Part shown: one piece after another, positions 1-64,000 of the stretch
Numbering within the stretch: the first letter of the stretch is position 1
Layout: each line of letters starts with the position of its first letter
Source of the DNA: a virus
Taxonomy: Duplodnaviria; Heunggongvirae; Uroviricota; Caudoviricetes
Length of the DNA stretch: 64,000 bases
Reading direction: 5' to 3' (one strand)
IMG/VR virus record: IMGVR_UViG_3300048058_000019
Translations under genes and position numbers: made by a program
The notes under the pieces: model-generated
What the model saw: the letters and a program-made list of their open reading frames with translations, nothing else
Told to the model about the DNA's origin: nothing
Database searches by the model: none

Positions 1-192
1 CTGTCTCCTTACAAGTAGTACAAGGTTCCTCATTAAGCTTACCCTTACCGTTGCATGTTGCACACACAACCTTAAGGGTAACAAGAGCCTTATCTTGCTT
101 CTCCACAACGTAGAGAATAGGATCAATTTCCAGTTCACTAGTGTATACCTGGACCGTAGCCGCAGGTTCGAACTCAATCATTCCAGCCATAA
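1..192 (-). CDS. hypothetical protein, 5' part only (gene runs off window start); CxxCxGxG-type zinc finger
   Basis: Reverse-complement of 1-192 reads MAGMIEFEPAATVQVYTSELEIDPILYVVEKQDKALVTLKVVCATCNGKGKLNEEPCTTCKE without a stop; ATG at 192-190. Confidence 0.4.
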
Positions 193-346
193 TAATAAAA
201 TACGTAGAGTTATTTCTCTACAATCCCCCAATATTCAGTGTTGTATCGTTCCAACCACATCGAACTGCTTTGATGTTTCCTATTAAATAGGCAAACAGCG
301 TTCCAGTGAGGCTCCCACATTTCTTCAATAGCAACTATCTTAAAGT

Positions 347-553
347 TCACTTAATCACCTTTAAGAGCTTATGCCATTTGTAGTGGGCGAAGTGTTCTGT
401 GATCCCATCCTCCATTTTAACCTCAATAGAACCATGATCTTCTCTGGGATTCTTGGGGTTATGTTTCCAAACCTTCCGGACGACACCCCGTGTTGGATTA
501 TCCCACTTGCCCATGGGGATGGTCTCAACTTTATCTCTCACTTTGATATCCAT
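347..553 (-). CDS. hypothetical small protein (68 aa)
   Basis: Minus-strand ORF from track, tightly packed against the downstream gene (9 nt gap). Confidence 0.4.
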   Translation of the reverse strand: MDIKVRDKVETIPMGKWDNPTRGVVRKVWKHNPKNPREDHGSIEVKMEDGITEHFAHYKWHKLLKVIK

Positions 554-561
554 ACAGCTTT

Positions 562-1542
562 CTACTTACTCAAGAAGTTCTTCTCATTGGACCTATCAAC
601 GCAATTCCATTCCAACCACGCTGGCCGAGATTCCAAGTCCCCGCGCTCAACGAGCAAAACACCCGCATCAGCCATTGCTTTCCACGGATCTTCCGAATGA
701 AGAGCATATTCTGCCATCACGTTAACGAGATCGAGGCGGGTGAATGGAGTGTTCGCCTGACGTCGATACATGGACCATTTATCAGAAACTCTGAGAAGTC
801 CGTGCTTTGTGAGCAGATCATCTGGATTGAGCATTCCCTTAGCCTTGTCCTTAGTCTTGTCAAGGACCTTGAGGCATTCCTCAAGAGAAGCCGTAATCCC
901 CCGAACCGTCTTCCATCGAGAGAGGACCCACTCGGCCATAGAACCAGCGAAGTGGTTCACAGCTCCTTTGGTGGCGCGGTAGATCCAATTCAACGGTTCA
1001 GATCCTTCAGGGACTGAGGTCTTGATCGTGCTGTCTCGATCTTTGAGAACCAGTACAGTTGAGCTCAATACTCTCTGCACGGCAGTCTGTAGGAGAATAG
1101 GAGCCGTAGCAGTATGCGGAATAGTGAGCATCACACCAAGTCTGAGAATTCCACCATCACCAGAGAACGCACTGTACATCTCCGTTCCAAAGACGAGCAT
1201 ATGGGTCTCTTTGGCGGTCACTTTACAGTGGGGTACGAGCCACTTCTCACTGAGAAGTCGGTTCTTGAGGGCGAGGGAATCATTTGGCGTGAATATGGGA
1301 TCCTTTGGGTCGAAGAGGGCAAGGGCCCTATTTCCTACTGTGTAGAGAATAACGGCCCGATTGGGCTCATTGCGGAGCCGCCAGATCAGTTCTCCGAAAT
1401 CAGGGTTCTTGACATTGAAGACGCGACCAAAAGACTCGATAAGTGTTTCACTTGTGGAAAGATCCTTGTCATTAAGGCGGAGTCCGCCGTTAACAAAATT
1501 CAAATCGCACAGCTTCAAGTTGTGATATTCAGCGCCTGCCAT
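562..1542 (-). CDS. hypothetical protein (326 aa)
   Basis: Long minus-strand ORF; no motif recognised by eye. Confidence 0.55.
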   Translation of the reverse strand: MAGAEYHNLKLCDLNFVNGGLRLNDKDLSTSETLIESFGRVFNVKNPDFGELIWRLRNEPNRAVILYTVGNRALALFDPKDPIFTPNDSLALKNRLLSEKWLVPHCKVTAKETHMLVFGTEMYSAFSGDGGILRLGVMLTIPHTATAPILLQTAVQRVLSSTVLVLKDRDSTIKTSVPEGSEPLNWIYRATKGAVNHFAGSMAEWVLSRWKTVRGITASLEECLKVLDKTKDKAKGMLNPDDLLTKHGLLRVSDKWSMYRRQANTPFTRLDLVNVMAEYALHSEDPWKAMADAGVLLVERGDLESRPAWLEWNCVDRSNEKNFLSK

Positions 1543-1708
1543 ACGATGATCCTAACAGGGTGGAGAGACACTGCAAGTACTGATTAGTTTAGTGTGCGAT
1601 CAAGAACACGCTCTATAAGATGGAGCGGTCGCTTGCCGCCTAGTAGGATATTGATTACCCATATCACGCAGCCAACCATAGCGAAACGGAATTTGTTGAA
1701 ATGTAGAT

Positions 1709-2458
1709 TCACTGAGTGATGAACCTCTTATGAATAGACATCACGGTTTTCTGAGCTAGATGATAGTCTGAATTCTTAGGAAGGTCAGTTCCTTCCGCCA
1801 GCTGAAAAATCCGCTTGTCTTCATCCTCGATCCACTTGAGGAATTCATCGCGGCTGAACTTGCCGCGCTTAACGGCTTTGATCTCTTCACGAATAGCTTT
1901 GTCAGGACGAACAACTAGTTCTCCCGTAAGGAAGAGCGTTTCTGCCATCTTCAAGAGACGGTAAGCATTGGCGGCGTGTTTTGTGTTGTAGCCATATTTC
2001 GCAATCAACAGCTTACCCTTAGCACCACTCTTTGCAGTGCTGTTACCCTTGATACGCTGGATATCACCCTTAGCAAAACCGCCGAGAGTCTTCCTAAGAT
2101 GCTTACCCAGAAAGCTCTTCCGTATCGCCTTGAGCTCGTCCCAAGCCCAATGCGGGTGATCACAATCCGGCCAGCAACGGACTTCAACGTCCTCTGGATA
2201 GAAAAGCATTTCCAATTGGAGCGGAGACCCTCTAAGGCAGAGCTTTACAAAATGTCGTAGCTCGTAACATTGTAAATCAATCGGGGCCTCTTCGGTGTAG
2301 GCTTCAACGTTCTCGAGTCCGTAGATTTGGGACGGTTGAGCTAGGAACACCCCGCGATAATCAAGGTCGCTTTCGGGAGTCCGCGTGGCATATGCAGACG
2401 AACCCGCTTGAACCATGTAGATCTGTTGGGAATTCCAGGGACCGTCATTCTTGAACAT
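1709..2458 (-). CDS. Pol-beta-superfamily nucleotidyltransferase (predicted)
   Basis: GSSAYATRTPESDLDYRGVF matches the GS-x(9-13)-D-x-D minimal NTase motif. Start trimmed to ATG 2458 (MFKNDGPW), which has a GAAGGAAAC RBS; the track start at 2494 would overlap the upstream gene by 50 nt. Confidence 0.5.
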   Translation of the reverse strand: MFKNDGPWNSQQIYMVQAGSSAYATRTPESDLDYRGVFLAQPSQIYGLENVEAYTEEAPIDLQCYELRHFVKLCLRGSPLQLEMLFYPEDVEVRCWPDCDHPHWAWDELKAIRKSFLGKHLRKTLGGFAKGDIQRIKGNSTAKSGAKGKLLIAKYGYNTKHAANAYRLLKMAETLFLTGELVVRPDKAIREEIKAVKRGKFSRDEFLKWIEDEDKRIFQLAEGTDLPKNSDYHLAQKTVMSIHKRFITQ

Positions 2459-3539
2459 TCGTTGTTTCCTTCGGAGTTTCCTTCGGAATTTCAATCACCG
2501 TTTCTACAAAAGGCTGTTGTAGAAGCGCAATTACCTCATCGATCCTTTTTACATACAGGTCGTTCTTTTTGAAGATTTGAGCATGCTTAGCATCATATTC
2601 TTCGTTTGCTTCCTTAGCCTTTTTGCGCCAATAATAAGATTTATATTTCTTACCAGGAAGTCTAATCGGCTTATCGGTCTCCTCATGGTTTTCGAGGCGG
2701 TAATTGCGGTCAATAGTATAGGACGATTTCTTAGAGCGAAGAGAGGCTATCAACTGCTTTTTAACTCTCTTAACCATCTCGTCGTGGTTGACGATGGGGA
2801 CTTCATACTCCCGAGAGTTCCTGGTCGTCCCCATAACCTTATGGGTCAGAGCCCTGATCTCATCACTGTTGGGTTGAAAAACGGGAGTAACATGGACTCT
2901 CATCTTATTTGAAGAGTATTGTTCCGTCTCATCATCGATGACAGGACCTTTTATTGTGAAACAGAGCTTAATCTTGTCGGTTTCACTTACTCCTCTCTCT
3001 TCGCTTTTATTACGCACGATGGTGAGATTTACGTCTTCCCAGAATTTCTTAGAATACTCTGCTAAGATCTTGACAGTTGATCCTTCATTTTTCTTCCTAG
3101 CAGCGTGGGTAGGACAAAAATGCCTCCGACCAATCTTCTCGAGACAGAGTTTATGTGTTGAAACGATGCACTCATCGTAATCGCAAGATGCTACAGGATT
3201 GGACAACTTCTGGCCGCAGGCTCCACAGTCGGGAGCGTGATTAGGGCAATATGAATTATACCAACCCTGATCATCATACATCTCAATGACACAGTCGGTA
3301 TGTTGAGCGGTAGTATTAGGACAGTTTTCGCACTCACCCTCATCGTCTTCAGATACGGGTTTGTTGCAAACAGTGCACTTGAATTTTTGTGGAATGTGTG
3401 TGTTACAATACGTCCCATCCCTCGTCTCAGTAATACAAATTTTGTGTTGACGATTCTTCTGCGGACACTTCTGACACTCATCGTCAGATGAATCTCGAGA
3501 CTTAATGGGTTCTGCACAGACGAAACAGATGCTGTTCAT
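2445..3539 (-). CDS. modular Cys-rich zinc-finger protein, family member A (three tandem CxxC..CxxCP..H..C..YC..H modules plus a conserved C-terminal domain)
   Basis: 364-aa ORF. Three repeats of the module C-x2-C-x(8-12)-C-x-x-CP-x(4-6)-H-x2-C-x(~10)-YC-x2-H, then ILAEYSKKFWEDVNLT..., which is shared with 3913-4524, 4524-5153 and 27691-28239. Confidence 0.6.
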   Translation of the reverse strand: MNSICFVCAEPIKSRDSSDDECQKCPQKNRQHKICITETRDGTYCNTHIPQKFKCTVCNKPVSEDDEGECENCPNTTAQHTDCVIEMYDDQGWYNSYCPNHAPDCGACGQKLSNPVASCDYDECIVSTHKLCLEKIGRRHFCPTHAARKKNEGSTVKILAEYSKKFWEDVNLTIVRNKSEERGVSETDKIKLCFTIKGPVIDDETEQYSSNKMRVHVTPVFQPNSDEIRALTHKVMGTTRNSREYEVPIVNHDEMVKRVKKQLIASLRSKKSSYTIDRNYRLENHEETDKPIRLPGKKYKSYYWRKKAKEANEEYDAKHAQIFKKNDLYVKRIDEVIALLQQPFVETVIEIPKETPKETTNVQE

Positions 3540-3542
3540 TAT

Positions 3543-3935
3543 TCACCTACAAAAACGATCAAGTGCCTTCTTCAAAAAGGGTTTGAGATCCTTCTGGCAC
3601 TTTTCACAGAGTTCAATACCCCATGTAGCAACGGCCACTACTTCAACTTCCTTAGAACCGCACCTTTCACAGGGCTTATGCCAGCCCTTCTCAATAGCGG
3701 AACGCATATCTATGTCAGCTCCACCATCGTCAGCTGGGAAATCAACACTTGAAGAGTAGCGCCAATCATGGATGTTGGCTTTGCGAAGCGCAGCTCCGAG
3801 AGCTGTAGACCCTCTTGTATCGGCTTTGAAGCTGAGCTTCTTACCATCTGCGAGGTCGCAGCCTACTTTTCCTCTAGTAACGCTGATGAAGGGGCCGATT
3901 GCTGCTATGGTTTCATTTTTCTTCTGCCGGGTCAT
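3543..3935 (-). CDS. hypothetical protein with C-terminal zinc ribbon (130 aa)
   Basis: ORF ending in CERCGSKEVEVVAVATWGIELCEKC. Confidence 0.5.
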   Translation of the reverse strand: MTRQKKNETIAAIGPFISVTRGKVGCDLADGKKLSFKADTRGSTALGAALRKANIHDWRYSSSVDFPADDGGADIDMRSAIEKGWHKPCERCGSKEVEVVAVATWGIELCEKCQKDLKPFLKKALDRFCR

Positions 3936-4524
3936 TCCCGAGTTCCTTCAATTTAGTTGTAACTGCATCCATCTTAGCCATATTAATTTGATGATGTTCG
4001 ATCTTGTCCTCGATCTCTTTCTTGTAGCGGTTAACTGCAGCAGTAAATGCGGCCTTCTTCGCTGCTAGCGAAGGTAGCAATTCTTTTCGTATTGCTCTAA
4101 GCGCTGATTTATGGTCGAAGACGGATGCTTCAAAAACCCGAGTCTTCTTTTTCGAGAGACCTTCAACCCTGTGTCTGATAGCAATAAGCTCTTTCTTATC
4201 ACCTTCCGACTTAATGGGTTCGACAGTAACGTTCAATTGTTGATCGAATACGTTGACTGAGATTGAGTTGCCACTCATCGTTGCTTCGAGTCCAACGTCT
4301 TTCCAGAACTTAAGTGCATAGCCTTCTATGATGGCTGCAAGTTCCTTTGCTTCTTTGCGAGCTGCAAAGTGCTCGGGGCAGTAACGTTCTTCGTAGTAAC
4401 CACTTCTTCCAGATCTTTTGGAACATTTTCTATGTAAGTCACGCTCACAATAACGGTGATTGCACGAAGTCTCTTCTCCCTTAGGGATAACAAGCTTACA
4501 ATAGTCGCACGTGACAGTCTTCAT
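3913..4524 (-). CDS. modular Cys-rich zinc-finger protein, family member B
   Basis: N-terminus CDYCK..CNHRYC..CPEH, then IEGYALKFWKDVGLEATMSGNSISVNVFDQQLNVTVEPI, homologous to ADYAKKMWDDVGFTGAVNDEGYVSAKVGPLDINIKPEY of the next gene. Confidence 0.6.
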   Translation of the reverse strand: MKTVTCDYCKLVIPKGEETSCNHRYCERDLHRKCSKRSGRSGYYEERYCPEHFAARKEAKELAAIIEGYALKFWKDVGLEATMSGNSISVNVFDQQLNVTVEPIKSEGDKKELIAIRHRVEGLSKKKTRVFEASVFDHKSALRAIRKELLPSLAAKKAAFTAAVNRYKKEIEDKIEHHQINMAKMDAVTTKLKELGNDPAEEK

Positions 4525-5153
4525 TATTCCGTCTCCTCATGCTTTTCCTTCTTCTTCGTGGAGCGATAGTCATCGTCCAAAGGAGGAAGGGTACCACCCA
4601 AATTAGCCATTACCTGCTCAATGATGACATCCAGATCCGCAACCTTTTCATCCATCTTCTTCTTCTGGATGGTGATCGAGGATTTGGTCGAACGAAGTGA
4701 CCTGACAATGGCCCCTTGAAGCTGCTTTACCACATCATCATGTGAATGAATGTTAGCAGCGAATTTTCGTTCTTTCTCGGCCAGACCTTCAACCACTAGA
4801 GTGAGCTTCGTTAGATTCTCCTCGTTCTTATCATATTCAGGCTTAATATTAATGTCAAGCGGGCCTACCTTAGCCGAGACGTAGCCTTCATCGTTGACTG
4901 CCCCTGTGAAGCCCACGTCATCCCACATCTTTTTGGCATAATCAGCGATAATTTGACCGTTCCTACCTCGGATAGCGTGATTGCTACAATACTTCCTTTT
5001 GAAGATGGTCTCAAGACATTCTTTGTGGAAATTTTGGCCTCGTGGGCACTCGCAACAGTTGAGTTCGGTTCCACCATAACCGTAGTAAGATCCGTTCTCG
5101 ATGTCAGCGCCGATTTGCTTCTGGCAAGTATCGCAAAAGAGTCGTAAAGGCAT
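4524..5153 (-). CDS. modular Cys-rich zinc-finger protein, family member C
   Basis: CDTC..CCECP..H..C..YC..H module plus the conserved ADYAKKMWDDVGF domain. ATGA-type junction with the previous gene at 4524. Confidence 0.6.
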   Translation of the reverse strand: MPLRLFCDTCQKQIGADIENGSYYGYGGTELNCCECPRGQNFHKECLETIFKRKYCSNHAIRGRNGQIIADYAKKMWDDVGFTGAVNDEGYVSAKVGPLDINIKPEYDKNEENLTKLTLVVEGLAEKERKFAANIHSHDDVVKQLQGAIVRSLRSTKSSITIQKKKMDEKVADLDVIIEQVMANLGGTLPPLDDDYRSTKKKEKHEETE

Positions 5154-5199
5154 GACAGTACCGTATCCTTCTAAGGAGAGTTGGCTAGTATTGGCAGTC

Positions 5200-5796
5200 T
5201 TACTGCATGAGGGTCCGCTCGTTCTCCTCGATGGTACGAAGAGCGCCCTTTAACTCATCTAATTTTCTGATCATAGGAACGTACTTGGACTTGTCCTTCT
5301 TGATCTGCTCGATGCGCTCTTCCAACTCAGTCTGCTCCTGATCGAGCTTGTCATATTCCGCACGAATACGACTAGCCTTATTCAAGAGGCCGTTGTCGAA
5401 CGTTGGAAGAGGCGAAGCCGTATCCTTGGGTTTGGGTCCGAAGCCGAGTCTAACTCGCGCTGCCCTTACGAGAGGGCCACGCAGAGAGACGTCAGGGAAT
5501 CTGGAATAGAACCGGTGCCTCACATCCTCGGTGAGCTCACCTTCAGACTGGCGGAAGAGTGGTAGGAGAAAAGCGAGTTCGTGAGCTCGCCTTCCGAAGC
5601 GCTCGACCTTAGAACCAAGGTGTTCGCCAATCTGGGTGTAGATCTTCCCGAGTGCAGTGGAATCGACTTCGAACTTGTTAATCATCTCCCGCGAGTCGGG
5701 ATCGTGGAACCATGCGATACCACATTCATCCTTACGCTGTTTGATAATGGGCAGGAAATGGTCCACGGCGGATTGTAACTTTTCGCTCAAATTCAT
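5200..5796 (-). CDS. hypothetical protein (198 aa)
   Basis: Minus-strand ORF; 4-nt overlap with the next gene. Confidence 0.5.
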   Translation of the reverse strand: MNLSEKLQSAVDHFLPIIKQRKDECGIAWFHDPDSREMINKFEVDSTALGKIYTQIGEHLGSKVERFGRRAHELAFLLPLFRQSEGELTEDVRHRFYSRFPDVSLRGPLVRAARVRLGFGPKPKDTASPLPTFDNGLLNKASRIRAEYDKLDQEQTELEERIEQIKKDKSKYVPMIRKLDELKGALRTIEENERTLMQ

Positions 5797-6188
5797 CGTT
5801 CTTCTCTCCGTACGCTAATCATAACCATAAAACTCAAATACTCTATTCCTCTCCAGGAGTATTCGATATCCCAATCAGCACCTTTGATATTAATGATACC
5901 AGTGCTCTCATGTGGCGAGGACATGGCAGCACCAGGATTGAGTCGGAAATCTCTCAGAACGGCGATGTTCTTCTCATCAGGAGAAGAGAGGTTAGTATCA
6001 ATCCTGACCTCAAAAAGAGAATGTCGAGGTAACCCTCCGCCTCCTCCATGATATTTCCGAAAGTCGGACCAGCGGAAAAAAGCGAGTTTCCCCGACACAA
6101 GTCCTTGCGAAGTTGGGAGGGCTCCCGCCAGCGCTTTCCAATTACGCTCACCACATTGATATTCAATAATTGGGTTGTGTTCAAGCAT
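5793..6188 (-). CDS. hypothetical protein (131 aa)
   Basis: Minus-strand ORF that tiles with its neighbours. Confidence 0.45.
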   Translation of the reverse strand: MLEHNPIIEYQCGERNWKALAGALPTSQGLVSGKLAFFRWSDFRKYHGGGGGLPRHSLFEVRIDTNLSSPDEKNIAVLRDFRLNPGAAMSSPHESTGIINIKGADWDIEYSWRGIEYLSFMVMISVRREER

Positions 6189-6804
6189 TGGGATATTTCT
6201 CGCGGAGCTTCTTCAATTCCCGAATTTCATTCTCTTTAAGCTTTTTAGCTGCGAGTTCATTGTCTGCAGCTTCTACGGCTGCTTTCTCACGCTCGAGTTG
6301 CTTCCCACTCTCAACCCGGGACGTATGAAGTGCAACTAACTCATCTTCAGAATAGAGTTCCTCCTCATGAACGTTCGATAGATCAATCTCCTGTCCACCA
6401 TAGAGACGTCCTTCGAAGCGAGGCGGATCTGACTGTCCTTCTAATTCGAAGGAGAAATCTCCAATTTCTTCAAGGAACCTGCGAATAAGGGTCTCACTAT
6501 AGACGTTGGACATGTTCCCAAGATATCCCATTATCTTGTGTTCTGGGTCTTTTGCGAAGACTTTCAAACTTGTCATCACCTCATCTCTTGTCATGGGAGT
6601 GAGGGCGATGTAACATTTCACATCTTCAGCAGACCAACATCCGCCGCAGTGGCTGCGATCGTATCCGAAATAAACTACGTTTAATCCTTGTGGATCTTTA
6701 GGAGATTCTCCAGGAACTGACATACCGAAAGTATCTCGATAACACGTAGGACAGCGCCCGCTCCACAGGAGTGAGCTAGTACCGCAGTTCAGACAACGAT
6801 CCAT
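6181..6804 (-). CDS. hypothetical protein with N-terminal zinc ribbon (207 aa)
   Basis: CLNCG..CPTCY at the N-terminus; charged coiled-coil tail. Confidence 0.5.
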   Translation of the reverse strand: MDRCLNCGTSSLLWSGRCPTCYRDTFGMSVPGESPKDPQGLNVVYFGYDRSHCGGCWSAEDVKCYIALTPMTRDEVMTSLKVFAKDPEHKIMGYLGNMSNVYSETLIRRFLEEIGDFSFELEGQSDPPRFEGRLYGGQEIDLSNVHEEELYSEDELVALHTSRVESGKQLEREKAAVEAADNELAAKKLKENEIRELKKLREKYPNA

Positions 6805-7142
6805 TATTCCTCAGCCTTAAGAGCAGATTTAAAATCTTTCAAGACTTCCTGGAGGTTCTCCGTGACTTTAAGTTCACATGCATCACAACCATATTCCACG
6901 AGGTATCCTTCCATGGCGCATGCATGTGCAGTATCGAGCTCAGCTTGGGCCGCTACACTCAATTTCTTGAGAAGATGCTCAAGTTTCTGATTCTTGATTA
7001 GAAGGGATGCCTCTTTCTTTTGGAGGGAGTCGATGCGGAGATCTCTATCCCTAATAATGCGCTGCTTACACTCGTGATCGGAATGATACTTGGCCCCAGG
7101 AGCTTCGCAATATACACAGTCTGCCATATTACATAATGACAA
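6804..7142 (-). CDS. hypothetical Cys-containing coiled-coil protein (112 aa)
   Basis: Minus-strand ORF sharing a junction with 6181-6804. Confidence 0.45.
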   Translation of the reverse strand: MSLCNMADCVYCEAPGAKYHSDHECKQRIIRDRDLRIDSLQKKEASLLIKNQKLEHLLKKLSVAAQAELDTAHACAMEGYLVEYGCDACELKVTENLQEVLKDFKSALKAEE

Positions 7143-7353
7143 AACGGCCCTGCCCCAGAGCCTTAATCACTCCATCGACACGGAGGAACACCTTAGGATT
7201 GTGAGGTAGCTCAGGTTTGAATTCCGTGCGACACGTCTTGCGAACCTCGACTTCCTTAGCTCGGATACAGCCCTTGGAAGTATGAAGGGTCCACGGATAC
7301 CCCTTTTTCCCCTTCTTGATCTCGAACTTGTTAACGTGTAGTCTAATAAGCAT
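7129..7353 (-). CDS. hypothetical small basic protein (74 aa)
   Basis: Minus-strand ORF in the tiling path. Confidence 0.35.
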   Translation of the reverse strand: MLIRLHVNKFEIKKGKKGYPWTLHTSKGCIRAKEVEVRKTCRTEFKPELPHNPKVFLRVDGVIKALGQGRFVIM

Positions 7354-7358
7354 ACAGA

Positions 7359-7586
7359 TTAAATACGATCCTCATTGTTCATATCGCGGCGTTCGAAAAT
7401 CATATCTAGTACGTAGGCTAGCATCTCACCAAGATCGCCGTCGCCACCCGTTCGGAAATCAAGAGAAAGATTGCAATACTCCATATCAATCTCCATGACT
7501 TCTTTCAGAAGTTTCACACTTTCAAGGTGATGAGGAATTCCCTGTTCCCAGCGTTTACCGGGATCGAGATTCCAATTATGACTCAT
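7359..7586 (-). CDS. hypothetical small acidic protein (75 aa)
   Basis: Minus-strand ORF in the tiling path. Confidence 0.35.
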   Translation of the reverse strand: MSHNWNLDPGKRWEQGIPHHLESVKLLKEVMEIDMEYCNLSLDFRTGGDGDLGEMLAYVLDMIFERRDMNNEDRI

Positions 7587-8874
7587 TTAATGCTCCTCCA
7601 GTTTTATCAGACACAATGAAATGATCGTTAATGAACTTAACGACCTTATCGGAATCTACGTCCTTATGGAACGCGATGTTAGGACCATGTCCCTCCAAGT
7701 ATGAGCAAAAGATCCCTGGTTGGATTTCCTTCATACTCGAGGCGGTGTTATTGCCGCACTCTACTGAGCCGCATTCGAAATGTTTTTGTGGAGCGGAAGG
7801 GAGCACATTGCTCACCCTTAAAGGTGAGTGAAAATGAACGATGGAGTGTACTTTATCACCCAGGGTTTTATAAATCGCTTGTTGGGTGTGTTCTCCAACC
7901 GAGGGACGACCTCCCATCGCAGTGATATATTTATCAGTCACATCCAGGATCTTGGCCATTCCAACTCTGAGAACCTGATTGTGGTCTTCTTTACGGCAAG
8001 AGGTGATAGTCTTGAATTCCTTACCCCAAACCTTACAACCAAAATGACCAGACGTCTTACCAAGGAAGGGTTTATAGGCTCTTGCGGCAATCAGGTGGCG
8101 CAATACTGGAAGGAAATTGCTAGGGATCGCGTTCTCGTTAGCCAAAAATTGAGGATCAATCCGTAATCCATCAACGACCTTAGTTCGTACGAAGTGGAGT
8201 TTCGTACGAGCAGCGATCATTTCAGAGAATGTCTTGACCGCTTCCTCTCTTGAGGAGGCGTGGTAGGGAAACTCTTCCGGAGTGATTACAACATTGTGGT
8301 GACTACGAATGTCGTTAGCAAAGACGAGATTCGCACTGCTTCTCTTGAGGAGTTTTAACCCATGTTCATAAGTTTCTTCAGGAGTGAGACCCGCAGTGGT
8401 CTTAAAGGCCGCGAGGAAGATATCCTTGCGGATCATCCGGATCATGGAGAGAATCTTCTCTGCTGGTCGGAGCATGAGCGTATACTTCTCCTTCGAGGAG
8501 AGTCTGGGACTGTCTTTACCGAAGAAGGTATCCCGCTTTCCAGAGAGAGCTTCCGGCTCAAAATCACAAACCGCCGCAGCCATTACGATACATCTGGTGT
8601 CTTTCTGAGACACAAGGTATCGTATGACTTTAGTAAGATCTTCGTTAGTCTCGAGACGGTCGACCCCAGCCTTAGATAGAACTTCCCTCGCCGGAGAAAG
8701 AAGATTCTGATCTGCCATTGTGGTAAAGAGCCGAATCACCTGAGTATCAGGCCCAGGATCGACACCAGCAAGAATCTGCTTACCAATAGTTCCATAAGCA
8801 GGAGCGCAGAGTGAGAAATGTGGTGCAATGTGCACCATTGTCCCACCTGCGATGATGTAGAATTTCTTTACCAC
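7576..8874 (-). CDS. PPCS (CoaB/DFP)-like N-terminal domain fused to a class II aldolase/adducin-like C-terminal domain
   Basis: N-terminus IIAGGTMVHIAPHFSLCAPAYGTIG and MAAAVCDF resemble the CoaB motifs [24 protein letters not shown] and AAAVADY. C-terminus RPSVGEHTQQAIYKTLGDKVHSIVHFHSP resembles the FucA-type PSSEWRFHMAAY..DANAVVHNH metal-site motif. Confidence 0.5.
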   Translation of the reverse strand: MVKKFYIIAGGTMVHIAPHFSLCAPAYGTIGKQILAGVDPGPDTQVIRLFTTMADQNLLSPAREVLSKAGVDRLETNEDLTKVIRYLVSQKDTRCIVMAAAVCDFEPEALSGKRDTFFGKDSPRLSSKEKYTLMLRPAEKILSMIRMIRKDIFLAAFKTTAGLTPEETYEHGLKLLKRSSANLVFANDIRSHHNVVITPEEFPYHASSREEAVKTFSEMIAARTKLHFVRTKVVDGLRIDPQFLANENAIPSNFLPVLRHLIAARAYKPFLGKTSGHFGCKVWGKEFKTITSCRKEDHNQVLRVGMAKILDVTDKYITAMGGRPSVGEHTQQAIYKTLGDKVHSIVHFHSPLRVSNVLPSAPQKHFECGSVECGNNTASSMKEIQPGIFCSYLEGHGPNIAFHKDVDSDKVVKFINDHFIVSDKTGGALNES

Positions 8875-9212
8875 CAGAACCTCGTCTTAATCTTGCGGCC
8901 TTTATAAAGCCTATTCATATAGGCTACACCTTCTCGTAGTTGTTCAAAGCTATCCGGTTCAGCCATATTGATCGTGAAATCCGGATCAGGGGGATTGTTT
9001 GCGATTTTCATTATCGATGGAGGTTGCACTCGCAGCTTCGGCCACATGTTGCGGATCACAGCCAACGAAATGTCGTATTTTTTGTGTACGACCAAGAAAT
9101 CGTCGTCGGATGGAGATCTACGGACTTTGATGGGAAACTCAAGTGGTTTAAGGGCGTTCTTGATGACTCTCGCTATTTCATGCCCTTCAGATCCTTCCAG
9201 CGGAACGGACAT
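8868..9212 (-). CDS. hypothetical protein, DPxFF-motif family member (114 aa)
   Basis: C-terminus INMAEPDSFEQLREGVAYM fits the recurrent (A/S)DPxFFxK motif found in at least 12 small ORFs in this window. Confidence 0.45.
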   Translation of the reverse strand: MSVPLEGSEGHEIARVIKNALKPLEFPIKVRRSPSDDDFLVVHKKYDISLAVIRNMWPKLRVQPPSIMKIANNPPDPDFTINMAEPDSFEQLREGVAYMNRLYKGRKIKTRFWW

Positions 9213-9471
9213 TTTGATCTCGCTTAATGCAATTGCGGATTCTGGATCTCGTCCACATATCCTTATTAGGGACTAAGTGAACCTCATCTTCTACCCATAC
9301 TCCTTGGCATGGGAGCTTGCATTCCGCGAGTGTGGTACGGATGAATTTCTCGATTTCTTTGTCGTTTGCGGCAACCGAGAAATCAAACCCTAAGGTTCGA
9401 GGACCTCCGCACCGTATGTCCACAGGATCGTTAGGACAACAATCTACTTCGACCTTTCGTACTTTCTTCAC
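9187..9471 (-). CDS. hypothetical protein (94 aa)
   Basis: Minus-strand ORF in the tiling path. Confidence 0.35.
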   Translation of the reverse strand: MKKVRKVEVDCCPNDPVDIRCGGPRTLGFDFSVAANDKEIEKFIRTTLAECKLPCQGVWVEDEVHLVPNKDMWTRSRIRNCIKRDQNVRSAGRI

Positions 9472-10226
9472 TTCTTGACCTCTACCTCTTCAACCTGCTC
9501 TGCATCTGCAAACATCTTGTCTGACATTCTAGCGAGGAATGCAGCAAGCCTGTAATAGATCGCTTTAAAGAACCTCTTGATCGGATCATTGAGCATTGTC
9601 CAGATGAAGCTCCACGGCCAATAAGTCATCCAAGTGAGGATGCGGGCCTTGTGCTTCCTAGGCTGAGGCTTATATTCAAAACAATAAGTCTCAGATGGAC
9701 ACGGTGTATAAAAATGTCCCTGCTTTACTATGGCAGCCCACTCTACCTTAGCGGTGGGTAGAATCTGATCATTTTCGTCATATTCTTCATCTTCAAGATC
9801 GAGTAGATCTTGGGGTTGCGGAGACCTACCTCTAGCACCTGCTAGGTGTTTCCTAGGCTTGTACTTGATAGGAGCAACGTAATGCCAATTGGGCTTACCG
9901 AAGTTCTCTGTAAAGGCCGCAAAAGCTTCGCTATATTTCTCTCGCTGATCTTTAACGAAGAACCACCACTTACTAACTCCCCAGAAGCTTCCAAAGACGA
10001 AATATGCTGCGATATATATTCCTGTCGTCCACGGGTTTTCTGTTACCCAACCAAATATATTGAGTTCGCCCCAGATATGGAGGGCGACCACCACCGCCGC
10101 AAGAGTCAGGAATGCTCCCCACCCCTTCTCATATTCAGTTGCTACGAATATCAAGACGGTCGCCGTGGCGACCAGAATCCAGAACCAAAGCGTTCCGAAT
10201 GCGAACAACAAGGCGGCAGTTTCCAT
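9468..10226 (-). CDS. integral membrane protein (252 aa), possible NfeD-like partner of the adjacent SPFH gene
   Basis: Several hydrophobic helices in the N-terminal half (LLFAFGTLWFWILVATATVLIFVA..., FLTLAAVVVALHIW..., GIYIAAYFVFGSFWGV...), then a soluble C-terminal half. Lies immediately upstream of the SPFH gene on the coding strand. Confidence 0.55.
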   Translation of the reverse strand: METAALLFAFGTLWFWILVATATVLIFVATEYEKGWGAFLTLAAVVVALHIWGELNIFGWVTENPWTTGIYIAAYFVFGSFWGVSKWWFFVKDQREKYSEAFAAFTENFGKPNWHYVAPIKYKPRKHLAGARGRSPQPQDLLDLEDEEYDENDQILPTAKVEWAAIVKQGHFYTPCPSETYCFEYKPQPRKHKARILTWMTYWPWSFIWTMLNDPIKRFFKAIYYRLAAFLARMSDKMFADAEQVEEVEVKK

Positions 10227-10235
10227 AACAGTTCC

Positions 10236-10422
10236 TTAGCTCCCTTGGTTTCCGTTATCCTTGAGACACATTATCTCGACTAATTTTTCTTCGATCTCGT
10301 CGTGCTTCTCTTTCACCAAGTCGAGCAAATATTTCGCTTCTTGTGCGGAAGGCTCTCTCCGATAGCGCCTTTCAAAGGCGTCCCATAACTCCTTGCGGAG
10401 TCCTGCAAACAAGAGTTCCATT
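10236..10422 (-). CDS. hypothetical small protein (MELLFAGLRKELWDAF..., about 61 aa)
   Basis: Internal ATG at 10422 is preceded by AAGGAGGTAAAA. The longer track ORF, 10236-10469, would extend into the GC-rich palindromic element. Confidence 0.3.
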
Positions 10423-10517
10423 TTTACCTCCTTGCACGTGACTCCGGGGACCCTCCCAGGACCCTCCACGCAGGAGAGCCCCAGGAGAGCCCCCGGAGGG
10501 GCTCCCCGTAGGGAGTT
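10423..10517. promoter_or_regulatory. GC-rich palindromic/repeat element between the SPFH gene and the next gene
   Basis: Locally GC-rich, unlike its surroundings. Perfect 7-bp inverted repeat gagcccc/ggggctc (10487-10493/10498-10504) around a 4-nt loop; tandem GGACCCTCC(C/A) and CAGGAGAGCCCC repeats. No U-tract follows the hairpin on the coding strand. Confidence 0.25.
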
Positions 10518-11489
10518 TTACTTCTTGTCCTCAGGGATCTGAATCAAGGGCATGACGTTGCCGTCCCCGCCCATCATGTAGCGAGGAAGGTCGCCCGACC
10601 ACTTCTCCAACCACTGACGCTGAATCAGAGCGGGAGTCAGCGAAGCGGCAACTCGCTCGTTGTATTCCGCTTGCGCTTCACCCTTGATCTTCAGAGCATC
10701 AGCTTCACCCTTAGCAGCCTCTCGAGCGGCATCGGCCTGACCTTTAGCGGTGGCCGCAGCGATTTCAGCCTGCTTCTCAGCACTCTGGAGCTGGTAGACC
10801 TTCTCCAAAGCCTGCTGTTCCTGAACCTGCTTCTTCTTAATGGCCGCTTCGTACTCGTCATCAAACCGAACGTCGGCAATCGAGATTTCGGTCAGCTGAA
10901 CGCCGTACTTCACCAGCCACTTGGCCAGGTTATCCTGGACCTTACTCTTCATCTGAGGACGTTTGACCAGAATCTCAGATGCCTTGTAGAGGGCCGTCTC
11001 GGCCTTCAAGACTTCCTGAGCCGCCGGGATGATAATGCGATCAGCATATTCGATACCAATCGTATCGAAAATCTTCGGGGCGGAATCAGCCAACATCTTG
11101 AAGTTCAGCGTCATATCAACTTCGATAGTCTGCTGATCGGCGGTGGCGCTTCCGTAGGTGGCGGTGTGCTTGTTGATCTGGCGGTCCATGGATTCGATAT
11201 CGGCCCAAGGCTTCACGAAGCTAACACCCGAATTGAGGGGGCGTTCCTGAACCTTACCGAACTCGACCACGACACCGACCTGACCAGGATCCACGATGCG
11301 AATCGTGGAATACGCCAGCATACCAAACAAGGCGACGAAAGCCAGAACGAAGCATGCGTTCCCACCGAACGCGAACGTGCCGTCGCTACCGGCGCGCTTA
11401 GACTCGTTGGTCTTACCGAGCGACTTGAGAACCTTGCCCAATATGAACAAGGCCGCGAACAAGACAACAGCAACAATCAGTTTACCCAT
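10518..11489 (-). CDS. SPFH/band-7 (prohibitin/HflK/C-like) membrane protein
   Basis: N-terminal TM helix KLIVAVVLFAALFILG, SPFH-like core, and a long Ala/Glu/Lys/Gln-rich coiled-coil C-terminus. GGAGGAAAAATG RBS. Confidence 0.8.
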   Translation of the reverse strand: MGKLIVAVVLFAALFILGKVLKSLGKTNESKRAGSDGTFAFGGNACFVLAFVALFGMLAYSTIRIVDPGQVGVVVEFGKVQERPLNSGVSFVKPWADIESMDRQINKHTATYGSATADQQTIEVDMTLNFKMLADSAPKIFDTIGIEYADRIIIPAAQEVLKAETALYKASEILVKRPQMKSKVQDNLAKWLVKYGVQLTEISIADVRFDDEYEAAIKKKQVQEQQALEKVYQLQSAEKQAEIAAATAKGQADAAREAAKGEADALKIKGEAQAEYNERVAASLTPALIQRQWLEKWSGDLPRYMMGGDGNVMPLIQIPEDKK

Positions 11490-11992
11490 TTTTCCTCCAA
11501 AATACCATTAGACTTCTTCAACTCAACCAGTTTGGATTTCCATTTCTTCACTTTCATCCGATCAAAGCTCTCTACCTCTACGCCATGTTTCATCAACTCC
11601 TTAAAGCGACGGTGTGCACTTCTAACCACCATAAATGGAATACGTCCGTATACACCCCTACTTCCCCTCTTCTTCTGGTTCTTAAGTAGCTGATTCCAGG
11701 GCGTGTCGAAGACGATAGCCTCTACTTCGTAGCCTTGACTCTTGGCCATCCTCGCCCAGCGCCGTCTGGTCTTCCCATCAACGAACTGAGCATCAACAAC
11801 GAAAGGTTCCTTGCTAGTAAAGAGCTCGAGGGCCATCTGACTTGCGTGTTTCCACGCAAGATTCGCCTTGCCGAAGGTCCATCTTCCCGCAACATAATCA
11901 TCGGGCGAAACACAGGCCAAATGCGAGAGATACTTCTTCCGATAGGTAGACTTCCCTGAACCGGTTGGCCCGATGAGCATGTAAAGGATCAT
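11477..11992 (-). CDS. P-loop polynucleotide-kinase-like protein (T4 Pnk kinase-domain-like, kinase only)
   Basis: MILYMLIGPTGSGKSTYRKKYL resembles the T4 Pnk N-terminus [22 protein letters not shown] (Walker A). At 171 aa there is no room for the HAD phosphatase domain. Confidence 0.65.
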   Translation of the reverse strand: MILYMLIGPTGSGKSTYRKKYLSHLACVSPDDYVAGRWTFGKANLAWKHASQMALELFTSKEPFVVDAQFVDGKTRRRWARMAKSQGYEVEAIVFDTPWNQLLKNQKKRGSRGVYGRIPFMVVRSAHRRFKELMKHGVEVESFDRMKVKKWKSKLVELKKSNGILEEKWVN

Positions 11993-11993
11993 A

Positions 11994-12299
11994 TTACCCT
12001 CTAATTAAGGAAGGACGAATCCCTCGTTTCCGGCGATCTTCTCGGTGCAATTTTCTGTAATCTTCGATGCCTAGCGCAACGTAGTGTTCAATCTTCTCAA
12101 AAAATTCCGGATCTTCAGCTTTAACAGGACCCTTGGGGGTTAATACTTTGTTCTTGAATACCTGAAGAATGTGAACCTGACCTCCTTTTACGGAGGCATA
12201 CCACATTCGCGAGTCATCACCCATGACTAGATTCTCATGCCAAGACTTTTTAGATTCGTTGGCCCAATCTGTGATCAAGTCATTAAGACTAGGTGACAC
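11994..12299 (-). CDS. hypothetical protein, DPxFF-motif family member (101 aa)
   Basis: Contains KAEDPEFFEKIEHYVALG. Confidence 0.45.
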   Translation of the reverse strand: MSPSLNDLITDWANESKKSWHENLVMGDDSRMWYASVKGGQVHILQVFKNKVLTPKGPVKAEDPEFFEKIEHYVALGIEDYRKLHREDRRKRGIRPSLIRG

Positions 12300-12828
12300 T
12301 TTTCCTCTCCTTCAACCGCCTGTCGTACAGAACAATATTTACAGCCGCTGCCAGATTTGCGCAATGCTTGGTGGGAATTACGACAAATCTGTGACAGTGC
12401 ATAACGTGGACCTTCTCTAGTGAGCCGTCTTCAGGACCAAAGACGTACACCGCATTCTCGGGGTGTATGAAGTCCGGAAGACTCTCTGCGTTCGGACGGA
12501 TCTCAACAGCAACCGGCGTTATACCCTTAGGGAAGTGATCAAAGGGATAGTCGAATTGAACCATTTCAACATCTCGATATCCTTTCATCCTCTCCTCGCG
12601 AGGAAGACGTTCACCCTTCTCAAGGTCGAGAGATACCCTGTTGCCGGTCCACCACACCTGCTTCGCATCGAAGTTCGACGCGGCGCGGACCGCCGCACCA
12701 ACGTTATGTGCATACTTAGGGTTGATTAAAATTACGGACGGTGTGGTACCCACCGGAGGTACATTCTTACCCCAGATTGCTTTTTTGAACCTTCCATCTA
12801 GAGGAGCGAGGTCTTCTTCACGCACCAA
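12289..12828 (-). CDS. SpoU/TrmH-family (SPOUT) RNA 2'-O-methyltransferase
   Basis: NVGAAVRAA (SPOUT motif 1) and VYVFGPEDGSL (motif 2 region); the size, 179 aa, is typical of minimal TrmL/SpoU enzymes. Confidence 0.7.
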   Translation of the reverse strand: MVREEDLAPLDGRFKKAIWGKNVPPVGTTPSVILINPKYAHNVGAAVRAASNFDAKQVWWTGNRVSLDLEKGERLPREERMKGYRDVEMVQFDYPFDHFPKGITPVAVEIRPNAESLPDFIHPENAVYVFGPEDGSLEKVHVMHCHRFVVIPTKHCANLAAAVNIVLYDRRLKERKSVT

Positions 12829-13258
12829 ACCATTCCTTAAGTTGGAGTGTCAATTTGTCGAAGAGTTGAGGATCAGCGATGTTTAATTTGGGCCATCTCT
12901 CAGGCCCATAACGGAGCTGAAGCTCGGGTTCATTAAACTCCACAACGAAATCACGATAACCACTACCGGAATTAACACTGACATCAATGGAGTCGCTGTA
13001 CGTCCCTCCGGTGAGGTCACACTTCTTATAATGAGAGGAGAGAGGTTTTAATGCTTTACGGACAATCCGCTTTCGCATATTCAGCTTGCGAACCAAGGGA
13101 TTTGGCTTCGTACGCTCGAACGTCCCTAAATCCTCAGTTTGGATCTTCAGATCCCGAATAACAGGAAGGGAATACAACTTGCTTTCAAAATCAGCGATTG
13201 TGGTCGATTCTGGAATGTTTAAATCAAGTGTAACCCTAAGTTTCCTCAACTTCATCAA
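12818..13258 (-). CDS. hypothetical protein, DPxFF-motif family member (146 aa)
   Basis: C-terminus KLNIADPQLFDKLTLQLKEWFGA. Confidence 0.45.
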   Translation of the reverse strand: MMKLRKLRVTLDLNIPESTTIADFESKLYSLPVIRDLKIQTEDLGTFERTKPNPLVRKLNMRKRIVRKALKPLSSHYKKCDLTGGTYSDSIDVSVNSGSGYRDFVVEFNEPELQLRYGPERWPKLNIADPQLFDKLTLQLKEWFGA

Positions 13259-13586
13259 ACTTTCCCCGAAGCTTAGTAAGCTGATTTGCTCGCTTGGTTA
13301 ACTTCTTAACCTTAGCATCAATAGCGTTTTGAATGCCCTTTCTGATATCCTTGATGATTGTCTCATCGTTGACAAGGGATACGTAACCTGTCACCTTGGT
13401 ATCGCGATTGCCAGCCTTCATCATCACTTTTCCATCTCTTGGAGTGATGAAGAGTTCGACGCTTCCAAAGTTCCCGATGGGTGCTTCTACTGATTGGTGA
13501 TAGACAACAGCTCTTGCTTTTAGGTCGAGCCTCTCTAGAAGGGTGACGAGATACACTCCCATATCTTCTTGGCGTTTATTCCACAT
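13236..13586 (-). CDS. hypothetical protein (116 aa)
   Basis: Minus-strand ORF in the tiling path. Confidence 0.4.
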   Translation of the reverse strand: MWNKRQEDMGVYLVTLLERLDLKARAVVYHQSVEAPIGNFGSVELFITPRDGKVMMKAGNRDTKVTGYVSLVNDETIIKDIRKGIQNAIDAKVKKLTKRANQLTKLRGKFDEVEET

Positions 13587-13974
13587 CGCAATTCTCGATC
13601 ATCTCCTTGATCTCGTCCAGGTAACGCTTCGCGGTTTTAAGCACATTACGAACGGCGGTTTTGGGTGTCCTCCCGTGGGCAACCCACCTTCCACCAGCGT
13701 CGTTTTTCGCACCTAAGAAGGCGGTGTAACCTGTTATCCTGCCCATGTAATCGTCTGCGTGGACTCTAATCCTGCCGCAAGGCGATTGAACATTGTAGTG
13801 CCAACCCAAGTTTTCATGTACGCGTGTAGTCCACCTTTTACCAAGGGCTAGAGCAAGTAACTTGCTCTCGTTCGTAGCCTTGTCGAATGCTGCTTTCGTG
13901 CAGTTTCCTCCACAGGCAGAGGCGCAGTAGATATGCCCTCTACGAATTGGTGTCCACGAGAGAGACTTTCCCAT
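13576..13974 (-). CDS. hypothetical Cys-containing protein (132 aa)
   Basis: Minus-strand ORF; contains CASACGGNC. Confidence 0.45.
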   Translation of the reverse strand: MGKSLSWTPIRRGHIYCASACGGNCTKAAFDKATNESKLLALALGKRWTTRVHENLGWHYNVQSPCGRIRVHADDYMGRITGYTAFLGAKNDAGGRWVAHGRTPKTAVRNVLKTAKRYLDEIKEMIENCDVE

Positions 13975-14179
13975 TTTCTTCCTTTAACCTCAGGCCTTTG
14001 AGAGGCCCGTAATGTGCTTCTGCACGTCCCTTAGCCCACAAAACAATACAACGAGGACAGAAGCTAACATTCTGAGGATTTTCATCCCAACAATTGATCA
14101 CACAATGCTTTACGCCTTTTTCGTTCTCTAAGAGCCATAAAGTTAGACCAAACATTACGCCAAGTGCATCTTTTTCCAC
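13940..14179 (-). CDS. hypothetical protein (79 aa)
   Basis: Minus-strand ORF; contains CVINCW..CPRC. Confidence 0.35.
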   Translation of the reverse strand: MEKDALGVMFGLTLWLLENEKGVKHCVINCWDENPQNVSFCPRCIVLWAKGRAEAHYGPLKGLRLKEENGKVSLVDTNS

Positions 14180-14586
14180 TACTTCTTCTCTTTCACAAGA
14201 CGCTTGATAGTCTTGTCGAGTACCGCAAGAACTTGGCGCTTAGAGCGCCCCTTGTGATCGTTATATGATACAACGATGTCAAGGTTCGACGCCAGCTTAA
14301 AAGCTTTGTATCCTTGACTTACGATGGTGTCTGCCAGAGCCTTCATTGGCGTCTCAACCGTCTTATGCTTACCAACGACCTTCTCCACAGCTCCAGCTAA
14401 ACAAAAGGAAAAAGCTTCCTTCTCGAAGCTCTCACAAATTCGCCCATCCTCAGTATAGGATGAGTAATCCTGTGCCCAGCGACCCCGCCCCTCAATGAGC
14501 TTGCGGGTCTTTTTTAGGATAGCGGAATTCTTCACAGCATCCTCTGTGCGATAACCTGTCCCACCGACTCCGCCAAGGCCTCGCAA
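14179..14586 (-). CDS. hypothetical protein (135 aa)
   Basis: Minus-strand ORF; shares a 1-nt junction with the previous gene. Confidence 0.4.
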   Translation of the reverse strand: MRGLGGVGGTGYRTEDAVKNSAILKKTRKLIEGRGRWAQDYSSYTEDGRICESFEKEAFSFCLAGAVEKVVGKHKTVETPMKALADTIVSQGYKAFKLASNLDIVVSYNDHKGRSKRQVLAVLDKTIKRLVKEKK

Positions 14587-15119
14587 TCATCGCCGGTCTC
14601 GATGAGTTGCTTTGATTTTACTCTGAACTTCCAGTGACCACTCTGACTTCCTTCAATCCTGAAGGAGCGCTCAGGACCGAAAAGTAGCTCAGTTATAGGC
14701 GATAGTTCGCTGTGAGCTTCCTTACGATGGATGATCCTGGCATACACCTGAGCCCTGATCTTGGGATCGTGGAGCTTCTTCTTGTCAACTTCAGAGAGTA
14801 CGAAATCGTCCTCAGTCACAAACTTCATCTCATCAATTTTGGATGAAGTCCCAATCTGTTTGGCGATCTCGGTCTGGATTTCGAACTCCTCCTCCGTGAC
14901 GTCTTCGTAACCCTTCGAGTACTTCTCGTCTGTCTTCCTGTCAATAAAATCGTCACGGGAGTAGGAATCAGAGAACTTTTTGACGGTAGGTTTCCCACCC
15001 TTTGTCCCCAAGCGACCGTGACGGGTTGTAACGACGTACTCGCCGTCTTCGTGCTCATACATCCAGAACTTGTTGCTTCCTTCCTCGGAACAGATTAAAA
15101 TCTTCTTCTGCATAAACAC
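14532..15119 (-). CDS. WGR-domain protein
   Basis: SNKFWMYEHEDGEYVVTTRHGRLGTKGGKP fits the WGR signature (SNKFY...W-G-R-I/L-G..G). Confidence 0.55.
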   Translation of the reverse strand: MFMQKKILICSEEGSNKFWMYEHEDGEYVVTTRHGRLGTKGGKPTVKKFSDSYSRDDFIDRKTDEKYSKGYEDVTEEEFEIQTEIAKQIGTSSKIDEMKFVTEDDFVLSEVDKKKLHDPKIRAQVYARIIHRKEAHSELSPITELLFGPERSFRIEGSQSGHWKFRVKSKQLIETGDDCEALAESVGQVIAQRML

Positions 15120-15121
15120 TC

Positions 15122-15583
15122 CTAGAGATTAGAACCAACCATATTCACTAACTCATCCTTACGAAGGGATGAATTCAAGTTCGATGCCTTAACCAAGTAC
15201 CAGATAGTTTTATTATCGCGATAACTCTTCAAACCCTTTTGGGCGTTTCGTTTCCCCAAGTCGAGGAAAGAGATTCGCCGGTAAAACTCATCCTCAAAAA
15301 GAAGATATGTCACCCCAGCCTTCCCTTCATAAACCGAAAGGAAGCCACGTCCAGGTCGGAATTTGAGCATGACCTTCCTATCGGGAGAAGCTAACATTTG
15401 GTTAGGGATGTCACTCCACGTTTCTATATCCCATCGGAAGGGGAATTCGACTTCGTGGACGTCGGAAATTTGTCCCTTCCTGAGAGACTTCCTTAGGATT
15501 CCAGGGATACGAAGATTATTCCTTACCGGGCCTATGAAGTCGACGGGGACGACCTGAACATCCTTGATTTCAAGGCGATTCAT
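15122..15583 (-). CDS. hypothetical protein (about 153 aa)
   Basis: The first codon of the track ORF at 15589 is GTG. An ATG at 15583 (MNRLEIK) forms an ATGA overlap with the upstream small ORF. Confidence 0.45.
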   Translation of the reverse strand: MNRLEIKDVQVVPVDFIGPVRNNLRIPGILRKSLRKGQISDVHEVEFPFRWDIETWSDIPNQMLASPDRKVMLKFRPGRGFLSVYEGKAGVTYLLFEDEFYRRISFLDLGKRNAQKGLKSYRDNKTIWYLVKASNLNSSLRKDELVNMVGSNL

Positions 15584-15744
15584 ACCCACTGAACCTCTCG
15601 AGTTCCATCTAACCAGCGATGGACAAAATCTCGTAATTCATCTAGACACGTCTGGCAGAGCACAGCAGTGATCAAGATACCTTCTCCAGGCATGATCTTA
15701 GTTTCACTACCGCTTCGCTTGCGACAGCGAGAACAAGCTACCAT
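15580..15744 (-). CDS. small zinc-ribbon protein (54 aa; MVACSRCRKRSG...CQTCLDEL)
   Basis: Not in the track (under 60 aa). Its TAATG and ATGA overlaps with both neighbours fill an otherwise 155-nt gap. Confidence 0.4.
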   Translation of the reverse strand: MVACSRCRKRSGSETKIMPGEGILITAVLCQTCLDELRDFVHRWLDGTREVQWV

Positions 15745-16160
15745 TACTTCACCTTGATTGTGAGGAGACCTGATGCTGCCATTTCCATCATCTGGTTTTC
15801 GGGAAGGGTCCCCGGTGGGAACACCGTCTTAGGTGTGAGAAGGTCGAACAAGCCAAGCGCATGGCCGAGCGCCATGAATTGGAGAGCCAACCCCTGACTA
15901 CCAAGCCAAGCTCCTAACTCGATGTAACTGTGTTCCTTACCATCTAGGGGAGTGATATCATCATCTGTCCACTCACCCTTGTGTTCATTGATTAGAGACT
16001 TCAGTTCTTCGAGCTTAGCTTCTCCCGTCACTGCTACCTTAAACAAAACCATGTCGACGGTGTGGTTCTCTAGATCAGGAAGATCTAGTCGATCGCAACA
16101 CTGGCCACATTTACATTCTCCACGCTTGGTATTGCGGGAAACGTATTCACCTAGATCCAT
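15744..16160 (-). CDS. hypothetical protein (138 aa)
   Basis: Minus-strand ORF; contains CKCGQCC near the N-terminus. Confidence 0.45.
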   Translation of the reverse strand: MDLGEYVSRNTKRGECKCGQCCDRLDLPDLENHTVDMVLFKVAVTGEAKLEELKSLINEHKGEWTDDDITPLDGKEHSYIELGAWLGSQGLALQFMALGHALGLFDLLTPKTVFPPGTLPENQMMEMAASGLLTIKVK

Positions 16161-16168
16161 TTTACACC

Positions 16169-16429
16169 TTAATAATTTGGGGTTTCAATCCACGTACCGT
16201 GAGGAGATCCATACTTCAACCAGAGTTCTCTTGACCAATACCATTCTCCAGGCTTGATTCCCTTCTTCCTACGCACCTCGCTCCAGAGGGGTCGCCATAA
16301 TGACCATTGATTATTGCGACCAATGATGTGGAAATTTACGAATTCGTGATCACCCTCTGATGGTAAGGGGTCCGACAATTTAAGCTTCTTCTTCACAGTT
16401 GGACTGTTTTGTTGAGAACTCTCCACCAC
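16169..16429 (-). CDS. hypothetical protein (86 aa)
   Basis: Minus-strand ORF; its start may lie later, since it overlaps the next ORF by 50 nt. Confidence 0.3.
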   Translation of the reverse strand: MVESSQQNSPTVKKKLKLSDPLPSEGDHEFVNFHIIGRNNQWSLWRPLWSEVRRKKGIKPGEWYWSRELWLKYGSPHGTWIETPNY

Positions 16430-16562
16430 AGTGGCGACAAGTCCACCAATTGAGTTGACCTAACGTTCCCATGAACATCAGATCTCCACCACAGAAATTA
16501 CAAATCATCTGTTTCTCGAAATACGCGTGCAACAATTTCTTGGATTCGCGCCCATGCTTCAA
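16380..16562 (-). CDS. small zinc-ribbon protein (60 aa)
   Basis: CNFCGG...CRHCGG. Confidence 0.35.
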   Translation of the reverse strand: MKHGRESKKLLHAYFEKQMICNFCGGDLMFMGTLGQLNWWTCRHCGGEFSTKQSNCEEEA

Positions 16563-16779
16563 GCCGCTCAGGCAGAGGGTCTGGCTCGATGTCTTTACCA
16601 GGATTAGCTGCCATCTCTACTTCGGCTCGAGTATGGTGTCCCTTTATCCCACAGTTTGCGATGTTACATGTGGTACAAAGATCCCGGCTCGAGAAGGTCA
16701 GCTCTCTAATGTCGCGGAGAGCTCCTCTCAGGAGGCGGAATTTACTCTTTAGATTCATCGCCTTCTTTCGCCTTCTCAC
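16498..16779 (-). CDS. hypothetical protein (93 aa)
   Basis: Minus-strand ORF; contains CTTCNIANC. Confidence 0.35.
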   Translation of the reverse strand: MRRRKKAMNLKSKFRLLRGALRDIRELTFSSRDLCTTCNIANCGIKGHHTRAEVEMAANPGKDIEPDPLPERLEAWARIQEIVARVFRETDDL

Positions 16780-16951
16780 GGGCGACGATTGTAGTGATCT
16801 CCCACAGCATCTTACTAGCGATGGTAAGAGCTTCCGCTCTCAGAGTCATTTTCTCAGCAGCCTCTGCGTCGGTTTCAGTGAGTTCTATTGCTTTTGCCCC
16901 GGCCTCTTGAGCGGCGGCTGCGACTTCCCTTACGACCTCGTGGACTTTCAT
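16742..16951 (-). CDS. hypothetical small acidic helical protein
   Basis: Minus-strand ORF; start uncertain (an internal Met at 16849 would remove the overlap with the next ORF). Confidence 0.3.
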   Translation of the reverse strand: MKVHEVVREVAAAAQEAGAKAIELTETDAEAAEKMTLRAEALTIASKMLWEITTIVAREKAKEGDESKE

Positions 16952-17189
16952 ACTTATTCTTCCTCATCTTGCGTTTCGGTAAGAGATTGTGTTTGGCTAG
17001 AATTAGGTCGCTGAGCCGATATTCAGAGTCGACATACTTATCCCATACTTCAACAAAGCTTGCTGCTGCTCGCAAGCCCGCATCCCATGCTTCACGATCT
17101 CGAAGGATTGGATGTTGGTCCTTCTTGGCCTTCTCATCCTTCTGCCATTCGAGAAAAGCAACGGGGACGGTCCAAATGGGTTCAGTCAT
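16875..17189 (-). CDS. hypothetical protein (104 aa)
   Basis: Minus-strand ORF; the low-complexity Arg/Ser C-terminus may be read-through. Confidence 0.3.
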   Translation of the reverse strand: MTEPIWTVPVAFLEWQKDEKAKKDQHPILRDREAWDAGLRAAASFVEVWDKYVDSEYRLSDLILAKHNLLPKRKMRKNKYESPRGRKGSRSRRSRGRGKSNRTH

Positions 17190-17325
17190 AATCTTCTTCG
17201 TGAAGATGCATCCACACTCGTGCCATCAAGAAATTCATCCTCACATCAGGATTATCGCTGATGCGATATGGAATCTCATCTACAAGATTAGAGCGTGACT
17301 TAGGTGCTACGATTTTGAAATTCAT
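17182..17325 (-). CDS. small protein of the N-F-K-I-x-A-P N-terminal-motif family (MNFKIVAPKSRSNL..., 47 aa)
   Basis: Trimmed to the ATG at 17325, so that the protein begins with MNFKIVAP, as do about 10 other small ORFs in the window. Confidence 0.45.
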   Translation of the reverse strand: MNFKIVAPKSRSNLVDEIPYRISDNPDVRMNFLMARVWMHLHEEDYD

Positions 17326-17428
17326 GACTCTCAACTCAAAATCCCCGCCACAACCACCATAGTTGTGACGACGAGGGCAATCACCATCAAGATTCTTGCA
17401 TCCCATGGTCGCTCAGTTTGACACTTCA

Positions 17429-18196
17429 TTATAAAATCCCAGCGCGCCGGTTCCGTTCAGACTGCTGAACCATCTTACGGATGTCCGAAGACATCTTATC
17501 GGCGTATTCCAGCGGAGTCTTGGCCTTAGCCTTGATATCCAAAATCTCGTTCACGATCTTCTGGCCGTGCTTGTTGGAGGGGTCCCTGTGACCTGCGATG
17601 AAGTCGATCAGGATGTAGCCGCCCCAATGCTGAAGATCGTTCAGATGATCGATCGCCAAGATGATCTTAGAAGGTGTCCTAGCCTCAAACAACTGGACGA
17701 CGGCCTTTGCGATGACAGGATATTTGTCCTTGTCGAATGTCGAGAGGTTGTCTGCGAACTTCTTGGTGTTCGCTTCCTCAGCCTTAGACTTACCCGATTC
17801 CGTATCTCCGCGCATCGACTTGACCATTCCCATCATGTCAAAGCCCATGCCCATTCGAGACATTTTGGCGGAGTCCTTCTTGACATGCTCCGCCAACTCA
17901 TCCTTCATAGTCTTGATCATGTCATCGATGGTCATCGCATTCTTACCATCGGGATGCCAATGGGCAAAACGCGTACGGAGAGCTTCCATGTAGGTCTTCC
18001 TCAAGACCTCAAGGGTCGTCTCGCAGATGGCCTTCTCATCCGGTTCCAATAGATCGAGATTGAGAGTCGCGATCCCATAAAAGTTGTAGAGATCTTCGGG
18101 GGTAACTGCCTTGAACTTGCTAGAGATGTCCATCTCTTTCTCCTTAATGTCCGTGATTGAAACCGTACTTAATCTTAATATCCTTCTTACCCACAC
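17429..18196 (-). CDS. hypothetical protein; paralogue of 25360-26034 (shared ...IDHLNDLQH... domain)
   Basis: 255 aa. Shares with 25360-26034: LYNFYG/VYDFYG, SRMGMGFDMM/SRTGLGFNMM, AIDHLNDLQHWGG/SIDHLNDLQHNCC, AKAKTPLEYADKMSSDIR/FKAKTPREFAGKMSSDVR. Confidence 0.55.
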   Translation of the reverse strand: MWVRRILRLSTVSITDIKEKEMDISSKFKAVTPEDLYNFYGIATLNLDLLEPDEKAICETTLEVLRKTYMEALRTRFAHWHPDGKNAMTIDDMIKTMKDELAEHVKKDSAKMSRMGMGFDMMGMVKSMRGDTESGKSKAEEANTKKFADNLSTFDKDKYPVIAKAVVQLFEARTPSKIILAIDHLNDLQHWGGYILIDFIAGHRDPSNKHGQKIVNEILDIKAKAKTPLEYADKMSSDIRKMVQQSERNRRAGIL

Positions 18197-18428
18197 GGGC
18201 GAAGGTCACAATCTCTTCGTGGGAGCCACAACACCCTGAATCAGCAACCGTTTGGTAGTAGCGCTCTTCTGCCTCGTTCCCAACGCGGGCCACTCGCCAA
18301 GCGTCAACGTAATCAAATACTTGATTTTTCTGGATGGTATCGTGAAAACTCCAAAACCGTCTCTCCCACTTCCTAAATGCATCGATCAGATCCTCCGGCC
18401 AATCTCCAGGGAGTTCGACCAAAATCAT
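18144..18428 (-). CDS. hypothetical protein (94 aa)
   Basis: Minus-strand ORF. Confidence 0.35.
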   Translation of the reverse strand: MILVELPGDWPEDLIDAFRKWERRFWSFHDTIQKNQVFDYVDAWRVARVGNEAEERYYQTVADSGCCGSHEEIVTFARVGKKDIKIKYGFNHGH

Positions 18429-18628
18429 TACTCTACTCTATGGATTCCGTAGAGCTCCGTGAGGCCGAAATAATCGACCATCTCATTCGCCTTCTCATTA
18501 CCCCACTTCTCAGCAACACAGCGGAGAATGGACGATATGAGATTGTGGGTGTATGGCCCCTGGTCCTCACCCACCAAATCCTCAATCTCAATAAAGTAAT
18601 CGTTTGCGGACTTCGCTTTTCTCGTCAT
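18428..18628 (-). CDS. hypothetical protein (66 aa)
   Basis: Minus-strand ORF with 1-nt junctions on both sides. Confidence 0.35.
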   Translation of the reverse strand: MTRKAKSANDYFIEIEDLVGEDQGPYTHNLISSILRCVAEKWGNEKANEMVDYFGLTELYGIHRVE

Positions 18629-18831
18629 TCTTCCACCTTGTGCTTTTCACACACGAATTTGGGATGGTCGGCTAGCTTCTTGGGCTTAGTTGCCCATCCA
18701 CCGACCTCATCAGGATGGGGCTCGCTGTGATAGCGGCTTGTACATTCAGCAATTGCTATCTCACCACAAGTCTTCCCATTGAGGAGAGCTTGACCACAGT
18801 ACTTCCATCGTTCATAAGTCGACACATTCAC
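18625..18831 (-). CDS. hypothetical Cys/His-containing protein (68 aa)
   Basis: Minus-strand ORF. Confidence 0.35.
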   Translation of the reverse strand: MNVSTYERWKYCGQALLNGKTCGEIAIAECTSRYHSEPHPDEVGGWATKPKKLADHPKFVCEKHKVEE

Positions 18832-19223
18832 TCCTGAGGAGTAAGAGATCCGTTTTTGAGGAACTTGGATTTCATCCGGGACACATTCTCTTTGATCTGT
18901 TCACCCAGAACCTCGGAGATGTTAGGAACCGCCAGACTGATCTCTCGCATCCCTCTACCGCGCAGATGATAGTGGAGTTTTTCTCCCTTGACCCGAATAT
19001 CTCCAAGAATATGGGTATTGGGAGAAGGGTATCCAGCGTCTGCAGTGGCTCCTCTGACCTTAAGACTCACCGCAAAAGGATCGATACCAGCGTGTTTGAA
19101 AGCATTTGCGATGATATCCGACAATAAAGCCAGTCCTACCGGGGAATAGTAGGAAAAATTTCCATAATAACTATTCCCCTGCTTATAGTGAACATAGAAG
19201 TCGTCATTAGCAAGTGGTTTCAC
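18828..19223 (-). CDS. hypothetical protein; paralogue of 29312-29719
   Basis: Shared segments: DFYVHYKQ/DFYVQKKW, AFKHAGIDPFAV/AFKKAGIDPNEV, VKGEKLHYHLRGRG/VEGEKLKFQARGRK, RMKSKFLKN/NMKSKYLKK. Confidence 0.5.
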   Translation of the reverse strand: MKPLANDDFYVHYKQGNSYYGNFSYYSPVGLALLSDIIANAFKHAGIDPFAVSLKVRGATADAGYPSPNTHILGDIRVKGEKLHYHLRGRGMREISLAVPNISEVLGEQIKENVSRMKSKFLKNGSLTPQE

Positions 19224-19225
19224 TA

Positions 19226-20005
19226 TTACTCCTTGTTCAGAAGTCGTCGGCCAATTGCGACAGGCAGACTAGGAAATTCATCTTTCTCGTCACAACACTG
19301 ACGATGGAGAGTGTAGCCAGGCTTGGATTTGAGTAACTTTCCACACCTCATGCACTCCAAGTCCTTGAACTCGGGGAGGAATTTATCAGCGAATTCTCCC
19401 AACTCGGAGAGAGGAAGCTTCTGTGCCAGAAAACTCACCATCTTCGACCCAACCTGCTGGCGGAGTCTGGTCCCCGGCGCGATCCATTTCTTCTCTGCCA
19501 AAACCTTGAGGCGATCAGCGGGGAATCGCTCGATGATAGCTTTCATCTGCGCCCAATCCCAGCTGGAAGCATACTCAGAAAACTTAACGTTCGCCAGAGC
19601 AACTTCAAGTACTTCAATATCAAGGTATTTAATACTACTTGCCTCAAGCATATAGAGCTTGCTGGGGGCAAGCGTTAGCAAATTGGACTTTCCGGCCTCT
19701 ACCAGACGAGGTGCGATGGTCTTGTAAGCGTAGTTGGCGTTCCAGTTGGTGGATCCCTCAATAGTCTTCATAACTTCTTCAGCTTGAGGGCTGGTGACAT
19801 CAACGGCTTTCGCCACATCGTTGATATGGCGATCATCGGTCAAGAAATACTTGCACATTTCGGGCTGACTTTCAAGAATCTTGCCCATGTTCCGCTGAGC
19901 ATATTCCATCACAGCGTCATCGAAGAACTTGAAGTCGAAATTCGGGTCGGCCAACAGCCGAGCGTACTTGCTACTCTCGCGATCGAGTGCCATCTCTTCC
20001 TCCAT
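19226..20005 (-). CDS. hypothetical protein (about 259 aa)
   Basis: Start trimmed to the internal Met (MEEEMALDRE) to avoid a 59-nt overlap with the next gene. Confidence 0.5.
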   Translation of the reverse strand: MEEEMALDRESSKYARLLADPNFDFKFFDDAVMEYAQRNMGKILESQPEMCKYFLTDDRHINDVAKAVDVTSPQAEEVMKTIEGSTNWNANYAYKTIAPRLVEAGKSNLLTLAPSKLYMLEASSIKYLDIEVLEVALANVKFSEYASSWDWAQMKAIIERFPADRLKVLAEKKWIAPGTRLRQQVGSKMVSFLAQKLPLSELGEFADKFLPEFKDLECMRCGKLLKSKPGYTLHRQCCDEKDEFPSLPVAIGRRLLNKE

Positions 20006-20006
20006 T

Positions 20007-20297
20007 CTACAAACAGTGAATTTTAACAGCCTTGATTGCTTTCTCGAAGAAATCAGGGTCAGCAAGATTCATTTGTCGAAATTCTGGCCGCATCACCCAA
20101 CCACTCTTTGTTGGGGGGCCATAACAAGTTACCTTAACAACATCGCCCTTTCCAGGTTGGGGAAATTGGAAAATAATGCCGCCTTTTACATCCTTCAGAG
20201 AGTGGACAGCGACTTTATACTTCTGATCATAGGATCCTTGGATTCCCATATCTAGCTGGGACCACAACTCTTGGGCGGCTAGGCGGCTTAAGTCCAT
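20007..20297 (-). CDS. hypothetical protein, DPxFF-motif family member (96 aa)
   Basis: C-terminus NLADPDFFEKAIKAVKIHCL. Confidence 0.5.
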   Translation of the reverse strand: MDLSRLAAQELWSQLDMGIQGSYDQKYKVAVHSLKDVKGGIIFQFPQPGKGDVVKVTCYGPPTKSGWVMRPEFRQMNLADPDFFEKAIKAVKIHCL

Positions 20298-20304
20298 CTG
20301 TGTG

Positions 20305-20592
20305 TTACGTTAGAAACTTGTTAATCATATCCATGGCTTTTTCAAAAAACCTGGGATCGGAAATATGGAGGTTGACGGGCTCCTTCTTGCGCGAAGTCAC
20401 AATGACTGTTCCAGGTTTGTACTTCCAGTGACGGAAGTAGAGCACCATCTCATCAGGACCGTGATTCACATGTCGTTTAGACATGAGACTCAACTTCCTT
20501 CCATCAAGGGTCAAGGTCGCTCCACAACCCTTAGGGATCATGCGCCACAGAGCGTCAGCCGCTATGTGGATCAAATCAGGCTCTTTTGTCAT
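20305..20592 (-). CDS. hypothetical protein, DPxFF-motif family member (95 aa), tandem to 20007-20297
   Basis: C-terminus HISDPRFFEKAMDMINKFLT. Confidence 0.5.
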   Translation of the reverse strand: MTKEPDLIHIAADALWRMIPKGCGATLTLDGRKLSLMSKRHVNHGPDEMVLYFRHWKYKPGTVIVTSRKKEPVNLHISDPRFFEKAMDMINKFLT

Positions 20593-20659
20593 GGTTATAG
20601 ATGGGAGGCTGGACGTTCTTACGAGCCGCCCAGCCTCCCGAGCATGGAGGAGAGCGGAT

Positions 20660-21898
20660 TTACAAGCTGATCAGGATCTTATCCCCGAAAGGAGGCTTGG
20701 CGTCCTCGGTGAGAAGCCACACAACCGGCGTCGGTGGAACCTCAGGAGGCCAACGTCCAACCTGCCCGTCAGTGAGAACCACAAGGATGTTGTTGAACAA
20801 GTGGTTTTCCTTGAGATAGGCGAACAGGTGAACAACATTTGTTCCACAACCACCCTTGGCCGGGATCTTTCTCCAGTCGCCCCGGTGATATCTCTTTGCG
20901 GGCATCTGGATCTTAGCGTCCCAAAGCACGAGGGAGATCTTGAAACGGTGGCTTGCAGCTTCCACTTCCGTGAAGAGTTGTTCGAGCATTTTGACGTTGC
21001 TGGCCACCGAACTGGAGACGTCGACCGCGAGGAGGAGCGGCACGGACGCGTGGTTGGAACGTCCAGCAAAGCCGAAGAGGTCAATGCGGCGGTTGCGCCG
21101 AGCGAAGGTCTTACGCTTGCCGCCCAGCTGACGACCGCAGAACTGACGGAACAAATACTTCCAGTTGACCTTCGGATCTTGAAGCTGCTCAATAGCATCT
21201 TTCAGGTGGCCTGGAGCCGAACCAGCTTTCTTGCTGGCCTGCTCAACCATGTCCTTGACGATCTGGCGGGTCTCTTCCTCACCGATTTCCGACTCTTCCC
21301 AGATGTCGTGATTGTCAACCGTCGTGCCCGAAATGACCTTCTGTCCAGGCTTCGGTTTCTTCTTGCCGCTGGCGAGATCACCACCCGGCATGTCGATGAA
21401 GATTTTCTTCTGGTTCTTGTCGAGCCAGTCGTAGACTTCCTCGTAGGTCGAGTTATTCTCGGGCGAGAGATCGCCCTCGGGGAAGTAAAGGGGCGGAGCT
21501 TCCGTCGTCTTGTTTCCGCCTTCATCGAAGACCGGAATCATCGGCAGGTTTTCGATGTTGGGCTTACTCTCGGGGCCATTCACGCACATATCCGCAGCCG
21601 TGTTGGCCATTTCGTGGTCTCGCGCACCATGACGAGTGATGTGCAGGCGAACGATATGCTCAATTTCGTGCTGAATTACCGCCATCAGAGCGTCAATCTC
21701 TCCAATGGCATCAACAAAAGGTCCTGACCATCGACACTCGACCCGGCCTCCGGCAATCATACGGACGCCCATGGTCCCAACCTTGTCGTCGCGCTTCCAC
21801 TCCATGAGGGATGCCATCGTGCCATACCAAACGTGCATGGTCACCAGACGGCATCGCGCCTTCATGATGAGGTCTTCAGCGCTGTCGTACATACCCAT
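20660..21898 (-). CDS. vWA-domain protein with N-terminal HExxH putative metallopeptidase domain (CoxE/DUF2201-like partner of a MoxR ATPase)
   Basis: HEIEHIVRLH (HExxH) sits in the N-terminal half; the C-terminal half has vWA-like features (ILVVLTDGQ). It lies immediately downstream of the AAA+ ATPase. Confidence 0.7.
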   Translation of the reverse strand: MGMYDSAEDLIMKARCRLVTMHVWYGTMASLMEWKRDDKVGTMGVRMIAGGRVECRWSGPFVDAIGEIDALMAVIQHEIEHIVRLHITRHGARDHEMANTAADMCVNGPESKPNIENLPMIPVFDEGGNKTTEAPPLYFPEGDLSPENNSTYEEVYDWLDKNQKKIFIDMPGGDLASGKKKPKPGQKVISGTTVDNHDIWEESEIGEEETRQIVKDMVEQASKKAGSAPGHLKDAIEQLQDPKVNWKYLFRQFCGRQLGGKRKTFARRNRRIDLFGFAGRSNHASVPLLLAVDVSSSVASNVKMLEQLFTEVEAASHRFKISLVLWDAKIQMPAKRYHRGDWRKIPAKGGCGTNVVHLFAYLKENHLFNNILVVLTDGQVGRWPPEVPPTPVVWLLTEDAKPPFGDKILISL

Positions 21899-21900
21899 TA

Positions 21901-22131
21901 CTAACTCTCCTCCACATGTCTGCGTAGTTTACGCTTAACTTGCTTACGCGTTGGTTTCGATCCTATCCAAAGGATCGTCGGGTCTTCATCCTCTAGCGGA
22001 GCTGGAGGTTTAACACCAGGATAGATCCTGCTCAGGTAGCCGAGTTTGGCGTGCTTAACCCTGCCCTTCTCGAGCAGATCGGCAACTTCGGTTCCCAACC
22101 CACAGGATCCTTCGAAGTAAAAAGCGAACAT
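21901..22131 (-). CDS. hypothetical protein (76 aa)
   Basis: Minus-strand ORF. Confidence 0.35.
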   Translation of the reverse strand: MFAFYFEGSCGLGTEVADLLEKGRVKHAKLGYLSRIYPGVKPPAPLEDEDPTILWIGSKPTRKQVKRKLRRHVEES

Positions 22132-22148
22132 CTCTCCTCCAATTGCTC

Positions 22149-22661
22149 TTAGTGACTGGCTCGTTGCAGAGCACGTTTAATCTCCTCAACGGAGATCTCG
22201 TGTGTCTTTTGAGCCAAGATTCGTTCAATGTTGGCAGTGTGATCTTGATCGGGGTCACCACAACTCTGGAGATGCTCAAGGAACTGATCTGTAAATCTGC
22301 GCATCCTCATCTTGATGTTAGCAAGAACCTTTTGAGCGATCTCGTAATTCCCCTCAAGAGCAGTTGCTATTTCCTTGAGATGAATTTCCTCCACGTATTC
22401 GTCGGCAGCACCTTGCGTTAAAATGATGTCGGGATCTCGATGAGCCTCAGGGTTATTCCAAAAGGCGTCCGCCATTTCGCGAACCAGTCGCGAGGAGGCT
22501 GTCTTGTGGTGAATGTTACTCACCACAGTTTCAGCGATGTCGTCAAAATCGTCCAGCATATTTGGTCTCCAGTGTGGTACATTATTTCTGCTCACCGGCA
22601 AGCCGGTGACGGGTAGCTCCGTGCTCTCCTCAGTGCGGAGTCCACAGTATCTACCCGCCAC
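22149..22661 (-). CDS. hypothetical protein (170 aa)
   Basis: Minus-strand ORF located between the AAA+ and vWA genes. Confidence 0.5.
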   Translation of the reverse strand: MAGRYCGLRTEESTELPVTGLPVSRNNVPHWRPNMLDDFDDIAETVVSNIHHKTASSRLVREMADAFWNNPEAHRDPDIILTQGAADEYVEEIHLKEIATALEGNYEIAQKVLANIKMRMRRFTDQFLEHLQSCGDPDQDHTANIERILAQKTHEISVEEIKRALQRASH

Positions 22662-22675
22662 CGGCTCATATTCGT

Positions 22676-24034
22676 TTAGCTCCCGTAAGAGACCTTCGAC
22701 ATGAGCTTCTGCAGCTCGGGGCGAGCGCTGATGGCAGCGATCCAGGAATTGGTCTTATCGGGCTTGTACCGAGCGGCCATCTTGGCGAGATGGACGTTGG
22801 AAAGCACCGCACCACCGAGGTTGACCGTTTCCTTCTCGACCAGAGTGCGGCCGAGCATGACCGCGAGGTCGCGCTCTGCGCGCTTGGCCACCAACTCCAT
22901 GAAGTCCAGCGTGTTGGTGATCAGCTTCTCCCGATCCTTACCCTTCACACCCTTGGTGTCCGCGAAGCGGTCCTTCGCGTGGGAGGCCACGCCCCAGACC
23001 AGACCGACCATCTGGTTCCGGTTGAAGCCCTTGAGCTTCGCGTCGATGGCCTTGAGACCCTTGTCCAGCACGTCACCCGGGGTGACTTCGACGCTGAACC
23101 GCTCGAACGCGTTGGCGAGATCGCGACCCACGATCCCGGCGAGGACTTCGCGGATTGCTTCCTTCGGATAGTTGCGGCGCTCGACCTCTTGAGCCACGCG
23201 GCCTACGAATTCCCAAGAGCGCGGGGACGACATGACAGTGAAACCGAGGTCACCGTCGATCTTGCCCATCAAGTTGTTCTTGTCGTAGGTCACGAACTGC
23301 AGGACCTTGTCGCCGACAGGACCCTTGAGCTTCTGAGTCATGTAATCCGACCAGTCGGCCACATAACCCTCGTCCACCGAGACGACCACGTGGCAGAACC
23401 TGTCGAGGAACGCCGGGTCGTTAAAGGTGTTGACGTTGTAACCGGTCTGGTAGTTTCCAGCGCAGGTCACACTCCAGCCCGAAGGCATGGTGTACCGACC
23501 GAGCTGACGGTCCAGAACCAGCTGGAAGCAGGCCTGAAGCACGTCGTCGTCGGCGCGGTTGAGCTCGTCCAGGAAGAGGATTCCTTCGTGGAGGATGATG
23601 ACGATTCCGTCATCCTTATCCGTCTTGGGCTGGTTCTTGTGACCATTCGGACAAACCGTGGGGATCTCCTTGGTGAGGGCATAACTGCCGTTCTCACCGA
23701 AGGTTCCGTGCCAACGGCCTCGAGGCCCGTTCTTCACAGGCGCGTCGGCGCATTCCAAACAGAGGAACTCTCCGTGCGGGAGATCCTCAGGCGGGCAGTA
23801 AATCGTGAGGCCGTTCTGTCGGTCGGGGAGACCGCGCAGATCGGACGATTCGATCTGACTGGCACGGAAATCCACAAACCCCCAAGGCCGCTTCGTGCCC
23901 GAATGCTTCGGGGCCTCTTGACACAGCTGCCTTACGAGGGAGCTCTTACCCAAGCCTCGGTGGCCCCACATGAACATGGCCACACCGGAATTGCGACAGA
24001 GCCGAGTCGCATGCTTGGTCATCGTAACGTTCAT
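22676..24034 (-). CDS. MoxR/AAA_5-like AAA+ ATPase with a Cys-rich insertion
   Basis: Walker A GHRGLGKSSLV; Walker B ILFLDELNRAD. About 90 aa between them contain CPPEDLPHGEFLCLECADAP...CPNGH. Confidence 0.75.
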   Translation of the reverse strand: MNVTMTKHATRLCRNSGVAMFMWGHRGLGKSSLVRQLCQEAPKHSGTKRPWGFVDFRASQIESSDLRGLPDRQNGLTIYCPPEDLPHGEFLCLECADAPVKNGPRGRWHGTFGENGSYALTKEIPTVCPNGHKNQPKTDKDDGIVIILHEGILFLDELNRADDDVLQACFQLVLDRQLGRYTMPSGWSVTCAGNYQTGYNVNTFNDPAFLDRFCHVVVSVDEGYVADWSDYMTQKLKGPVGDKVLQFVTYDKNNLMGKIDGDLGFTVMSSPRSWEFVGRVAQEVERRNYPKEAIREVLAGIVGRDLANAFERFSVEVTPGDVLDKGLKAIDAKLKGFNRNQMVGLVWGVASHAKDRFADTKGVKGKDREKLITNTLDFMELVAKRAERDLAVMLGRTLVEKETVNLGGAVLSNVHLAKMAARYKPDKTNSWIAAISARPELQKLMSKVSYGS

Positions 24035-24168
24035 CGGTCATTCTCCTCCAGAGAAAGATTCAAATACCTATCACGTCGCACCCATTCCCAAGCTCCAATG
24101 CGTGGGTCATATTCATATGAGAGCGAGCGATCAAACCATTTCCTCAAGAACGAAAAAAGCGCCAACAT
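24031..24168 (-). CDS. possible small leader ORF (MLALFSFLRKWFDRSLSYEYDPRIGAWEWVRRDRYLNLSLEENDR)
   Basis: Internal Met of track ORF 24031-24291; its stop overlaps the ATPase start codon. Speculative. Confidence 0.2.
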   Translation of the reverse strand: MLALFSFLRKWFDRSLSYEYDPRIGAWEWVRRDRYLNLSLEENDR

Positions 24169-24268
24169 CTTACCTCTCATTAAACCTCCATGAGACAGTC
24201 GCCACACGCCCCATCCCACCACGCGCCGCGAGGGCGGGCAATCATGGGTTGGCTGCGACGGCCAGATC

Positions 24269-25360
24269 TTACAATTTCGCCTTACAGGCACGTTGAACTT
24301 TCACACGCAGATATTCATCCTCTTTATCGACTTCAGTCAATTCTGAGCCTTTAAAGATATGAAGACCATCTCTGGTCGAGTACCGCTCCGGTTCAGTTTT
24401 GTACATGCTGAGATCGAATGGCCTCTTTCTCACTTTCTCCTGCAAGGCTGGTAGCTTCTGCCAGTTAACATAACCTTGGCCCCCATAGGGGTTAGCTTCC
24501 ACCGCTCCTTTGACTTTCGACCAGTCGATGATGTAATAATTCTTGACTTTTTTTACCTCATCATCACCAATGAGGACGTAATCACGAAGACCAGTTGGGT
24601 TCCTGTGACTCCACCCATAGGAAAAGACTAGAATTGGTTTGTAGCTTGGGTTGGCCAGAACCGCCGATTCAATCTTTTCCGACTGAGACACGAATCGATA
24701 GATCTCATCCCCCACATCCTCGAAGTAAATCATTGAATGCTTCGCATACTCATCGATACCACTAAGGTTGAAGGGACGTTTCTTGGCGCGGCCTAAGATG
24801 AGGGAGGAATGCTGCTTGAGGATGCCGAGAACTCGCGCGGCTTTATTCAGACTGCCTAACTCTCGCTTGAGAGAGTCCCAGGTCGGATTAGGTAGAAACT
24901 TGTCATCGAAGTAATACGGTACCGAGAGGCCGTCAAAACGAACCTTCACATACCTACCGCGTCGGTCCTTATGCACGGAGGGACCTACAGACAATTTCTC
25001 TGTCTTGTAGGTCTTGTCATCCTGGGTTAGTTCGATATACTCCGCATTCCCGCGAAGCCAGTGCAGGGTCTCGGTGAGAGAGAGATTGATCACCATCTCA
25101 TGAACAAGATGACCGTCCTGGGGTCTAAGATCCATTCCAATCTTGAGCGGACCAGATATGAGTTCAGGTCCCGAGTCTGCAATATAGACGCTATATTGGA
25201 AGTTGTAGAATGCATCGGAAATTGATTTCGACGCTTCGAAGTCATGAAGCGGCGTAGTAGCCCTTACGAGCACCGGCTTCGGATTCGAATCCTTGACCGG
25301 ATGGGGACCATATACCTTGAATAGACCCCGCTCACCTCGGAGGTTAGAGAATTGTTCCAT
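24269..25360 (-). CDS. hypothetical protein (363 aa)
   Basis: Long minus-strand ORF; no motif recognised. Confidence 0.55.
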   Translation of the reverse strand: MEQFSNLRGERGLFKVYGPHPVKDSNPKPVLVRATTPLHDFEASKSISDAFYNFQYSVYIADSGPELISGPLKIGMDLRPQDGHLVHEMVINLSLTETLHWLRGNAEYIELTQDDKTYKTEKLSVGPSVHKDRRGRYVKVRFDGLSVPYYFDDKFLPNPTWDSLKRELGSLNKAARVLGILKQHSSLILGRAKKRPFNLSGIDEYAKHSMIYFEDVGDEIYRFVSQSEKIESAVLANPSYKPILVFSYGWSHRNPTGLRDYVLIGDDEVKKVKNYYIIDWSKVKGAVEANPYGGQGYVNWQKLPALQEKVRKRPFDLSMYKTEPERYSTRDGLHIFKGSELTEVDKEDEYLRVKVQRACKAKL

Positions 25361-26034
25361 TAGATGATCCTATACTGCTTAAGGAAGTTGCGTACATCAC
25401 TGGACATCTTACCGGCAAACTCACGAGGAGTCTTGGCCTTGAACTTCTCATTGAGAACTGCCTGAACGGCGTTGTGGTTGCTGCCACCACCACCGCGAGT
25501 ACCGGTCAGATCGAAAATGACGTGGCAACAGTTATGTTGCAGATCATTCAAATGGTCGATAGACTCAATAATGGCCTTGTTGGACTTCGCCTTCTCAATG
25601 GCTAGGAAGGCTTCGCTGATCACAGCCCAAGGCTCGCCACCAAACGCGGACATTGACTTACCCTGCTTGGAGCGGAAAGCATCAGCTGCTCCCGCCATCT
25701 TGTCCTTGGGTTTATTATGTTCTTTGTGCTCGGACTTGATCAGCTCCATCATGTTGAAGCCGAGCCCCGTTCGCGACATCGAAGCAGCCTGAGCCTTGAT
25801 CTGCTCATCCATCTTGCCCTTCATGTCGCGAAGCATGGCTTCGATACTGGCACCGGCTACATCTAGACTCATGTAACCAGCTTCCTCTATGATGCGCTTC
25901 TTGAGCGTCTTAACGTAAGCCTGTTGGATTTCAGTCAGATAGAAACTGAAGAGATTCTTACCCTCCTCATCTAGGGTTTTCTCGTCAATGACGGAGAGGC
26001 CGTAGAAGTCGTATACATCACTTACTTTCAGCAT
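25360..26034 (-). CDS. hypothetical protein; paralogue of 17429-18196
   Basis: See 17429-18196. Start trimmed to MLKVSDVYDFYG, which aligns with the paralogue's MDISSKFKAVTPEDLYNFYG. Confidence 0.55.
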   Translation of the reverse strand: MLKVSDVYDFYGLSVIDEKTLDEEGKNLFSFYLTEIQQAYVKTLKKRIIEEAGYMSLDVAGASIEAMLRDMKGKMDEQIKAQAASMSRTGLGFNMMELIKSEHKEHNKPKDKMAGAADAFRSKQGKSMSAFGGEPWAVISEAFLAIEKAKSNKAIIESIDHLNDLQHNCCHVIFDLTGTRGGGGSNHNAVQAVLNEKFKAKTPREFAGKMSSDVRNFLKQYRII

Positions 26035-26275
26035 CTTTCTTCTTCCTTCCGAACAGGTCTTCACGGATTTCTTTGAGTCCCGCCAGCTTATCTCCAAGCT
26101 CTTGAGCTGATTTGAGTCCAGCCGCTACCTTTCGCCACCTTGCTCGCTCGCCCCGGTAGCGCTTAAGAAAAGCAACAGCTCGACTTAGAAGGAGGGTCTC
26201 GGCATTCTCCATGCCGTCTTTGAGGCCGATGAGGCCCTCAATGACCTCGTCTATTTCTTTTTCTTTCACGTTCAT
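26018..26275 (-). CDS. hypothetical small helical protein (85 aa)
   Basis: Minus-strand ORF. Confidence 0.35.
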   Translation of the reverse strand: MNVKEKEIDEVIEGLIGLKDGMENAETLLLSRAVAFLKRYRGERARWRKVAAGLKSAQELGDKLAGLKEIREDLFGRKKKDAESK

Positions 26276-26519
26276 GCTCCTCCATAGCGTCAGCCATTTT
26301 AGGTCCTGTAATTCCTAAGATCTCTAACCCCCAAATGGGCTCCATCTTACGAAACTTGGGGCTTGTCTTCTCAAGAAGAAGACGGTCGAGTTTCGCTTGA
26401 CCGCGACACTCTGCTTCCTTCCAACGATTCCCTAATCTAAGGAAAGGTTGGCGTCCTCGAGCCTCGAAATTCGCAGCATAACTGGGGGCCACGATCTTGA
26501 AATTAGGCTCCTGCATCAT
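26238..26519 (-). CDS. small protein of the N-F-K-I-x-A-P motif family (MMQEPNFKIVAPSYAANFE..., 93 aa)
   Basis: The motif sits at residues 6-12. Confidence 0.45.
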   Translation of the reverse strand: MMQEPNFKIVAPSYAANFEARGRQPFLRLGNRWKEAECRGQAKLDRLLLEKTSPKFRKMEPIWGLEILGITGPKMADAMEEHERERKRNRRGH

Positions 26520-27204
26520 CCAGCTTCTTGAAGATCCGATCTCTCAGATCTCGGGCAACTGCCGCTCGACGGACGTCGTGAGACTCGTCAGCGTCATATT
26601 CTCCATGCTTGTAAAGCCGGTTTAGGTTCCGACCGGAAAACGCCATACGGACTTTGCCCGCTTCCTTCTTGTCCATGATGTGGAAGATACCCTCGATGGC
26701 ACGTCCCGACATCTCAGCAAAATCCATGCGCACTTTCTCGTTCATCTCCCCGGGTTTGAAGACCTCTCCGTAGTGACGGAGAGCTTCACCCAGAACCTCG
26801 GACTCTTCTAGGTTCACGAAGAGGGAGACCAAGGAGTTAACAGCGGGCATTACGGGCTCCGCCCCAGGAATGATGATCTTAGGAGTCGAGGGGACCGCAG
26901 CCGGAGCCGCAGTTGGCACAGGAGCAGGGGCCACAGGCGGCGGCTTGACACCCATCCGCTCGGCCATCTCCTCGAAGGAGAAGATGTTCTTACCAGTTTT
27001 GGTCTGCCACTTCTCGTCGGCAGCCTTCGGGTCTTTCTCGTCGTAGCCCGGTTCATCCTTAGTAGAAGTCCGGATGACAACCTCGCGGCTACAATTACAG
27101 GTAATGTGCCGCTCGATCATCTTCTTTCCATTCTCTTCGATTTCCGCGCAGGGCCAATCGAAGATTCGGTGGTTGATACCACACGTGCAGAAGATCTTCA
27201 TCAC
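26503..27204 (-). CDS. hypothetical protein with N-terminal Cys cluster (233 aa)
   Basis: MMKIFCTCGINHRIFDWPC...CNCSREV at the N-terminus, then a Pro/Ala-rich linker. Confidence 0.5.
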   Translation of the reverse strand: MMKIFCTCGINHRIFDWPCAEIEENGKKMIERHITCNCSREVVIRTSTKDEPGYDEKDPKAADEKWQTKTGKNIFSFEEMAERMGVKPPPVAPAPVPTAAPAAVPSTPKIIIPGAEPVMPAVNSLVSLFVNLEESEVLGEALRHYGEVFKPGEMNEKVRMDFAEMSGRAIEGIFHIMDKKEAGKVRMAFSGRNLNRLYKHGEYDADESHDVRRAAVARDLRDRIFKKLDDAGA

Positions 27205-27713
27205 TCCTCCATATTGAGTCTAATTTGACTCACGTAGGTTAGAACAGCAGAATCCGCCCGACAATGATCCGGAATTTTACTCAGTAAGGTTTCAGTGTTT
27301 GAACGATAACCTTTTGTGAATTTCACGGGCTTAAGCTTGAAATCTCGCGTATTATCACATCGATCAGCGAGTTTAAGTAAGACGCCATCTCGCGATAGCC
27401 GAGCAAAACGCGCGAAGTATTCAGCCTCTTTTTCAGCCTTAGGGAGAGACTTAACCTTAGTCACTCCCATGACCAGCTCAGTCATGTCGCTCCCGAAGTA
27501 GAGTCGGATTGTACCGGAAGTAACATCGGTGTCTTCAATCACATCATGAAGTACACCTGCAGTCGCCAACTTAATATTGCCGGTACGAGCAAAGAGATCA
27601 TCCGCAACCCGTAAAGGGTGGAGGATATAAGGTTCGTCAACGAACTTGCGACGTTGTCCATCGTGGGCCTTGGTCGCAAGGAGGATTGCTCTATTGTAGT
27701 TCTGAAGCCACAT
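27201..27713 (-). CDS. RelA/SpoT-family HD-domain (p)ppGpp hydrolase (small alarmone hydrolase)
   Basis: KAHDGQRRKFVDEPYILHPLRVA and AGVLHDVIEDTDV match the SpoT/Mesh1 HD hydrolase motifs. Confidence 0.8.
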   Translation of the reverse strand: MWLQNYNRAILLATKAHDGQRRKFVDEPYILHPLRVADDLFARTGNIKLATAGVLHDVIEDTDVTSGTIRLYFGSDMTELVMGVTKVKSLPKAEKEAEYFARFARLSRDGVLLKLADRCDNTRDFKLKPVKFTKGYRSNTETLLSKIPDHCRADSAVLTYVSQIRLNMEE

Positions 27714-28239
27714 GTTTTTCTACCTTATTAAGAAGGGCTCGGATTTTCTTATGATCCTCATTGTGATAGGAGATCTTACGCTCCGTTGCCTCTATATTGT
27801 CCTTAATCATCCTAACCAACAATTCTTCGAGCTTCTCGCCCACCTTCTCGTGGTTATGTAAGGGGATAAAGATTTCGAGATGTCCCCTGCCAAACGTTAG
27901 ACCTCCCTTAAGGGCGTTGTGGCGGGCCGCATATATCTGATCTAGGTGACCAATAGTCACACAAATTCTTCGATGATCTTGATCATTGGAGAATAGCTCA
28001 TGTGTCAGAACTCGTGCGCCGATCTTATCGAGCCTGCGCTCACGCCAGACTTTCTGGATATAGTCAGCCACAACCCGTTTTTGTCCTTCCGAGTTGTAAT
28101 GTTTCGTACAGAGTAAGTCTCCCGAAAGCTTCTTCAAGCAACGACTATGATAGTGACCATCAGCACCGCACTTCTCACAGATGGCAAACCGGTTGTTATA
28201 GATTAGACCTTTACATTTATCGCAGAAAGTCTTAGTCAT
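27691..28239 (-). CDS. modular Cys-rich zinc-finger protein, family member D
   Basis: Trimmed to MTKTFCDKCKG..CEKCG..H..C..LC..H. VADYIQKVWRERRL aligns with the ADYAKKMWDDVGF domain of 4524-5153. Confidence 0.55.
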   Translation of the reverse strand: MTKTFCDKCKGLIYNNRFAICEKCGADGHYHSRCLKKLSGDLLCTKHYNSEGQKRVVADYIQKVWRERRLDKIGARVLTHELFSNDQDHRRICVTIGHLDQIYAARHNALKGGLTFGRGHLEIFIPLHNHEKVGEKLEELLVRMIKDNIEATERKISYHNEDHKKIRALLNKVEKHVASELQ

Positions 28240-28486
28240 CGCTCCATCTTCCACTCGCGTGCGGTTCTCCCTTACCATAACCACGGGGATCGAGACGGTT
28301 GATTTCCTTAAATTGGCCCTCATCCATGATCTCGATCTCGCCTGCCGTCTTGTGACCGTAAGCCATCCGTCCTTTTTTCATCGGGACGTCTCCGTCCGCG
28401 ATTACACATGGAACGCAGGTTCTCGCGTTAGGGAGGGCTTCCAGGCGCTCAGCGGAGATTAGCTTACCGCAACGTTCACAACTCAT
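28232..28486 (-). CDS. DksA/TraR-type C4 zinc-finger protein
   Basis: CERCGKLISAERLEALPNARTCVPC is C-x2-C-x17-C-x2-C with the conserved I..R..A.P.A residues of PF01258-type fingers. Confidence 0.6.
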   Translation of the reverse strand: MSCERCGKLISAERLEALPNARTCVPCVIADGDVPMKKGRMAYGHKTAGEIEIMDEGQFKEINRLDPRGYGKGEPHASGRWSDD

Positions 28487-28614
28487 TCATCCTCCTCTAA
28501 TTCTTCATATTCCTCTTCGTCTTCTTCAACTTCTTCGTCGTCGTACCAGCCAAATTGTTCTCGCCAATCATTTTGGAAGAGAGCAATTTTGAGTGCAATT
28601 CTTTTGAAGTTCAC
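28483..28614 (-). CDS. tiny acidic-tailed ORF with GTG start, NFK-motif family (VNFKRIALKIALFQNDWREQFGWYDDEEVEEDEEEYEELEEDE)
   Basis: GTG at 28614; its stop overlaps the ATG of 28232-28486 as ATGA. The N-terminal NFK(R)IA matches the family motif. Confidence 0.25.
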   Translation of the reverse strand: MNFKRIALKIALFQNDWREQFGWYDDEEVEEDEEEYEELEEDE

Positions 28615-28886
28615 GTTCTCTGTCGCTTTCCGTTGAGTGTGTACCACTGACCTTCGCTCCAAGCGCCTAGGATCTCTTCAATGACTGATTTCTTAGCAGA
28701 AAGAGTCACCCGATAAAGACTCTTACCAACTTTATCACATGTTAGGATCTTGAATTCGCCTCTGGCGAGGGCCACGCCTAGGTTAGGATCCTTGAGCATA
28801 TAACGCATCGCTTGTTTGCGTGCGGAGGGCGTGATTGCATCGTCAAGATCCGGCCAACCTCCATGTTGTCTATATGAGAGTCTCAT
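28611..28886 (-). CDS. hypothetical protein (MRLSYRQHGGW..., about 91 aa)
   Basis: Trimmed to the ATG at 28886 that overlaps the stop of the upstream tiny ORF. Confidence 0.4.
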   Translation of the reverse strand: MRLSYRQHGGWPDLDDAITPSARKQAMRYMLKDPNLGVALARGEFKILTCDKVGKSLYRVTLSAKKSVIEEILGAWSEGQWYTLNGKRQRT

Positions 28887-29002
28887 GGACGAATTCCTCC
28901 TGGAGGGGGATTCCAATAACTACTGCATTCATAACAGCAGTTACATTCAGGGTTCTCCTGGCAGAGATCCATATCGCTATGAGCGATGATTGTGAAGTTC
29001 AA
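28883..29002 (-). CDS. tiny Cys-rich ORF with TTG start, NFK/NFT-motif family (LNFTIIAHSDMDLCQENPECNCCYECSSYWNPPPGGIRP)
   Basis: TTG overlaps the upstream stop as TTGA; the N-terminus copies the MNFTIIAP of its upstream neighbour. Confidence 0.2.
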   Translation of the reverse strand: MNFTIIAHSDMDLCQENPECNCCYECSSYWNPPPGGIRP

Positions 29003-29148
29003 AATTCGTCATCCTCATTACACGATCTACAATCACAGATTACATCCGAGATAAAGTAGCCAGAAGGATTACAATCGATGCAATCGCATTGCTTTTCATG
29101 GGGGACTTTATCAAGCGCCTCTTCGGGAGCAATGATTGTGAAGTTCAT
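28999..29148 (-). CDS. tiny Cys-rich ORF, NFK/NFT-motif family (MNFTIIAPEEALDKVPHEKQCDCIDCNPSGYFISDVICDCRSCNEDDEF)
   Basis: 49 aa, so below the track threshold. ATGA overlap with the upstream ORF. Confidence 0.35.
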   Translation of the reverse strand: MNFTIIAPEEALDKVPHEKQCDCIDCNPSGYFISDVICDCRSCNEDDEF

Positions 29149-29312
29149 GATTCTCTAATACAGCCTTCACACTGGCAGCGGACGCTAGAAAGATCACCGC
29201 AGATTTCATAACCCTGCTCAGCTACCCAATGTTCACAGCGACCGCACTCCCATGCGGGAGTGCCCTGCTTCTCTGCCTTGAACATCTCGGACCCACAGTA
29301 CTTACAAAGCAT
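29145..29312 (-). CDS. tiny zinc-finger ORF (MLCKYCGSEMFKAEKQGTPAWECGRCEHWVAEQGYEICGDLSSVRCQCEGCIRES)
   Basis: 55 aa. TAATG junction with 29312-29719 and ATGA junction with 28999-29148. Confidence 0.35.
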   Translation of the reverse strand: MLCKYCGSEMFKAEKQGTPAWECGRCEHWVAEQGYEICGDLSSVRCQCEGCIRES

Positions 29313-29719
29313 TATTCGGCTCCCTTCTTCTCTTTCTTAAGATACTTCGACTTCATGTTCTTCGTGCGCTCAACAATCAGCGCCGCGATTCGATCAATGA
29401 GATCAGGAACAGCTAGAGGAATGACCTCAAATTCCTGATGCCCGTACCCGTACTTCCTTCCCCTCGCCTGGAACTTGAGTTTCTCTCCTTCCACATGGAC
29501 TTCGCTGATAAGAGAACTCATGGGAGAGGGCCACCGGAAAGATAATCTACTCCCTCTATAAGTGACATACCCTGTGCTGACCGCAACCGCAACCTCGTTT
29601 GGATCAATACCAGCCTTCTTAAAGGCTTCTAGGAAGGTCTCACTGAGAATCATCATCCCAGTAACAGAATACCATTTCTTCTGAACGTAGAAGTCACCAA
29701 CATCAACTGAGGATCTCAT
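29312..29719 (-). CDS. hypothetical protein; paralogue of 18828-19223
   Basis: See 18828-19223. Confidence 0.5.
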   Translation of the reverse strand: MRSSVDVGDFYVQKKWYSVTGMMILSETFLEAFKKAGIDPNEVAVAVSTGYVTYRGSRLSFRWPSPMSSLISEVHVEGEKLKFQARGRKYGYGHQEFEVIPLAVPDLIDRIAALIVERTKNMKSKYLKKEKKGAE

Positions 29720-30192
29720 TTAACACCCTTCGTCGCGGCCCACTTCCGTATCAGCTTTTGCGTTTTCTTCCGTTCTCTCTTTGCCTTATCGGTTTCAACT
29801 AGTTCCCGCAACTTTTTGTCATAGACATCTTTCTTCTTGAGACTCTTAACAAGCTTGGTGTCAGTCTCGAACAGCGTTCTTAAAAGACCAAGAAGGTCAG
29901 ATGTCGGTTCAGCAATGTTCATGTAATAAACCCATCCATCTTTATTCGTTGACAGGTCTTGCTTGCGCGAGAAGATGACCTCAACCTCATTTTGAACGAA
30001 CACGTGGATTGCAGGGATAAAGTATCCTCCCCGAATCTGGAGATGAGGTTGGATATAAGGTGTCGAACCGCCGTACAAGGACACCTTAAATCCCTCGTTA
30101 ATGAGCCACACCTTTAGTTGGCCTAGCGTGGCAACTTTCTCTTGATGGGTCATTTCGCAAACTGACGCTTGGCCAGCTCCTCCTTGTACCAC
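29716..30192 (-). CDS. hypothetical protein (158 aa)
   Basis: Minus-strand ORF with a 4-nt overlap with the next gene. Confidence 0.5.
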   Translation of the reverse strand: MVQGGAGQASVCEMTHQEKVATLGQLKVWLINEGFKVSLYGGSTPYIQPHLQIRGGYFIPAIHVFVQNEVEVIFSRKQDLSTNKDGWVYYMNIAEPTSDLLGLLRTLFETDTKLVKSLKKKDVYDKKLRELVETDKAKRERKKTQKLIRKWAATKGVK

Positions 30193-31121
30193 TCAGGAAG
30201 GCCAGCAGTCGCTCCACGCAAGATCTTGGGAAGCGCCCACTTTAGAAGCGCCTCAGCGATGGGCGAGTTGGGACCCTTCGCCTCTTCCTCAGTGAGATCC
30301 TTGTGGACTTCCTTGATAAGCTTGCCGATGTCCTTCGGAGCATTTTCAAGCTCACCACGTTCCTCGAGGTGCATTACTGCCTTGCTCCAGCGAGCAGGGG
30401 TTTGATACGACATGATGAGCTTCTGAAGGATATCACCCTGCTTGGGGTTGGATTCCTTCCACTCGACCCCGTGCTTCTCCTTGAACTCCTCGCTGACGAA
30501 CTTCCCCATCATGGCCTTGCCATCCGAACCAAAACGGTTGTAGTTCTTGACGACAACACCTTCGATCTTCTCTTCGCCTAGGACACTCATGGTCTCGTCC
30601 ACGAGCTTCCGGAAGACGTCGTAGTTATCGATCTTGCCACGGAAGAAACAAGGGACGCACTCGAGGCCGATCCGATCGGCTTCAGCCTTCTTCTCTTCGG
30701 GAGAGAGATACTGCTCGTACGAGGGGCTGATATCGAAGATGATCAGATGGTCTTTGGGGACCCGGCCGTAAGCCCGAGTGTGATGCTTGGGCTTCGACAG
30801 GTATTCTGCCCGGTAGGTCCAGCCCAGCTTGAGATTGGGTTGAAGCTTTAGGATGGTTTCTACCGCCTTGATGAAGAGCTTCTCAGGGGCAATCAGGTTG
30901 ATCTGGGCACCCTTCGAACGGGCACGCAGCTCGGGACCCTCACCAAAATCGAAGACACCAAAGCTGAATTGGGACCCGTCCACTTTCTCTTCGAGGATCA
31001 CTTCCTCCAGGAAAAGCTCTGTGATCGCATGGTGACCCAGAGCGTGGATCTTCGTGTATGAATGATACGACGTTGCGGTTACAGGCTTCTTTGCAACCAG
31101 GGGCTTCTCTTCAGGAACCAT
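30150..31121 (-). CDS. ATP-dependent polynucleotide ligase, RNA-ligase-like (nucleotidyltransferase domain, no OB domain)
   Basis: Motif I EEKVDGSQFSF (KxDG); motif III HLIIFDI; motif IV KIEGVVVKN; motif V MMGKFVSEEFK. Start trimmed to the ATG at 31121 (MVPEEKPLV), which has a GAGGGAAAG RBS. Confidence 0.6.
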   Translation of the reverse strand: MVPEEKPLVAKKPVTATSYHSYTKIHALGHHAITELFLEEVILEEKVDGSQFSFGVFDFGEGPELRARSKGAQINLIAPEKLFIKAVETILKLQPNLKLGWTYRAEYLSKPKHHTRAYGRVPKDHLIIFDISPSYEQYLSPEEKKAEADRIGLECVPCFFRGKIDNYDVFRKLVDETMSVLGEEKIEGVVVKNYNRFGSDGKAMMGKFVSEEFKEKHGVEWKESNPKQGDILQKLIMSYQTPARWSKAVMHLEERGELENAPKDIGKLIKEVHKDLTEEEAKGPNSPIAEALLKWALPKILRGATAGLPEWYKEELAKRQFAK

Positions 31122-31464
31122 TCTTTCCCTCACAATCTTTACAGCAGCACTTGATACATACGCATTCGCTACCACCACATGGAGTAGTGCAATGCTTATG
31201 ACTACAACCACATGTCTCGTAATCGGAGAAGGGAAGTATCGACGCTAACTGCTTCCTTTCTCGATCATAGACAACCTTGAGCATCTGCTTTTCATGCTCA
31301 ACCAGGAAGATGGAAACCCGGTGGGAGTCTTTATGGTAGAATCTCGCATCTCCCACACGGATCTTGTCCACGATACGACACTGGTCCTCCTCTCTGAGGA
31401 CCAGCCCAAATCGCTGGAAGGCACGCCGTTGAGCGTGCAACCGCTGAGATTTATCTTTCTTCAT
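31111..31464 (-). CDS. Cys-rich hypothetical protein (117 aa)
   Basis: C-terminus CGCSHKHCTTPCGGSECVCIKCCCKDCEGK. Confidence 0.45.
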   Translation of the reverse strand: MKKDKSQRLHAQRRAFQRFGLVLREEDQCRIVDKIRVGDARFYHKDSHRVSIFLVEHEKQMLKVVYDRERKQLASILPFSDYETCGCSHKHCTTPCGGSECVCIKCCCKDCEGKNGS

Positions 31465-31465
31465 G

Positions 31466-31561
31466 TTAATCTCCTACCCCGCCGAAGCCGAGACTGAGGT
31501 ACCACCGATAGTAAGTTATGTTACGTCTCCTCGCCGGTGGCGCTATAATCTTGAAATTCAT
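31466..31561 (-). CDS. tiny ORF of the NFK-motif family (MNFKIIAPPARRRNITYYRWYLSLGFGGVGD, 31 aa)
   Basis: TGATG junction with the upstream gene and 2-nt spacing to the downstream ATG; begins MNFKIIAP. Confidence 0.3.
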   Translation of the reverse strand: MNFKIIAPPARRRNITYYRWYLSLGFGGVGD

Positions 31562-31926
31562 CAAGCCCATGCAAACCTGTGGAAGGATTCAATCTCCTTT
31601 GAGCGGACACATTCATCGCAGATTGGTTTAATAGGTCCATCTGTGTCCTGAAAGACTCCAGTTGCTGTGGCAGCGCAGCGAGAGCACTCCCACTCTTCGT
31701 CCTCTTCCTTCTCCTGAGGGATGAAGCGCTCATCAATCTCGCCCATTGTTTTTTGGATCGCTTTGAACCAGAGAGTCTCGTCGTGACCCGAGCATCCAAA
31801 TTCGCTCAAGATCGTCTTGAGATGATCAAACATCTCAAATGCTTTATCGTGGGTCTTGCAACGCTGAATGATGGGGAAAGGCATCCCCTGCTCGGGCTCT
31901 AAGACTTTACAAGCACACGTAGACAT
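31561..31926 (-). CDS. Cys-containing hypothetical protein (121 aa)
   Basis: Preferred over the alternative-frame ORF 31521-31799, which is low complexity. Confidence 0.4.
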   Translation of the reverse strand: MSTCACKVLEPEQGMPFPIIQRCKTHDKAFEMFDHLKTILSEFGCSGHDETLWFKAIQKTMGEIDERFIPQEKEEDEEWECSRCAATATGVFQDTDGPIKPICDECVRSKEIESFHRFAWA

Positions 31927-32176
31927 ATTGCATCCTCCTAATCATGTCAGCGAGATCTTCAAAGAAGTTGGGGTCGGCCATGTTTAATATACGCGGACGA
32001 CCTATCCCCATGACTGTGATCTTCGGTAGCTCATCTAGAATGAGCCTACCATGAGCCGAATTATCGATGAGAGATTCGATATAAAAGACGTCTCCAGCGT
32101 CGTTGATCTTGATCGGGGTCCCGCGATATTCCTCTTTCAGCCATTCAACAAGAGCTGTCTCAAAGTCGAGTTTCAT
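31907..32176 (-). CDS. hypothetical protein, DPxFF-motif family member (89 aa)
   Basis: C-terminus NMADPNFFEDLADMIRRMQYV. Confidence 0.5.
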   Translation of the reverse strand: MKLDFETALVEWLKEEYRGTPIKINDAGDVFYIESLIDNSAHGRLILDELPKITVMGIGRPRILNMADPNFFEDLADMIRRMQYVYVCL

Positions 32177-32376
32177 CGTCTCATCCAGGTTCTACCTGTC
32201 CAAACGACCCTAGACCACGCATTACAGTGGACCACATGAGGAATACCCTCTTTGTTGACGTGTCTAAAAAACTCAAGTGCTTCCGGGAATTTAGACGGAG
32301 GAGTCGTGTGATCTTTATAGAGAAAGACCTTTCCCAACAAATAGCCCGTGTAAGGGACCAAAATCTTGAAGTTCAT
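32173..32376 (-). CDS. small protein of the NFK-motif family (MNFKILVPYTGYLL..., 67 aa)
   Basis: Begins MNFKILVP. Confidence 0.45.
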   Translation of the reverse strand: MNFKILVPYTGYLLGKVFLYKDHTTPPSKFPEALEFFRHVNKEGIPHVVHCNAWSRVVWTGRTWMRR

Positions 32377-32627
32377 TTCTTCCTCTTTCTGCGTCCTTCA
32401 AGGATCTTGATCTGAGCCTCATCGAGAGAGGGGCGGAGGTCCGCAACACGAGCACGAATGTCAATCAACTCGTCCGTCATAGCACGAATCTTATCGAGAA
32501 GACGAAGGTCCCCACAAATCTTGAGGTTCCCATCACAAGTGTAAGCTGTGGTGCAACAAGCGAATGTTCCTACTCGCTCGTCACAGAAATCGCACTTATC
32601 CCCGTTTATCATTCCTAAGACGCGCAT
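32373..32627 (-). CDS. Cys-rich hypothetical protein (84 aa)
   Basis: CDFCDERVGTFACCTTAYTCDGNLKIC. Confidence 0.4.
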   Translation of the reverse strand: MRVLGMINGDKCDFCDERVGTFACCTTAYTCDGNLKICGDLRLLDKIRAMTDELIDIRARVADLRPSLDEAQIKILEGRRKRKK

Positions 32628-32860
32628 TAGGACACGTGAGATACGTGAACGGCTACTTGGACATATTCAGCAGACCATCTAACGCTTCCCTGACTGGCTT
32701 GCTTAGCGTTCTCGGGCTCGAACGCTTCGCTCCAGACCTCAGGTCCATTCTCTCCAGGAATGTTGAACGGCGAGTTAGGGAGCGCCATCAATAAACTGGC
32801 GAGTTCGTGCGTATCTTGAACCCCTCTCAGATTCTGATATTGATCTCTCGAGATTTCCAT
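32627..32860 (-). CDS. hypothetical protein (77 aa)
   Basis: Minus-strand ORF. Confidence 0.35.
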   Translation of the reverse strand: MEISRDQYQNLRGVQDTHELASLLMALPNSPFNIPGENGPEVWSEAFEPENAKQASQGSVRWSAEYVQVAVHVSHVS

Positions 32861-32870
32861 TTGATCCTCC

Positions 32871-33203
32871 TTAGTGATGGGGGTCCCACTTCATCATCTT
32901 ATCAATGTGACGCTTGAGCTTCGCGAACATGTGAGGATCGGTGATACTCACTTCTTTCCTCGCGAAGCACCCTCGAGACCTTCGTGCCAATGGATGAGAG
33001 TAGATGATTTTCATTTGATCTCCCTCACCTTGAAGATTGAAAACCGTATACCAGATGAAAGGATCAAACTTGATATCCTTCGGGATCAGTTTGAGTTGAG
33101 GACCAATCTGACCATCCTCTTCAGCTCGGAGAGTGTAAACATCAATAGCTGGATACCTATCTCGTATCCAATACCTGATTATTTCGATGCCAGTGATAGT
33201 CAT
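32871..33203 (-). CDS. hypothetical protein, DPxFF-like family member (110 aa)
   Basis: C-terminus SITDPHMFAKLKRHIDKMM. Confidence 0.45.
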   Translation of the reverse strand: MTITGIEIIRYWIRDRYPAIDVYTLRAEEDGQIGPQLKLIPKDIKFDPFIWYTVFNLQGEGDQMKIIYSHPLARRSRGCFARKEVSITDPHMFAKLKRHIDKMMKWDPHH

Positions 33204-33331
33204 TTCTTCTCCTTGAACTTCTGGATGATCTCAACCATCAAGCAGATGTAAAGGGTTAAGGCTGTCCCTTCCACACCGAAGGTCAGGAGACCTAATCCGA
33301 TAAGGAATAAAAAGAGAAGGAAATTTCTCAT
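33200..33331 (-). CDS. tiny hydrophobic peptide (MRNFLLFLFLIGLGLLTFGVEGTALTLYICLMVEIIQKFKEKK, 43 aa)
   Basis: ATGA overlaps on both sides; one predicted TM helix. Confidence 0.35.
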   Translation of the reverse strand: MRNFLLFLFLIGLGLLTFGVEGTALTLYICLMVEIIQKFKEKK

Positions 33332-33528
33332 TTTACCTCAGGTAAAACCTCAGGACCCCAATCTAGATCATAGTCTAGATTCCAATGCCAATCGGAATAA
33401 TGACCTTGGGGCCGTTGGCACCGGATAGGCTTATTGTCTGGAGTCAATGCAGACCAACAAGCATTTTCACAAAGAACCTCTTTATAGGCAGCATTTGGGG
33501 CGAAGATCTTAAATTTTTCTGAACTCAT
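33328..33528 (-). CDS. small Cys/Trp-rich protein with an N-proximal FKIFAP motif (MSSEKFKIFAPNAAYKE...)
   Basis: Variant of the NFKIxAP motif at residues 6-11. Confidence 0.4.
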   Translation of the reverse strand: MSSEKFKIFAPNAAYKEVLCENACWSALTPDNKPIRCQRPQGHYSDWHWNLDYDLDWGPEVLPEVK

Positions 33529-33839
33529 TCACCCGCCGCTTCTACCGTAGCAGACATAGAACCTGCACAACGTGGGATCCTTGGGTCTCGCCCGTAAGCG
33601 TGGACCTTATCTCTCTTGAATTCAGCATATTCAAGAGCGCCCGAATATACAATCACCTTTCCGGTCGCATCGACCTCAACTGCCATCCTGAATGCCTTCT
33701 CCTTGGAGTGACCGAAGACCACTCCAAGCATTTCGATCACATACTCGTATGTGTGATCATCATCATTCCACAGGATAACGTTGTAAGGAGGCTGTGTCTT
33801 GACATCCTCCTTGACTTCATCTTTTACTTCTGTCGACAT
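33525..33839 (-). CDS. clpS: ClpS-like N-degron adaptor (copy 1)
   Basis: PPYNVILWNDDDHTYEYVIEMLGVVFGHSKEKAFRMAVEVDATGKVIVYSGALEYAEFKRDKV aligns with the E. coli ClpS core [52 protein letters not shown]. Confidence 0.8.
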   Translation of the reverse strand: MSTEVKDEVKEDVKTQPPYNVILWNDDDHTYEYVIEMLGVVFGHSKEKAFRMAVEVDATGKVIVYSGALEYAEFKRDKVHAYGRDPRIPRCAGSMSATVEAAGE

Positions 33840-34066
33840 TACTTCTTCTCCCGTGTGGTACGTTCGGTGAATTGAGACATCTTATCGAGACTTCCGAGGT
33901 CATCAAATTTTGTGTCAAGTAATTTGACATCATTAATCTCGGCTGCACCAAATTCTCGCAGATAGTCGAGGAAATCTTCCTCACGCTCATCACCGAGAGG
34001 TACGGCATAAGTGATGCAATAAACAAGTGTCTTGCCGAGTTTCTCACAGGCCTTTTTGCGGTCCAT
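33839..34066 (-). CDS. hypothetical protein (75 aa)
   Basis: Minus-strand ORF with 1-nt junctions; preferred over the alternative-frame ORF 33817-34047. Confidence 0.4.
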   Translation of the reverse strand: MDRKKACEKLGKTLVYCITYAVPLGDEREEDFLDYLREFGAAEINDVKLLDTKFDDLGSLDKMSQFTERTTREKK

Positions 34067-34266
34067 CAGAGTCCTTTCATCTCTTCAAGGATGTCTTTCC
34101 AGTCTTTTCCAGTTCGAGTAGCTATATCCTTAATACGGAGGAGACCTTCTTTAAGAGAACAATCATAACAAAGAATATGACTTATTGGATGCAATCGTGG
34201 TTTCGCCTTGCAAGTCAAGCAAGGCACTGCAGCTATCGGCGCAGTCATTTTGAAGTTCCCGAGCAT
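34066..34266 (-). CDS. small Cys-containing protein with an N-proximal NFKMTAP motif (MLGNFKMTAPIAAVPCLTCK...)
   Basis: Motif variant at residues 4-10. Confidence 0.4.
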   Translation of the reverse strand: MLGNFKMTAPIAAVPCLTCKAKPRLHPISHILCYDCSLKEGLLRIKDIATRTGKDWKDILEEMKGL

Positions 34267-34269
34267 CTA

Positions 34270-34446
34270 CCTCACCAATCCCACGTACACGAGATCCCTC
34301 GACTTCGACTTCTTCGATCCATCCACGCTCGTCTCCGTCACGGTGACTTGACGGCCCTTTCGGGTCTTCATCTTCCTCCGGACGCCGTGCTTCGCGTCGG
34401 TCCTGGAGTAGAAACCGTGAACCATCTTACTGTTGCTGCGCCGCAT
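34270..34446 (-). CDS. possible small highly basic protein (MRRSNSKMVHGFYSRTDAKHGVRRKMKTRKGRQV..., 58 aa)
   Basis: Fills the gap on the coding strand. The competing plus-strand ORF 34027-34518 is antisense to everything else nearby. Confidence 0.3.
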
Positions 34447-34717
34447 CGTTTTCCTCCTTGTAAGCTTCCGTATCCAACTGGTTTAAGCGAGCATTATTTC
34501 TCTCTACCCAGAGATTGAATTCTGGTCTTTCTTGAAGGGTAGTGAGAATCTCCATTGTCTTGGGCTCATCAAGCTGCCCTGGCAGAACATAGAGCTTCCA
34601 GATCCTTTTAAAACGTTTGAACCCCTCCAGATCTCTCACCGCATCATGCTCATATGCGGCGAGTATCTTCATCCGATCGATGCCGAGGATCTTGAAGTTG
34701 CTCCTACTCTCCATTCT
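34427..34717 (-). CDS. small protein of the NFK-motif family (MESRSNFKILGIDRMKILAAYEHDAVRDLEGF...)
   Basis: Trimmed to the internal Met. It is a paralogue of 34856-35089 (IDRMRELERFEHDAVKDIAWF). Confidence 0.4.
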   Translation of the reverse strand, partial: RMESRSNFKILGIDRMKILAAYEHDAVRDLEGFKRFKRIWKLYVLPGQLDEPKTMEILTTLQERPEFNLWVERNNARLNQLDTEAYKEENDAAQQQ

Positions 34718-34928
34718 TCTCCGCCTTGAGCTCCGAGTCGGCCCTGCTCCATCCATCAATTTCGGTTCCATCCGCTTTATCGGTGGCCTCTTGTTCGGAG
34801 TCGGCCTCGACCTCGATTGAGTAATAGACGCTATAACTCACAGTCCATTTGGGCTTCACAAGCTCTTCTCTTTCTTCTGATCTTCTCGAGAGAGATCTAC
34901 AACGGTAAATCCATTCCGGCCCCACCAC
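34704..34928 (-). CDS. hypothetical acidic protein (74 aa)
   Basis: Minus-strand ORF. Confidence 0.35.
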   Translation of the reverse strand: MVGPEWIYRCRSLSRRSEEREELVKPKWTVSYSVYYSIEVEADSEQEATDKADGTEIDGWSRADSELKAEKNGE

Positions 34929-35089
34929 GAGCCGTAACGAAGACCGTAAACTTCGTGCATCTTCTTTCCGTCACAATGTGCGTTAAAAAACTTTTTGAGC
35001 CTTTGAAACCAAGCAATATCCTTAACTGCATCGTGTTCAAATCGTTCCAACTCCCTCATTCGATCGATGCCGACTATCTTGAAATTCAT
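34856..35089 (-). CDS. small protein of the NFK-motif family (MNFKIVGIDRMRELERFEHDAV..., 77 aa)
   Basis: Begins MNFKIVGID; paralogue of 34427-34717. Confidence 0.45.
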   Translation of the reverse strand: MNFKIVGIDRMRELERFEHDAVKDIAWFQRLKKFFNAHCDGKKMHEVYGLRYGSWWGRNGFTVVDLSREDQKKEKSL

Positions 35090-35265
35090 CTTCCACTCGA
35101 GTAGAGACTACCGGTCACTGCCATGGCCAAGAACCCGATCAGCGAAAGCGGCCAGATAGCCATCAGCCCGATACATTTCCAATCGACACGTCTCCCGCGT
35201 TTAGGACCCCAGAAGGCCGTTAGCCCGAGTAACATGATTATCAAGTACGCCCATACCCAAATCAT
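35086..35265 (-). CDS. tiny membrane protein (MIWVWAYLIIMLLGLTAFWGPKRGRRVDWKCIGLMAIWPLSLIGFLAMAVTGSLYSSGR, 59 aa)
   Basis: ATGA overlaps with both neighbours; two hydrophobic segments. Confidence 0.35.
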   Translation of the reverse strand: MIWVWAYLIIMLLGLTAFWGPKRGRRVDWKCIGLMAIWPLSLIGFLAMAVTGSLYSSGR

Positions 35266-35510
35266 TTCTTATCATGGTCACTTGCATGACCAAGCGCCGC
35301 TGCTTGAGCTAAAAGGCCCCATAAAAGCATCACTATGGCGATGGGAACAGAGATCCAAGGGGTCATCCACATGTTTTTGATGAGTTCGATACATCCCTCT
35401 TGGCCTACGATGTCCTGAAAAAGAGACATGGCTGCAGCCATAGAGAGAACTCCGCACCACCATGAAGTCCCAGCAACAGACTTCATTGAATGTTTCTTCT
35501 CTTTTGCCAT
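35262..35510 (-). CDS. small membrane protein (82 aa)
   Basis: Two predicted TM helices (SWWCGVLSMAAAMSLF, WISVPIAIVMLLWGLLAQAAAL). Confidence 0.45.
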   Translation of the reverse strand: MAKEKKHSMKSVAGTSWWCGVLSMAAAMSLFQDIVGQEGCIELIKNMWMTPWISVPIAIVMLLWGLLAQAAALGHASDHDKK

Positions 35511-35810
35511 TTAATCCTCCGGCTCAATAGAGAAGGTCAGAGGGAATTTATTCATTCGGGCTATCGCGTGAGCCTTCTCTACATGGAATTCAGCTCGTTC
35601 GAGAGGTTCCACCACAACCAGGGCTACTTGCTTCGAGTGAGCCTCGAGCATGATCCGCGTAGATTCCGCGAGATCCTTATTGAAGACTTTGGATAGAACC
35701 AGAACTACGAAATCCATCGGAGTCTTCGGATCATCGTGGATGAGTACCCGATACATCTTGATGTATCCGGTACGCGTTTTAGTCTCCTGAATGGTATCCG
35801 TATCAGACAC
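35511..35810 (-). CDS. clpS: ClpS-like N-degron adaptor (copy 2)
   Basis: YRVLIHDDPKTPMDFVVLVLSKVFNKDLAESTRIMLEAHSKQVALVVVEPLERAEFHVEKAHAIAR matches the ClpS core. The two copies are only about 30% identical to each other. Confidence 0.75.
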   Translation of the reverse strand: MSDTDTIQETKTRTGYIKMYRVLIHDDPKTPMDFVVLVLSKVFNKDLAESTRIMLEAHSKQVALVVVEPLERAEFHVEKAHAIARMNKFPLTFSIEPED

Positions 35811-36150
35811 ATCGATCTCCTTCAGGGAGAGTTTCTTCGAACTGAGTCAGCTTGCCGGTCAGAGGCGAACGTCGCCGTAGCTCGTGTTCCTCTACTTGCG
35901 GAGGAGGAATGGGCTTCTTATCGGCCAACTCGATATAATCCTTGTCATGGACAACAGTCCGTCCGTTAATAGACGTCACGAGATTCCTCTTCTCGTTCTC
36001 CATCAGGTCATACTCGAAAAGGACGATCGTCCCGATTTCAAGTCCTGACTCACGGAGACGAATGAACTCGTCCAAAGCTTCCTTTTCGTTCTCTTCCTGA
36101 TAAAGGTTGATATACTCAGCTTTCCAATCAACCACGCCAAAAAGCTTCAT
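35803..36150 (-). CDS. hypothetical protein (115 aa)
   Basis: Minus-strand ORF. Confidence 0.45.
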   Translation of the reverse strand: MKLFGVVDWKAEYINLYQEENEKEALDEFIRLRESGLEIGTIVLFEYDLMENEKRNLVTSINGRTVVHDKDYIELADKKPIPPPQVEEHELRRRSPLTGKLTQFEETLPEGDRCV

Positions 36151-36848
36151 TACAGACTCTCCTTCAGCTTTTGAACAACCTCATCAATATGAGATACACC
36201 TGAAGGAGGTGGAGCACACCTTACTCCATGGTGTTCATTACGACGACTCAAAGTCTCCGTCGAGCCTCCAGGACGGGTCCACCAAGAATCAAGTGCCCAC
36301 TTATCCTCAATAAGGTCGTAAAGAGCGACCATGTTGGGGTGAGCGTTGTGATAACAACTCGTTGCGAGGTTAACCAAGATGGCGATTGCATCAGGCTTAG
36401 TATCCGGTTTAGCCAGTTCCTGGTCAGAATAGCGACGGTAAATAATCCTCTTACACTTGGCTTTGTCGGCTCTTATCAGGGTAGGAGGACCTTGATTGGG
36501 ATGTTTAACCTTACACCAAGAATATTTACATCCTGCATCAAAGTGCTTGAGAGTCTCTCTAAGCCGATCTTCATTGTGACGCCCCCAACCGAAAAAGCTC
36601 GAACGTTTCTCAGAGCGGTAGTCAGCTAAGTCCTTTATAACTCTTTCTCTTGTCATGCTATGGACTTCACTGCATTGCCAGTTTGTCCGCTGAGCCCTGT
36701 TCTCGTAAATGGCACTCTTTTCTTTGTAGCCACAATCTTCGTGAGTACACGTCTCCGACAGTGTGGTACGCTTAAAAAAGCCGAGAGTCTCGGCCTCCAA
36801 GACGAACGCTTTATGCTTAAGGAGGGGTTCTTTCTTCATCGGTCCCAC
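36150..36848 (-). CDS. hypothetical Cys/His/Trp-rich protein (232 aa)
   Basis: Minus-strand ORF; no motif recognised. Confidence 0.5.
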   Translation of the reverse strand: MGPMKKEPLLKHKAFVLEAETLGFFKRTTLSETCTHEDCGYKEKSAIYENRAQRTNWQCSEVHSMTRERVIKDLADYRSEKRSSFFGWGRHNEDRLRETLKHFDAGCKYSWCKVKHPNQGPPTLIRADKAKCKRIIYRRYSDQELAKPDTKPDAIAILVNLATSCYHNAHPNMVALYDLIEDKWALDSWWTRPGGSTETLSRRNEHHGVRCAPPPSGVSHIDEVVQKLKESL

Positions 36849-37342
36849 TCATTCCCGCCCAATTCAACTGGCTCCACTTTCATGCCCTTAGGAATCCGAC
36901 TCCGGTAAACGAAATAGATCAACTCGCCATCCTTGATGTGGCGAAAACGCCTCTTAATCCAGTCGGATTCAGGCTTCTTGCGTCTATCGTCAGTCACAAG
37001 CTTCCAGGTTGATTCACCTTCATTACCTATAATAGAAACCCATGCTCTCCTGGTATAAGGGGAGTTGGTCGCCTCAACCAAGGAAGCAATCCTATTTGCC
37101 GGATTTGCGATACCTTTACGGCGAAGAACGATGTAATGTGTCATCACGAGATAAGCATTGTCCTCTTCCAGTTCTCGGGGATGCTCTTTCCACCCGAAGG
37201 AGAGGTGATAATACGCTTGTAGCTTACTCAGCGGATCCTTTGGGAGAGGTTTGAGATGACTCACTACTCCAACTTTTTCGTCCGAGATCAAGCTACAACC
37301 GTCCTTCCATCGGCACCGTCGCGCCACTTGATCTTGATCCAA
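36836..37342 (-). CDS. hypothetical protein (168 aa)
   Basis: Minus-strand ORF. Confidence 0.5.
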   Translation of the reverse strand: MDQDQVARRCRWKDGCSLISDEKVGVVSHLKPLPKDPLSKLQAYYHLSFGWKEHPRELEEDNAYLVMTHYIVLRRKGIANPANRIASLVEATNSPYTRRAWVSIIGNEGESTWKLVTDDRRKKPESDWIKRRFRHIKDGELIYFVYRSRIPKGMKVEPVELGGNEWDR

Positions 37343-37914
37343 TTGGGGTTCTTCTTCGACTCCTTCGTGTCTCCAACCAACTTGCTGAGCTTCCCCTTAA
37401 GGACGATCCCCTCGGTCGTCTTATCCGTCTTCGACCAAGCGAAGAGCTCCGAATAAGGAGTGAGACTCTTCCCATCAGAAACCCACTTGGGAAGCTGAAG
37501 CGGGAAAGCCTCGGGGTCATCGAGTTTCGAGAACACGCCCTCGAAAATCTTAATCACCTTGTCCCAGCGAAAGGCTTCGGGATCTCTTCCCAACCACTCT
37601 CCGTTGAACCAAGGCATCCCGATTACATATAGCAGTTCTGGCCCATCGTAATCAGGGCGACGGCGCATCCACTCAGTATCGAGGACGGTGGCTGGGGGAA
37701 GGTCCAAGAACTTAACGGCCTTCCTCATCTCGTCGGCGACGGGAAGAGGCTTATTAACTCTCGACCAGAATGAGATATCGTCGTTGATGGTCACAGCACA
37801 TCGCCATCCGTCATACTTCGCGGTCGCGATGTAGCCGCCCTGCATATCGAGATCAGGGAGGGATTTAGGGTCCCTACGCCAGGGCTTGTCGGGGAATCTA
37901 CGAAGCAAATTCAT
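37288..37914 (-). CDS. minimal ATP-dependent ligase (nucleotidyltransferase domain only, 208 aa)
   Basis: Motif I ATAKYDGWR; motif III VLDTEWM; motif IV TEGIVLKG; motif V PNWIKIKWR. All of these fall within 208 aa, leaving no room for an OB domain. Confidence 0.6.
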   Translation of the reverse strand: MNLLRRFPDKPWRRDPKSLPDLDMQGGYIATAKYDGWRCAVTINDDISFWSRVNKPLPVADEMRKAVKFLDLPPATVLDTEWMRRRPDYDGPELLYVIGMPWFNGEWLGRDPEAFRWDKVIKIFEGVFSKLDDPEAFPLQLPKWVSDGKSLTPYSELFAWSKTDKTTEGIVLKGKLSKLVGDTKESKKNPNWIKIKWRDGADGRTVVA

Positions 37915-38300
37915 TTTCTCTCCTCCGGGTTACCACAATAAATGCAATGATCTTCATTCTCCTGATGAGCATCGTGATCGGAAGGAATTGTGTAGTGTTT
38001 ACCATCAATTCCTTCAACGTAGTTGTCCTGTCCATCAGAATAAGAATTCTCTGGGCAGGTGCTGTAATAGTGGCAGGCGCTGTCTGGAGACTTCTTGCAA
38101 CGCCAACCAAAGTCCTTACCGCAGCCAACACACCTTGCCCCAACGGACATCCATTCGTCCGCTAGATCCTTTGAAGACAGTGGAGAGAAGGAATGTTTAC
38201 ACTCTTCCGTCAGTTTCAGAATCGCTCTCCTGAGATCAAGACACTTGCTCTCAAGGGAACGAATCAAGGCTCGACGGTCTTTATGCGACAAGTCGTTCAT
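37911..38300 (-). CDS. Cys/His-rich hypothetical protein (129 aa)
   Basis: Contains several CxxC/CxxxxC pairs (CVGCGKDFGWRC, CHYYSTC, CIYCG). Confidence 0.45.
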   Translation of the reverse strand: MNDLSHKDRRALIRSLESKCLDLRRAILKLTEECKHSFSPLSSKDLADEWMSVGARCVGCGKDFGWRCKKSPDSACHYYSTCPENSYSDGQDNYVEGIDGKHYTIPSDHDAHQENEDHCIYCGNPEERK

Positions 38301-38318
38301 CTCTCCACCATTAAAGAG

Positions 38319-38347
38319 GGTGGGCCGGGGAGTGGCCCCGGCCCACC
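38319..38347 (-). terminator. probable intrinsic terminator (12-bp GC stem)
   Basis: ggtgggccgggg (38319-38330) pairs perfectly with ccccggcccacc (38336-38347). On the coding (minus) strand it is followed by CUCUUUAAU. It sits between the stop of 38382-38987 and the start of 37911-38300. Confidence 0.45.
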
Positions 38348-38381
38348 GAAGACAGGAGGGTGCACTACGACAAAAAGAACG

Positions 38382-38987
38382 CTAAGCTCTCTTCACCGAA
38401 GCCTTCACCGGCCGAAGGATTCCGGCGTCAATCAGCTTGTTAGCCTTCTTCGCCACGTCGGGATTCGTGGACCGACCCTCGTGAAGGGCGTCGGTCGGCT
38501 TGATGAACTGCTTCACTTCGAAGTAGTTCTGGAAATTCTCCGCGCCAACCGCATTGATCAGCTTCTGGAGGATTGCCTGATCACTGAGAGCGGCGTCCGT
38601 GAGCGAGATCTCAGTCACGTCCTTGAAGAGATGGGCCTTGTCGTCACCGAAAGCGTCTTCAAGTTGGCCGTTGTCGGAAGGGTCAATCGGAGAATACTTG
38701 TTCGCCACACTGACGGTGATCTTCCCATCGACCTTGACGGACGAGTAATACTTGCCGTCCCTGCGACACTCTTCGAGCCGCTTCTTTTCAACGGACTCCA
38801 TGAAGGTATCCGCAGTCTCTTCCTTGCGGGACTTTGCGTCCTTTTCGTCCATGTGGGCTTGACACCACTTGTCGATCTGTTCCCTCAGATCGGGCAGTGA
38901 GACCGTGGGGGTTTTGGACTTGGACTTCCCGGCGGGTTTCTTACTGGCAGCCTGGGCCAGCATTCCAGCAACATCGAGCTTCGCCAT
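38382..38987 (-). CDS. hypothetical protein (about 201 aa)
   Basis: Trimmed to the ATG at 38987 (MAKLDVAG), which is preceded by AAGGAGATGGTCG. Confidence 0.5.
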   Translation of the reverse strand: MAKLDVAGMLAQAASKKPAGKSKSKTPTVSLPDLREQIDKWCQAHMDEKDAKSRKEETADTFMESVEKKRLEECRRDGKYYSSVKVDGKITVSVANKYSPIDPSDNGQLEDAFGDDKAHLFKDVTEISLTDAALSDQAILQKLINAVGAENFQNYFEVKQFIKPTDALHEGRSTNPDVAKKANKLIDAGILRPVKASVKRA

Positions 38988-39139
38988 CGACCATCTCCTT
39001 ATCAAGTGGGTTCGTCGGCTTTTCGTTGGCGGACGGCAACATGCCGCCTCGCAGACCTCAGATTAGCGTCCTGAACCCAGTGTCAGGAATCAAGTGTCAA
39101 ATACAGCAGCGAGGGCCACCACCAGCCCATCACGGGCGG

Positions 39140-39523
39140 TCAGCGGCCGCAATCATCCGTTGGCTCGACCAGCCACTTGGTCCATTCCAACGGTTTGAGG
39201 GCACATTCAAGGAGTTCAAAATAGTTTGGTCTACTCAAGCAAGGTACAGCAATCGGTTCGAAAAATGATTTGGGGAGTTCTTTCTCCTCTGCTGGATAGA
39301 TGGCGGCCTCACGATACATTGAATTAGCCCCATTGTGAGATTTAACAACCAGATAAGCTGCCGCACGTCTCTTCGGTTCCCACCCCGCCCCCGTGAGCAA
39401 GGGAATTGGCCCCAAAGTTGCTCGAATAAAGACTACCTCAGGCAGGGAGGGGTCGGCTTGAGCGGCCCAGCCTCGCTCCCTTAAACCTTCTGCTACTAGT
39501 TCAGCTGCGCTCGGTAACCCCAT
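39140..39523 (-). CDS. hypothetical protein (127 aa)
   Basis: Minus-strand ORF. Confidence 0.45.
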   Translation of the reverse strand: MGLPSAAELVAEGLRERGWAAQADPSLPEVVFIRATLGPIPLLTGAGWEPKRRAAAYLVVKSHNGANSMYREAAIYPAEEKELPKSFFEPIAVPCLSRPNYFELLECALKPLEWTKWLVEPTDDCGR

Positions 39524-39728
39524 ATTTCTGGTGTTCTTTAATGAGGAGGTCAGTCAGGGCTTCTTTCTCTTCTTCGAGATGGGCAACCTTCTTCTGGAGA
39601 TTGTTCCGCTCCGTGTCAAGATTCGTGTAGCAAAACGAACACACAACATGTGAATCTGTTTTAGGACTATGTTTCTTAGAAGGACAGAAAATGTCCTCTA
39701 ATTCAACGTTTTTCATATCAGAAGCCAC
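39501..39728 (-). CDS. hypothetical coiled-coil/Cys protein (75 aa)
   Basis: Minus-strand ORF. Confidence 0.4.
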   Translation of the reverse strand: MASDMKNVELEDIFCPSKKHSPKTDSHVVCSFCYTNLDTERNNLQKKVAHLEEEKEALTDLLIKEHQKYGVTERS

Positions 39729-39782
39729 AGGATGAGAGTTACAAAAACCACGGCGTCAAACACCATCAACAAAGTGAAAGGA

Positions 39783-40244
39783 TCACAGTTTCGATAGAGC
39801 TTTGTCCACATGGCTGCTCAACCACGCTTTATTGAGTGAAGGAATCCGGAAACGTCCCCGTTTATTGAGGGGTCTTAAGTAGAGGATTCTCTTGCCCTCT
39901 TCGGGATGCATCATCTCAATGATGTATTCATGTCCATCGTAAAGAGCAAGTGACGTGTGTCCCTGTTGCTGAACGATGAGAGCTACGTTCTTATTGGGGT
40001 TCGCCAATTCACCGATCTTTAGATTATATTGGTTGTCATCGAATGTGAAGGGAGTCACAGATGCGTAACGACGCTCTGGGATGTTGATGACAAATGCCTC
40101 CTCAGCACAAGTCAACTTCAGACCCGGTGAAGTTTCCATCTTTAGAACCTCTGTCATCATAATGACAGGTTCACCATGTTGGCACTCGCCGGGGAAATTT
40201 GGGTGCATCTTCCGATAGAGACACCCGCAGCTTCTACGCTTCAT
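39783..40244 (-). CDS. hypothetical protein (153 aa)
   Basis: Minus-strand ORF; N-terminal CGCLYRKMHPNFPGECQHG. Confidence 0.45.
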   Translation of the reverse strand: MKRRSCGCLYRKMHPNFPGECQHGEPVIMMTEVLKMETSPGLKLTCAEEAFVINIPERRYASVTPFTFDDNQYNLKIGELANPNKNVALIVQQQGHTSLALYDGHEYIIEMMHPEEGKRILYLRPLNKRGRFRIPSLNKAWLSSHVDKALSKL

Positions 40245-40473
40245 CGAATTTCACTCCTAATCCTTCAAGCTCTTTACGAGCAAGATCAAGATACCTGCGC
40301 TTTTGATCTCTATCCATCTTCTTCCAAGTCCCAGCACGAGCAGGGAGCTCAATATTGTCTAGAGATTTGCGACCATCTCTAAACGTAGATTCAATGTACT
40401 TGAGCTTGCTCTCCGGCGAGGTGTAGAAGTGTTGCTGGGCGTAGAGATCAACCAAGAATTCGGAAGGTGTCAT
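40234..40473 (-). CDS. hypothetical protein (about 79 aa, MTPSEFLVDLYAQQ...)
   Basis: Trimmed to the internal ATG that overlaps the stop of the upstream small ORF as ATGA. Confidence 0.4.
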   Translation of the reverse strand: MTPSEFLVDLYAQQHFYTSPESKLKYIESTFRDGRKSLDNIELPARAGTWKKMDRDQKRRYLDLARKELEGLGVKFDEA

Positions 40474-40634
40474 GATTTCTTGGCGCGCTTGGTGTCCCAC
40501 CAAGGCATCTGAGTCATGGCATCAGTATCAAAATGATCCTTACACATGTGCACGTCACCGATGCCATCGACCCACACATGTTCGAGCATTGCGTCCGTAC
40601 CGCGAGCTTCACAAACGTAGCAGAAGGGTTCCAT
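40470..40634 (-). CDS. small Cys/His protein (MEPFCYVCEARGTDAMLEHVWVDGIGDVHMCKDHFD..., 54 aa)
   Basis: Fills the coding-strand gap; the competing plus-strand ORF 40533-40835 is antisense. Confidence 0.35.
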   Translation of the reverse strand: MEPFCYVCEARGTDAMLEHVWVDGIGDVHMCKDHFDTDAMTQMPWWDTKRAKKS

Positions 40635-40658
40635 GTTGCTTTCCTAATTAGACATCCC

Positions 40659-40808
40659 TTAAATACTACGGTCTCGTTTCATTCGTTCCTCACGAAAGGG
40701 ATTAGCCATGTCAGGGACTCCTTTTGGCTTCTTCCCAAGATAGCGGCAAAGTTCAAAACCGCCGACAATAAAACAAAAGAGAACAATAACCCCGATAATC
40801 CAGATCAT
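40659..40808 (-). CDS. tiny membrane peptide (MIWIIGVIVLFCFIVGGFELCRYLGKKPKGVPDMANPFREERMKRDRSI, 49 aa)
   Basis: ATGA overlap with 40805-41134; one TM helix. Confidence 0.35.
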   Translation of the reverse strand: MIWIIGVIVLFCFIVGGFELCRYLGKKPKGVPDMANPFREERMKRDRSI

Positions 40809-41134
40809 AACGGCCCCATTTCTCTTATTCGCTGACCAACAACATGGTCATTGTAGGACCGAAGCATCCTGTAGAACTTCGGGAAGAACTCAGGATCAGC
40901 AGCAGGTAACTCTATTCCCGATTCAGGAAGGTGCATGTGTTCGAGGTTTTTTATCCACCTTACACTAGCGTCCTTAATGAGGAAAACAACGTTAGCAGTT
41001 TGGTGTTTAGGGAGATGATAGAGATATCGATACCCTAAATGCTCCCCCGTATGCCACTGACGAGGACTCGCATGAGCATCGTACTCACTCTGAGCCGCCA
41101 ACCAATCCTTGATGATCCATTGTAGGTGGATCAC
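40805..41134 (-). CDS. hypothetical protein, DPxFF-motif family member (109 aa)
   Basis: Contains LPAADPEFFPKFYRMLRSY. Confidence 0.45.
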   Translation of the reverse strand: MIHLQWIIKDWLAAQSEYDAHASPRQWHTGEHLGYRYLYHLPKHQTANVVFLIKDASVRWIKNLEHMHLPESGIELPAADPEFFPKFYRMLRSYNDHVVGQRIREMGPL

Positions 41135-42510
41135 TTATCACCAAGAACGATATTCAGGATTTCGTAGGGATCCTTTAAACCCTTCTCATACTGAACCTCT
41201 CGGCACTTCTTGATGATGGTACCGAACTCTGGCGAGGGTTTCATATCGCGCTCAAGGAGATGTCTACCCATCACGACATCCTTCTCGGGCCTCTTATCAA
41301 CGGAAATAACCCGAGCCATCCGCATGAACTCGTCGCCATGTTTGAAATCCTTGGCGAGAGCATCCGGTGACGTGCGGCCGAAGTGATCGGCGGACGACAC
41401 TTTGTAAAGCATTTCCATCGTCGTGCCAGCCTCAGCTAAACGCCGGGCGAGCTTACGATAGCCCTTCGGGCCCACATTCGACTTTGGATGGGCGAAGTGT
41501 GCCGGAGCAAGATGGTCCTTGACCAAAGCAGATACCTGCGACACCAGGGCGAGCGGCGCTCGGAGTCGCTCCAAGAAGGCACGCGCAGGTTCCATACCTG
41601 CTTCTTCATGCCCGCGAGCCCTCCACCGACCCTCCTCAAATTGGGTCGTAGCGGCCTTACCGAAATCGTGAGCCAAAGCTCCAAACATCAGCGGGAGGTC
41701 GTGCTCGGGGACTCCCGTCCGCAGTTCAGCGGCGCAGTCGATCACCATCAGAGTATGGATATAGACGTCCCCCTCAGGATGCCAAACGGGATCCTGCTGA
41801 ACATCAACGAGGTTATGGATCTCGGGAGCGATAATCCTATTGGCGTCGATTTCCTGTAAGAAGGCCACTCCTCGCGAGGGCTGAGATCCCTTGAGGAGAA
41901 GCTTGACCCACTCTTCCCAGAGTCGCTCGCCTGGAAGCTCCTTAAGAGCGTCAACAGTCGCTTTACACAAATCCAACGTCTCCGCATCCGGGCGTAGGTG
42001 GAATCGGGCAATAAACTGTGCGGCCCGCAAGATCCGAAGGGGATCCTCAACGAAGGTCTGGGGATCGGTAACACGGATGATCCTCTTACGGAGATCATCC
42101 TGCCCACCGAACGGATCGATGATCTCGCTGGTAAGAGGATCCATCGCGATGGAGTTCATCGTGAAGTCACGCCTACGCGCAGCATCTTTGATGGACATGG
42201 AGGGATCCGGCTTAACCGTGAAACCCTTATGACCAACGCCGATCTTGGAATCACGGCGGGGAACCGAGATATCAAAACCTCCAACCTTTAAGATGCCAAA
42301 AGCCCTACCTACCGCGTGGACGTCCCCAAAACGCTTCAGGGTGGTTTCGAGACGCTCCATAGGGAGCCCATAGACTTCGATATCGACATCCTTAGGAGGT
42401 AAGCCTAGAAGTTGGTCGCGGACATAGCCGCCTACAACAAGAGCTCGACCACCTTGGCGGCGGATCGAATTTGCGATTTCTTTTACTTTGGTGTCCATAT
42501 CTCTCCTCAC
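41131..42510 (-). CDS. cca: CCA-adding tRNA nucleotidyltransferase with HD domain
   Basis: N-terminal Pol-beta NTase head (GGYVRDQLLGLPPKDVDIEV), then an HD domain (HTLMVIDCAA...LAHDFGK). At 459 aa it matches the bacterial class II CCA enzyme architecture. Confidence 0.8.
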   Translation of the reverse strand: MRRDMDTKVKEIANSIRRQGGRALVVGGYVRDQLLGLPPKDVDIEVYGLPMERLETTLKRFGDVHAVGRAFGILKVGGFDISVPRRDSKIGVGHKGFTVKPDPSMSIKDAARRRDFTMNSIAMDPLTSEIIDPFGGQDDLRKRIIRVTDPQTFVEDPLRILRAAQFIARFHLRPDAETLDLCKATVDALKELPGERLWEEWVKLLLKGSQPSRGVAFLQEIDANRIIAPEIHNLVDVQQDPVWHPEGDVYIHTLMVIDCAAELRTGVPEHDLPLMFGALAHDFGKAATTQFEEGRWRARGHEEAGMEPARAFLERLRAPLALVSQVSALVKDHLAPAHFAHPKSNVGPKGYRKLARRLAEAGTTMEMLYKVSSADHFGRTSPDALAKDFKHGDEFMRMARVISVDKRPEKDVVMGRHLLERDMKPSPEFGTIIKKCREVQYEKGLKDPYEILNIVLGDK

Positions 42511-42758
42511 GCGTAAATGTCGATGTGCTCAACAGGTTTTTCTTGCCTGACTGGTTCTGTAACTTTCTTTTGAGTCCTGCCTATATCCCATCCAAGCCAC
42601 AACGAGAACGGTATCAATGCGATCATAACCCAGAAGATGCCAAATGGCGTTTCAATCATCGGATATCTCCCTACGTGTGGTACAGCTACCCATTGGGGTG
42701 CTGTCTTTTCCAATAACTGTAGTAAGGTCCCTCGGGGCAGGATTGTTGATGCTGCCAC
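42507..42758 (-). CDS. small membrane protein (83 aa)
   Basis: TM helix IFWVMIALIPFSLWLGW. Confidence 0.4.
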   Translation of the reverse strand: MAASTILPRGTLLQLLEKTAPQWVAVPHVGRYPMIETPFGIFWVMIALIPFSLWLGWDIGRTQKKVTEPVRQEKPVEHIDIYA

Positions 42759-43282
42759 CAGAGAGTCTTACATTGTTCACACTGCGTGTCCGAAGGTTTA
42801 AGATTGACAAACTTTTTGATTACGTCACCAATTTGGGTAAGACTATCTGGATGAGCAAGATTAATTGTTGTGTCTCCGATATTGAGAGCTTTAGCTATAA
42901 GCCCATTTTGGATTTTAAAACAGGCTTCATTCTCAATAGTCTGAAAGGTTAGTTCTGGATTGACATGAGGAATACTGATATAGAAGGTGTAAACCTTGAG
43001 ATATCTCGCCCAGCCTCCACCTCTAAAATTAACGGCGTCTTTCAATCCTGCTTGATTAATAGCAAGATTCATGACCCGCAGATATTCATTGTATCTACGA
43101 GCGCCCATATTGACAGTTGACTCACGCTCCACGATCTCGTGGTTCTCGATCTTAGAATCCAACATCTTAGCCCCTGGCTTGAGAACCAGATACCGCTTAA
43201 CTGCTTGAATTGGATCCTGGTTTAGGTCTGTAGCTGGACATTCGAATTCCAGCGTGAGTTTAATTCTGCGGGCTTTTCGCAT
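42686..43282 (-). CDS. hypothetical protein (198 aa)
   Basis: Minus-strand ORF; C-terminal CEQCK...CPEG. Confidence 0.5.
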   Translation of the reverse strand: MRKARRIKLTLEFECPATDLNQDPIQAVKRYLVLKPGAKMLDSKIENHEIVERESTVNMGARRYNEYLRVMNLAINQAGLKDAVNFRGGGWARYLKVYTFYISIPHVNPELTFQTIENEACFKIQNGLIAKALNIGDTTINLAHPDSLTQIGDVIKKFVNLKPSDTQCEQCKTLWWQHQQSCPEGPYYSYWKRQHPNG

Positions 43283-43309
43283 GACAATCCTTGATAATAA
43301 GACGCCGCC

Positions 43310-43519
43310 TTAGATGTCCCACCTAAACCACTGGCAGAGGTAATTTGTACGTTTATCTACCTTATGCTTCTTCTTCAGCATCTTGTAATGCTTCTCAGCT
43401 TCGGCATCAGTGACACAAGGGTGGGTGTAATGCTTAGATTTTGCCGTCTTGCGCCATGGCCAGACGATGAAGAAGTAGCACATAGGTTTCTTCTTCTTTG
43501 ATTTCCTCTTTGACATCAA
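43310..43519 (-). CDS. small basic protein (69 aa)
   Basis: Minus-strand ORF. Confidence 0.35.
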   Translation of the reverse strand: MMSKRKSKKKKPMCYFFIVWPWRKTAKSKHYTHPCVTDAEAEKHYKMLKKKHKVDKRTNYLCQWFRWDI

Positions 43520-43773
43520 ACCTCCTTATCAAGCTCTCTAAGGATTTCAAGCAGAAATGTAATTGATTCTGGATTATGTAGTCGGAGCTTCTGATGGCGT
43601 ACCCCATCAATTTCGATACGAGGGTCATTACCGTCAGAAATCCAGATATCTACATCCCTCCATTTAATACGGCGAATATTCACCCTGATGTGGCCGTAAA
43701 AGCTTTTGGCTTCAAAACCTTGATCTCTAAGATAAGATGCAAAGAGCTCGCTCGTGCCTAACATAGAATCCAC
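43516..43773 (-). CDS. hypothetical protein (85 aa)
   Basis: Minus-strand ORF. Confidence 0.4.
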   Translation of the reverse strand: MDSMLGTSELFASYLRDQGFEAKSFYGHIRVNIRRIKWRDVDIWISDGNDPRIEIDGVRHQKLRLHNPESITFLLEILRELDKEV

Positions 43774-44027
43774 GAATGAAGTTGATCAAAGAATTTAGGG
43801 GCGGCTGGATGGAGTTCAATCGTGAATGGCCACTCATTCGCAGTGTCCTCCCCAACATGCGTCCTCGCCATTCCAGCATTCCATTTAGCGACATTGACCA
43901 ATCCATCTGGAGTTTCCATGAGCGAAGTCTCACCAATGTGGAGGGAACCTGAGCCGCGAGGATCAGTCATCGTTACCTTATAACCTTCCTCTTCCGCCCA
44001 CATCCTTAAGAGAATCATAAGGTTCAT
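43758..44027 (-). CDS. hypothetical protein, DPxFF-like family member (89 aa)
   Basis: C-terminus HPAAPKFFDQLHSWILC. Confidence 0.4.
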   Translation of the reverse strand: MNLMILLRMWAEEEGYKVTMTDPRGSGSLHIGETSLMETPDGLVNVAKWNAGMARTHVGEDTANEWPFTIELHPAAPKFFDQLHSWILC

Positions 44028-44419
44028 TGAACACCCGGAATCAAGAACTTTTCTCTCTCCTGGCGGAAGATAGTCTTCGTGCCATCCATGTCGTATGCCT
44101 TGGCGATAAAACCTTCACCATAGAAAGTGATGGCGTCCTCGATTTCGGCGTTATAGTGAGCCGCATCGGGACATTCTACAAGCGTCCAATCTCCTTCGGC
44201 ATAGGTGAGGGTGAGGAACTTGGTCTTATTGACCCAAACCCCGAAGTAGTGAGCATCCTGGTCCGTATCGAACTGCTCCCAGCCCTCTGAGGTGAAATCG
44301 TCAGCGAAGTCGACGGCATATCGTTCGCTGGGGAAAAACATCCGACGAAGTGTGCTCCCACGTTTATTGGTTGTGATTTCCTTCTTCTGCATCAGCTTGA
44401 CGAGTGTGGCGACTTTCAT
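44024..44419 (-). CDS. hypothetical protein (131 aa)
   Basis: Minus-strand ORF. Confidence 0.45.
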   Translation of the reverse strand: MKVATLVKLMQKKEITTNKRGSTLRRMFFPSERYAVDFADDFTSEGWEQFDTDQDAHYFGVWVNKTKFLTLTYAEGDWTLVECPDAAHYNAEIEDAITFYGEGFIAKAYDMDGTKTIFRQEREKFLIPGVQ

Positions 44420-44548
44420 TTTCTCCTCCTTGACTTATGAAATTCTCCGCTTCTTTCCTTGTAGTAAAAGAAGCCGAATAAACAATGGCGGGGCTTCCGA
44501 TGAGGATAAAAGCGTCGAAGAACGCATTTTCTCCAATCCAGGTTTTGG

Positions 44549-44902
44549 TCATTTCACATATTTCCTGCCGAGGGTCTTGCGAAGGAGAGACTTCTCCTCG
44601 TCCATGAATTTCTGATGGCTCTTGTGTTCTCTTTTAGTATGACCTCGCAAGAAGGACATGAAGTCTTTCAGTCGAGCAAAGAAATTGGGGTCTGCTGCTT
44701 TCACTAAGAATCCCCAATAGGAACAAGTCACTTCATCTTCGTGAATCACCAGAATATGAATGGAGTTCGCCTTTCCTGGAGGCGCGATGTAATATCTCTT
44801 GTTATGGAGACCATCAAAAAACCAGCTTCGGAACTCGGTGTTACGGATCCACTTCTCGATCATCCGTGAGAGAGTGATTTCTTTCGCCATCTCTTCCTCC
44901 AT
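44549..44902 (-). CDS. hypothetical protein, DPxFF-motif family member (117 aa)
   Basis: Contains VKAADPNFFARLKDFMSF. Confidence 0.45.
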   Translation of the reverse strand: MEEEMAKEITLSRMIEKWIRNTEFRSWFFDGLHNKRYYIAPPGKANSIHILVIHEDEVTCSYWGFLVKAADPNFFARLKDFMSFLRGHTKREHKSHQKFMDEEKSLLRKTLGRKYVK

Positions 44903-44906
44903 GAAA

Positions 44907-44983
<77 letters not shown>

Positions 44984-44988
44984 AAAAC

Positions 44989-45492
44989 CTACAGGTAGAT
45001 TCCCATCTGCTTGCGGACTTCGGAGATGACTCTCCTTATATCTCTTGATGTGATATGTTTAGGCATATCGTTCTTTGCACGCAAAGATGTCTCAACCTGC
45101 TCGACAATTAGGTCATCATCTATGTCACCAGCTTCGAGGACCTTCCTCACTTCTGCGTTGATGTTCGGGGTATTGGCATACCTGATTGACATTTTTAGCA
45201 TGTGGGGGTTCAAGAACATTGTGAGACCAAGGTTGCCTGAAGTCATTTGGTTCCTCACCCTCTCAACTGCGGCGGGTCCATATTCAGGCAATAAATGCTC
45301 TGTAATCCTTTCGGCTAGGATTCTCGGTAACTTGATCTTATCTGCGGGGATCTCGTCCCACGGAGCCAGAACGGAATCTCCTTCGATCTTCCACTGATCG
45401 AGCCATTCTATCCAGTTCGCATCGAGGCCTTTTTTAAGCTCGTCAAGTGTCTTGCCTCGAAGAATCTCGATCTTGAGTGAGTGATATTTCAT
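44989..45492 (-). CDS. hypothetical protein (167 aa)
   Basis: Minus-strand ORF. Confidence 0.5.
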   Translation of the reverse strand: MKYHSLKIEILRGKTLDELKKGLDANWIEWLDQWKIEGDSVLAPWDEIPADKIKLPRILAERITEHLLPEYGPAAVERVRNQMTSGNLGLTMFLNPHMLKMSIRYANTPNINAEVRKVLEAGDIDDDLIVEQVETSLRAKNDMPKHITSRDIRRVISEVRKQMGIYL

Positions 45493-45626
45493 TACATCCC
45501 TCTGGCGTAGTCGTACTGACCTTCTTCGATCTTTTTGGTTTCGATGATGCCACGAAGTCGGGCAATCTCTTGTAGGAGAGAGCGAACGATGATCGCCTCT
45601 TTGGAGAGCTTCTTTTTTCTTTTCAT
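45492..45626 (-). CDS. small basic coiled-coil ORF (MKRKKKLSKEAIIVRSLLQEIARLRGIIETKKIEEGQYDYARGM, 44 aa)
   Basis: GGAGGTAAG RBS; TAATG overlap with the downstream gene. Confidence 0.3.
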   Translation of the reverse strand: MKRKKKLSKEAIIVRSLLQEIARLRGIIETKKIEEGQYDYARGM

Positions 45627-45627
45627 C

Positions 45628-45825
45628 TTACCTCCAGAATTTGGAGAGGTCGCAGCCCTTGGGACACTTCACGCCTCTAAAGGTGATCCCTTCAAACTCT
45701 CCTTCATAGAGGCGAAGCTTTCTCTTGCACCCGGGACAAGAATCTTTCTGCATCTCTAAGGCGTGGTCCCGTACGACCATCTGCTTCTTGAAGGTGTCGA
45801 GGTCTTTTATTTTGGTTCTTGACAT
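45628..45825 (-). CDS. small zinc-ribbon protein (65 aa)
   Basis: CPGCKRK...CPKGC. Confidence 0.4.
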   Translation of the reverse strand: MSRTKIKDLDTFKKQMVVRDHALEMQKDSCPGCKRKLRLYEGEFEGITFRGVKCPKGCDLSKFWR

Positions 45826-45986
45826 TTCTTCAGCTCTTCGAGGGCTTCACGAAGCCGCTCTCCATCGTTCTCGTCAGTATCGGCGTAGTGAGGCCAGATA
45901 CCTGCTCCGTGCTCTTCAAATCCCGCCATCACTCTGGCGGCGAAAACAGCAATGCGCTCAAGGATTTCTTTTCTATTCGCTGTCAT
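45807..45986 (-). CDS. hypothetical small protein
   Basis: Trimmed to the internal Met MTANRKEIL. Confidence 0.3.
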   Translation of the reverse strand: MTANRKEILERIAVFAARVMAGFEEHGAGIWPHYADTDENDGERLREALEELKKCQEPK

Positions 45987-46140
45987 CGAATTCAAACCAA
46001 TCGTTGAGTTTCCTTAGTGTCTCACCTGAGAGCTTCTCTTGATTATAAGGACCGACTTCGATCCAGATCTTCTGGAGAAGCTCTTCTGCCTTCTCAGCCC
46101 TTTGAAAGAGTTGGATTAGCTCTAGAAAGGTAACTGCCAT
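45973..46140 (-). CDS. small acidic ORF (MAVTFLELIQLFQRAEKAEELLQKIW..., 55 aa)
   Basis: Fills the coding-strand gap 45996-46147. Confidence 0.3.
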   Translation of the reverse strand: MAVTFLELIQLFQRAEKAEELLQKIWIEVGPYNQEKLSGETLRKLNDWFEFDDSE

Positions 46141-46147
46141 TTTATCC

Positions 46148-46396
46148 TCAAATACGGATTGCCTTTATGGCCTTGGAAGATGCATCATCCATCACGGAGA
46201 TCTCTGCGAGGTTGTAGGGCGGCAGATTTACATTCTGAATACCATCGACCCGATATACAAAACCATCCGCAAAGGTGAGTCGATTTGTGTAGACAGATTC
46301 GAGTCTCAACGTGGTCTTCAGATCGCGAGCTGTGTAGACTCGGTTAACACGGATTTTGGCCGCATCACTTCTGTATGCGAGGAACTTGATACTCAC
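46148..46396 (-). CDS. hypothetical protein (82 aa)
   Basis: Minus-strand ORF. Confidence 0.4.
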   Translation of the reverse strand: MSIKFLAYRSDAAKIRVNRVYTARDLKTTLRLESVYTNRLTFADGFVYRVDGIQNVNLPPYNLAEISVMDDASSKAIKAIRI

Positions 46397-46404
46397 TTTC
46401 CCTC

Positions 46405-46650
46405 CTAATAGCCCTTTTGGGCTCTTTCAATATCATTGCGCCAGAATCGTTCTGGCCTCAGCCAGTAACCACCATCCTGACCAACAATTTCTACAAAGTA
46501 TTCTTGAGTATCCCACTTCATCCATAGACACCCAGAGGGTAACACACGATAGTTCGTGATCTTTCCCCTCCATGGGACGCCTCCACCTCCGTGGAAGAAC
46601 CTGACGGTCTCTCCGATCTTGTATTCTTGTTTCATTTGAAATCCTCCCAC
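46405..46650 (-). CDS. hypothetical protein (81 aa)
   Basis: Minus-strand ORF. Confidence 0.4.
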   Translation of the reverse strand: MGGFQMKQEYKIGETVRFFHGGGGVPWRGKITNYRVLPSGCLWMKWDTQEYFVEIVGQDGGYWLRPERFWRNDIERAQKGY

Positions 46651-46853
46651 CTTCGCTCGTAGGCCAACTGGAGAGCTCTCATATTAAAGCGTCCTTGCTG
46701 CTCCCTCTTGAAGCACTCGTTACATATGTCCAGAGTGTACCAAGGATGGTGAGTGTACTGTTCTTTGCAACTTTGGCAGCGAGGGAAGGCGTAAAACTTT
46801 CCACAGCTGGACCTTACTTCGAAGCCAGCCTTTTGCGCTTTAGTTCCAGCCAT
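46632..46853 (-). CDS. small Cys-rich protein (73 aa)
   Basis: CGKFYAFPRCQSC...CNEC. Confidence 0.4.
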   Translation of the reverse strand: MAGTKAQKAGFEVRSSCGKFYAFPRCQSCKEQYTHHPWYTLDICNECFKREQQGRFNMRALQLAYERRWEDFK

Positions 46854-47068
46854 ATCTGCTCAATCTCAGCCTCAAGAGAGGCTGTCATCATTGCCAAGAA
46901 TGCGCCGCCAAAAAGAGTTGCAAATCCTGCGGCGATATTCCAAGCCCAAAGACCAACACAAATAGAGAAGAGGAAGAGAAAGACAGACATTAAACCGACA
47001 ACCGCCTTGTCGGTCATCTTCTTGGATGGAGATTCCAGCTCCTCGTCCTCGAGTTCTTTAGGCTCCAC
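46814..47068 (-). CDS. small membrane protein (84 aa)
   Basis: Two TM segments: VVGLMSVFLFLFSICVGLWAW and FATLFGGAFLAMM. Confidence 0.4.
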   Translation of the reverse strand: MEPKELEDEELESPSKKMTDKAVVGLMSVFLFLFSICVGLWAWNIAAGFATLFGGAFLAMMTASLEAEIEQIWLELKRKRLASK

Positions 47069-47264
47069 GTTTCCTCCAGAGGTTCTTGTACTCCTCCAGT
47101 TTCTCGCGGAGGATGGGCTGCTTTTCCTCAGGGAAAGAAAGAATCGCGCTTTCGAGCTCTTCGGGAGTCAGACCTTCTTCAACACCGACTTGAAAGAGTG
47201 CCTTCTCCGTGGGAGCCTCAGCCAACCTTCTGATAGAATCACCGAGTTCGTTGAAGGGATTCAT
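47058..47264 (-). CDS. hypothetical protein (68 aa)
   Basis: Minus-strand ORF. Confidence 0.35.
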   Translation of the reverse strand: MNPFNELGDSIRRLAEAPTEKALFQVGVEEGLTPEELESAILSFPEEKQPILREKLEEYKNLWRKRGA

Positions 47265-47582
47265 TTATCCTCCATGTTTCTCACAAGGGAGTTCACGAGC
47301 ACAGACCTGGACCCCATTGAGTTGGCCATAAGGCTCATACTCCGTGCATCGACCTTGTTTTGCTACTTCTCGCCTATCCTCAGCTGCACAGCTGCGACAG
47401 CCCATGTGACAGGAAGGACACCACTTATACGTCCCATCAAGGCGAGCAGAATGCGAGGGACCAAAGCCGTAAACAACGTTCAGTTTTCCACCGCAAAGCG
47501 TACAGTAGTCACTCATCATTCTCCAGATGGTGAGGAAGAAGTGACCAATAGCCTTGCCGATGGACTTGAGGATCTTCACCAC
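47265..47582 (-). CDS. Cys-rich hypothetical protein (105 aa)
   Basis: CTLCGG...CPSCHMGCRSC...C..C. Confidence 0.4.
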   Translation of the reverse strand: MVKILKSIGKAIGHFFLTIWRMMSDYCTLCGGKLNVVYGFGPSHSARLDGTYKWCPSCHMGCRSCAAEDRREVAKQGRCTEYEPYGQLNGVQVCARELPCEKHGG

Positions 47583-47727
47583 TTAACTCCTATATGGAGG
47601 CGACCCAAAAAGAGCCACAGGATTCCTCGCTTGGCCCCATACCTCTTGAGATAGCGATACCACCACTTTGATTCTCTCGCAGAGATCACTGCAACGTCGA
47701 AAGTGGATGCAATAATTCGAGGGGGTC

Positions 47728-47919
47728 TCATGTCGCCCATCCACAATCTGGGCAGTAATCGCCCATTTCACCCATCGTACAAACCTTGTACGCTTTCGGG
47801 TGCTCACAATGGGTCTCAAGAATCTCCATTTCGAGTTGGATTCGCTGCTCTTGCGCTTGTGCTTCTTTAAGTCGAGTTTTCAACTCTTTGTACTTCGTTT
47901 TGATCTCTTCTCGGGTCAT
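47728..47919 (-). CDS. small coiled-coil/zinc-finger protein (63 aa)
   Basis: C-terminus CEHPKAYKVC...CPDCGW. Track ORF 47583-47819 overlaps it by 92 nt in another frame and is not called. Confidence 0.4.
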   Translation of the reverse strand: MTREEIKTKYKELKTRLKEAQAQEQRIQLEMEILETHCEHPKAYKVCTMGEMGDYCPDCGWAT

Positions 47920-48143
47920 GCTGGTTGTTCCCCATAACTCGGCTTAGGGAGGAGAGATTTACTCTCCGCCTTCTTGAGCTCTGCATCCTTCACCTGGGGG
48001 AAGAGAGACTGCGCCATCTGTAACGCGAGAGGAAGGCTTTCTATCGGAATCTCAACACGAAATGTTGAGTAACATGCGCCCTCTACTCCTCCAGCTTTGG
48101 TGGACTTCTCATACTCAAGAGTCCAGAGTCTCTTTTTGTTCAT
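47916..48143 (-). CDS. hypothetical protein (75 aa)
   Basis: Minus-strand ORF. Confidence 0.4.
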   Translation of the reverse strand: MNKKRLWTLEYEKSTKAGGVEGACYSTFRVEIPIESLPLALQMAQSLFPQVKDAELKKAESKSLLPKPSYGEQPA

Positions 48144-48394
48144 CAGCAGATCTTCTTTTCTTCAAAGTCGGGCGAGGAAGTCAGAACTGCACGTGCGTCC
48201 TCGAGGTCTCCATCGAACTCATAGGTTGACTCGCCCAGCTCATAAAATCCATCGGGAACATCCGCCTCATCAAGACCCTCGTCTAAGAGGGTCCCCTCTG
48301 AGTCGAAATGCTCCTTTGGAGTAATGGCGAACGCCGGGTTGCCGATATCGGCCATGACAGCCCTACCAAGATACTGCCAGTAGAATTTCACCAT
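48143..48394 (-). CDS. hypothetical acidic protein (83 aa)
   Basis: Minus-strand ORF. Confidence 0.4.
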   Translation of the reverse strand: MVKFYWQYLGRAVMADIGNPAFAITPKEHFDSEGTLLDEGLDEADVPDGFYELGESTYEFDGDLEDARAVLTSSPDFEEKKIC

Positions 48395-49032
48395 TAGTTG
48401 GCCTTCACAACCTCAGGTGCCTTCTCGACGCCCGCTTCCTTCTTGGCGGCGATCAATTCCTTCTGGTGTTCGAGCTGCTTTTCGAAACCAGCAATGACGG
48501 CTTCCATCGCGCCAGTCAGGGCGAAGGTGAGAGCCAGCCCACGAACATCATGAATGGACTTCTCAGCCTTGGCGAGGAGACGCTTCGTCTCGGTCTCGAG
48601 GTTCTCGTCGGCGAGAGTGCCGATCCGTTGAAGCTCTGCCTTGGGAGTCACGCTGTTATCATCGGCCAGAGCTGCCTCGATGGACTTCTTCGTGTCCTCG
48701 TGGTTCTTCTCGGCTTCCTCGAGCTTCTTCCTCATCTGGTCGTGGGCGTGCTTCATCAGCTGACGGAGCCCGCGCTGAGCGGCTTTCTCGAGGTCCGCGC
48801 TCTGAGAGCTGTCGAACTTGTAAACGCCCGATTCGATGACGTTGGGATTCTGCGAGTTGATTTCACTCAGGATATCCTCGATCTCCTTCTTCTTGCCCCA
48901 GGGGATCAAGTAAGCGCTCCAGTTCAGAGCGATGGTCTTGCTGCGGATCTTCTTGCGCAGGCGGTTGTACACGGTGCGCTGGGTCACAGGAACGTCGTAG
49001 GTCAGAAGGCCGTACTCAATGCTTGTAGGCAT
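48394..49032 (-). CDS. hypothetical coiled-coil protein (212 aa)
   Basis: Minus-strand ORF with a long helical, charged C-terminal half. Confidence 0.5.
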   Translation of the reverse strand: MPTSIEYGLLTYDVPVTQRTVYNRLRKKIRSKTIALNWSAYLIPWGKKKEIEDILSEINSQNPNVIESGVYKFDSSQSADLEKAAQRGLRQLMKHAHDQMRKKLEEAEKNHEDTKKSIEAALADDNSVTPKAELQRIGTLADENLETETKRLLAKAEKSIHDVRGLALTFALTGAMEAVIAGFEKQLEHQKELIAAKKEAGVEKAPEVVKAN

Positions 49033-49053
49033 GGTTCTAACTCCTAAAGTAGT

Positions 49054-49356
49054 TTACCAACGAGCGCCCATCGGGCCCCAGGGCGTCATCATAATATGTC
49101 TTTCCGAGCCCAGATTCGCCAACGTGCGGTAAGCTGCCCCGATTTTTTCGTTCTCTGATGCCTCCACCTTCTGGTTTTCAAGCTTGTGAACCTTCTCCTT
49201 CTGGGTGGAGAGGTCATCTCTCAGTTGATCTCTCATCTTGCGACCATCTTGAGACTGATCCTCCAGACATCGATACTGGTAATTGAGACTCATCAATTGC
49301 TGGATCAAATCATCTTTGGATTTCTTACGCAAATCCTTCTCATTCAACTCGTTCAT
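49054..49356 (-). CDS. hypothetical coiled-coil protein (100 aa)
   Basis: Minus-strand ORF. Confidence 0.4.
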   Translation of the reverse strand: MNELNEKDLRKKSKDDLIQQLMSLNYQYRCLEDQSQDGRKMRDQLRDDLSTQKEKVHKLENQKVEASENEKIGAAYRTLANLGSERHIMMTPWGPMGARW

Positions 49357-49556
49357 TTCAATGCCTCCAAAAGGTCTTCTCGGTGTTCCAAGATCTCTTC
49401 AACAACTTCGCTCGCAAACATGTTGCTGGCGAAGAACTTATCAACAAGTGCCGTCACCGCCTTTTTTCTACGAAGAGTGTTTTCGTGGTCGCACGCTTCG
49501 CCTTCGTCGCTGAAGACTCTGCCATCCGTGGTTTCCCACGCCTGAATCGGCTTCAT
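49353..49556 (-). CDS. hypothetical protein (67 aa)
   Basis: Minus-strand ORF. Confidence 0.35.
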   Translation of the reverse strand: MKPIQAWETTDGRVFSDEGEACDHENTLRRKKAVTALVDKFFASNMFASEVVEEILEHREDLLEALK

Positions 49557-49563
49557 AACTCAC

Positions 49564-49917
49564 TTATCCTCTCACGGAGATCTTTCTTCGCCCGCGACCT
49601 CTTGAACTTCGTGCGGACTTCGTGGATTCTCGAAGGTGGAGGAAGGGGCGATCGGGGCTTGGGATTCCTCTTACGTCGGCAGCCTCCACGCATGACATCT
49701 TCCTTTCTACGAAGGTCCAACCCTCTTGCCGACAGACATCTTTGACGATTTGGGTTTTTCCAATCCCACGAGAGCCCCAAACCATGGGAATTGGTCGGGT
49801 GCGAGTAATCGCTTCCCGAAAAATCTGAGTCCAGTGCTTTGGCTTAAAGATCTCTACAAGCGTAGCAGGGGCCGCAACCACCAACCCCAACAAACCAAGA
49901 AAGCCACGTCTTTTCAT
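49564..49917 (-). CDS. hypothetical protein with a Tat-signal-like N-terminus and a P-loop-like GSRGIGKT segment (117 aa)
   Basis: MKRRGFLGLLGLVVAAPA resembles an RR-x-FL twin-arginine signal; WGSRGIGKTQIV resembles a Walker A. Both readings are tentative. Confidence 0.4.
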   Translation of the reverse strand: MKRRGFLGLLGLVVAAPATLVEIFKPKHWTQIFREAITRTRPIPMVWGSRGIGKTQIVKDVCRQEGWTFVERKMSCVEAADVRGIPSPDRPFLHLRESTKSARSSRGRGRRKISVRG

Positions 49918-50114
49918 CGCTTCACCCGGGTGAATTCATCGAAGTGAGAATCACACATCCTACCTTGCGGTGTAACGTGTTTTCCTCCTCGAAGATCACT
50001 GACGGGAAAGAGCTGAGGCATCCCATCGTCACTGCAAGCGACGTAGGGTTGCACGCATCTTATACAGGGGCCGTGTTGTGCGACTTCCCGCTTTAAACGC
50101 TCTTGGTGTGTCAT
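49914..50114 (-). CDS. small Cys-rich protein (66 aa)
   Basis: CIRCVQPYVACSDD. Confidence 0.35.
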   Translation of the reverse strand: MTHQERLKREVAQHGPCIRCVQPYVACSDDGMPQLFPVSDLRGGKHVTPQGRMCDSHFDEFTRVKR

Positions 50115-50602
50115 CCAATCACCTTCTCTTTGGTGGGAATATCGCCTCCATAAGGGAAGCCGTAATCAACAATCACAATTCGACCTTCTCTGTCGACTCC
50201 CCAGTTGGTGCCACTGGTGTCTTCATCAAGGTCGCCCACGTTGTATTGCTCCCCCAGTCTATCAACGATATCCAGCATTCGATCGTACCCGGGTTCACTC
50301 ATCGGATCTCCGATAAATCTGATGAATTGTTGAGCTACCCAGTACATCTTATCATTGAGGTTCCCCCATTCGACCAGAGGAGCGAAGTACTTTCGATCCC
50401 TCTTTTTCAGGGATCTCCAAACCCTAATCTCCCATTTGGACTGATTGACACCAAGCTCAGCACCGCTATCGATCTTTACAATCAGATCTCGGTATCTGTA
50501 GTAGCTATGGCGAGTTCCCTCCAGGGCCGTTAGGCGCATCCTCTTTCCCAGATAGAAAGGGACGCCCAGTTTACTGAATGTGATCATTTCCGTCCTGCCC
50601 AT
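50111..50602 (-). CDS. hypothetical protein (163 aa)
   Basis: Minus-strand ORF. Confidence 0.5.
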   Translation of the reverse strand: MGRTEMITFSKLGVPFYLGKRMRLTALEGTRHSYYRYRDLIVKIDSGAELGVNQSKWEIRVWRSLKKRDRKYFAPLVEWGNLNDKMYWVAQQFIRFIGDPMSEPGYDRMLDIVDRLGEQYNVGDLDEDTSGTNWGVDREGRIVIVDYGFPYGGDIPTKEKVIG

Positions 50603-50804
50603 TTGTCCATCGTATTGATGGTCGTTTTGGGAGACGACGCAATTCGCTTGCAGAATGCAACGAATAGATCAGGCTCAAGTACCAGTCTAGAAACACGGTC
50701 GAATCGAGTGTCACCTTGGGAATCTCGAGTATCATCTCGAGGGGAGGCGTCAACCCCATGTTGAAGATCACGAAGAAGTCCAAGAGCTCTTTTTCTACTC
50801 ATCT

Positions 50805-51485
50805 TCATCGCAGATCACCCCAGGAATCATTGATTCCTTCCTCGCTGAAGAAGAACTCATCACACTTAGCGCAGTGATACTGCCCGAAGAACGTCTCGCG
50901 GGGGCCCTGTGGCATCTTGGCCACAGCCCGTCCGCTATAACCGCAGCTTCGGCAATCATACGAGATATGCTCAGCCTCGCACTTTCTTCCCGGGATTCCA
51001 CCGAACTGCTTGCTCTTTTCGCCAAGAGACTTTCCACAGGACTTGCGAGATCCGTCAGCCGACACGAGCGCTTGACAGGCGAGATTGGGAAGAGCTTTCT
51101 GCTCTGCAGCTTGAGTACCTCCCGCGTTGATCCCATCACCGATGCCAGGGCAATTCGGATAGTGCTTCACACCCACTCCCTTATTCCAAGCGATCATTGA
51201 TCCCTTATCAACCCAATCACCGCAGCTACAGCACTTGGAATTGAACTTGGAGGGCATGACCGTCCCAACACCTCTGATGTACTTGCCTTTCTTCTCGGTG
51301 TGTGGTACAGAAGGCTGTCCGGTCGGAGCAGGGGAGGAGGGATTCGCACCAAAGCGAGTGATCAGCTCATCGAATCCCTCAAGCATGTATCGGAATTCCA
51401 GGTTATCGGTCTTAGAGAGCTTGCTGGCAATCCAGGACTTCCACTGGGGGAGTGACGCGCCTCTGATTTTGAGATTGTCGTTCAT
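50805..51485 (-). CDS. Cys-rich hypothetical protein (226 aa)
   Basis: Multiple Cys clusters (CCSCGDW...C, CEAEHISYDCRSCGYSG, CAKCDEF). Confidence 0.5.
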   Translation of the reverse strand: MNDNLKIRGASLPQWKSWIASKLSKTDNLEFRYMLEGFDELITRFGANPSSPAPTGQPSVPHTEKKGKYIRGVGTVMPSKFNSKCCSCGDWVDKGSMIAWNKGVGVKHYPNCPGIGDGINAGGTQAAEQKALPNLACQALVSADGSRKSCGKSLGEKSKQFGGIPGRKCEAEHISYDCRSCGYSGRAVAKMPQGPRETFFGQYHCAKCDEFFFSEEGINDSWGDLR

Positions 51486-51548
51486 GGCACCATCCTACGA
51501 TAGGGAACAAACGGATACAATCATGGACATGTTCATATGGACAGTGAA

Positions 51549-51779
51549 TTATTCGGGGTCTGAGAACTTGACGTCGTCGGGGTGAAGTGCTTGGATTACA
51601 AATTTGTTCGCCGCCGACTCTGCGTGGAGTTTCAAGACTTGCGACTGGAGATTATTGATTTTAGATTCCAGGCGTTGAATCCTGTCACCAACTGTGGGAA
51701 CGGTGAAGATTAAAACGAAACAGATAACGATCACGACCATACTTGAGATAGCCGCGAAGATGCTGAGTCTGAATTTCAT
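51549..51779 (-). CDS. small membrane/coiled-coil protein (76 aa)
   Basis: N-terminal TM helix, then a helical region. Confidence 0.4.
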   Translation of the reverse strand: MKFRLSIFAAISSMVVIVICFVLIFTVPTVGDRIQRLESKINNLQSQVLKLHAESAANKFVIQALHPDDVKFSDPE

Positions 51780-51785
51780 TATGGG

Positions 51786-52082
51786 TTACTCTTCCTTCTT
51801 ATCGCCCTTGCGGTAAGTGGATTTCAGGGCGAGTAGGCGCTTGCGGAGCTGGTACTCAACCTTACCCTGATCCTCCATGTCGCTGAGGATTGATGTCTCA
51901 GCTTTCAGAACTTCAAGGAAGTCAATCTTGTCACCCTCGATCAGCTGGCGCTGATCGAAGATCTCATTCAACAACTCAACAGCCACCAATGAAAGATTAG
52001 GCTTCTTTTCAACTTTGGTCTCCATGAGCGTTCTCCTTTGCTGCTCTACCTTATATTTCGTTGTTGAAGCGTTTACGATCAC
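51786..52082 (-). CDS. hypothetical protein (98 aa)
   Basis: Minus-strand ORF. Confidence 0.4.
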   Translation of the reverse strand: MIVNASTTKYKVEQQRRTLMETKVEKKPNLSLVAVELLNEIFDQRQLIEGDKIDFLEVLKAETSILSDMEDQGKVEYQLRKRLLALKSTYRKGDKKEE

Positions 52083-52165
52083 GTCGTTTCACAATCGAGC
52101 GGACTCTCCGGTTCTCGATCTTCTTGTCTTTGCGATCGGACGGACCACAATAACTACAATAACCT

Positions 52166-52390
52166 TTACAGGTCCTCACCCCGTGCTTGATCGGCTTCGG
52201 CATCTTCCTCGACCTCCTCTACTTCCTCTACTTGAAACGGTTTCAGCAACTCTTCCATCCGCGCCGCAACAACGCAAACTAGAGCGGCTATGATGTAGAG
52301 GGAAGCCTGCGCCGAGTCGTGCGGCCAGAAATAGCTGTATACAGCTACAGCCATAAAGAGCACAGCCATCGACACCCAGGCGAAGGTCAT
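52166..52390 (-). CDS. small membrane protein (74 aa)
   Basis: Two TM helices, then an acidic tail. Confidence 0.4.
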   Translation of the reverse strand: MTFAWVSMAVLFMAVAVYSYFWPHDSAQASLYIIAALVCVVAARMEELLKPFQVEEVEEVEEDAEADQARGEDL

Positions 52391-52560
52391 TGTTCGCGGA
52401 GCTCCTTTGCACGCGCCATCAAGGCGGCGTCTGCACGCTCACGGGCCTCATCCCAGAATTTGCTGGCTTCTTCTGTGGTGGGCGAGCGCCCGTACTTCTC
52501 CTCGAACTCCTGTCCAATCGCCTCGTAGTAAGTCCAGAGGTACTCTTTCATCATCCCCAT
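52387..52560 (-). CDS. small helical ORF (MGMMKEYLWTYYEAIGQEFEEKYGRSPTTEEASKFWDEARERADAALMARAKELREQ, 57 aa)
   Basis: ATGA and TAATG overlaps with both neighbours fill the gap. Confidence 0.35.
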   Translation of the reverse strand: MGMMKEYLWTYYEAIGQEFEEKYGRSPTTEEASKFWDEARERADAALMARAKELREQ

Positions 52561-52832
52561 TACTTCACCTCCACAGTAACGGTTTTACGGGGTTTCTCTT
52601 TCTCGTACATCTTGCGCTCTGCTTCAACAACAGCGCGCTTGAGGAGCTTGGGAGGGACCTTCTTACCCTCCCTGTCCTTGATATCGAAAATTTCATCTAT
52701 AAACCAAACTGTACACATGCCGCCTGGATACGACACGGCGAACTCAGCCGCCGCGTTGTAACCAGCTCTCGGATTGAGCCCCCGAGAGGCCGGGACGGGC
52801 TTGTTGCCCTTGAACTTGATCCTGAATTTCAC
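52560..52832 (-). CDS. hypothetical protein (90 aa)
   Basis: Minus-strand ORF. Confidence 0.4.
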   Translation of the reverse strand: MKFRIKFKGNKPVPASRGLNPRAGYNAAAEFAVSYPGGMCTVWFIDEIFDIKDREGKKVPPKLLKRAVVEAERKMYEKEKPRKTVTVEVK

Positions 52833-53122
52833 TTCGCCTTGATCTCCACCGTGGTGCGGGCGCGTCTGATCAGTTTCTCAACATCTTCCGCGCTCAACAT
52901 CTCATCGACTTTAGGTTCAATGGTGTTGATGGTCTTTGTTACTCGGTACTTACCCTGATTAATGTGCCCGGTGTGAAGCTCCAAAACGACTTTCCGATCT
53001 TTCATCTTCAGATCCTTATCAATGTAATAACATATGTGCTTCCGCCCCCAGCCTATCACGCGCCGCAAGCGCCCGTAATCATCGCTTAGTTGTGCTGATC
53101 TCAGTGTCCAGCGCACCGCCAC
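52829..53122 (-). CDS. hypothetical protein (97 aa)
   Basis: Minus-strand ORF. Confidence 0.4.
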   Translation of the reverse strand: MAVRWTLRSAQLSDDYGRLRRVIGWGRKHICYYIDKDLKMKDRKVVLELHTGHINQGKYRVTKTINTIEPKVDEMLSAEDVEKLIRRARTTVEIKAK

Positions 53123-53454
53123 TTTTCCAAGCGATTGTCAATCGCTACTTTCCCTGTGAACATGGATTCTCTGAGCTTGTCGAGGAAAAGAGGATCAGCA
53201 GCAGCAATGGGAAGATAATTTGGTGTATTGATCACCGGAGCGTCGAGCTTGACCTCAACACCTTCACACTCAAGGACGATTAACGGTTCTGCACGATATG
53301 AAATTACCCTTGTCAATCCGTCTGCTGCAACTTGCGCCCCAGCAATGAGTCTTCCCATTTCAAATTCGCTGAAAACGGTCCTGAGTATCTCATCCTTCTC
53401 GATGAAAGAGAGGACGACATCACCGATTGTCATTCGATTCGTTGTCGGCTTCAT
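53101..53454 (-). CDS. hypothetical protein, DPxFF-like family member (117 aa)
   Basis: Contains AAADPLFLDKLRESMF. Confidence 0.45.
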   Translation of the reverse strand: MKPTTNRMTIGDVVLSFIEKDEILRTVFSEFEMGRLIAGAQVAADGLTRVISYRAEPLIVLECEGVEVKLDAPVINTPNYLPIAAADPLFLDKLRESMFTGKVAIDNRLEKWRCAGH

Positions 53455-53677
53455 CGGCAGCTTCCCGCAAAAGATCGGAGATTCCGTCAGCCAGGGACAC
53501 GGTGGAAGAGTGGTGATCTGTGACGATCTCGCCAGGACGCTCTGTCATGAAAGCTATCGTGCAAGCATCACAAACGATGTAACTCTCAGGCTTCGTCTTA
53601 GGAATCTCTCCATTTTCACAAGGGCACATACAAGCCATATCACTGCCCTTGCAGTGCATCTGAGCTACACTAGCCAT
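53420..53677 (-). CDS. Cys-rich hypothetical protein (85 aa)
   Basis: CKGSDMACMCPCENG...CDAC. Confidence 0.4.
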   Translation of the reverse strand: MASVAQMHCKGSDMACMCPCENGEIPKTKPESYIVCDACTIAFMTERPGEIVTDHHSSTVSLADGISDLLREAADEADNESNDNR

Positions 53678-54097
53678 TTACTCCGCCCCTACCAGCCACA
53701 TCGTGAGTCTGTACCCCATGGAAACCAAAGCACCCCAAGCTCCAACAAAGAATCCAAAGAGGAGTAGAACGACGAAACCAAGGAAATACTGTCCTGCTGT
53801 CGGGGGGTCCTTCTTCTGGGTTTCGGACTTCGGCCCGGTGCTAGCGGTTTCAGGTTCGTCCACAGGCGCTTCTCCCTTCATAGAACTCAGGATCTCCTTG
53901 GGAAGGAGATGCTCCGGGATGCTTCCGATAGGCCCGGATGTCTTCATTTTACGAGTCACCTCGTTAATGACCTGACAACCCATCATGAGTTCTGGGTCAT
54001 CCTCGTGGTCACTCAGGAATTTACTGGCTTCGTCATGCTTCTTCAACATGAGAAGGATCGTGTACTGCTTGAGAAGCCGTTCCCGTTCAGGGTCCAT
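53678..54097 (-). CDS. membrane protein (139 aa)
   Basis: C-terminal TM helices: FLGFVVLLLFGFFVGAWGALVSMG. Confidence 0.45.
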   Translation of the reverse strand: MDPERERLLKQYTILLMLKKHDEASKFLSDHEDDPELMMGCQVINEVTRKMKTSGPIGSIPEHLLPKEILSSMKGEAPVDEPETASTGPKSETQKKDPPTAGQYFLGFVVLLLFGFFVGAWGALVSMGYRLTMWLVGAE

Positions 54098-54101
54098 TGA
54101 T

Positions 54102-54302
54102 TTACCCCTCGATTTTTACGCAACCATTTTGGTGGATAGTAAACTTCTGTCCTTCTTTCAGGCCATAGCCTTTATCGATAGACTTCACGATAAAGTACTG
54201 CTTGAATCTTTCCTCACGTTCCGTGGCAGCTCCAATCCACTTACCGTCACCGGAGCCGACTCGGAGCGTTCCTGTCCTTGTGTGGAACCAGACGTTGGCC
54301 AT
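54102..54302 (-). CDS. hypothetical protein (66 aa)
   Basis: Minus-strand ORF. Confidence 0.4.
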   Translation of the reverse strand: MANVWFHTRTGTLRVGSGDGKWIGAATEREERFKQYFIVKSIDKGYGLKEGQKFTIHQNGCVKIEG

Positions 54303-54395
54303 ATTTATTAAATACTCCTCATTATTGTGGTAAGCGGCCGCCTGACCACATCACCGCCAGAAAGGTCACAATCAACAAGAAAGCCCAAAACCCGA

Positions 54396-54650
54396 CTAGG
54401 AAGTCTTTACTCTCCGCTTTTTCTCGGCATCCAAGTCTTTCTTGATTTCGGTCAATTTTTTGTTGGCCCATTTCATCTCCTCTGATGTCGCAGGGCGAAT
54501 GTTGATGGGGGTGCCTTCATCAAGGGCTACTTGAACAAACCCCCAGTCATATCGATATCGTCCGTTGACAGTGTAGAGGCAACTCATGATAGTTCCACTA
54601 TCGAAATAGTGGTTGCCTTTGAGGTAAAAAAGCTCAATTGCTTTCTTCAT
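54396..54650 (-). CDS. hypothetical protein (84 aa)
   Basis: Minus-strand ORF. Confidence 0.4.
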   Translation of the reverse strand: MKKAIELFYLKGNHYFDSGTIMSCLYTVNGRYRYDWGFVQVALDEGTPINIRPATSEEMKWANKKLTEIKKDLDAEKKRRVKTS

Positions 54651-54658
54651 TTGAACCC

Positions 54659-54937
54659 CTAATGAAGGTTATCTCTAACAGGTGCAAACCAACCGCCAGC
54701 GTCGACTTCAGCGTATAACTCCTGCGGACATTCATCGAGTGAAACTGAGTAAACGAAAAGGTTCCGCCACTCAGTACCCTCACCACACCAGTCACACATT
54801 CTTCGCTCTTGAGTAATTGCTTCAATAGGGCTCCCAAATTTGAATGTGGAGCGGCGGTAACCACTACGGTACTGGCGCTTACCGAGTTTGTGCCCCATCT
54901 TCTCACAGTGTCTGAACAACTTCCGAAGCCATCTCAC
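54659..54937 (-). CDS. hypothetical protein with CDWCGEG zinc motif (92 aa)
   Basis: Chosen over the alternative-frame ORF 54634-54906. Confidence 0.4.
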   Translation of the reverse strand: MRWLRKLFRHCEKMGHKLGKRQYRSGYRRSTFKFGSPIEAITQERRMCDWCGEGTEWRNLFVYSVSLDECPQELYAEVDAGGWFAPVRDNLH

Positions 54938-54948
54938 AGACCCCCCTG

Positions 54949-55197
54949 TCAGTATAGATCCTCACTCATGAGGATTGGATGAAGTTTCTGTACTTGACCA
55001 GCTTCAAAAGCAATCTTAGCTGCTTCCGCACGGTCAACGAACTTTCCGCATTCGGTGACAAATCCTTGAGTTCCCCTGACGGGAGCTGCTTTGGGTCCCA
55101 ACTCTTTGACAATCTTCCCGATTACATCGCTGTGTCTTCGACCGGTCCAAACTGATCCTTCATGGAAGATCGCCGCTTCTTTGATTCTTAGTTCCAC
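54949..55197 (-). CDS. hypothetical protein (82 aa)
   Basis: Minus-strand ORF. Confidence 0.4.
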   Translation of the reverse strand: MELRIKEAAIFHEGSVWTGRRHSDVIGKIVKELGPKAAPVRGTQGFVTECGKFVDRAEAAKIAFEAGQVQKLHPILMSEDLY

Positions 55198-55532
55198 TTG
55201 CCCTCCAGGAGATCCTTGATCGTCGCATCGATCGCCTTGATCAGGGGTTCAAGATTGGAAATATCCTTGGCGGAAATAGCGCACGTGTTATCCTTGTAGA
55301 GAGTTTTCTTCTCCACGTTGTAATTCCAGGAATAATAGAGATCGGTACTGACGGGTTTACTGTGATAACCTTTCCGGCCAGTTCCTGCTACAAACCAAAG
55401 ATCAACCATGAACGTCGGTACAGCGTCCGGATGTTCAATCCCCTTCTTCCTCACCTTGCGGGGAATAATGGTCCGTACCTTGAACTTAGCAACAGTGCCA
55501 GGAACAATGCGTTCGATGGTAGGAAGCTTCAT
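55188..55532 (-). CDS. hypothetical protein (114 aa)
   Basis: Minus-strand ORF. Confidence 0.45.
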   Translation of the reverse strand: MKLPTIERIVPGTVAKFKVRTIIPRKVRKKGIEHPDAVPTFMVDLWFVAGTGRKGYHSKPVSTDLYYSWNYNVEKKTLYKDNTCAISAKDISNLEPLIKAIDATIKDLLEGKWN

Positions 55533-55551
55533 TTCACCTCCGGGACATATT

Positions 55552-55722
55552 TTACGATATGGTGTTTCTACAGCGACAGTCCCACCCAGCGTGACCTATG
55601 TTATCCAAAGCCTCATCGGCATGGAAGTCATTTGAGTAAACCGCCATACGGTCCTCATGGTCGATGTAGATTGACCCATTATCACAAAGGATAACGTAAA
55701 GAGGTTTAGATTCGAGTTTCAT
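55552..55722 (-). CDS. small ORF (MKLESKPLYVILCDNGSIYIDHEDRMAVYSNDFHADEALDNIGHAGWDCRCRNTIS, 56 aa)
   Basis: ATGA overlap with 55719-55958. Confidence 0.3.
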   Translation of the reverse strand: MKLESKPLYVILCDNGSIYIDHEDRMAVYSNDFHADEALDNIGHAGWDCRCRNTIS

Positions 55723-55958
55723 CTCTTCATCTCCACGACCACAACGTCAACGTATTCTCCTGAGCGTCGGTCTCGGACACGCCAAACGCCACGTCCATAG
55801 GCCACGGTAGAAAACGGCCCCTCGAACTCGGTTACAAACGAGACGGCTTCCTCATGATCTCCGTGCACGGTTGCGTCGATGAAGGGACTGTCTAGTCCTC
55901 CGGCGACTCCCTTTGGATTCACGATATGGAAGGACCTCACCAGTTGTCTCCCTTTCAC
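55719..55958 (-). CDS. hypothetical protein (79 aa)
   Basis: Minus-strand ORF. Confidence 0.4.
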   Translation of the reverse strand: MKGRQLVRSFHIVNPKGVAGGLDSPFIDATVHGDHEEAVSFVTEFEGPFSTVAYGRGVWRVRDRRSGEYVDVVVVEMKR

Positions 55959-56011
55959 TATACTTCTTAATCTTGCGATAAAGTGAGCGCAAGACCTTCA
56001 TATCCGGCATT

Positions 56012-56695
56012 TTACTTGCCATAGACCTGTACCAAAGCTTTCTTGATGTGGTCACATTGGCCTACGGGCTTCTTCTTCGCGTGGTGAAACCGGAAACCGG
56101 GACAGGTGCACTCAGCGTAGCTCGTATCAAGATCAATTGAAATGTGATAGGGATCCCCTTTAGATCCCAAAATCTCAATTACCTTGGTCGAGGGATCCGA
56201 ATCGTCAGGTATCACGGCCCCCTTCTCACGCTCCTGAGGAGTCTGATACTTCATCCCAAGCGCCTTGAACACGTCCTCTTCCGTGCGCGAGGCGATATTG
56301 TCTTTGTCGCGGAAAACGCCGTACTGGTTTAGGAGCAGATTTCGTCCTCTCGCACGGGCTCTCATCGCGACAGCTAGTTGGTGAGGCCCAGTAGCATAAC
56401 AGAGCATCGCCCCCCAGTGCTCGTCGTCGGTGGTCCAAACCTGGACCTCAATCTCCTTGAAGAGGCCCATCATCCGCTTTTCGCCGCCCGTGAAACCAAG
56501 CTCGCGGAGAGCCTCAAACATCGGGGTGGAGGGGTGAGCCACAACGTCAATGTCCCCGGCCGTCTTCTTACCCCGCCGCAAGCTCCCACAGATCAAGACC
56601 CTGGTGGTGAGGGGAGTTATGATTGCCTCAAGCTCCTCTGCGATGGGTCGGACGACAGAAGAGGGGTGCCGTTTCCTATCCTTTTTGTTTCCCAT
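56012..56695 (-). CDS. minimal family-X DNA polymerase (Pol beta palm plus thumb) with C-terminal SWIM zinc finger
   Basis: ICGSLRRGKKTAGDIDVVAHP matches the Pol beta segment [29 protein letters not shown]...MLCYATGPHQLAVAMRARARGRNLLLNQYGVF...EEDVFKALGMKYQTPQER matches Pol beta [60 protein letters not shown]. C-terminus YAECTCPGFRFHHAKKKPVGQCDHIKKA is CxC-x(n)-CxH (SWIM). Confidence 0.75.
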   Translation of the reverse strand: MGNKKDRKRHPSSVVRPIAEELEAIITPLTTRVLICGSLRRGKKTAGDIDVVAHPSTPMFEALRELGFTGGEKRMMGLFKEIEVQVWTTDDEHWGAMLCYATGPHQLAVAMRARARGRNLLLNQYGVFRDKDNIASRTEEDVFKALGMKYQTPQEREKGAVIPDDSDPSTKVIEILGSKGDPYHISIDLDTSYAECTCPGFRFHHAKKKPVGQCDHIKKALVQVYGK

Positions 56696-56865
56696 CTTGT
56701 CCCTTTACCCGTAATAGACGTGGGTAGTTATCTCTTCCTCCTCGATCTTGCAACGCCGACATTTGCGCCGATGATAGACGTGGGCCCAAGAGATTGCTTT
56801 ATTAACAGTCTCTTTCCACTTGTGTCCGAGCCACCGGCATAGAAAAAGCTTCAGGGTTTTCAACA

Positions 56866-57522
56866 TCAGATGCTTACGACCTCTTCACTCTTCTGGAAGG
56901 AGCGGCGAGGAAGGATCGGGCCGGTGGGCTGGACGCCAAGAGGATTCCTGGTGTACCCCACAAACCATGGAGCGTGCGAGGGCATTGAGAGCCGCATAAA
57001 GCCACGTTCCGTCTGATCCTCCATAGGGAGGGACTCATGGACACAGAGAGGATTCATCCAGTAAGCCGTGTTGGGCTGCAGCGTGGTTGCGCTCTCGGGG
57101 TGCGCTTGGCTGTGTAGGTGCTCACATTCGCCCTCGGATTTCGGCCAGCCATTGAAGGTCTGGTTCCAGGCGCGACAACCTGCGGGATTGGAAACGGTGA
57201 TCATCCCTTTACCTGCCCAAGGTGCCCCACCACCCCAACCGCCAGCGCCGTCTTTGTAAATCCCATCGACATGGAGCCCGGGACGACGAAGACTCTCACC
57301 AGAGCTGAGGTCACGCTCATCAATGGTAAGATACCCAACACCCTTCTTGACGTAACTCATATTGAAGAGTCCCGCCACAGCTCGCTTGTAGCGACTGAGG
57401 GCCGCAGGAAGAGAATTGATATCGTTCATGATGATAGGCATCATCATGATCCGAGTCCCTGAGAAGGGAGGAAGGACGATTCTTCCTACTTCACGGAAAC
57501 GGGAATTGAAACTGGTTCGCAT
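56866..57522 (-). CDS. hypothetical protein (218 aa)
   Basis: Minus-strand ORF; Gly/Trp-rich; no motif assigned. Confidence 0.5.
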   Translation of the reverse strand: MRTSFNSRFREVGRIVLPPFSGTRIMMMPIIMNDINSLPAALSRYKRAVAGLFNMSYVKKGVGYLTIDERDLSSGESLRRPGLHVDGIYKDGAGGWGGGAPWAGKGMITVSNPAGCRAWNQTFNGWPKSEGECEHLHSQAHPESATTLQPNTAYWMNPLCVHESLPMEDQTERGFMRLSMPSHAPWFVGYTRNPLGVQPTGPILPRRSFQKSEEVVSI

Positions 57523-57755
57523 TATAAACCTTTCACCATTTCGGAACCTTCACGCGCGGTCACGATATCAATCAGTTTTTGACGAGACGACAACTGTAAA
57601 CGGATAGGTAGAGTTGCCGTTAACCAAGCCAAAAGGATGTCGGTATCAGCTTTTGGGTTAACGAGCTCGATTATCAGATCCAGTTGGGTGGCTGTAGATG
57701 ATTCTACTAGATTGTAGATATCGTCAATTGCTGTTTGCTTATCCTCAGGACTCAT
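57522..57755 (-). CDS. hypothetical protein (77 aa)
   Basis: Minus-strand ORF. Confidence 0.4.
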   Translation of the reverse strand: MSPEDKQTAIDDIYNLVESSTATQLDLIIELVNPKADTDILLAWLTATLPIRLQLSSRQKLIDIVTAREGSEMVKGL

Positions 57756-57822
57756 CCCTTCACCTCGAACAGATGCCAGATCAACTCTCCCTTTATTGGG
57801 ACCTCGTACTTGAAGACCTTTC

Positions 57823-58005
57823 TCACTTTATCTCCTTCGCAACGACGGAGACTACTTTACCATCAGCCCAGCCCCATTTCCACATCTGTTCTCTGGCCCA
57901 CTCCTTGGCAAGTTCGCCATCAGGAGCGAGTGCTTCGATGTTGATCACAGGCTTGGATTTGGCTTCCTTGAGCTGAAGCATGAACGGAACGCTGCGACGA
58001 GTCAT
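57823..58005 (-). CDS. hypothetical protein (60 aa)
   Basis: Minus-strand ORF. Confidence 0.35.
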   Translation of the reverse strand: MTRRSVPFMLQLKEAKSKPVINIEALAPDGELAKEWAREQMWKWGWADGKVVSVVAKEIK

Positions 58006-58014
58006 GTTTTCTCC

Positions 58015-58239
58015 TTATTTCAGGGAGTCCAGCGCGAGATTGATCATCAGATCATTCTCCTCTGATAATCTCGACGCGAGTTTCTTAACACAGATTTCAC
58101 ATCTCGTTGGTTGAGTAGGGACATTCACCCCGAAACCAAAAGAAGCGAGTTGGTCACAAATGTAACACTTCAGCTCATCGGGGGGACACCAGAAGATCTT
58201 CCACCCCGATGTAAAACTGCCAAGTTCGAGCATCTCCAT
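58015..58239 (-). CDS. small zinc-finger protein (74 aa)
   Basis: CPPDELKCYICDQ...CEICVKK. Confidence 0.4.
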   Translation of the reverse strand: MEMLELGSFTSGWKIFWCPPDELKCYICDQLASFGFGVNVPTQPTRCEICVKKLASRLSEENDLMINLALDSLK

Positions 58240-58386
58240 AACTTAGGGATAGTAAGATCCGCCGTCCATGACGCGGGCAATAGTAAAAAGGGCCCAAGCT
58301 AGAAGAGCGAGCCCGCCTCCGATTGCGAGGCCGAGACAGCCGAGACCAGAAGCGATCTTCCCACCGATATTGTCTGGATCTTCCAT
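58240..58386 (-). CDS. tiny membrane peptide (MEDPDNIGGKIASGLGCLGLAIGGGLALLAWALFTIARVMDGGSYYP, 48 aa)
   Basis: Exactly fills the gap between its neighbours; Gly-rich TM helix. Confidence 0.35.
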
Positions 58387-59439
58387 TTACTTGACAACCT
58401 CTCGGACAGCCCAGCCGATGTTCGGAGACAGTGCGAGCGTCTCGGGGTTCTGAACGACGGAACTGACACCAGCCAGAAGCTCCATGTTATAGATCTGGCC
58501 GTAGTAGTTCCATTCGAACGGGACCTTCGACAGCGAGCTCGGATATTGCCGTTCCGACAGGCCATCTCCATATTCGAGATTGGACAGGCCCATCTTGGGG
58601 TTCTGAATGAGATCGTCGTCTCTTCCCCACTCTTGACGGACGTAAGGGAAGAGTGTATTGATCCAGCCGGAAACTTTTGAAACAGCACCTGATCCACGAC
58701 CGGAGTTTTTCTTATAGAAGGATTCCCACCACTCTCGATCGACCTTGCCCTTGGCTGCCGAGACGAAGCCGTCCAGAACTCGCGTGAGCGGCATCGTCCA
58801 CCAGGAAAGGTCTGCCTCGCCCTTGAACATCCAACCTTCGATCTTGGCGCGGAGCTTTTCCCAGTCCTCGACCTTACCAGTCAGTTCGATATCGGGAATG
58901 CCACACATCGTCATCATTCCGTATTCGAAGTAAGACTGCATGGAGTCCATAAGGACGACCTCAGAAGCGGCTTTCTCGACCACTCCAGTCGTTGAGAAAT
59001 CGGAAACGATCATTTGGTGATTAGCGTTGCCGATGTAACTCTTGATCTTCTCGGAGAATTCCGCAAAAGCGCCTTCCCAGTCGTTGTCCTCGGCACCCTT
59101 GAGGAAGCTGTCTCGGCGAACGATGATCTTGACTTTCCCCTCATGATCAACGAACTGCTTCCGGACGGCTTCTGCATGCCGGTTGATGTGGGTGGCCAGA
59201 CCTTGCGAGAGGGTAATCCAGATCGAATCCGGTGACAGGACGAGCGGATAATGCTCTGCAAACGAGGTTCCAACCGCACCGACCAACTGGTGAGATGGCG
59301 TCCACGCGAGTACTTCACCCTTGGGGACACGCGATACCGCCTCAAGAGGCGAGTGGGCCAGATTTTCGAAATGTTTCTTGTATGCCCCGACTTGAGCGGC
59401 GTGCGTTTTCTTCTCAACTTTCGATAGCGTGAAGTGCAT
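58387..59439 (-). CDS. hypothetical protein (350 aa)
   Basis: Long minus-strand ORF with AAGGAGAAAATTC RBS; no motif recognised. Confidence 0.55.
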   Translation of the reverse strand: MHFTLSKVEKKTHAAQVGAYKKHFENLAHSPLEAVSRVPKGEVLAWTPSHQLVGAVGTSFAEHYPLVLSPDSIWITLSQGLATHINRHAEAVRKQFVDHEGKVKIIVRRDSFLKGAEDNDWEGAFAEFSEKIKSYIGNANHQMIVSDFSTTGVVEKAASEVVLMDSMQSYFEYGMMTMCGIPDIELTGKVEDWEKLRAKIEGWMFKGEADLSWWTMPLTRVLDGFVSAAKGKVDREWWESFYKKNSGRGSGAVSKVSGWINTLFPYVRQEWGRDDDLIQNPKMGLSNLEYGDGLSERQYPSSLSKVPFEWNYYGQIYNMELLAGVSSVVQNPETLALSPNIGWAVREVVK

Positions 59440-59462
59440 GAATTTTCTCCTTAGTTAGAAAA

Positions 59463-59490
59463 GGGGCCGGGAGGAGAGTCTCCCGGCCCC
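59463..59490 (-). terminator. intrinsic terminator
   Basis: ggggccgggag (59463-59473) pairs perfectly with ctcccggcccc (59480-59490) around a 6-nt loop. On the coding (minus) strand it is followed directly by UUUUCU, then by the RBS of the next gene. Confidence 0.6.
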
Positions 59491-59498
59491 TCGGTTAG

Positions 59499-59906
59499 TT
59501 ACGGCTTATCCGGTCCGCGCTGACCCTGACGACCCTTGATTTCGCTATGAGAGGCGTCCTGGCAATTCGAGGCGTGCGTAGCTTTGATGATATTGCGGTT
59601 GGACGAGAAGAAACTCAAACGCCAACCAGCAACCTTCGCGCTGTAAGAGTGACCGACCTTGAGACGGGCATACCTGTCGGACGAATCCCAACTTCCGAAG
59701 AGGAGAGTATCCGCGACTTCGAAGGTCTCGACGTTCGAACCCGACTCGGTAAAAACGAGCCACTTCGAATCTTGACCCTTCGTGAAGCGCTCCTTGTCCG
59801 TGACGGTAAACGTCGCGGAATCCTCGGACCCCAAGTAAGCGACAGGATACACAACGATGAGGCCGATGACAAACAGCGCGACCCCGATGACAGCCAAATT
59901 CTTCAC
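59499..59906 (-). CDS. membrane-anchored hypothetical protein (135 aa)
   Basis: N-terminal TM anchor LAVIGVALFVIGLIVVYPVAYL. Preferred over the plus-strand ORF 59547-59942. Confidence 0.45.
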   Translation of the reverse strand: MKNLAVIGVALFVIGLIVVYPVAYLGSEDSATFTVTDKERFTKGQDSKWLVFTESGSNVETFEVADTLLFGSWDSSDRYARLKVGHSYSAKVAGWRLSFFSSNRNIIKATHASNCQDASHSEIKGRQGQRGPDKP

Positions 59907-59934
59907 AACATCCTCCGTAAAAGAAGTTCAAATA

Positions 59935-60120
59935 CTACTTGAGCCGACCAATATCCAACTTCTGATCAAACGATTTGAGCAGGTTACCATCAACCACGGC
60001 GAAATCCCCAGGATTTGCCGACTTACTGAGACTGAGAAGTTCGTCTCGGGTCATGCGATATAGAACCGGTTCTTCATCCTCCCTTTCACATGAGAAAACA
60101 AGCCAAGTCTTTTTACCCAT
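59935..60120 (-). CDS. hypothetical protein (61 aa)
   Basis: Minus-strand ORF. Confidence 0.35.
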   Translation of the reverse strand: MGKKTWLVFSCEREDEEPVLYRMTRDELLSLSKSANPGDFAVVDGNLLKSFDQKLDIGRLK

Positions 60121-60695
60121 TAGAAACCTTCCCGTTGTCCAACAAGGATCTCATTGACAACGAGCTTCTTGATCGCATCGGTGAAGATCCTGAGACCCAC
60201 CTCACTGTCAATGTGATATGACCTCACATATCCACGCGGTTTGATGTGAACAGCTGTGTCGTGCTTCTTGACGGGTGACCACAACTCATCAGCCTTCACA
60301 AACCGCTTCCCCTGCATGACCGACTCAGGGAGTTGCTTGTTCTTGACGAAGTGCTCGAATTGTTTCTTCTCACTGTGGTGAACAAGAAGGTCGTCCTTCT
60401 CATCGTAGTAATCCGCCCACTCTTCTGGAGGTGGGCACGCACAATGACCAGCAACCCGAATGTCGGTCTTCCCTACTGGGTCCTCATAGAGATCTTGCGC
60501 CACATGGAGCGGTACACGACCTTCGACCACCCAATAATACCAAGCGCGGGTAAATTCGAAATCCCCAAGCTTCCCCATCTTGGTGTAAGGGACCTCACCC
60601 TTGTGAGGAGGGGCGTCAATGACCGGTATTCGGACTCTCTTGAGCTCGTCCAAGATAAACTTATCGGCGTCTTTGTCGCCCGCAAGATTCTTCAT
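60120..60695 (-). CDS. hypothetical protein (191 aa)
   Basis: Minus-strand ORF. Confidence 0.5.
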   Translation of the reverse strand: MKNLAGDKDADKFILDELKRVRIPVIDAPPHKGEVPYTKMGKLGDFEFTRAWYYWVVEGRVPLHVAQDLYEDPVGKTDIRVAGHCACPPPEEWADYYDEKDDLLVHHSEKKQFEHFVKNKQLPESVMQGKRFVKADELWSPVKKHDTAVHIKPRGYVRSYHIDSEVGLRIFTDAIKKLVVNEILVGQREGF

Positions 60696-60901
60696 GGAGT
60701 GAACCTCTTCTTGAATCTGAGTCCGTTAATGAAATCTTCGGCCCTCTGAAGGCGTTCTCGAGAGTCGAGAGTGGACATTGTACTTCCCGTCCAATCGGCC
60801 CTCCGGACGAGCTCCGTTCGGACCTCCTGGATCTCCTTTAAGAGGAGTTCGAGGACGGTGAGGACTGTCCGTTCATAACCGTGTCTTTCCTCTTCGTCCA
60901 T
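60692..60901 (-). CDS. hypothetical protein (69 aa)
   Basis: Minus-strand ORF. Confidence 0.35.
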   Translation of the reverse strand: MDEEERHGYERTVLTVLELLLKEIQEVRTELVRRADWTGSTMSTLDSRERLQRAEDFINGLRFKKRFTP

Positions 60902-61146
60902 TATTCCTTCCCCTTTAATTCCTCAACCCTGCGTTCAAGCCGATAGATGTCGCTTTTCAGAGGAGCGACTACTTTTTTGACTCTGTCCTCGTAAGCGAGC
61001 TCCCAGTGAATACAAGATTCTACCTGGAAACCTATAACGACGACAACAATCAGGATGAAAATAGCCAGCACCTTCTGACCAAGGTTGAGGTCTTCATTAT
61101 CACTCATCTTAACGTTCTTTCGGATTGAACACGCAGTCCTTGGCAT
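60901..61146 (-). CDS. small membrane/coiled-coil protein (81 aa)
   Basis: TM helix VLAIFILIVVVVIGF. Confidence 0.4.
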   Translation of the reverse strand: MPRTACSIRKNVKMSDNEDLNLGQKVLAIFILIVVVVIGFQVESCIHWELAYEDRVKKVVAPLKSDIYRLERRVEELKGKE

Positions 61147-62287
61147 CCTTATCGGTCCGGATTCCCGACCCGGCCTTCATTGCGGGGTGGCGAAGTGCCC
61201 CACTCTTGAATTGGCCGAAGTGAGAGATCGTGATGACCTTACCCTTGTACTGCTCGAAGCTCGAGGCGAACTCCTGACTCCAAGCGCTGGACATCGAGCC
61301 CACGCGGACCAGCGATTTTAGAGTGCCCCCAACGTACTGACCGCAGACGAGGCTCTCAACCATCGGGACGCTTGATTTCGTCTCCGCCGTGGAGAGATTG
61401 ATGTCCATGATCACCATGTCAGCCTCAAAGGACTTCTTGGCCTTCCGCCAGTGTGGTACCTTGAGTCCTTTGCCCTGATACGCGGTGTCTGAACCCTTCG
61501 CCTTCTTCAGTACAAGACCCTCGTGTTCGAGGCTAAGCTGCTTGGCAAAGCCCTTGGTGAAACGAGGAGCGAGCAGGAAGTATTCCTTGAGCTTCCCACT
61601 GAGCGAGGCGTGGAACTTCTCGAGTATCGCGCGCCGATCTGTCTCATCGAGACCGAGCTGAGACTTGTAATCCTGATACAGGATTCCGTACACGTCCATG
61701 AAGTCGTGGCCAATCTTGGCCCGTCGCTCCAAAGCGTGTTCGGACCCAAACCCCAACTCCCCGATTAAAAGGGTCCCGGCGGGGAGCCCCATGTTGTCCA
61801 GGCCGTAGGGTTTCTCATTCCGGTTGCGGGACCAGAAGCGGTTTTTGCCTCCGTCCGAAAACGCGGCAATCCAGATGCCGTCATATTTGGGTTCGGCAAC
61901 GTACTTGCCGCCTTTCTCAACCACCTCGAGCTCGGCCGCAATGGCCTCTGTGTCACCAGGGATTGCGTCCCCGCAACCCTGATAGAACATCTGGGCCTGG
62001 AAGTTGTTCGACACGAACGTTGAGGGATCCACCTCATTTGGGAGCCCAGTGGCAACCTTCACGGATTTTGCTGTGGCGAGCTTGGGGGCGGGAGCCGCAG
62101 GAGCAGCCGGAGCGGGATTGCCGCTGGAAGCTCCATATTGCTTGAGATGGGTGCAAGTCTTGGGAATGAGCCTGCTCATCTTCCATCCTCTGCAATCGCA
62201 GTAAATCATTCCATCCCCGCCCCTCATGACCTTGTATTCCTTGCCGGGGCTGGACTTGGACGGATAGGTCTCAAGTACTTCGGCCAT
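61109..62287 (-). CDS. ATP-dependent DNA ligase with N-terminal SWIM zinc finger
   Basis: Trimmed to the ATG at 62287 (MAEVLETY; GGAGGAAATCTGATG RBS and a TGATG junction). SWIM finger YCDCRGWKMSRLIPKTCTHLKQ, then a PAPAAPAAPAP linker. Ligase motif I EPKYDGIW, motif III LLIGEL, motif IV HEGLVLKKA, motif V PHWRKAK, plus C-terminal sequence in the position of an OB domain. Confidence 0.7.
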   Translation of the reverse strand: MAEVLETYPSKSSPGKEYKVMRGGDGMIYCDCRGWKMSRLIPKTCTHLKQYGASSGNPAPAAPAAPAPKLATAKSVKVATGLPNEVDPSTFVSNNFQAQMFYQGCGDAIPGDTEAIAAELEVVEKGGKYVAEPKYDGIWIAAFSDGGKNRFWSRNRNEKPYGLDNMGLPAGTLLIGELGFGSEHALERRAKIGHDFMDVYGILYQDYKSQLGLDETDRRAILEKFHASLSGKLKEYFLLAPRFTKGFAKQLSLEHEGLVLKKAKGSDTAYQGKGLKVPHWRKAKKSFEADMVIMDINLSTAETKSSVPMVESLVCGQYVGGTLKSLVRVGSMSSAWSQEFASSFEQYKGKVITISHFGQFKSGALRHPAMKAGSGIRTDKDAKDCVFNPKER

Positions 62288-62607
62288 CAGATTTCCTCCA
62301 GGTAAAAAGATTTTTCGGGTCCGCTGACTACTCGAGCATTTCTCACCGCGAGCAGCTTCCAAGTCTTCATGTCGCGAGTGGCAGCAATCGGCATTGATTC
62401 CGACACTCTGAATCCAAGGCCCTTGACTACGAGTGTCATACATTCGTTGCAGCTAGACGCGTGGTAAAGCGCGTTGTCGATCCTTGGTATTCGACAGACC
62501 ATTCCCGCATATCCAAGGTCCTCCGCCGCTGCGTGCTTTGGACACGGCGGAAGAGCCCGCAGATCGAGAATCTGAGGCGGCTGCTTAGCCCGAGAATCTT
62601 GGTTCAT
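62287..62607 (-). CDS. hypothetical protein (106 aa)
   Basis: Minus-strand ORF. Confidence 0.4.
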   Translation of the reverse strand: MNQDSRAKQPPQILDLRALPPCPKHAAAEDLGYAGMVCRIPRIDNALYHASSCNECMTLVVKGLGFRVSESMPIAATRDMKTWKLLAVRNARVVSGPEKSFYLEEI

Positions 62608-62840
62608 TCGTATTCCTTCAAGGCGTCCGGGACCTTCATCCCGTGCAGCTCCATCAAAGAGACAGCTATATTCAGCATCTTCTTATACGACTCAACGATT
62701 GATTTGAGATGCTTGACCTGCGATTCCAGCGCCTCAATGGTTTCATCACCGGCTTCGTTGATCTTTTCGGTGATATGGAGGATCTCCTCGGTGGAGCACT
62801 GTTTGCATGTGCAATCGTCGTTATGAAGAGGGATTCCCAT
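62604..62840 (-). CDS. hypothetical protein (78 aa)
   Basis: Minus-strand ORF; contains CTCKQC. Confidence 0.4.
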   Translation of the reverse strand: MGIPLHNDDCTCKQCSTEEILHITEKINEAGDETIEALESQVKHLKSIVESYKKMLNIAVSLMELHGMKVPDALKEYE

Positions 62841-63141
62841 CTTCGCCCTCCAAAAACGTCTTAACCATTACCTCCACAGTGTCCTGGGCGAGGGTAGCGG
62901 CGTATTCAGCTTCAGTCACTCGGGCCTGAAGGTTGTGGAGATGAGGGAGATTGGTCTGAAACTCGATGTCCACACGTCCCTTGGCGGCTTCCTCAATCGC
63001 CTGAAGACGAGTCTCTTCCTGGATGACCTCCGCTTTGACTTGGGAGAAGAACTTGTGCTCAGCACGGTTCTTACTCATCACAAGCTCGGCGATAAGCTGT
63101 TTGCATTCTGCAACGCGGGCGGGCGTCAGGTCGGTCTTCAT
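62821..63141 (-). CDS. hypothetical helical protein (106 aa)
   Basis: Minus-strand ORF. Confidence 0.4.
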   Translation of the reverse strand: MKTDLTPARVAECKQLIAELVMSKNRAEHKFFSQVKAEVIQEETRLQAIEEAAKGRVDIEFQTNLPHLHNLQARVTEAEYAATLAQDTVEVMVKTFLEGEDGNPSS

Positions 63142-63554
63142 ACGGTAACCTCCATTTTCTCTTCAAGTTTCTTCCAAGGTCTCCTGCAAGACTGGTGGGC
63201 GAGTTCCCGGAAGAGCTCGGAATCCTTCCAAGTGTCATCAAGCACTTTGAACGCCCAGTGGAGCTTATGCCCAGATGGGGCTACTGCACTCACACGAACA
63301 GAGAGGTCATCCGACTGGATCCTCACGTCAACGATCTCGCAGTACAAATAATCCTTGGTGCTGATCGAGACCCAGCTACCGTGATCGAGATGGAGTGTCC
63401 TGACTTCACGAGCCATATCAAGACGGATTTCTGGCACCCAGTTACGACCTTCGTGCGAGACCACGATAAGAAGAGGTTTCCCAACAATAAGCTTGGTGAT
63501 GGATCTTGCCCACCATTCGGCTTCCGGCTGAGTCATGTATTTCTTTGACATCAT
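63138..63554 (-). CDS. hypothetical protein (about 138 aa)
   Basis: Trimmed to the ATGATG at 63554/63551, which overlaps the stop of the upstream ORF. Confidence 0.45.
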   Translation of the reverse strand: MMSKKYMTQPEAEWWARSITKLIVGKPLLIVVSHEGRNWVPEIRLDMAREVRTLHLDHGSWVSISTKDYLYCEIVDVRIQSDDLSVRVSAVAPSGHKLHWAFKVLDDTWKDSELFRELAHQSCRRPWKKLEEKMEVTV

Positions 63555-63907
63555 ACACAGAGCCTCCACTGCTGGAAAACGATGGTAAAGAAGTCGTGTT
63601 GAACGATTTCTGCCTCTCCCCAGAGCTTCTGACCACAACAGTCTCGTCCATCGAAGTCGCAGCGACACTGTCTGGGTCGAGGAGCAAACTCATCCATGAG
63701 CTTCACTAGACTCTCATGAGAGCCGTCGATGGGAGGGACAATCCTGAATTCCATTCCGGATTCCCCGTCTTCGGAACGAACAGAAATAGTCTCTCCGTAA
63801 GAATGATCGGAACCTTCCTGGATTCCTTCTCGCCGGGCATCTTGGTTGACTGCGTCAATCACGCTTTGGAAGCCGGTGAATGTGGACGATTTTTGGTCCC
63901 GGATCAA
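63551..63907 (-). CDS. hypothetical protein (118 aa)
   Basis: Minus-strand ORF; contains CRCDFDGRDCCGQ. Confidence 0.4.
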   Translation of the reverse strand: MIRDQKSSTFTGFQSVIDAVNQDARREGIQEGSDHSYGETISVRSEDGESGMEFRIVPPIDGSHESLVKLMDEFAPRPRQCRCDFDGRDCCGQKLWGEAEIVQHDFFTIVFQQWRLCV

Positions 63908-64000
63908 AAAAGCATCACCGTGCTCGGGATGGGCCTCCTCGAGGGTGATGATCTCACCGAGGGGGATTCCGTGACACGTTGTGTCGTTGGTGACACGAAC

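Follow-up and report, generated by a model that had tools for sequence, protein, structure and literature searches.

Introduction

The best described relatives of the hydrolase considered here are the small alarmone hydrolases (SAHs) PaSpo of Salmonella phage SSU5 and PbcSpo of phage PVP-SE1, together with Mesh1 and Rel. They share a single HD_4 domain of ~170–200 aa with no synthetase domain, and in the two phages the SAH is a stand-alone gene. Phage SAHs neutralised all toxSAS toxins tested, namely CapRel, PhRel, PhRel2, FaRel and FaRel2 (PMC7229694). The substrates of Mesh1-type SAHs further include (p)ppApp and 3′-pyrophosphorylated tRNA; MESH1 and ATfaRel make such tRNA fit for aminoacylation again, an activity that the authors liken to that of T4 Pnk (bioRxiv 10.1101/2021.04.30.441581). 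In Aph1, specificity for (p)ppApp is determined by D24, which replaces the guanine-stacking Arg (R43 of TtRel), and by R119 (PMC10083569).

TraR of the F plasmid and lambda Orf73 are small (~70–85 aa) proteins encoded by mobile elements, and phage TraR homologues such as Orf73 reprogram host transcription (PMC9239242). [quoted passage not shown] R48 contacts the β′ rim helices (PMC9239242), R49 contacts β′Si3 and the C-terminal helix contacts the β lobe/Si1. For their function, DksA and TraR need both the C-terminal helix and the DxxDxA-bearing helix or coiled coil at the N-terminus, and homologues that have the finger but lack these features do not work like DksA (PMC9239242). Rhodobacter sphaeroides RSP0166, Sinorhizobium meliloti SMc00049 and Escherichia coli YbiI (function unknown) are such members of the family by their finger alone (PMC9239242).

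A preliminary description of a phage DNA stretch proposed that a (p)ppGpp hydrolase and a DksA/TraR-type zinc-finger protein encoded close together form a pair that takes over the stringent response. Here, we compare both proteins and their neighbourhood with the systems above.

Results

The window that we analysed is a stretch of 64,000 nucleotides. Both genes are present on its minus strand, with the zinc-finger gene (28232–28486, 84 aa) upstream and the HD gene (27201–27713, 170 aa) downstream. The reported spacing of 0.5 kb is accurate, the gap measuring 518 bp (27714–28231), but the two genes are not adjacent: the gap is occupied by an unrelated 182-aa ORF with a Cys/His-rich N-terminus (27691–28239, minus strand), which shares 8 nt with the end of the zinc-finger gene and 23 nt with the beginning of the HD gene. 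Its sole family signal in Pfam was a sub-threshold match to C1_1 (E = 0.036), and no homologue was found in any related locus compared. Thus, the 182-aa ORF does not belong to the conserved neighbourhood, and we rejected it as a conserved third component.

The overlaps continue on both sides. Upstream, the stop of a 59-aa ORF (28483–28662, minus strand) overlaps the zinc-finger start (ATGA). This ORF ends in an acidic tail, DDEEVEEDEEEYEELEEDE, and we considered whether it supplies the missing acidic helix of a split DksA; we rejected the idea because profile searches returned no family match and the related loci hold no homologue. Downstream, the start of a 233-aa ORF (26503–27204, minus strand) overlaps the HD stop. 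Pfam and further profile searches assigned it to no family, and it is 35% identical over 237 aa to a syntenic homologue that lies downstream of HD_4 in a related locus (L003:9403–10056). Both genes of interest lie in a single dense block of same-strand genes, probably transcribed together, in a huge T4-related phage (384-kb contig). A promoter and terminator scan of 24000–32000 gave counts at chance level, with no above-chance signal between the zinc-finger and HD genes, and is therefore evidence neither for nor against separate transcription units. A nucleotide search of 26000–30000 against GenBank phages returned zero matches, and PADLOC defence-system models matched none of the eight proteins of the interval 20660–28486, which runs from a DUF2201 protein to the zinc-finger gene.

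The HD ORF contains the SpoT/Mesh1 signature attributed to it (EPYILHPLRVA and LHDVIEDT). Residues 9–129 match Pfam HD_4 (PF13328; E = 6.6e-15, 55.6 bits against a cut-off of 27.2), and the ORF also matches Pfam HD, phrog_990 (3.4e-28) and, in the PDB, Lmo0812, Rel, Mesh1 and SAH chains (1e-17 to 1e-5). The match to TIGR00691 spoT_relA covers only positions 1–123 of the 687 in the profile, and the 170 residues form one domain with neither synthetase nor regulatory domains, a hydrolase-only architecture. When aligned with human Mesh1 (3nr1) and RelSeq (1vj7), the protein retains the metal ligands H32, H56, D57 and D117, which correspond to H35, H61, D62 and D122 in the native numbering of Mesh1. 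Loss of the Mn-binding His/Asp residues had been named as grounds for discarding the hydrolase; since all four are kept, that objection fails. Also kept are the E60–D61 dyad after the HD motif, N121 of the (A)D-x3-N motif and the base-contact motif R22–K23, which aligns with the Arg-Lys of RelSeq and Mesh1. The protein has these ligands, dyad, base motif and Asn in common with the phage SAHs, and all are conserved across seven phage homologues, from the window and six related phage loci.

Aph1 differs at the base pocket, having an Asp at the position of R22–K23, and is a weak match overall (7smg, 2.7e-8). The base pocket thus appears to be Mesh1/Rel-like and not Aph1-like. The protein is identical (100%) to P0017, encoded on the 384-kb JGI contig, and 45–48% identical to its nearest homologues from other metagenomic phages. 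Relatives occur in 417 GenBank phage records, none more than 38% identical. These comparisons support its assignment as a Mesh1-like, single-domain SAH of the RelA/SpoT (RSH) type, another member of the known phage SAHs. The SAH of Dickeya phage JA29 sits among hypothetical genes, as does, largely, that of Sinorhizobium phage phiM12.

The zinc-finger protein consists of an N-terminal C4 finger (residues 3–27), a β-hairpin and helix (32–70) and a disordered tail. Its motif, C3-x2-C6-x17-C24-x2-C27 with I10, R14, A17, P19 and A21, has the spacing and the I..R..A.P.A pattern originally described, and TraR and Orf73 share the spacing and the I..R..A.P signature. Pfam zf-dskA_traR (PF01258) matches residues 2–27 only (E = 6.4e-8, 32.9 bits against a cut-off of 24.9). 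Among profile matches, YbiI (2kgo) is the best in the PDB (6.4e-9), followed by TraR (1.4e-8) and DksA (7.9e-6). The NCBIfam models for DksA, TraR and YteA also align to the finger only, far below their cut-offs. The closest counterpart of the finger sequence ERLEALP is RRLEARP of DksA, and Foldseek placed the modelled finger on DksA in 7khi_M at 0.9 Å over 30 columns (43% identity). Judged by sequence and model, the finger genuinely belongs to the DksA/TraR type, as had been proposed, and is no generic ribbon; homology is limited to it.

An in-frame TGA (28489–28487) lies directly 5′ of the ATG, which leaves no room for a DxxDxA-bearing helix or coiled coil at the N-terminus, and the DxxDxA motif is absent throughout the 84 residues. 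Start and finger are equally close in the relatives: all 16 of the 16 close homologues begin M-x-C. In TraR the finger comes after the helix, whereas here it starts at residue 3 with nothing before it. [quoted passage not shown] Lacking a channel-inserting helix, it cannot regulate RNA polymerase in the fashion of DksA or TraR, and the proposal that it binds the secondary channel is unsupported as far as a DksA/TraR-like mechanism goes. RSP0166, SMc00049 and YbiI likewise have no DxxDxA and no C-terminal helix, but they carry ~40–80 residues before the finger where this family has none, and the extra domain of this family is C-terminal instead.

Within the finger, R14 aligns with TraR R48 and L15 stands in place of R49. 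R14 is invariant across 91 family sequences. The equivalent rim-helix arginine of DksA is R125. The invariance of R14 would fit retained rim-helix binding, of which it is no proof, and also a purely structural role, because R-L-E-A-x-P is a general signature of PF01258. [quoted passage not shown] An AF2 model, confident for residues 1–65, predicts a β-hairpin (38–43 and 49–54) and a helix (56–65), for which searches of solved structures, including with Foldseek, found no structural neighbour.

The family comprises 558 representative clusters, mostly of 65–90 aa, almost only from uncultured phages. With two different queries, the sole GenBank phage members were three records of uncultured huge phages (LR756501, LR756503 and LR756511), and none of the bacterial and archaeal genomes scanned for the close family carries it. 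Of 149 representatives, 117 have a finger that begins no later than residue 12. The N-terminal placement singled out in the preliminary description as unusual is real, but in its own family it is usual. This is an unnamed, essentially phage-only family in which the finger is joined to a new β-hairpin/helix domain.

We asked how often the two genes recur together. Of 27 dereplicated lineages, 7 have the zinc-finger gene upstream of an HD_4 gene in the same orientation, among them a distant 735-kb megaphage (zinc-finger protein 36% identical); the reverse order was never seen (0 lineages), and the remaining 20 lineages have no HD_4 within reach. Recurrence in a constant order, even in the distant megaphage, exceeds random placement and could reflect functional coupling. 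The identities of the two proteins co-vary across loci, and the genes flanking them are syntenic between related loci. Clustering the neighbours of the zinc-finger gene in 30 lineages revealed no conserved functional partner: no family was present in more than nine, and the most frequent were small proteins without annotation and housekeeping genes of the T4-like kind. The pairing is thus a loose synteny, recurrent but not obligate.

Genes for RNA repair are found nearby. An RNA ligase (30150–31211, minus strand; Pfam RNA_ligase PF09414, 1e-12; phrog_548, 1.3e-23) lies 2.4 kb upstream of the hydrolase. A small ligase-like protein of 208 aa (37288–37914, minus strand) has a KYDGW nucleotidyl-transferase-like motif and a sub-threshold match to DNA_ligase_A_M (E = 2.3e-5, 24.6 bits against a cut-off of 26.2). 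The window also carries a CCA-adding enzyme (41131–42510), a SpoU methylase (12289–12828) and a tRNA-Met gene. Homologues of the ligase-like gene lie 1–2 kb upstream of the zinc-finger gene in the four closest loci, L001–L004 (phmmer, 1e-16 to 2e-21). L001 and L002 carry, in this order, a ligase-like gene, zinc finger, polynucleotide kinase (PNK; AAA_33 and PNK3P), NT5C, HD_4 and T4-type Rnl1, and in L002 the zinc-finger stop overlaps the PNK start. In L003 and L004 an AAA_33 kinase homologous to window positions 11477–11992 directly follows HD_4. With the queries used, no RNA-repair neighbours were detected in L043, L054 and L077, and such genes were seen only in the close clade of the window and L001–L004.

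Discussion

Taken together, these results make it probable that the zinc-finger and HD genes are two auxiliary genes, neighbours by inherited synteny, and not a demonstrated two-part machine. The HD protein would be an active SAH that removes the 3′-pyrophosphate by means of Mn2+, bound by H32, H56, D57 and D117, and the E60–D61 dyad. Its most likely substrates would be (p)ppGpp and (p)ppApp, and possibly 3′-pyrophosphorylated tRNA. By analogy with the SAHs of SSU5 and PVP-SE1, this activity would cancel RSH-based growth arrest of the host or toxSAS-type abortive infection. For the zinc-finger protein, our best guess is that the finger serves as a docking module, on the β′ rim helices via R14 or equally on another partner.

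We consider unlikely the coordinated takeover of the preliminary description, with the SAH removing (p)ppGpp and the zinc-finger protein positioned at the secondary channel. The anatomy of the protein permits one form of it, in which the finger caps the β′ rim helices and excludes DksA and Gre factors while inserting nothing into the channel. The genuine DksA/TraR finger, the invariant counterpart of R48, the recurrence of the gene order in seven lineages and the precedent of Orf73-like proteins all speak for such a role, and a motive for an anti-DksA factor would be at hand since host DksA is reported to lower transcription during T4 infection (PMC6024815). [quoted passage not shown] TraR uses proteobacterial insertions of RNA polymerase, which may or may not be relevant in the host of this phage. 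The genetics also argue against coordination: 20 of the 27 lineages do without HD_4, a non-conserved gene separates the pair, and SAHs occur in 417 cultured-phage records against three for the zinc-finger family, all from uncultured huge phages. An extension of the idea to the whole family of 65–90-aa finger-first proteins strikes us as quite improbable: these would form a new class of phage RNA-polymerase factor, with the finger (R14) on the β′ rim helices and the hairpin/helix capping the secondary channel to exclude DksA and Gre, and the lineages with the gene upstream of an SAH would switch stringent control off from both ends, the ligand removed and the cofactor evicted.

The surroundings of the genes in the closest relatives suggest a different role, as an RNA-repair and counter-defence cassette, which we regard as possible but doubtful. 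The substrate would then be the tRNA CCA end 3′-pyrophosphorylated by toxSAS enzymes of the CapRel, FaRel2 or PhRel type; the SAH would work with the phage RNA ligases, polynucleotide kinase and CCA-adding enzyme in keeping tRNA usable, with the zinc-finger protein in an accessory role, for instance as a docking factor for RNA or for an enzyme. Such a cassette is consistent with the ligase-like and kinase genes around the pair in L001–L004, with the repair and tRNA genes of the window, with the rescue of pyrophosphorylated tRNA by MESH1 and ATfaRel and with the neutralisation of toxSAS toxins by phage SAHs. Yet the repair neighbours are a feature of the close clade, the SAHs of JA29 and phiM12 have other surroundings, DksA/TraR fingers have no known RNA-binding function, and proximity within a dense region of auxiliary genes counts for little. 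The HD protein might also be a metabolic enzyme, such as an NADPH 2′-phosphatase, beside an unrelated small regulator of phage genes. Its base-pocket residues (RRK motif, N-x-R-D) are Mesh1-like, and human MESH1 has been reported as an NADPH phosphatase (PMC9765508; cited in bioRxiv 10.1101/2021.04.30.441581), but neither sequence nor context points specifically to NADPH metabolism and the phage SAHs tested counter alarmone and toxSAS toxicity (PMC7229694), which makes this highly improbable.

Stand-alone alarmone hydrolases able to neutralise RSH-based arrest and toxSAS defences are already familiar from phages, above all from large ones, and this hydrolase is a further case. The zinc-finger family is the less ordinary result: a DksA/TraR finger alone at the extreme N-terminus, joined in 558 clusters to a conserved domain for which no structural relative is known. 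If the finger still docks on RNA polymerase, it would offer phages a new route to interference at the secondary channel; otherwise, proteins of this kind are mislabelled when automatic annotation calls them ‘DksA’. The order of zinc finger and SAH beside RNA-repair genes in the closest relatives raises the question whether the SAH targets ppGpp or pyrophosphorylated tRNA. An apparently truncated zinc-finger gene in the sister contig L078, called as ORFs of 43 and 49 aa, was rejected as a variant: its DNA is identical to that of the source contig and the gene call alone differs.

A predicted small alarmone hydrolase

Both ORFs of a proposed stringent-response takeover pair, acting on ppGpp and on the RNA polymerase secondary channel, are present: the HD protein (27201-27713, minus strand, 170 aa) and the zinc-finger protein ZnF (28232-28486, minus strand, 84 aa). 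The HD protein belongs to the RelA/SpoT hydrolase family (Pfam HD_4, E 6.6e-15, above threshold) and matches phrog_990 'metal-dependent phosphohydrolase' (3.4e-28) and, over its N-terminal hydrolase portion, TIGR00691 spoT_relA. Among solved structures its best relatives are Listeria Lmo0812, Rel hydrolase domains, human and fly Mesh1, and bacterial small alarmone hydrolases (SAHs). We checked its residues in HMMER alignments to human Mesh1 (3nr1) and RelSeq (1vj7) and in a MAFFT alignment with six phage homologues. Throughout, the four Mn ligands (H32, H56, D57, D117) are kept, as are the catalytic E60-D61 dyad and N121. With no metal ligand lost, the hydrolase assignment stands.

The base-contact motif, R22-K23, is the same as in Rel and Mesh1, whereas Aph1 carries an Asp at this position that makes it (p)ppApp-specific (PMC10083569). 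An N-x-R-D motif is also common to Mesh1 and the HD protein. Because metal ligands, E60-D61, N121, R22-K23 and N-x-R-D all agree, the HD protein looks like a Mesh1-type hydrolase, and as such it is probably promiscuous. Mesh1-type SAHs hydrolyze both (p)ppGpp and (p)ppApp, and they strip the 3'-pyrophosphate that toxSAS toxins put on the tRNA CCA end (bioRxiv 10.1101/2021.04.30.441581). We predict with high confidence that the HD protein is an SAH-class 3'-pyrophosphohydrolase and catalytically competent.

SAHs carried by phages as stand-alone proteins have been described before. The SSU5 and PVP-SE1 enzymes, both from Salmonella phages, neutralize all tested toxSAS toxins (PMC7229694), and a counter-defence role has been proposed for them (PMC7229694; PMC9712102). 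By tblastn, relatives of the HD protein occur in 417 GenBank phage records; many of these are jumbo phages, and the relatives are usually labelled phosphohydrolase or ppGpp hydrolase. The HD protein is ordinary for a large phage and adds one member.

RNA-repair genes around the hydrolase

Since SAHs can de-pyrophosphorylate tRNA (bioRxiv 10.1101/2021.04.30.441581), membership in a tRNA-repair and counter-toxSAS toolkit is a serious rival to the reading that the HD protein erases ppGpp. Two related phage loci, L001 and L002, share the gene order ligase-like, ZnF, polynucleotide kinase-phosphatase, NT5C, HD_4, T4-type RNA ligase 1. ZnF lies directly upstream of the kinase-phosphatase (AAA_33 + PNK3P; L002 6001-7240, L001 6001-7561), and in L002 its stop overlaps the kinase-phosphatase start by 8 nt. 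In two further loci, L003 and L004, the gene after HD_4 encodes an AAA_33 kinase. The window itself encodes, all on the minus strand, an RNA ligase (PF09414, 30150-31211), a small ligase-like protein (37288-37914), a CCA-adding enzyme (PolyA_pol + HD, 41131-42510), an AAA_33 kinase related to the PNK kinase domain (11477-11992), a SpoU-type methylase (12289-12828) and a tRNA-Met(CAT) (44907-44983). These genes are scattered over the window. The RNA-repair association is confined to the close clade: the SAH of Dickeya phage JA29 has no such genes around it, and that of Sinorhizobium phage phiM12 has only an AAA_33 fragment 3 kb away. As to its biological role, we moderately favour the view that the HD protein counters RSH-based arrest or defence of the host, with alarmones or tRNA as its candidate substrates.

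A DksA/TraR finger in a new architecture

The Pfam zf-dskA_traR match of ZnF (E 6.4e-8, above threshold) covers residues 2-27 only, with the pattern C3-x2-C6-x17-C24-x2-C27. A 91-sequence ZnF profile matched YbiI (6.4e-9), TraR (1.4e-8) and DksA (7.9e-6) in the PDB, and the predicted finger superposes on DksA, TraR and DksA2 at 0.6-1.0 Å (Foldseek). The finger is thus of the DksA/TraR type and not a generic ribbon. All these profile and Foldseek matches end at about 30-40 residues. There is no room for an N-terminal helix or coiled coil, because the codon just before the ATG is an in-frame TGA (28489-28487) and the 16 close homologues (79-88 aa) all start with M-x-C. The start is preceded, at a distance of 4 nt, by a strong SD sequence, GAGGAGG.

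In TraR and its phage homologues, function depends on an N-terminal helix with DxxDxA reaching the active site, on R48 (rim helices), on R49 (beta'Si3) and on a C-terminal helix (betaSi1), and finger-bearing proteins without DxxDxA and the C-terminal helix do not work like DksA (PMC9239242). The sole determinant kept in ZnF is R14, equivalent to R48 and invariant in the 91 sequences; the R49 position is L15. The likeness to DksA/TraR claimed in the preliminary description therefore holds for the finger, but equivalents of the N-terminal helix, R49 and the C-terminal helix are missing. The DksA/TraR mechanism cannot be transferred to the ZnF family, and ZnF very likely does not act like DksA or TraR. 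That it docks on RNA polymerase through its finger even so is unlikely.

Residues 32-70 are conserved as a module of their own (GDVP, G39, K46-T47 in HKTAG, D66-P-R-G-Y70). An AlphaFold2 model from the 91-sequence alignment (pLDDT 83.8; 85-96 over residues 1-60) has a beta-hairpin (38-43/49-54) and a helix (56-65). ZnF thus joins a finger of DksA/TraR type to a conserved C-terminal domain without assigned fold, and this architecture is new.

An exhaustive profile search returned 558 representative clusters (E<=1e-3), most of 65-90 aa, whose members are unnamed or auto-labelled 'DksA'. In 117 of 149 representatives the finger begins no later than residue 12, so its N-terminal position, thought unusual, is the family norm. 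Some members carry a further Cys-rich C-terminal extension. In a 130-190-aa subset (P0064, P0079, P0088, P0089, P0091, P0092, P0094, P0096 and others), the C-terminal motif ARCHPxRP...G.C.EC...WY..R probably forms a second zinc-binding module; a different subset has the ending F(S/F)S.QK....R.A.K(F/Y)(D/E)L(R/K)(A/S)W(Q/K/R)(P/S). A search of bacterial and archaeal genomes, one per species, did not find the close family, and among GenBank phages the family occurs only in three uncultured huge-phage records (595-735 kb). It is undescribed, never studied and widespread in uncultured phages.

Linkage of the two genes

About 157 mostly small ORFs, nearly all on the minus strand, cover 97% of the window. 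A 384,188-bp JGI metagenome contig, like several shorter ones, encodes a protein with 100% identity to the HD protein. Because of this match, the T4 rIIA/rIIB-type genes on related contigs and the lack of a nucleotide-level relative among GenBank phages, we assign the window to an uncultured, T4-group-related huge phage. The two genes are indeed 0.5 kb apart (518 bp), but the gap is occupied by a 182-aa ORF (27691-28239) overlapping both neighbours. The ORFs flanking the block upstream and downstream likewise overlap, by 4 nt; the overlapping ORFs form a translationally coupled chain. A promoter/terminator scan inside this chain gave no signal above chance.

We gathered 77 loci encoding a ZnF relative, searched them with the HD_4 profile, dereplicated them at 80% ZnF identity and kept 26 lineages with at least 6 kb downstream of ZnF. 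An HD_4 gene lay downstream on the same strand, at 1.2-5.1 kb, in six; with the window (0.5 kb), the order ZnF-then-HD_4 occurs in 7/27 lineages, and HD_4 upstream of ZnF in 0/27. Among the seven is a 735-kb megaphage, LR756501, with a ZnF of only 36% identity. This recurrence exceeds random placement in 100-700-kb genomes. However, the identities of ZnF and HD vary in step from locus to locus, and there is synteny among the flanking genes: homologues of the window's 233-aa and 245-aa ORFs lie downstream of HD_4 in L003, and both the window and L001-L004 have a 200-aa ligase-like gene upstream of ZnF. The pattern is therefore consistent with a block that is old and loosely conserved.

In most ZnF lineages no HD_4 is nearby. 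The 417 cultured-phage records with an SAH gave no ZnF-family match, the three uncultured huge-phage records being the sole matches. The intervening 182-aa ORF is not conserved in related loci, and among 30 lineages no other neighbour family accompanied ZnF in more than 9. The takeover pair is an attractive hypothesis that the anatomy supports only weakly, and mechanistic cooperation between ZnF and the hydrolase seems quite improbable.

Other features of the window

All features below are on the minus strand. The peptide motif (M)NFKI(V/L)(A/G)P stands at or near the start of at least ten small ORFs that are otherwise unrelated (210-350, 17182-17406, 26238-26519, 28999-29148, ~31460-31560, 32173-32376, 33328-33528, 34066-34266, 34427-34771, 34856-35089). 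A degenerate DNA pattern for it occurs 6 times versus 0.1 expected. Its codons vary from copy to copy, so it is the peptide that is conserved; a shared N-terminal tag for targeting, processing or degradation is a possible role. Two homologues of the N-end-rule adaptor ClpS, an unusual phage cargo, lie 1.7 kb apart (33525-33839, Pfam ClpS 5.9e-20; 35511-35810, 2e-22). Both sit in the middle of the cluster of these ORFs.

Two paralogous ORF pairs (25360-26097 versus 17429-18196, 32% identity; 29312-29719 versus 18828-19223, 37%) share the same relative order about 8-10 kb apart, which suggests an old segmental duplication within the region. A MoxR/AAA-type ATPase (22676-24034; phrog_1297, 5.8e-48) lies near a DUF2201 metallopeptidase-like + VWA-like protein (20660-21898), a recurring two-gene association in phages. 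The window also encodes a WGR-domain protein (14532-15119, 7.3e-10) and, at 7576-8874, a protein of 432 aa that has a DFP (CoaBC C-terminal-like) domain (3.2e-9).

What the first reader, a model, noticed from the sequence alone, without database searches (positions are those of the whole stretch)
33525..35810. Two divergent ClpS (N-degron adaptor) paralogues within 2.3 kb
Both ORFs carry the ClpS core (xVILxNDDxTxxxFVxxVL...A...ML..H..G.A.V......E.AE.K). They are only distantly related to each other, which argues for long-term retention of both copies rather than a recent duplication. Phage-encoded ClpS is uncommon, and two copies suggest a split in substrate specificity or a decoy function. 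The result could be redirection of host ClpAP toward host proteins, or protection of phage proteins from it. The genes between them are NFK-motif ORFs and tiny membrane proteins.
Basis: partly seen in the sequence, partly recalled or inferred. Interest (0 to 1): 0.7.

Follow-up and report, generated by a model that had tools for sequence, protein, structure and literature searches.

The report
Two host-type ClpS adaptors in phage
A giant phage-like genome carries two real but very different ClpS genes, one from each of two ancient bacterial ClpS classes; both were apparently captured from bacteria, so the phage can probably re-aim the host's Clp protease at proteins with particular N-terminal residues.

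Summary
Window 33525-33839(-) (ClpS-A, 104 aa) and 35511-35810(-) (ClpS-B, 99 aa) both pass Pfam ClpS far above threshold and fold as ClpS. They are 28% identical.

They are not diverged duplicates made inside the phage. Each nests in a different bacterial ClpS class.
- ClpS-A belongs to the class with a remodelled pocket (T38H, M40Y, M62A, H66D), the same signature as Leptospira ClpS1. It is 65-76% identical to mostly Planctomycetota proteins.
- ClpS-B belongs to the canonical class (M40, H66). Its nearest bacterial relatives (55-64%) are also Planctomycetota.
- Both classes very likely occur in one Planctomycetota MAG, at unlinked loci.

Both genes match the phage's GC content, and each has a roughly 72%-identical orthologue at the same position in a related phage contig. 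Non-synonymous change is far lower than synonymous change.

ClpS-B's N-degron loop changed from NDD to DDP, which is the native loop of the functional mycobacterial ClpS. This argues against a dead decoy.

Phage ClpS is already known (at least 319 IMG/VR contigs, and the jumbo-phage literature). The linked pair was seen nowhere else, and class A was found in only one other viral contig.

Verdict: a new member of a known kind, of moderate interest. The split in specificity is plausible but untested.

The parts
33525..33839 (-). ClpS-A: 104-aa class-A ClpS, pocket like Leptospira ClpS1. In E. coli numbering it has N34 D35 D36, T38->H29, M40->Y31, M62->A53, H66->D57, and L99-region Met95. The ClpA-contact equivalents E70, E73 and K75 are kept. 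The N-terminal extension of about 17 residues is predicted disordered.
   Evidence: Pfam 71.3 bits; alignment to E. coli ClpS; family alignment with invariant D26 H29 Y31 A53 V56 D57 M95; AF2 pLDDT 81 with residues 1-14 below 50; Foldseek; LinClpS1 pocket list.
35511..35810 (-). ClpS-B: 99-aa canonical-class ClpS with the M32 gatekeeper (M40), H58 (H66), and E71/E74 (E79/E82). Its loop is H-D-D-P-K-T-P-M, where bacterial relatives have H-N-D-D-V-T-P-M (N34->D, D36->P). It starts at a GTG that overlaps the stop of the upstream gene by 8 nt. The 18-residue N-terminal extension is conserved in L007.
   Evidence: Pfam 79.2 bits; alignments; motif counts; AF2 pLDDT 84; Foldseek 0.8 A to 3gq0/3g3p; N-terminal conservation versus L007.
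35262..35510 (-). 82-aa small hydrophobic protein, predicted two TM segments, immediately downstream of clpS-B. No functional link has been shown.
   Evidence: ORF list; 61% identical homologue at the same position in L007; no Pfam or PHROG family.
35086..35265 (-). 59-aa small hydrophobic protein, predicted two TM segments.
   Evidence: ORF list; no family hit.
34856..35089 (-). 77-aa ORF starting MNFKIVGIDRM; paralogue of the ORF at 34427-34714.
   Evidence: tblastn 35% identity, E 2e-9; no family hit.
34427..34714 (-). 95-aa ORF (MESRSNFKILGIDRM...); paralogue of the 77-aa ORF. Its homologue in L007 is 85% identical.
34267..34446 (-). 59-aa basic ORF. It is conserved in both related contigs and serves as the synteny anchor: it lies downstream of clpS-B in L007 and upstream of clpS-A in L146.
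   Evidence: 87% identical in L007 and 73% in L146.
34066..34266 (-). 66-aa Cys-rich ORF (MLGNFKMTAP...). The weak zf-UBR hit is sub-threshold and treated as chance.
   Evidence: Pfam E 0.08, 13.5 bits against a cutoff of 25.2.
33839..34066 (-). 75-aa ORF. Its stop overlaps the clpS-A start (shared base at 33839).
   Evidence: ORF list; no family hit.
35803..36150 (-). 115-aa ORF immediately upstream of clpS-B, overlapping it by 8 nt. This neighbour is conserved in L007 at 65% identity.

Best explanation
The window is part of a 384-kb phage-like genome. It carries, in one co-directional block 1.7 kb apart, one representative of each of two anciently separated bacterial ClpS classes.

- ClpS-A is a class-A ClpS, a group found in Planctomycetota, Leptospira (ClpS1) and other phyla. 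Its N-degron pocket is remodelled: H at the T38 position, Y at the M40 gatekeeper, A at M62, and D at H66.
- ClpS-B is a canonical ClpS with the M40 gatekeeper and H66. In the phage lineage its alpha-amino-binding loop changed from N-D-D to D-D-P, the configuration used by the functional mycobacterial ClpS.

Both genes were captured from bacteria, most likely the Planctomycetota host lineage. In bacteria the two classes sit at unlinked loci. Both genes were then ameliorated to phage base composition and kept under purifying selection.

Inferred mechanism: during infection each protein docks through its conserved helix-3 Glu/Glu(/Lys) surface on the N-domain of the host ClpA/ClpC unfoldase. Each uses its disordered N-terminal extension to hand over proteins bound by their free N-terminal residue. 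As ClpS does in E. coli, each also diverts the unfoldase from its default substrates. Because the pockets differ at the specificity-determining positions, the two adaptors are expected to recognise different sets of N-terminal residues.

Shown: family membership, fold, pocket composition, phylogenetic placement, synteny, and constraint.

Inferred: binding to the host unfoldase, N-degron binding, different specificities, and effect on infection.
For: Family and fold.

Two classes:
- Class A is monophyletic with 100/100 bootstrap, and each phage copy sits inside its own class.
- ClpS-A shares every invariant residue of 24 class-A homologues.
- 108 of 110 class-A hits have Asp at H66.
- The same pocket list is published for Leptospira ClpS1, which coexists with a canonical ClpS2 in that genome.

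Bacterial origin and unlinked loci:
- The best non-phage hits are 65-76% (A) and 55-64% (B), with Planctomycetota names.
- Their contexts are chromosomal.
- P0009 (class A, HLY09858.1) and P0239 (class B, HLY08348.1) have accessions 1,510 apart. They occur in the same JGI and ENA samples, on contigs that both have 69% GC, which points to one MAG.
- None of 80 bacterial class-A loci has a second ClpS within +-10 kb.

Old residents of the phage:
- Gene GC is 0.486 and 0.483 against 0.497 for the window, and 0.64-0.67 for the bacterial homologues.

Retention:
- L007 has clpS-B (73% aa identity) in conserved synteny. L146 has clpS-A (72%) downstream of the same 59-aa ORF.
- pN is 0.17-0.19 against pS of about 0.74.

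Competence of the pockets:
- M. smegmatis ClpS reads W-D-D-P-V-N-L-M at positions 33-40. It binds Leu, Phe, Tyr and Trp through a salt bridge from that first Asp.
- A group of Planctomycetes ClpS natively binds N-terminal Leu/Ile/Val.
- The Glu79/Glu82(/Lys84) equivalents are kept.
- Both N-terminal extensions are present, and that of ClpS-B is conserved in L007.

Gene block: it is tightly packed, with no convincing internal promoter or terminator.
Against: - No biochemical data exist for either protein or for any phage ClpS that I could find.
- The host, and whether it uses ClpA or ClpC, is unknown. No Clp ATPase, ClpP or L/F-transferase was seen among the roughly 50 window ORFs scanned.
- The class-A core is so conserved across phyla (Rubrobacteraceae, Calditrichia and Rhodothermia also reach 60-70%) that a Planctomycetota origin for ClpS-A alone is not secure.
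- D36->P is absent from the 118 other listed hits of the class-B search (bacterial where context or name is known) and does remove one of three alpha-amino ligands. Weakened binding by ClpS-B therefore cannot be excluded.
- L007 and L146 are separate short contigs. Conservation of the pair on one molecule outside this phage is not shown.
- dS is saturated, so the dN/dS values are only qualitative.
- No virion gene lies in the window or in the 10 kb beyond one end, so 'phage' rests on gene content.
Confidence: 0.6

Rival explanations
1. Anti-proteolysis or decoy. One or both phage ClpS proteins, ClpS-B in particular, mainly occupy the N-domains of the host ClpA/ClpC without delivering cargo. 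This would shut down host N-degron and default (for example ssrA-tag) degradation and protect phage proteins.
For: - D36->P, plus N34->D in this phage, hits the alpha-amino-binding triad N34/D36/H66.
- In the class-B search, P36 is seen only in the two phage sequences among 120 listed hits. It also occurs in the unrelated terminase-bearing phage contig L012, which groups elsewhere in the tree with 84% support.
- The unfoldase-contact residues are retained.
- Leptospira ClpS1 and ClpS2 both inhibit ClpA ATPase activity.
Against: - The resulting D-D-P loop is the native loop of M. smegmatis ClpS, a proven N-recognin.
- N-D-P also occurs in a ClpS next to a bacterial FemAB-like gene (L140).
- H66, the M40 gatekeeper and the hydrophobic pocket residues are intact.
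- The N-terminal extension is kept and conserved at the protein level between phages. From memory of E. coli ClpS work, this extension is needed for delivery but not for inhibition.
Confidence: 0.2
2. The two genes arose by duplication inside the phage lineage and then diverged.
For: They lie 1.7 kb apart on the same strand. Paralogous small ORFs lie between them.
Against: - Each copy is far closer to bacterial proteins of its own class (65-76% and 55-64%) than to the other copy (28%).
- Class A is a 100%-supported clade that contains ClpS-A and excludes ClpS-B.
- Class-specific invariant residues are all present in the respective copy.
Confidence: 0.02
3. The region is bacterial (a chromosome or a non-viral element), and the two clpS genes are simply the organism's own ClpS1/ClpS2 pair.
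For: No virion gene was found in the window or in the 10 kb beyond one end. Bacteria with two ClpS classes exist.
Against: - The window is 64 kb of almost entirely same-strand, densely packed, mostly orphan small ORFs.
- It has strong PHROG hits: tRNA nucleotidyltransferase 1e-74, HNH 7e-53, phrog_200 5e-53, phrog_1297 6e-48, phrog_388 2e-44 and phrog_8970 1e-37.
- No housekeeping genes were seen.
- In 80 bacterial genomes the two classes are never within 10 kb of each other.
- GC is 0.50 against 0.62-0.69 for the bacterial loci.
Confidence: 0.05

Closest known systems
Leptospira interrogans ClpS1 / ClpS2 pair (Kumari & Kumar 2025, PMC12493166)
   Same: Two ClpS classes occur in one genome.
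- The LinClpS1 pocket (L28 W29 D30 D31 N32 H34 Y36 V39 A58 V61 D62 M100) matches ClpS-A position by position (L23 W24 N25 D26 D27 H29 Y31 V34 A53 V56 D57 M95).
- The LinClpS2 pocket (N33 D34 D35 T37 M39 V42 M61 A64 H65 L98) matches the class of ClpS-B.
- The two genes are unlinked in the bacterium.
   Different: Here both classes are carried by a phage-like genome and sit 1.7 kb apart. ClpS-B has D-D-P instead of N-D-D. ClpS-A keeps Lys at the K84 position, where LinClpS1 has Val.
Single ClpS genes of jumbo phages (e.g. Pseudomonas PA5oct, Salicola SCTP-2, Sinorhizobium Phosso, Agrobacterium Atu_ph07; Iyer et al. 2021, PMC7824862)
   Same: These are phage-encoded ClpS proteins proposed to bring targets to the host ClpAP. 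They are 28-36% identical to ClpS-B.
   Different: Those phages show one place per record. None of the 80 IMG/VR or 48 metagenome loci examined has two copies within +-8 kb. Class A was found in only one other IMG/VR contig.
Mycolicibacterium smegmatis ClpS (PDB 9ayn and others; bioRxiv 10.1101/2024.06.12.598358)
   Same: It has the D-D-P loop at positions 34-36, with His at 66 and Met at 40, as in ClpS-B. It is a functional N-recognin for Leu, Phe, Tyr and Trp. It is also the best structural superposition for ClpS-A, at 0.7-1.2 A.
   Different: Only about 26% identical to either phage protein. It works with ClpC1, and a metal ion is bridged by His65.
Planctomycetes ClpS group used as a Leu/Ile/Val recognizer in protein sequencing (Reed et al., bioRxiv 10.1101/2022.01.04.475002)
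   Same: It comes from the same phylum as the closest relatives of both phage proteins. It shows that a Planctomycetes ClpS group has non-canonical specificity for Leu, Ile and Val.
   Different: The spacing of its mutated residues (Q55, L68, V72, Y100) fits class-A positions equivalent to E. coli 48, 61, 65 and 93. This is my inference only.
ClpS-like N-domain of eukaryotic UBR1/UBR2
   Same: It has Asp in place of ClpS H66 (D263 in human UBR1), as in ClpS-A. ClpS-A gives a weak sequence hit to the UBR2 N-domain (E 2.7e-4).
   Different: It is a domain of a 200-kDa E3 ligase. There is no Clp partner and no close homology.

Membership tests
ClpS family (Pfam PF02617) | Profile match above the curated gathering score | tested here: met
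   71.3 and 79.2 bits against a cutoff of 23. PHROG phrog_27368 hits at 3e-13 and 3e-17.
ClpS family (Pfam PF02617) | [quoted passage not shown] | tested here: met
   AF2 secondary structure is E-H-H-E-H-E for both. Foldseek TM-scores (target-normalised) are 0.9-0.96, with rmsd 0.7-1.2 A to solved ClpS.
ClpS family (functional N-recognin) | Alpha-amino-binding residues N34, D36 and H66, plus D35 (E. coli numbering) | tested here: inconclusive
   ClpS-A has N, D, D, then Asp at 66. ClpS-B has D, D, Pro, then His at 66. Both deviations are native to characterised bacterial ClpS: LinClpS1 and M. smegmatis ClpS. Binding itself was not measured.
ClpS family (functional adaptor) | Unfoldase N-domain contact residues E79, E82 and K84 | tested here: met
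   ClpS-A has E70, E73 and K75. ClpS-B has E71, E74 and H76, where His is the consensus of its bacterial class (residue roles).
ClpS family (functional adaptor) | Disordered N-terminal extension preceding the core | tested here: met
   About 17-18 residues with pLDDT below 50-63 in both models. The ClpS-B extension is 12/18 identical in L007 despite saturated synonymous sites. Whether this length suffices for delivery is not testable here.
ClpS family (functional adaptor) | Binds ClpA/ClpC and stimulates degradation of N-degron substrates | not testable with these tools
   This needs biochemistry with the cognate host unfoldase.
Class-A ClpS (like Leptospira ClpS1, with the H66D pocket) | Pocket signature W33, [ND]34, D35, H38, Y40, A62, V65, D66 and the C-terminal ...RC[AK]GSM[ST]A motif | tested here: met
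   ClpS-A carries every invariant column of 24 homologues. Motif counts over 120 hits and over 80 genome loci agree, as does the published LinClpS1 list. The clade has 100/100 bootstrap support.
Canonical ClpS, Planctomycetota-type subgroup (class B) | R-V-L-I-H-N-D-D-[VI]-T-P-M-D-F-V loop and ...M.EAH... with the M40 gatekeeper | tested here: inconclusive
   ClpS-B matches 26 invariant columns. It departs at N34 (D) and D36 (P), which are N in about 116 and D in about 113 of 120 hits. It is a member by descent with a derived loop.
NCBIfam ClpS equivalogs (PRK00033 / PRK13019 models) | Score above the equivalog cutoff | tested here: not met
   Best scores are 46.6 (cutoff 143) and 69.5 (cutoff 149). 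Neither protein is an equivalog of the modelled proteobacterial or other subgroups.

The most novel reading that the evidence does not exclude
The phage runs a two-channel takeover of the host N-degron pathway.

- Two adaptors with complementary specificities have been brought together in one expression block. Class A would take Leu/Ile/Val-type N-termini, and the retuned D-D-P canonical copy would take aromatic and Leu N-termini.
- The D36->P change was gained independently in at least two phage lineages (this phage with L007, and L012). It would then be a phage-specific adaptation that changes which N-termini are taken, or how tightly they are held.
- More speculatively, the many small phage ORFs that begin with MNFKI... 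could be substrates or regulators. Removing two residues would expose an ideal Phe-Lys N-degron.
Probability: 0.1. Interest if true: 0.7.

Novelty: new member of a known kind. Interest (0 to 1): 0.35.

Why it matters
ClpS decides which proteins the ClpAP/ClpCP machine destroys, on the basis of their first residue. Phage-borne ClpS genes have been noted in genome surveys, but I found no experimental study of one.

A phage that carries both bacterial ClpS classes side by side would make a good test case. Each copy is conserved in a related phage contig. It could show whether phages reprogramme host N-degron proteolysis, and whether the class with the remodelled pocket, which remains poorly characterised, has a distinct specificity.

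There are also two practical points.
- The class-A family supplies natural variants of a pocket type (Asp at the H66 position, as in the UBR N-domain). If the protein-sequencing recognizer belongs to this class, which is only my inference, they would also be variants of that pocket.
- The recurrent NDD-to-(N/D)DP loop change gives a specific mutation to test.

The finding does not reveal a new kind of system.

Tried and rejected
- **Nucleotide search against GenBank phages.** A 6-kb query found no match.
- **Single-sequence scans of IMG/VR.** Neither ClpS found a relative. Alignment-based scans were needed.
- **Metagenome scan for close phage relatives of ClpS-B.** The best hit was only 59% identical, and the window's own sample is not in that collection.
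- **Identifying the class of the Leu/Ile/Val-binding Planctomycetes ClpS.** No sequence is in the papers held. No listed homologue has Q55/L68/V72/Y100 at those raw positions. This remains an inference from residue spacing.
- **A second example of both classes in one MAG via accession numbers.** Most proteins carry no accession, so only the HLY pair was found.
- **Search for virion genes.** I walked 10 kb beyond the low end of the window and found none. The look-up at the high end failed because the product is not on record.
- **zf-UBR hit on ORF 34066-34266.** E 0.08, below the cutoff. Rejected as chance.
- **P36 as strictly phage-specific.** Rejected: it is native to mycobacterial ClpS and occurs next to a bacterial FemAB-like gene in L140.
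- **First bootstrap script.** It timed out and was redone with a lighter NJ/Kimura procedure.


Full report
**1. What is there**

On the minus strand, 33525-33839 encodes a 104-aa protein (ClpS-A) and 35511-35810 encodes a 99-aa protein (ClpS-B, GTG start).
- Both match Pfam ClpS (PF02617) far above the 23-bit gathering score, at 71.3 and 79.2 bits. Both also match the phage ClpS family phrog_27368.
- They are 28% identical over 71 residues.
- AlphaFold2 models built on family alignments have mean pLDDT 81 and 84. Each shows the ClpS strand-helix-helix-strand-helix-strand core and a low-confidence N-terminal tail.
- Foldseek places ClpS-B at 0.8-0.9 A rmsd on C. crescentus and E. coli ClpS. 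It places ClpS-A at 0.7-1.2 A on M. smegmatis ClpS and Arabidopsis ClpS1.
- NCBIfam equivalog models hit both proteins but below cutoff.

The description of the intervening ORFs also holds: two small hydrophobic proteins, two paralogous 'NFK[IL].GIDRM' ORFs at 35% identity, and three other small ORFs.

**2. Context**

The window is bases 18,949-82,948 (reverse orientation) of a 384,188-bp JGI contig. The same sequence recurs in several samples.
- Nearly all genes are on one strand, small and densely packed.
- Recognisable genes form a nucleic-acid repair and modification toolbox: RNA ligase, RlaP, tRNA nucleotidyltransferase, HD_4, SpoU methylase, AAA_33, WGR, a Pol-beta-like protein, and ATP-dependent DNA-ligase-like proteins. 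An SPFH protein and a tRNA-Met are also present.
- Several PHROG matches are strong.
- I saw no virion gene in the window or in the next 10 kb. 'Giant phage' is therefore an inference from gene content.
- Among the roughly 50 ORFs scanned, there is no Clp ATPase, ClpP or L/F-transferase.
- The clpS block has overlapping or abutting genes and no convincing internal promoter or terminator.

**3. Origin: two bacterial classes, not a phage duplication**

ClpS-A found 1,387 homologues. Apart from L146 (P0002), the best listed non-self hits are 59-76% identical and, where context or a name is known, bacterial. Those with names are Planctomycetota. ClpS-B found 185 homologues. Its best bacterial hits are 55-64% identical and are again named Planctomycetota.

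The two sets are different families.
- **Class A** has invariant D35, H at the T38 position, Y at M40, A at M62, V65, and Asp at H66 (108 of 110 scored). It also has a conserved C-terminal ...PRC[AK]GSMSA motif.
- **Class B** has the canonical H-N-D-D-[VI]-T-P-M loop, the M40 gatekeeper and H66.

A neighbour-joining tree gives class A 100/100 bootstrap support. ClpS-A lies inside it, and ClpS-B lies among class-B sequences.

The class-A pocket is the one published for Leptospira interrogans ClpS1. The canonical pocket is that of its ClpS2. That bacterium carries both, at unlinked loci.

For Planctomycetota, I found one likely case of both classes in a single genome.
- P0009 (class A, HLY09858.1, assembly GCA_035308725.1) and P0239 (class B, HLY08348.1) have accessions 1,510 apart.
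- They occur in the same JGI and ENA samples, on contigs that both have 69% GC.
- They are very likely one MAG. This is an inference, because the NCBI record for P0239 was not displayed.

A scan of species-representative genomes found at least 575 class-A loci. The best 80 are mostly Planctomycetota (Gemmataceae, Pirellulales, Phycisphaerae and others). They also include Rubrobacteraceae, Calditrichia, Rhodothermia and other groups at similar identity. Class A alone therefore does not pin down the donor phylum. None of those 80 loci has a second ClpS within +-10 kb. The 1.7-kb linkage is specific to the phage.

**4. Age and retention in the phage lineage**

Both genes have the phage's base composition. 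Their GC is 0.486 and 0.483 against 0.497 for the window, whereas the bacterial homologues have 0.64-0.67.

Two short contigs come from related phages.
- L007 (ENA) has the DNA-ligase-like gene (80% identical), the two upstream neighbours, clpS-B (73%), the membrane ORF, the 95-aa NFK ORF (85%) and the 59-aa ORF (87%). The contig then ends about 0.4 kb before the point where clpS-A would lie.
- L146 comes from the same sample as the window. It has the 59-aa ORF (73%), two different ORFs, then clpS-A (72%).

Between the orthologues, synonymous sites are saturated (pS about 0.74) while pN is 0.17-0.19. Both genes are therefore under purifying selection, though the ratio is only qualitative. The 18-residue N-terminal extension of ClpS-B is conserved in L007. 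This supports the GTG start over the shorter 81-aa call made in some assemblies.

**5. Pocket residues**

Positions are in E. coli numbering, from the HMMER alignments.

ClpS-A:
- Keeps N34, D35 and D36.
- Has H29 at T38, Y31 at M40, A53 at M62, and D57 at H66.
- This is typical of its class. The UBR1 N-domain also has Asp at the H66 position.

ClpS-B:
- Keeps T38, P39, M40, M62 and H66.
- Reads H-D-D-P-K where 113 of 120 relatives read H-N-D-D-x.
- P36 occurs only in this phage and L007 among those 120.

P36 also appears elsewhere:
- In L012, an unrelated 39-kb IMG/VR contig with a large terminase gene. L012 groups with a D36-bearing sequence (L104) at 84% support, apart from the window+L007 pair, which also has 84% support.
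- In L140, next to a bacterial FemAB-like gene.

The solved M. smegmatis ClpS reads W-D-D-P-V-N-L-M at positions 33-40. It binds Leu, Phe, Tyr and Trp N-termini through a salt bridge from that first Asp. The window's double change, N34D plus D36P, therefore recreates a loop known to work. It does not destroy the site.

The unfoldase-contact residues E79, E82 and K84 (roles) are E70/E73/K75 in ClpS-A and E71/E74/H76 in ClpS-B. His at the last position is the class-B consensus.

**6. Likely function**

The best-supported reading is that both proteins are working adaptors. They would dock on the host ClpA/ClpC N-domain and select proteins by their N-terminal residue. Their specificities should differ because the gatekeeper and pocket-lining residues differ (Y, A and D against M, M and H).

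Independent support that such differences matter comes from a report that a group of Planctomycetes ClpS natively binds Leu, Ile and Val rather than aromatic residues. I could not obtain that sequence. The spacing of its engineered positions fits class A, but this is only an inference.

The main rival is that one or both copies chiefly block the host unfoldase. It is not excluded and needs biochemistry.

**7. Comparison with what is known, and novelty**

Phage ClpS is already known.
- At least 319 IMG/VR contigs and 16 GenBank phages encode a ClpS.
- A comparative study of jumbo phages proposes that phage ClpS brings targets to the host ClpAP.
- I found no experimental work on a phage ClpS.

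Two-ClpS systems are known in bacteria.

What is new here:
- A phage-like genome carries one gene of each class, linked. This was not seen in any of the 80 IMG/VR, 48 metagenome or 80 bacterial loci examined.
- Class A occurs in a virus at all. Only one other IMG/VR contig has it (L147), and there it is alone.
- The canonical copy has a derived D-D-P loop.

This is a new member, or a new combination, of known kinds. It is not a new kind of system.

Noticed in passing
window minus-strand ORF starts at 35089, 32376, 31561, 28614, 17325, 350 (also 34714, 33528, 34266): Six small ORFs begin with (M/V)NFK[IR] followed by hydrophobic-[AGV]-[PI]. I estimate about 0.18 such starts by chance on both strands. 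The upstream DNA is not conserved, so the signal lies in the peptide. Only two of the ORFs are detectable paralogues. Removing two residues would expose Phe-Lys, a good ClpS-type N-terminus, but no link has been shown.
   Followed up: partly
L012:7650-8273 and L012:14325-16229: An unrelated 39-kb IMG/VR phage contig with a large terminase encodes a class-B ClpS (53% identical to ClpS-B). It also has Pro at the D36 position (H-N-D-P-F) and groups with a D36-bearing sequence in the tree. The change was therefore probably acquired independently.
   Followed up: partly
L147:7974-8306: This is the only other IMG/VR contig found with a class-A ClpS (146 kb, 52% identical). No second ClpS lies within +-8 kb. 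Its neighbours include EF-Tu domain 2/3 and tRNA-synthetase-like fragments, which suggests another large phage carrying translation genes.
   Followed up: partly
L146:294-710: In the related phage contig, a 138-aa ORF with a CX5R motif (weak dual-specificity phosphatase hit, below cutoff) lies between the conserved 59-aa ORF and clpS-A, where the window has different small ORFs. The spacer between the two clpS genes is variable.
   Followed up: no
L007:3706-4290: The related phage has a 2OG-Fe(II) oxygenase gene inserted directly downstream of clpS-B. It is absent from the window.
   Followed up: no
L104:275-2236: A RecQ-like helicase with an apparent intein lies in a tightly packed same-strand block with a class-B ClpS (canonical D36), separated from it by one 213-aa ORF, and with a metallophosphoesterase. 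This may be another phage.
   Followed up: no
window 34066-34266 (-): A 66-aa Cys-rich ORF gives a sub-threshold hit to the UBR-box zinc finger (E 0.08, 13.5 bits against a cutoff of 25.2). It is probably chance, but it is curious next to N-recognin genes.
   Followed up: partly
window 1-32000 and 36000-64000: The window holds a dense set of RNA and DNA repair or modification genes: RNA ligase 30150-31211, RlaP 1709-2494, tRNA nucleotidyltransferase 41131-42510, HD_4 27201-27713, SpoU 12289-12828, AAA_33 11477-11992, WGR 14532-15119, Pol-beta-like 56012-56695, and DNA-ligase-like 37288-37914 and 61109-62443. It also has an SPFH protein (10518-11489), DUF4419 (58387-59439) and tRNA-Met (44907-44983).
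   Followed up: partly
window 35511-35810 versus L001/L005 gene calls: Some assemblies call ClpS-B as an 81-aa protein starting at Met19. That call would remove the N-terminal extension. Protein-level conservation of residues 1-18 in L007 favours the 99-aa GTG start.
   Followed up: yes
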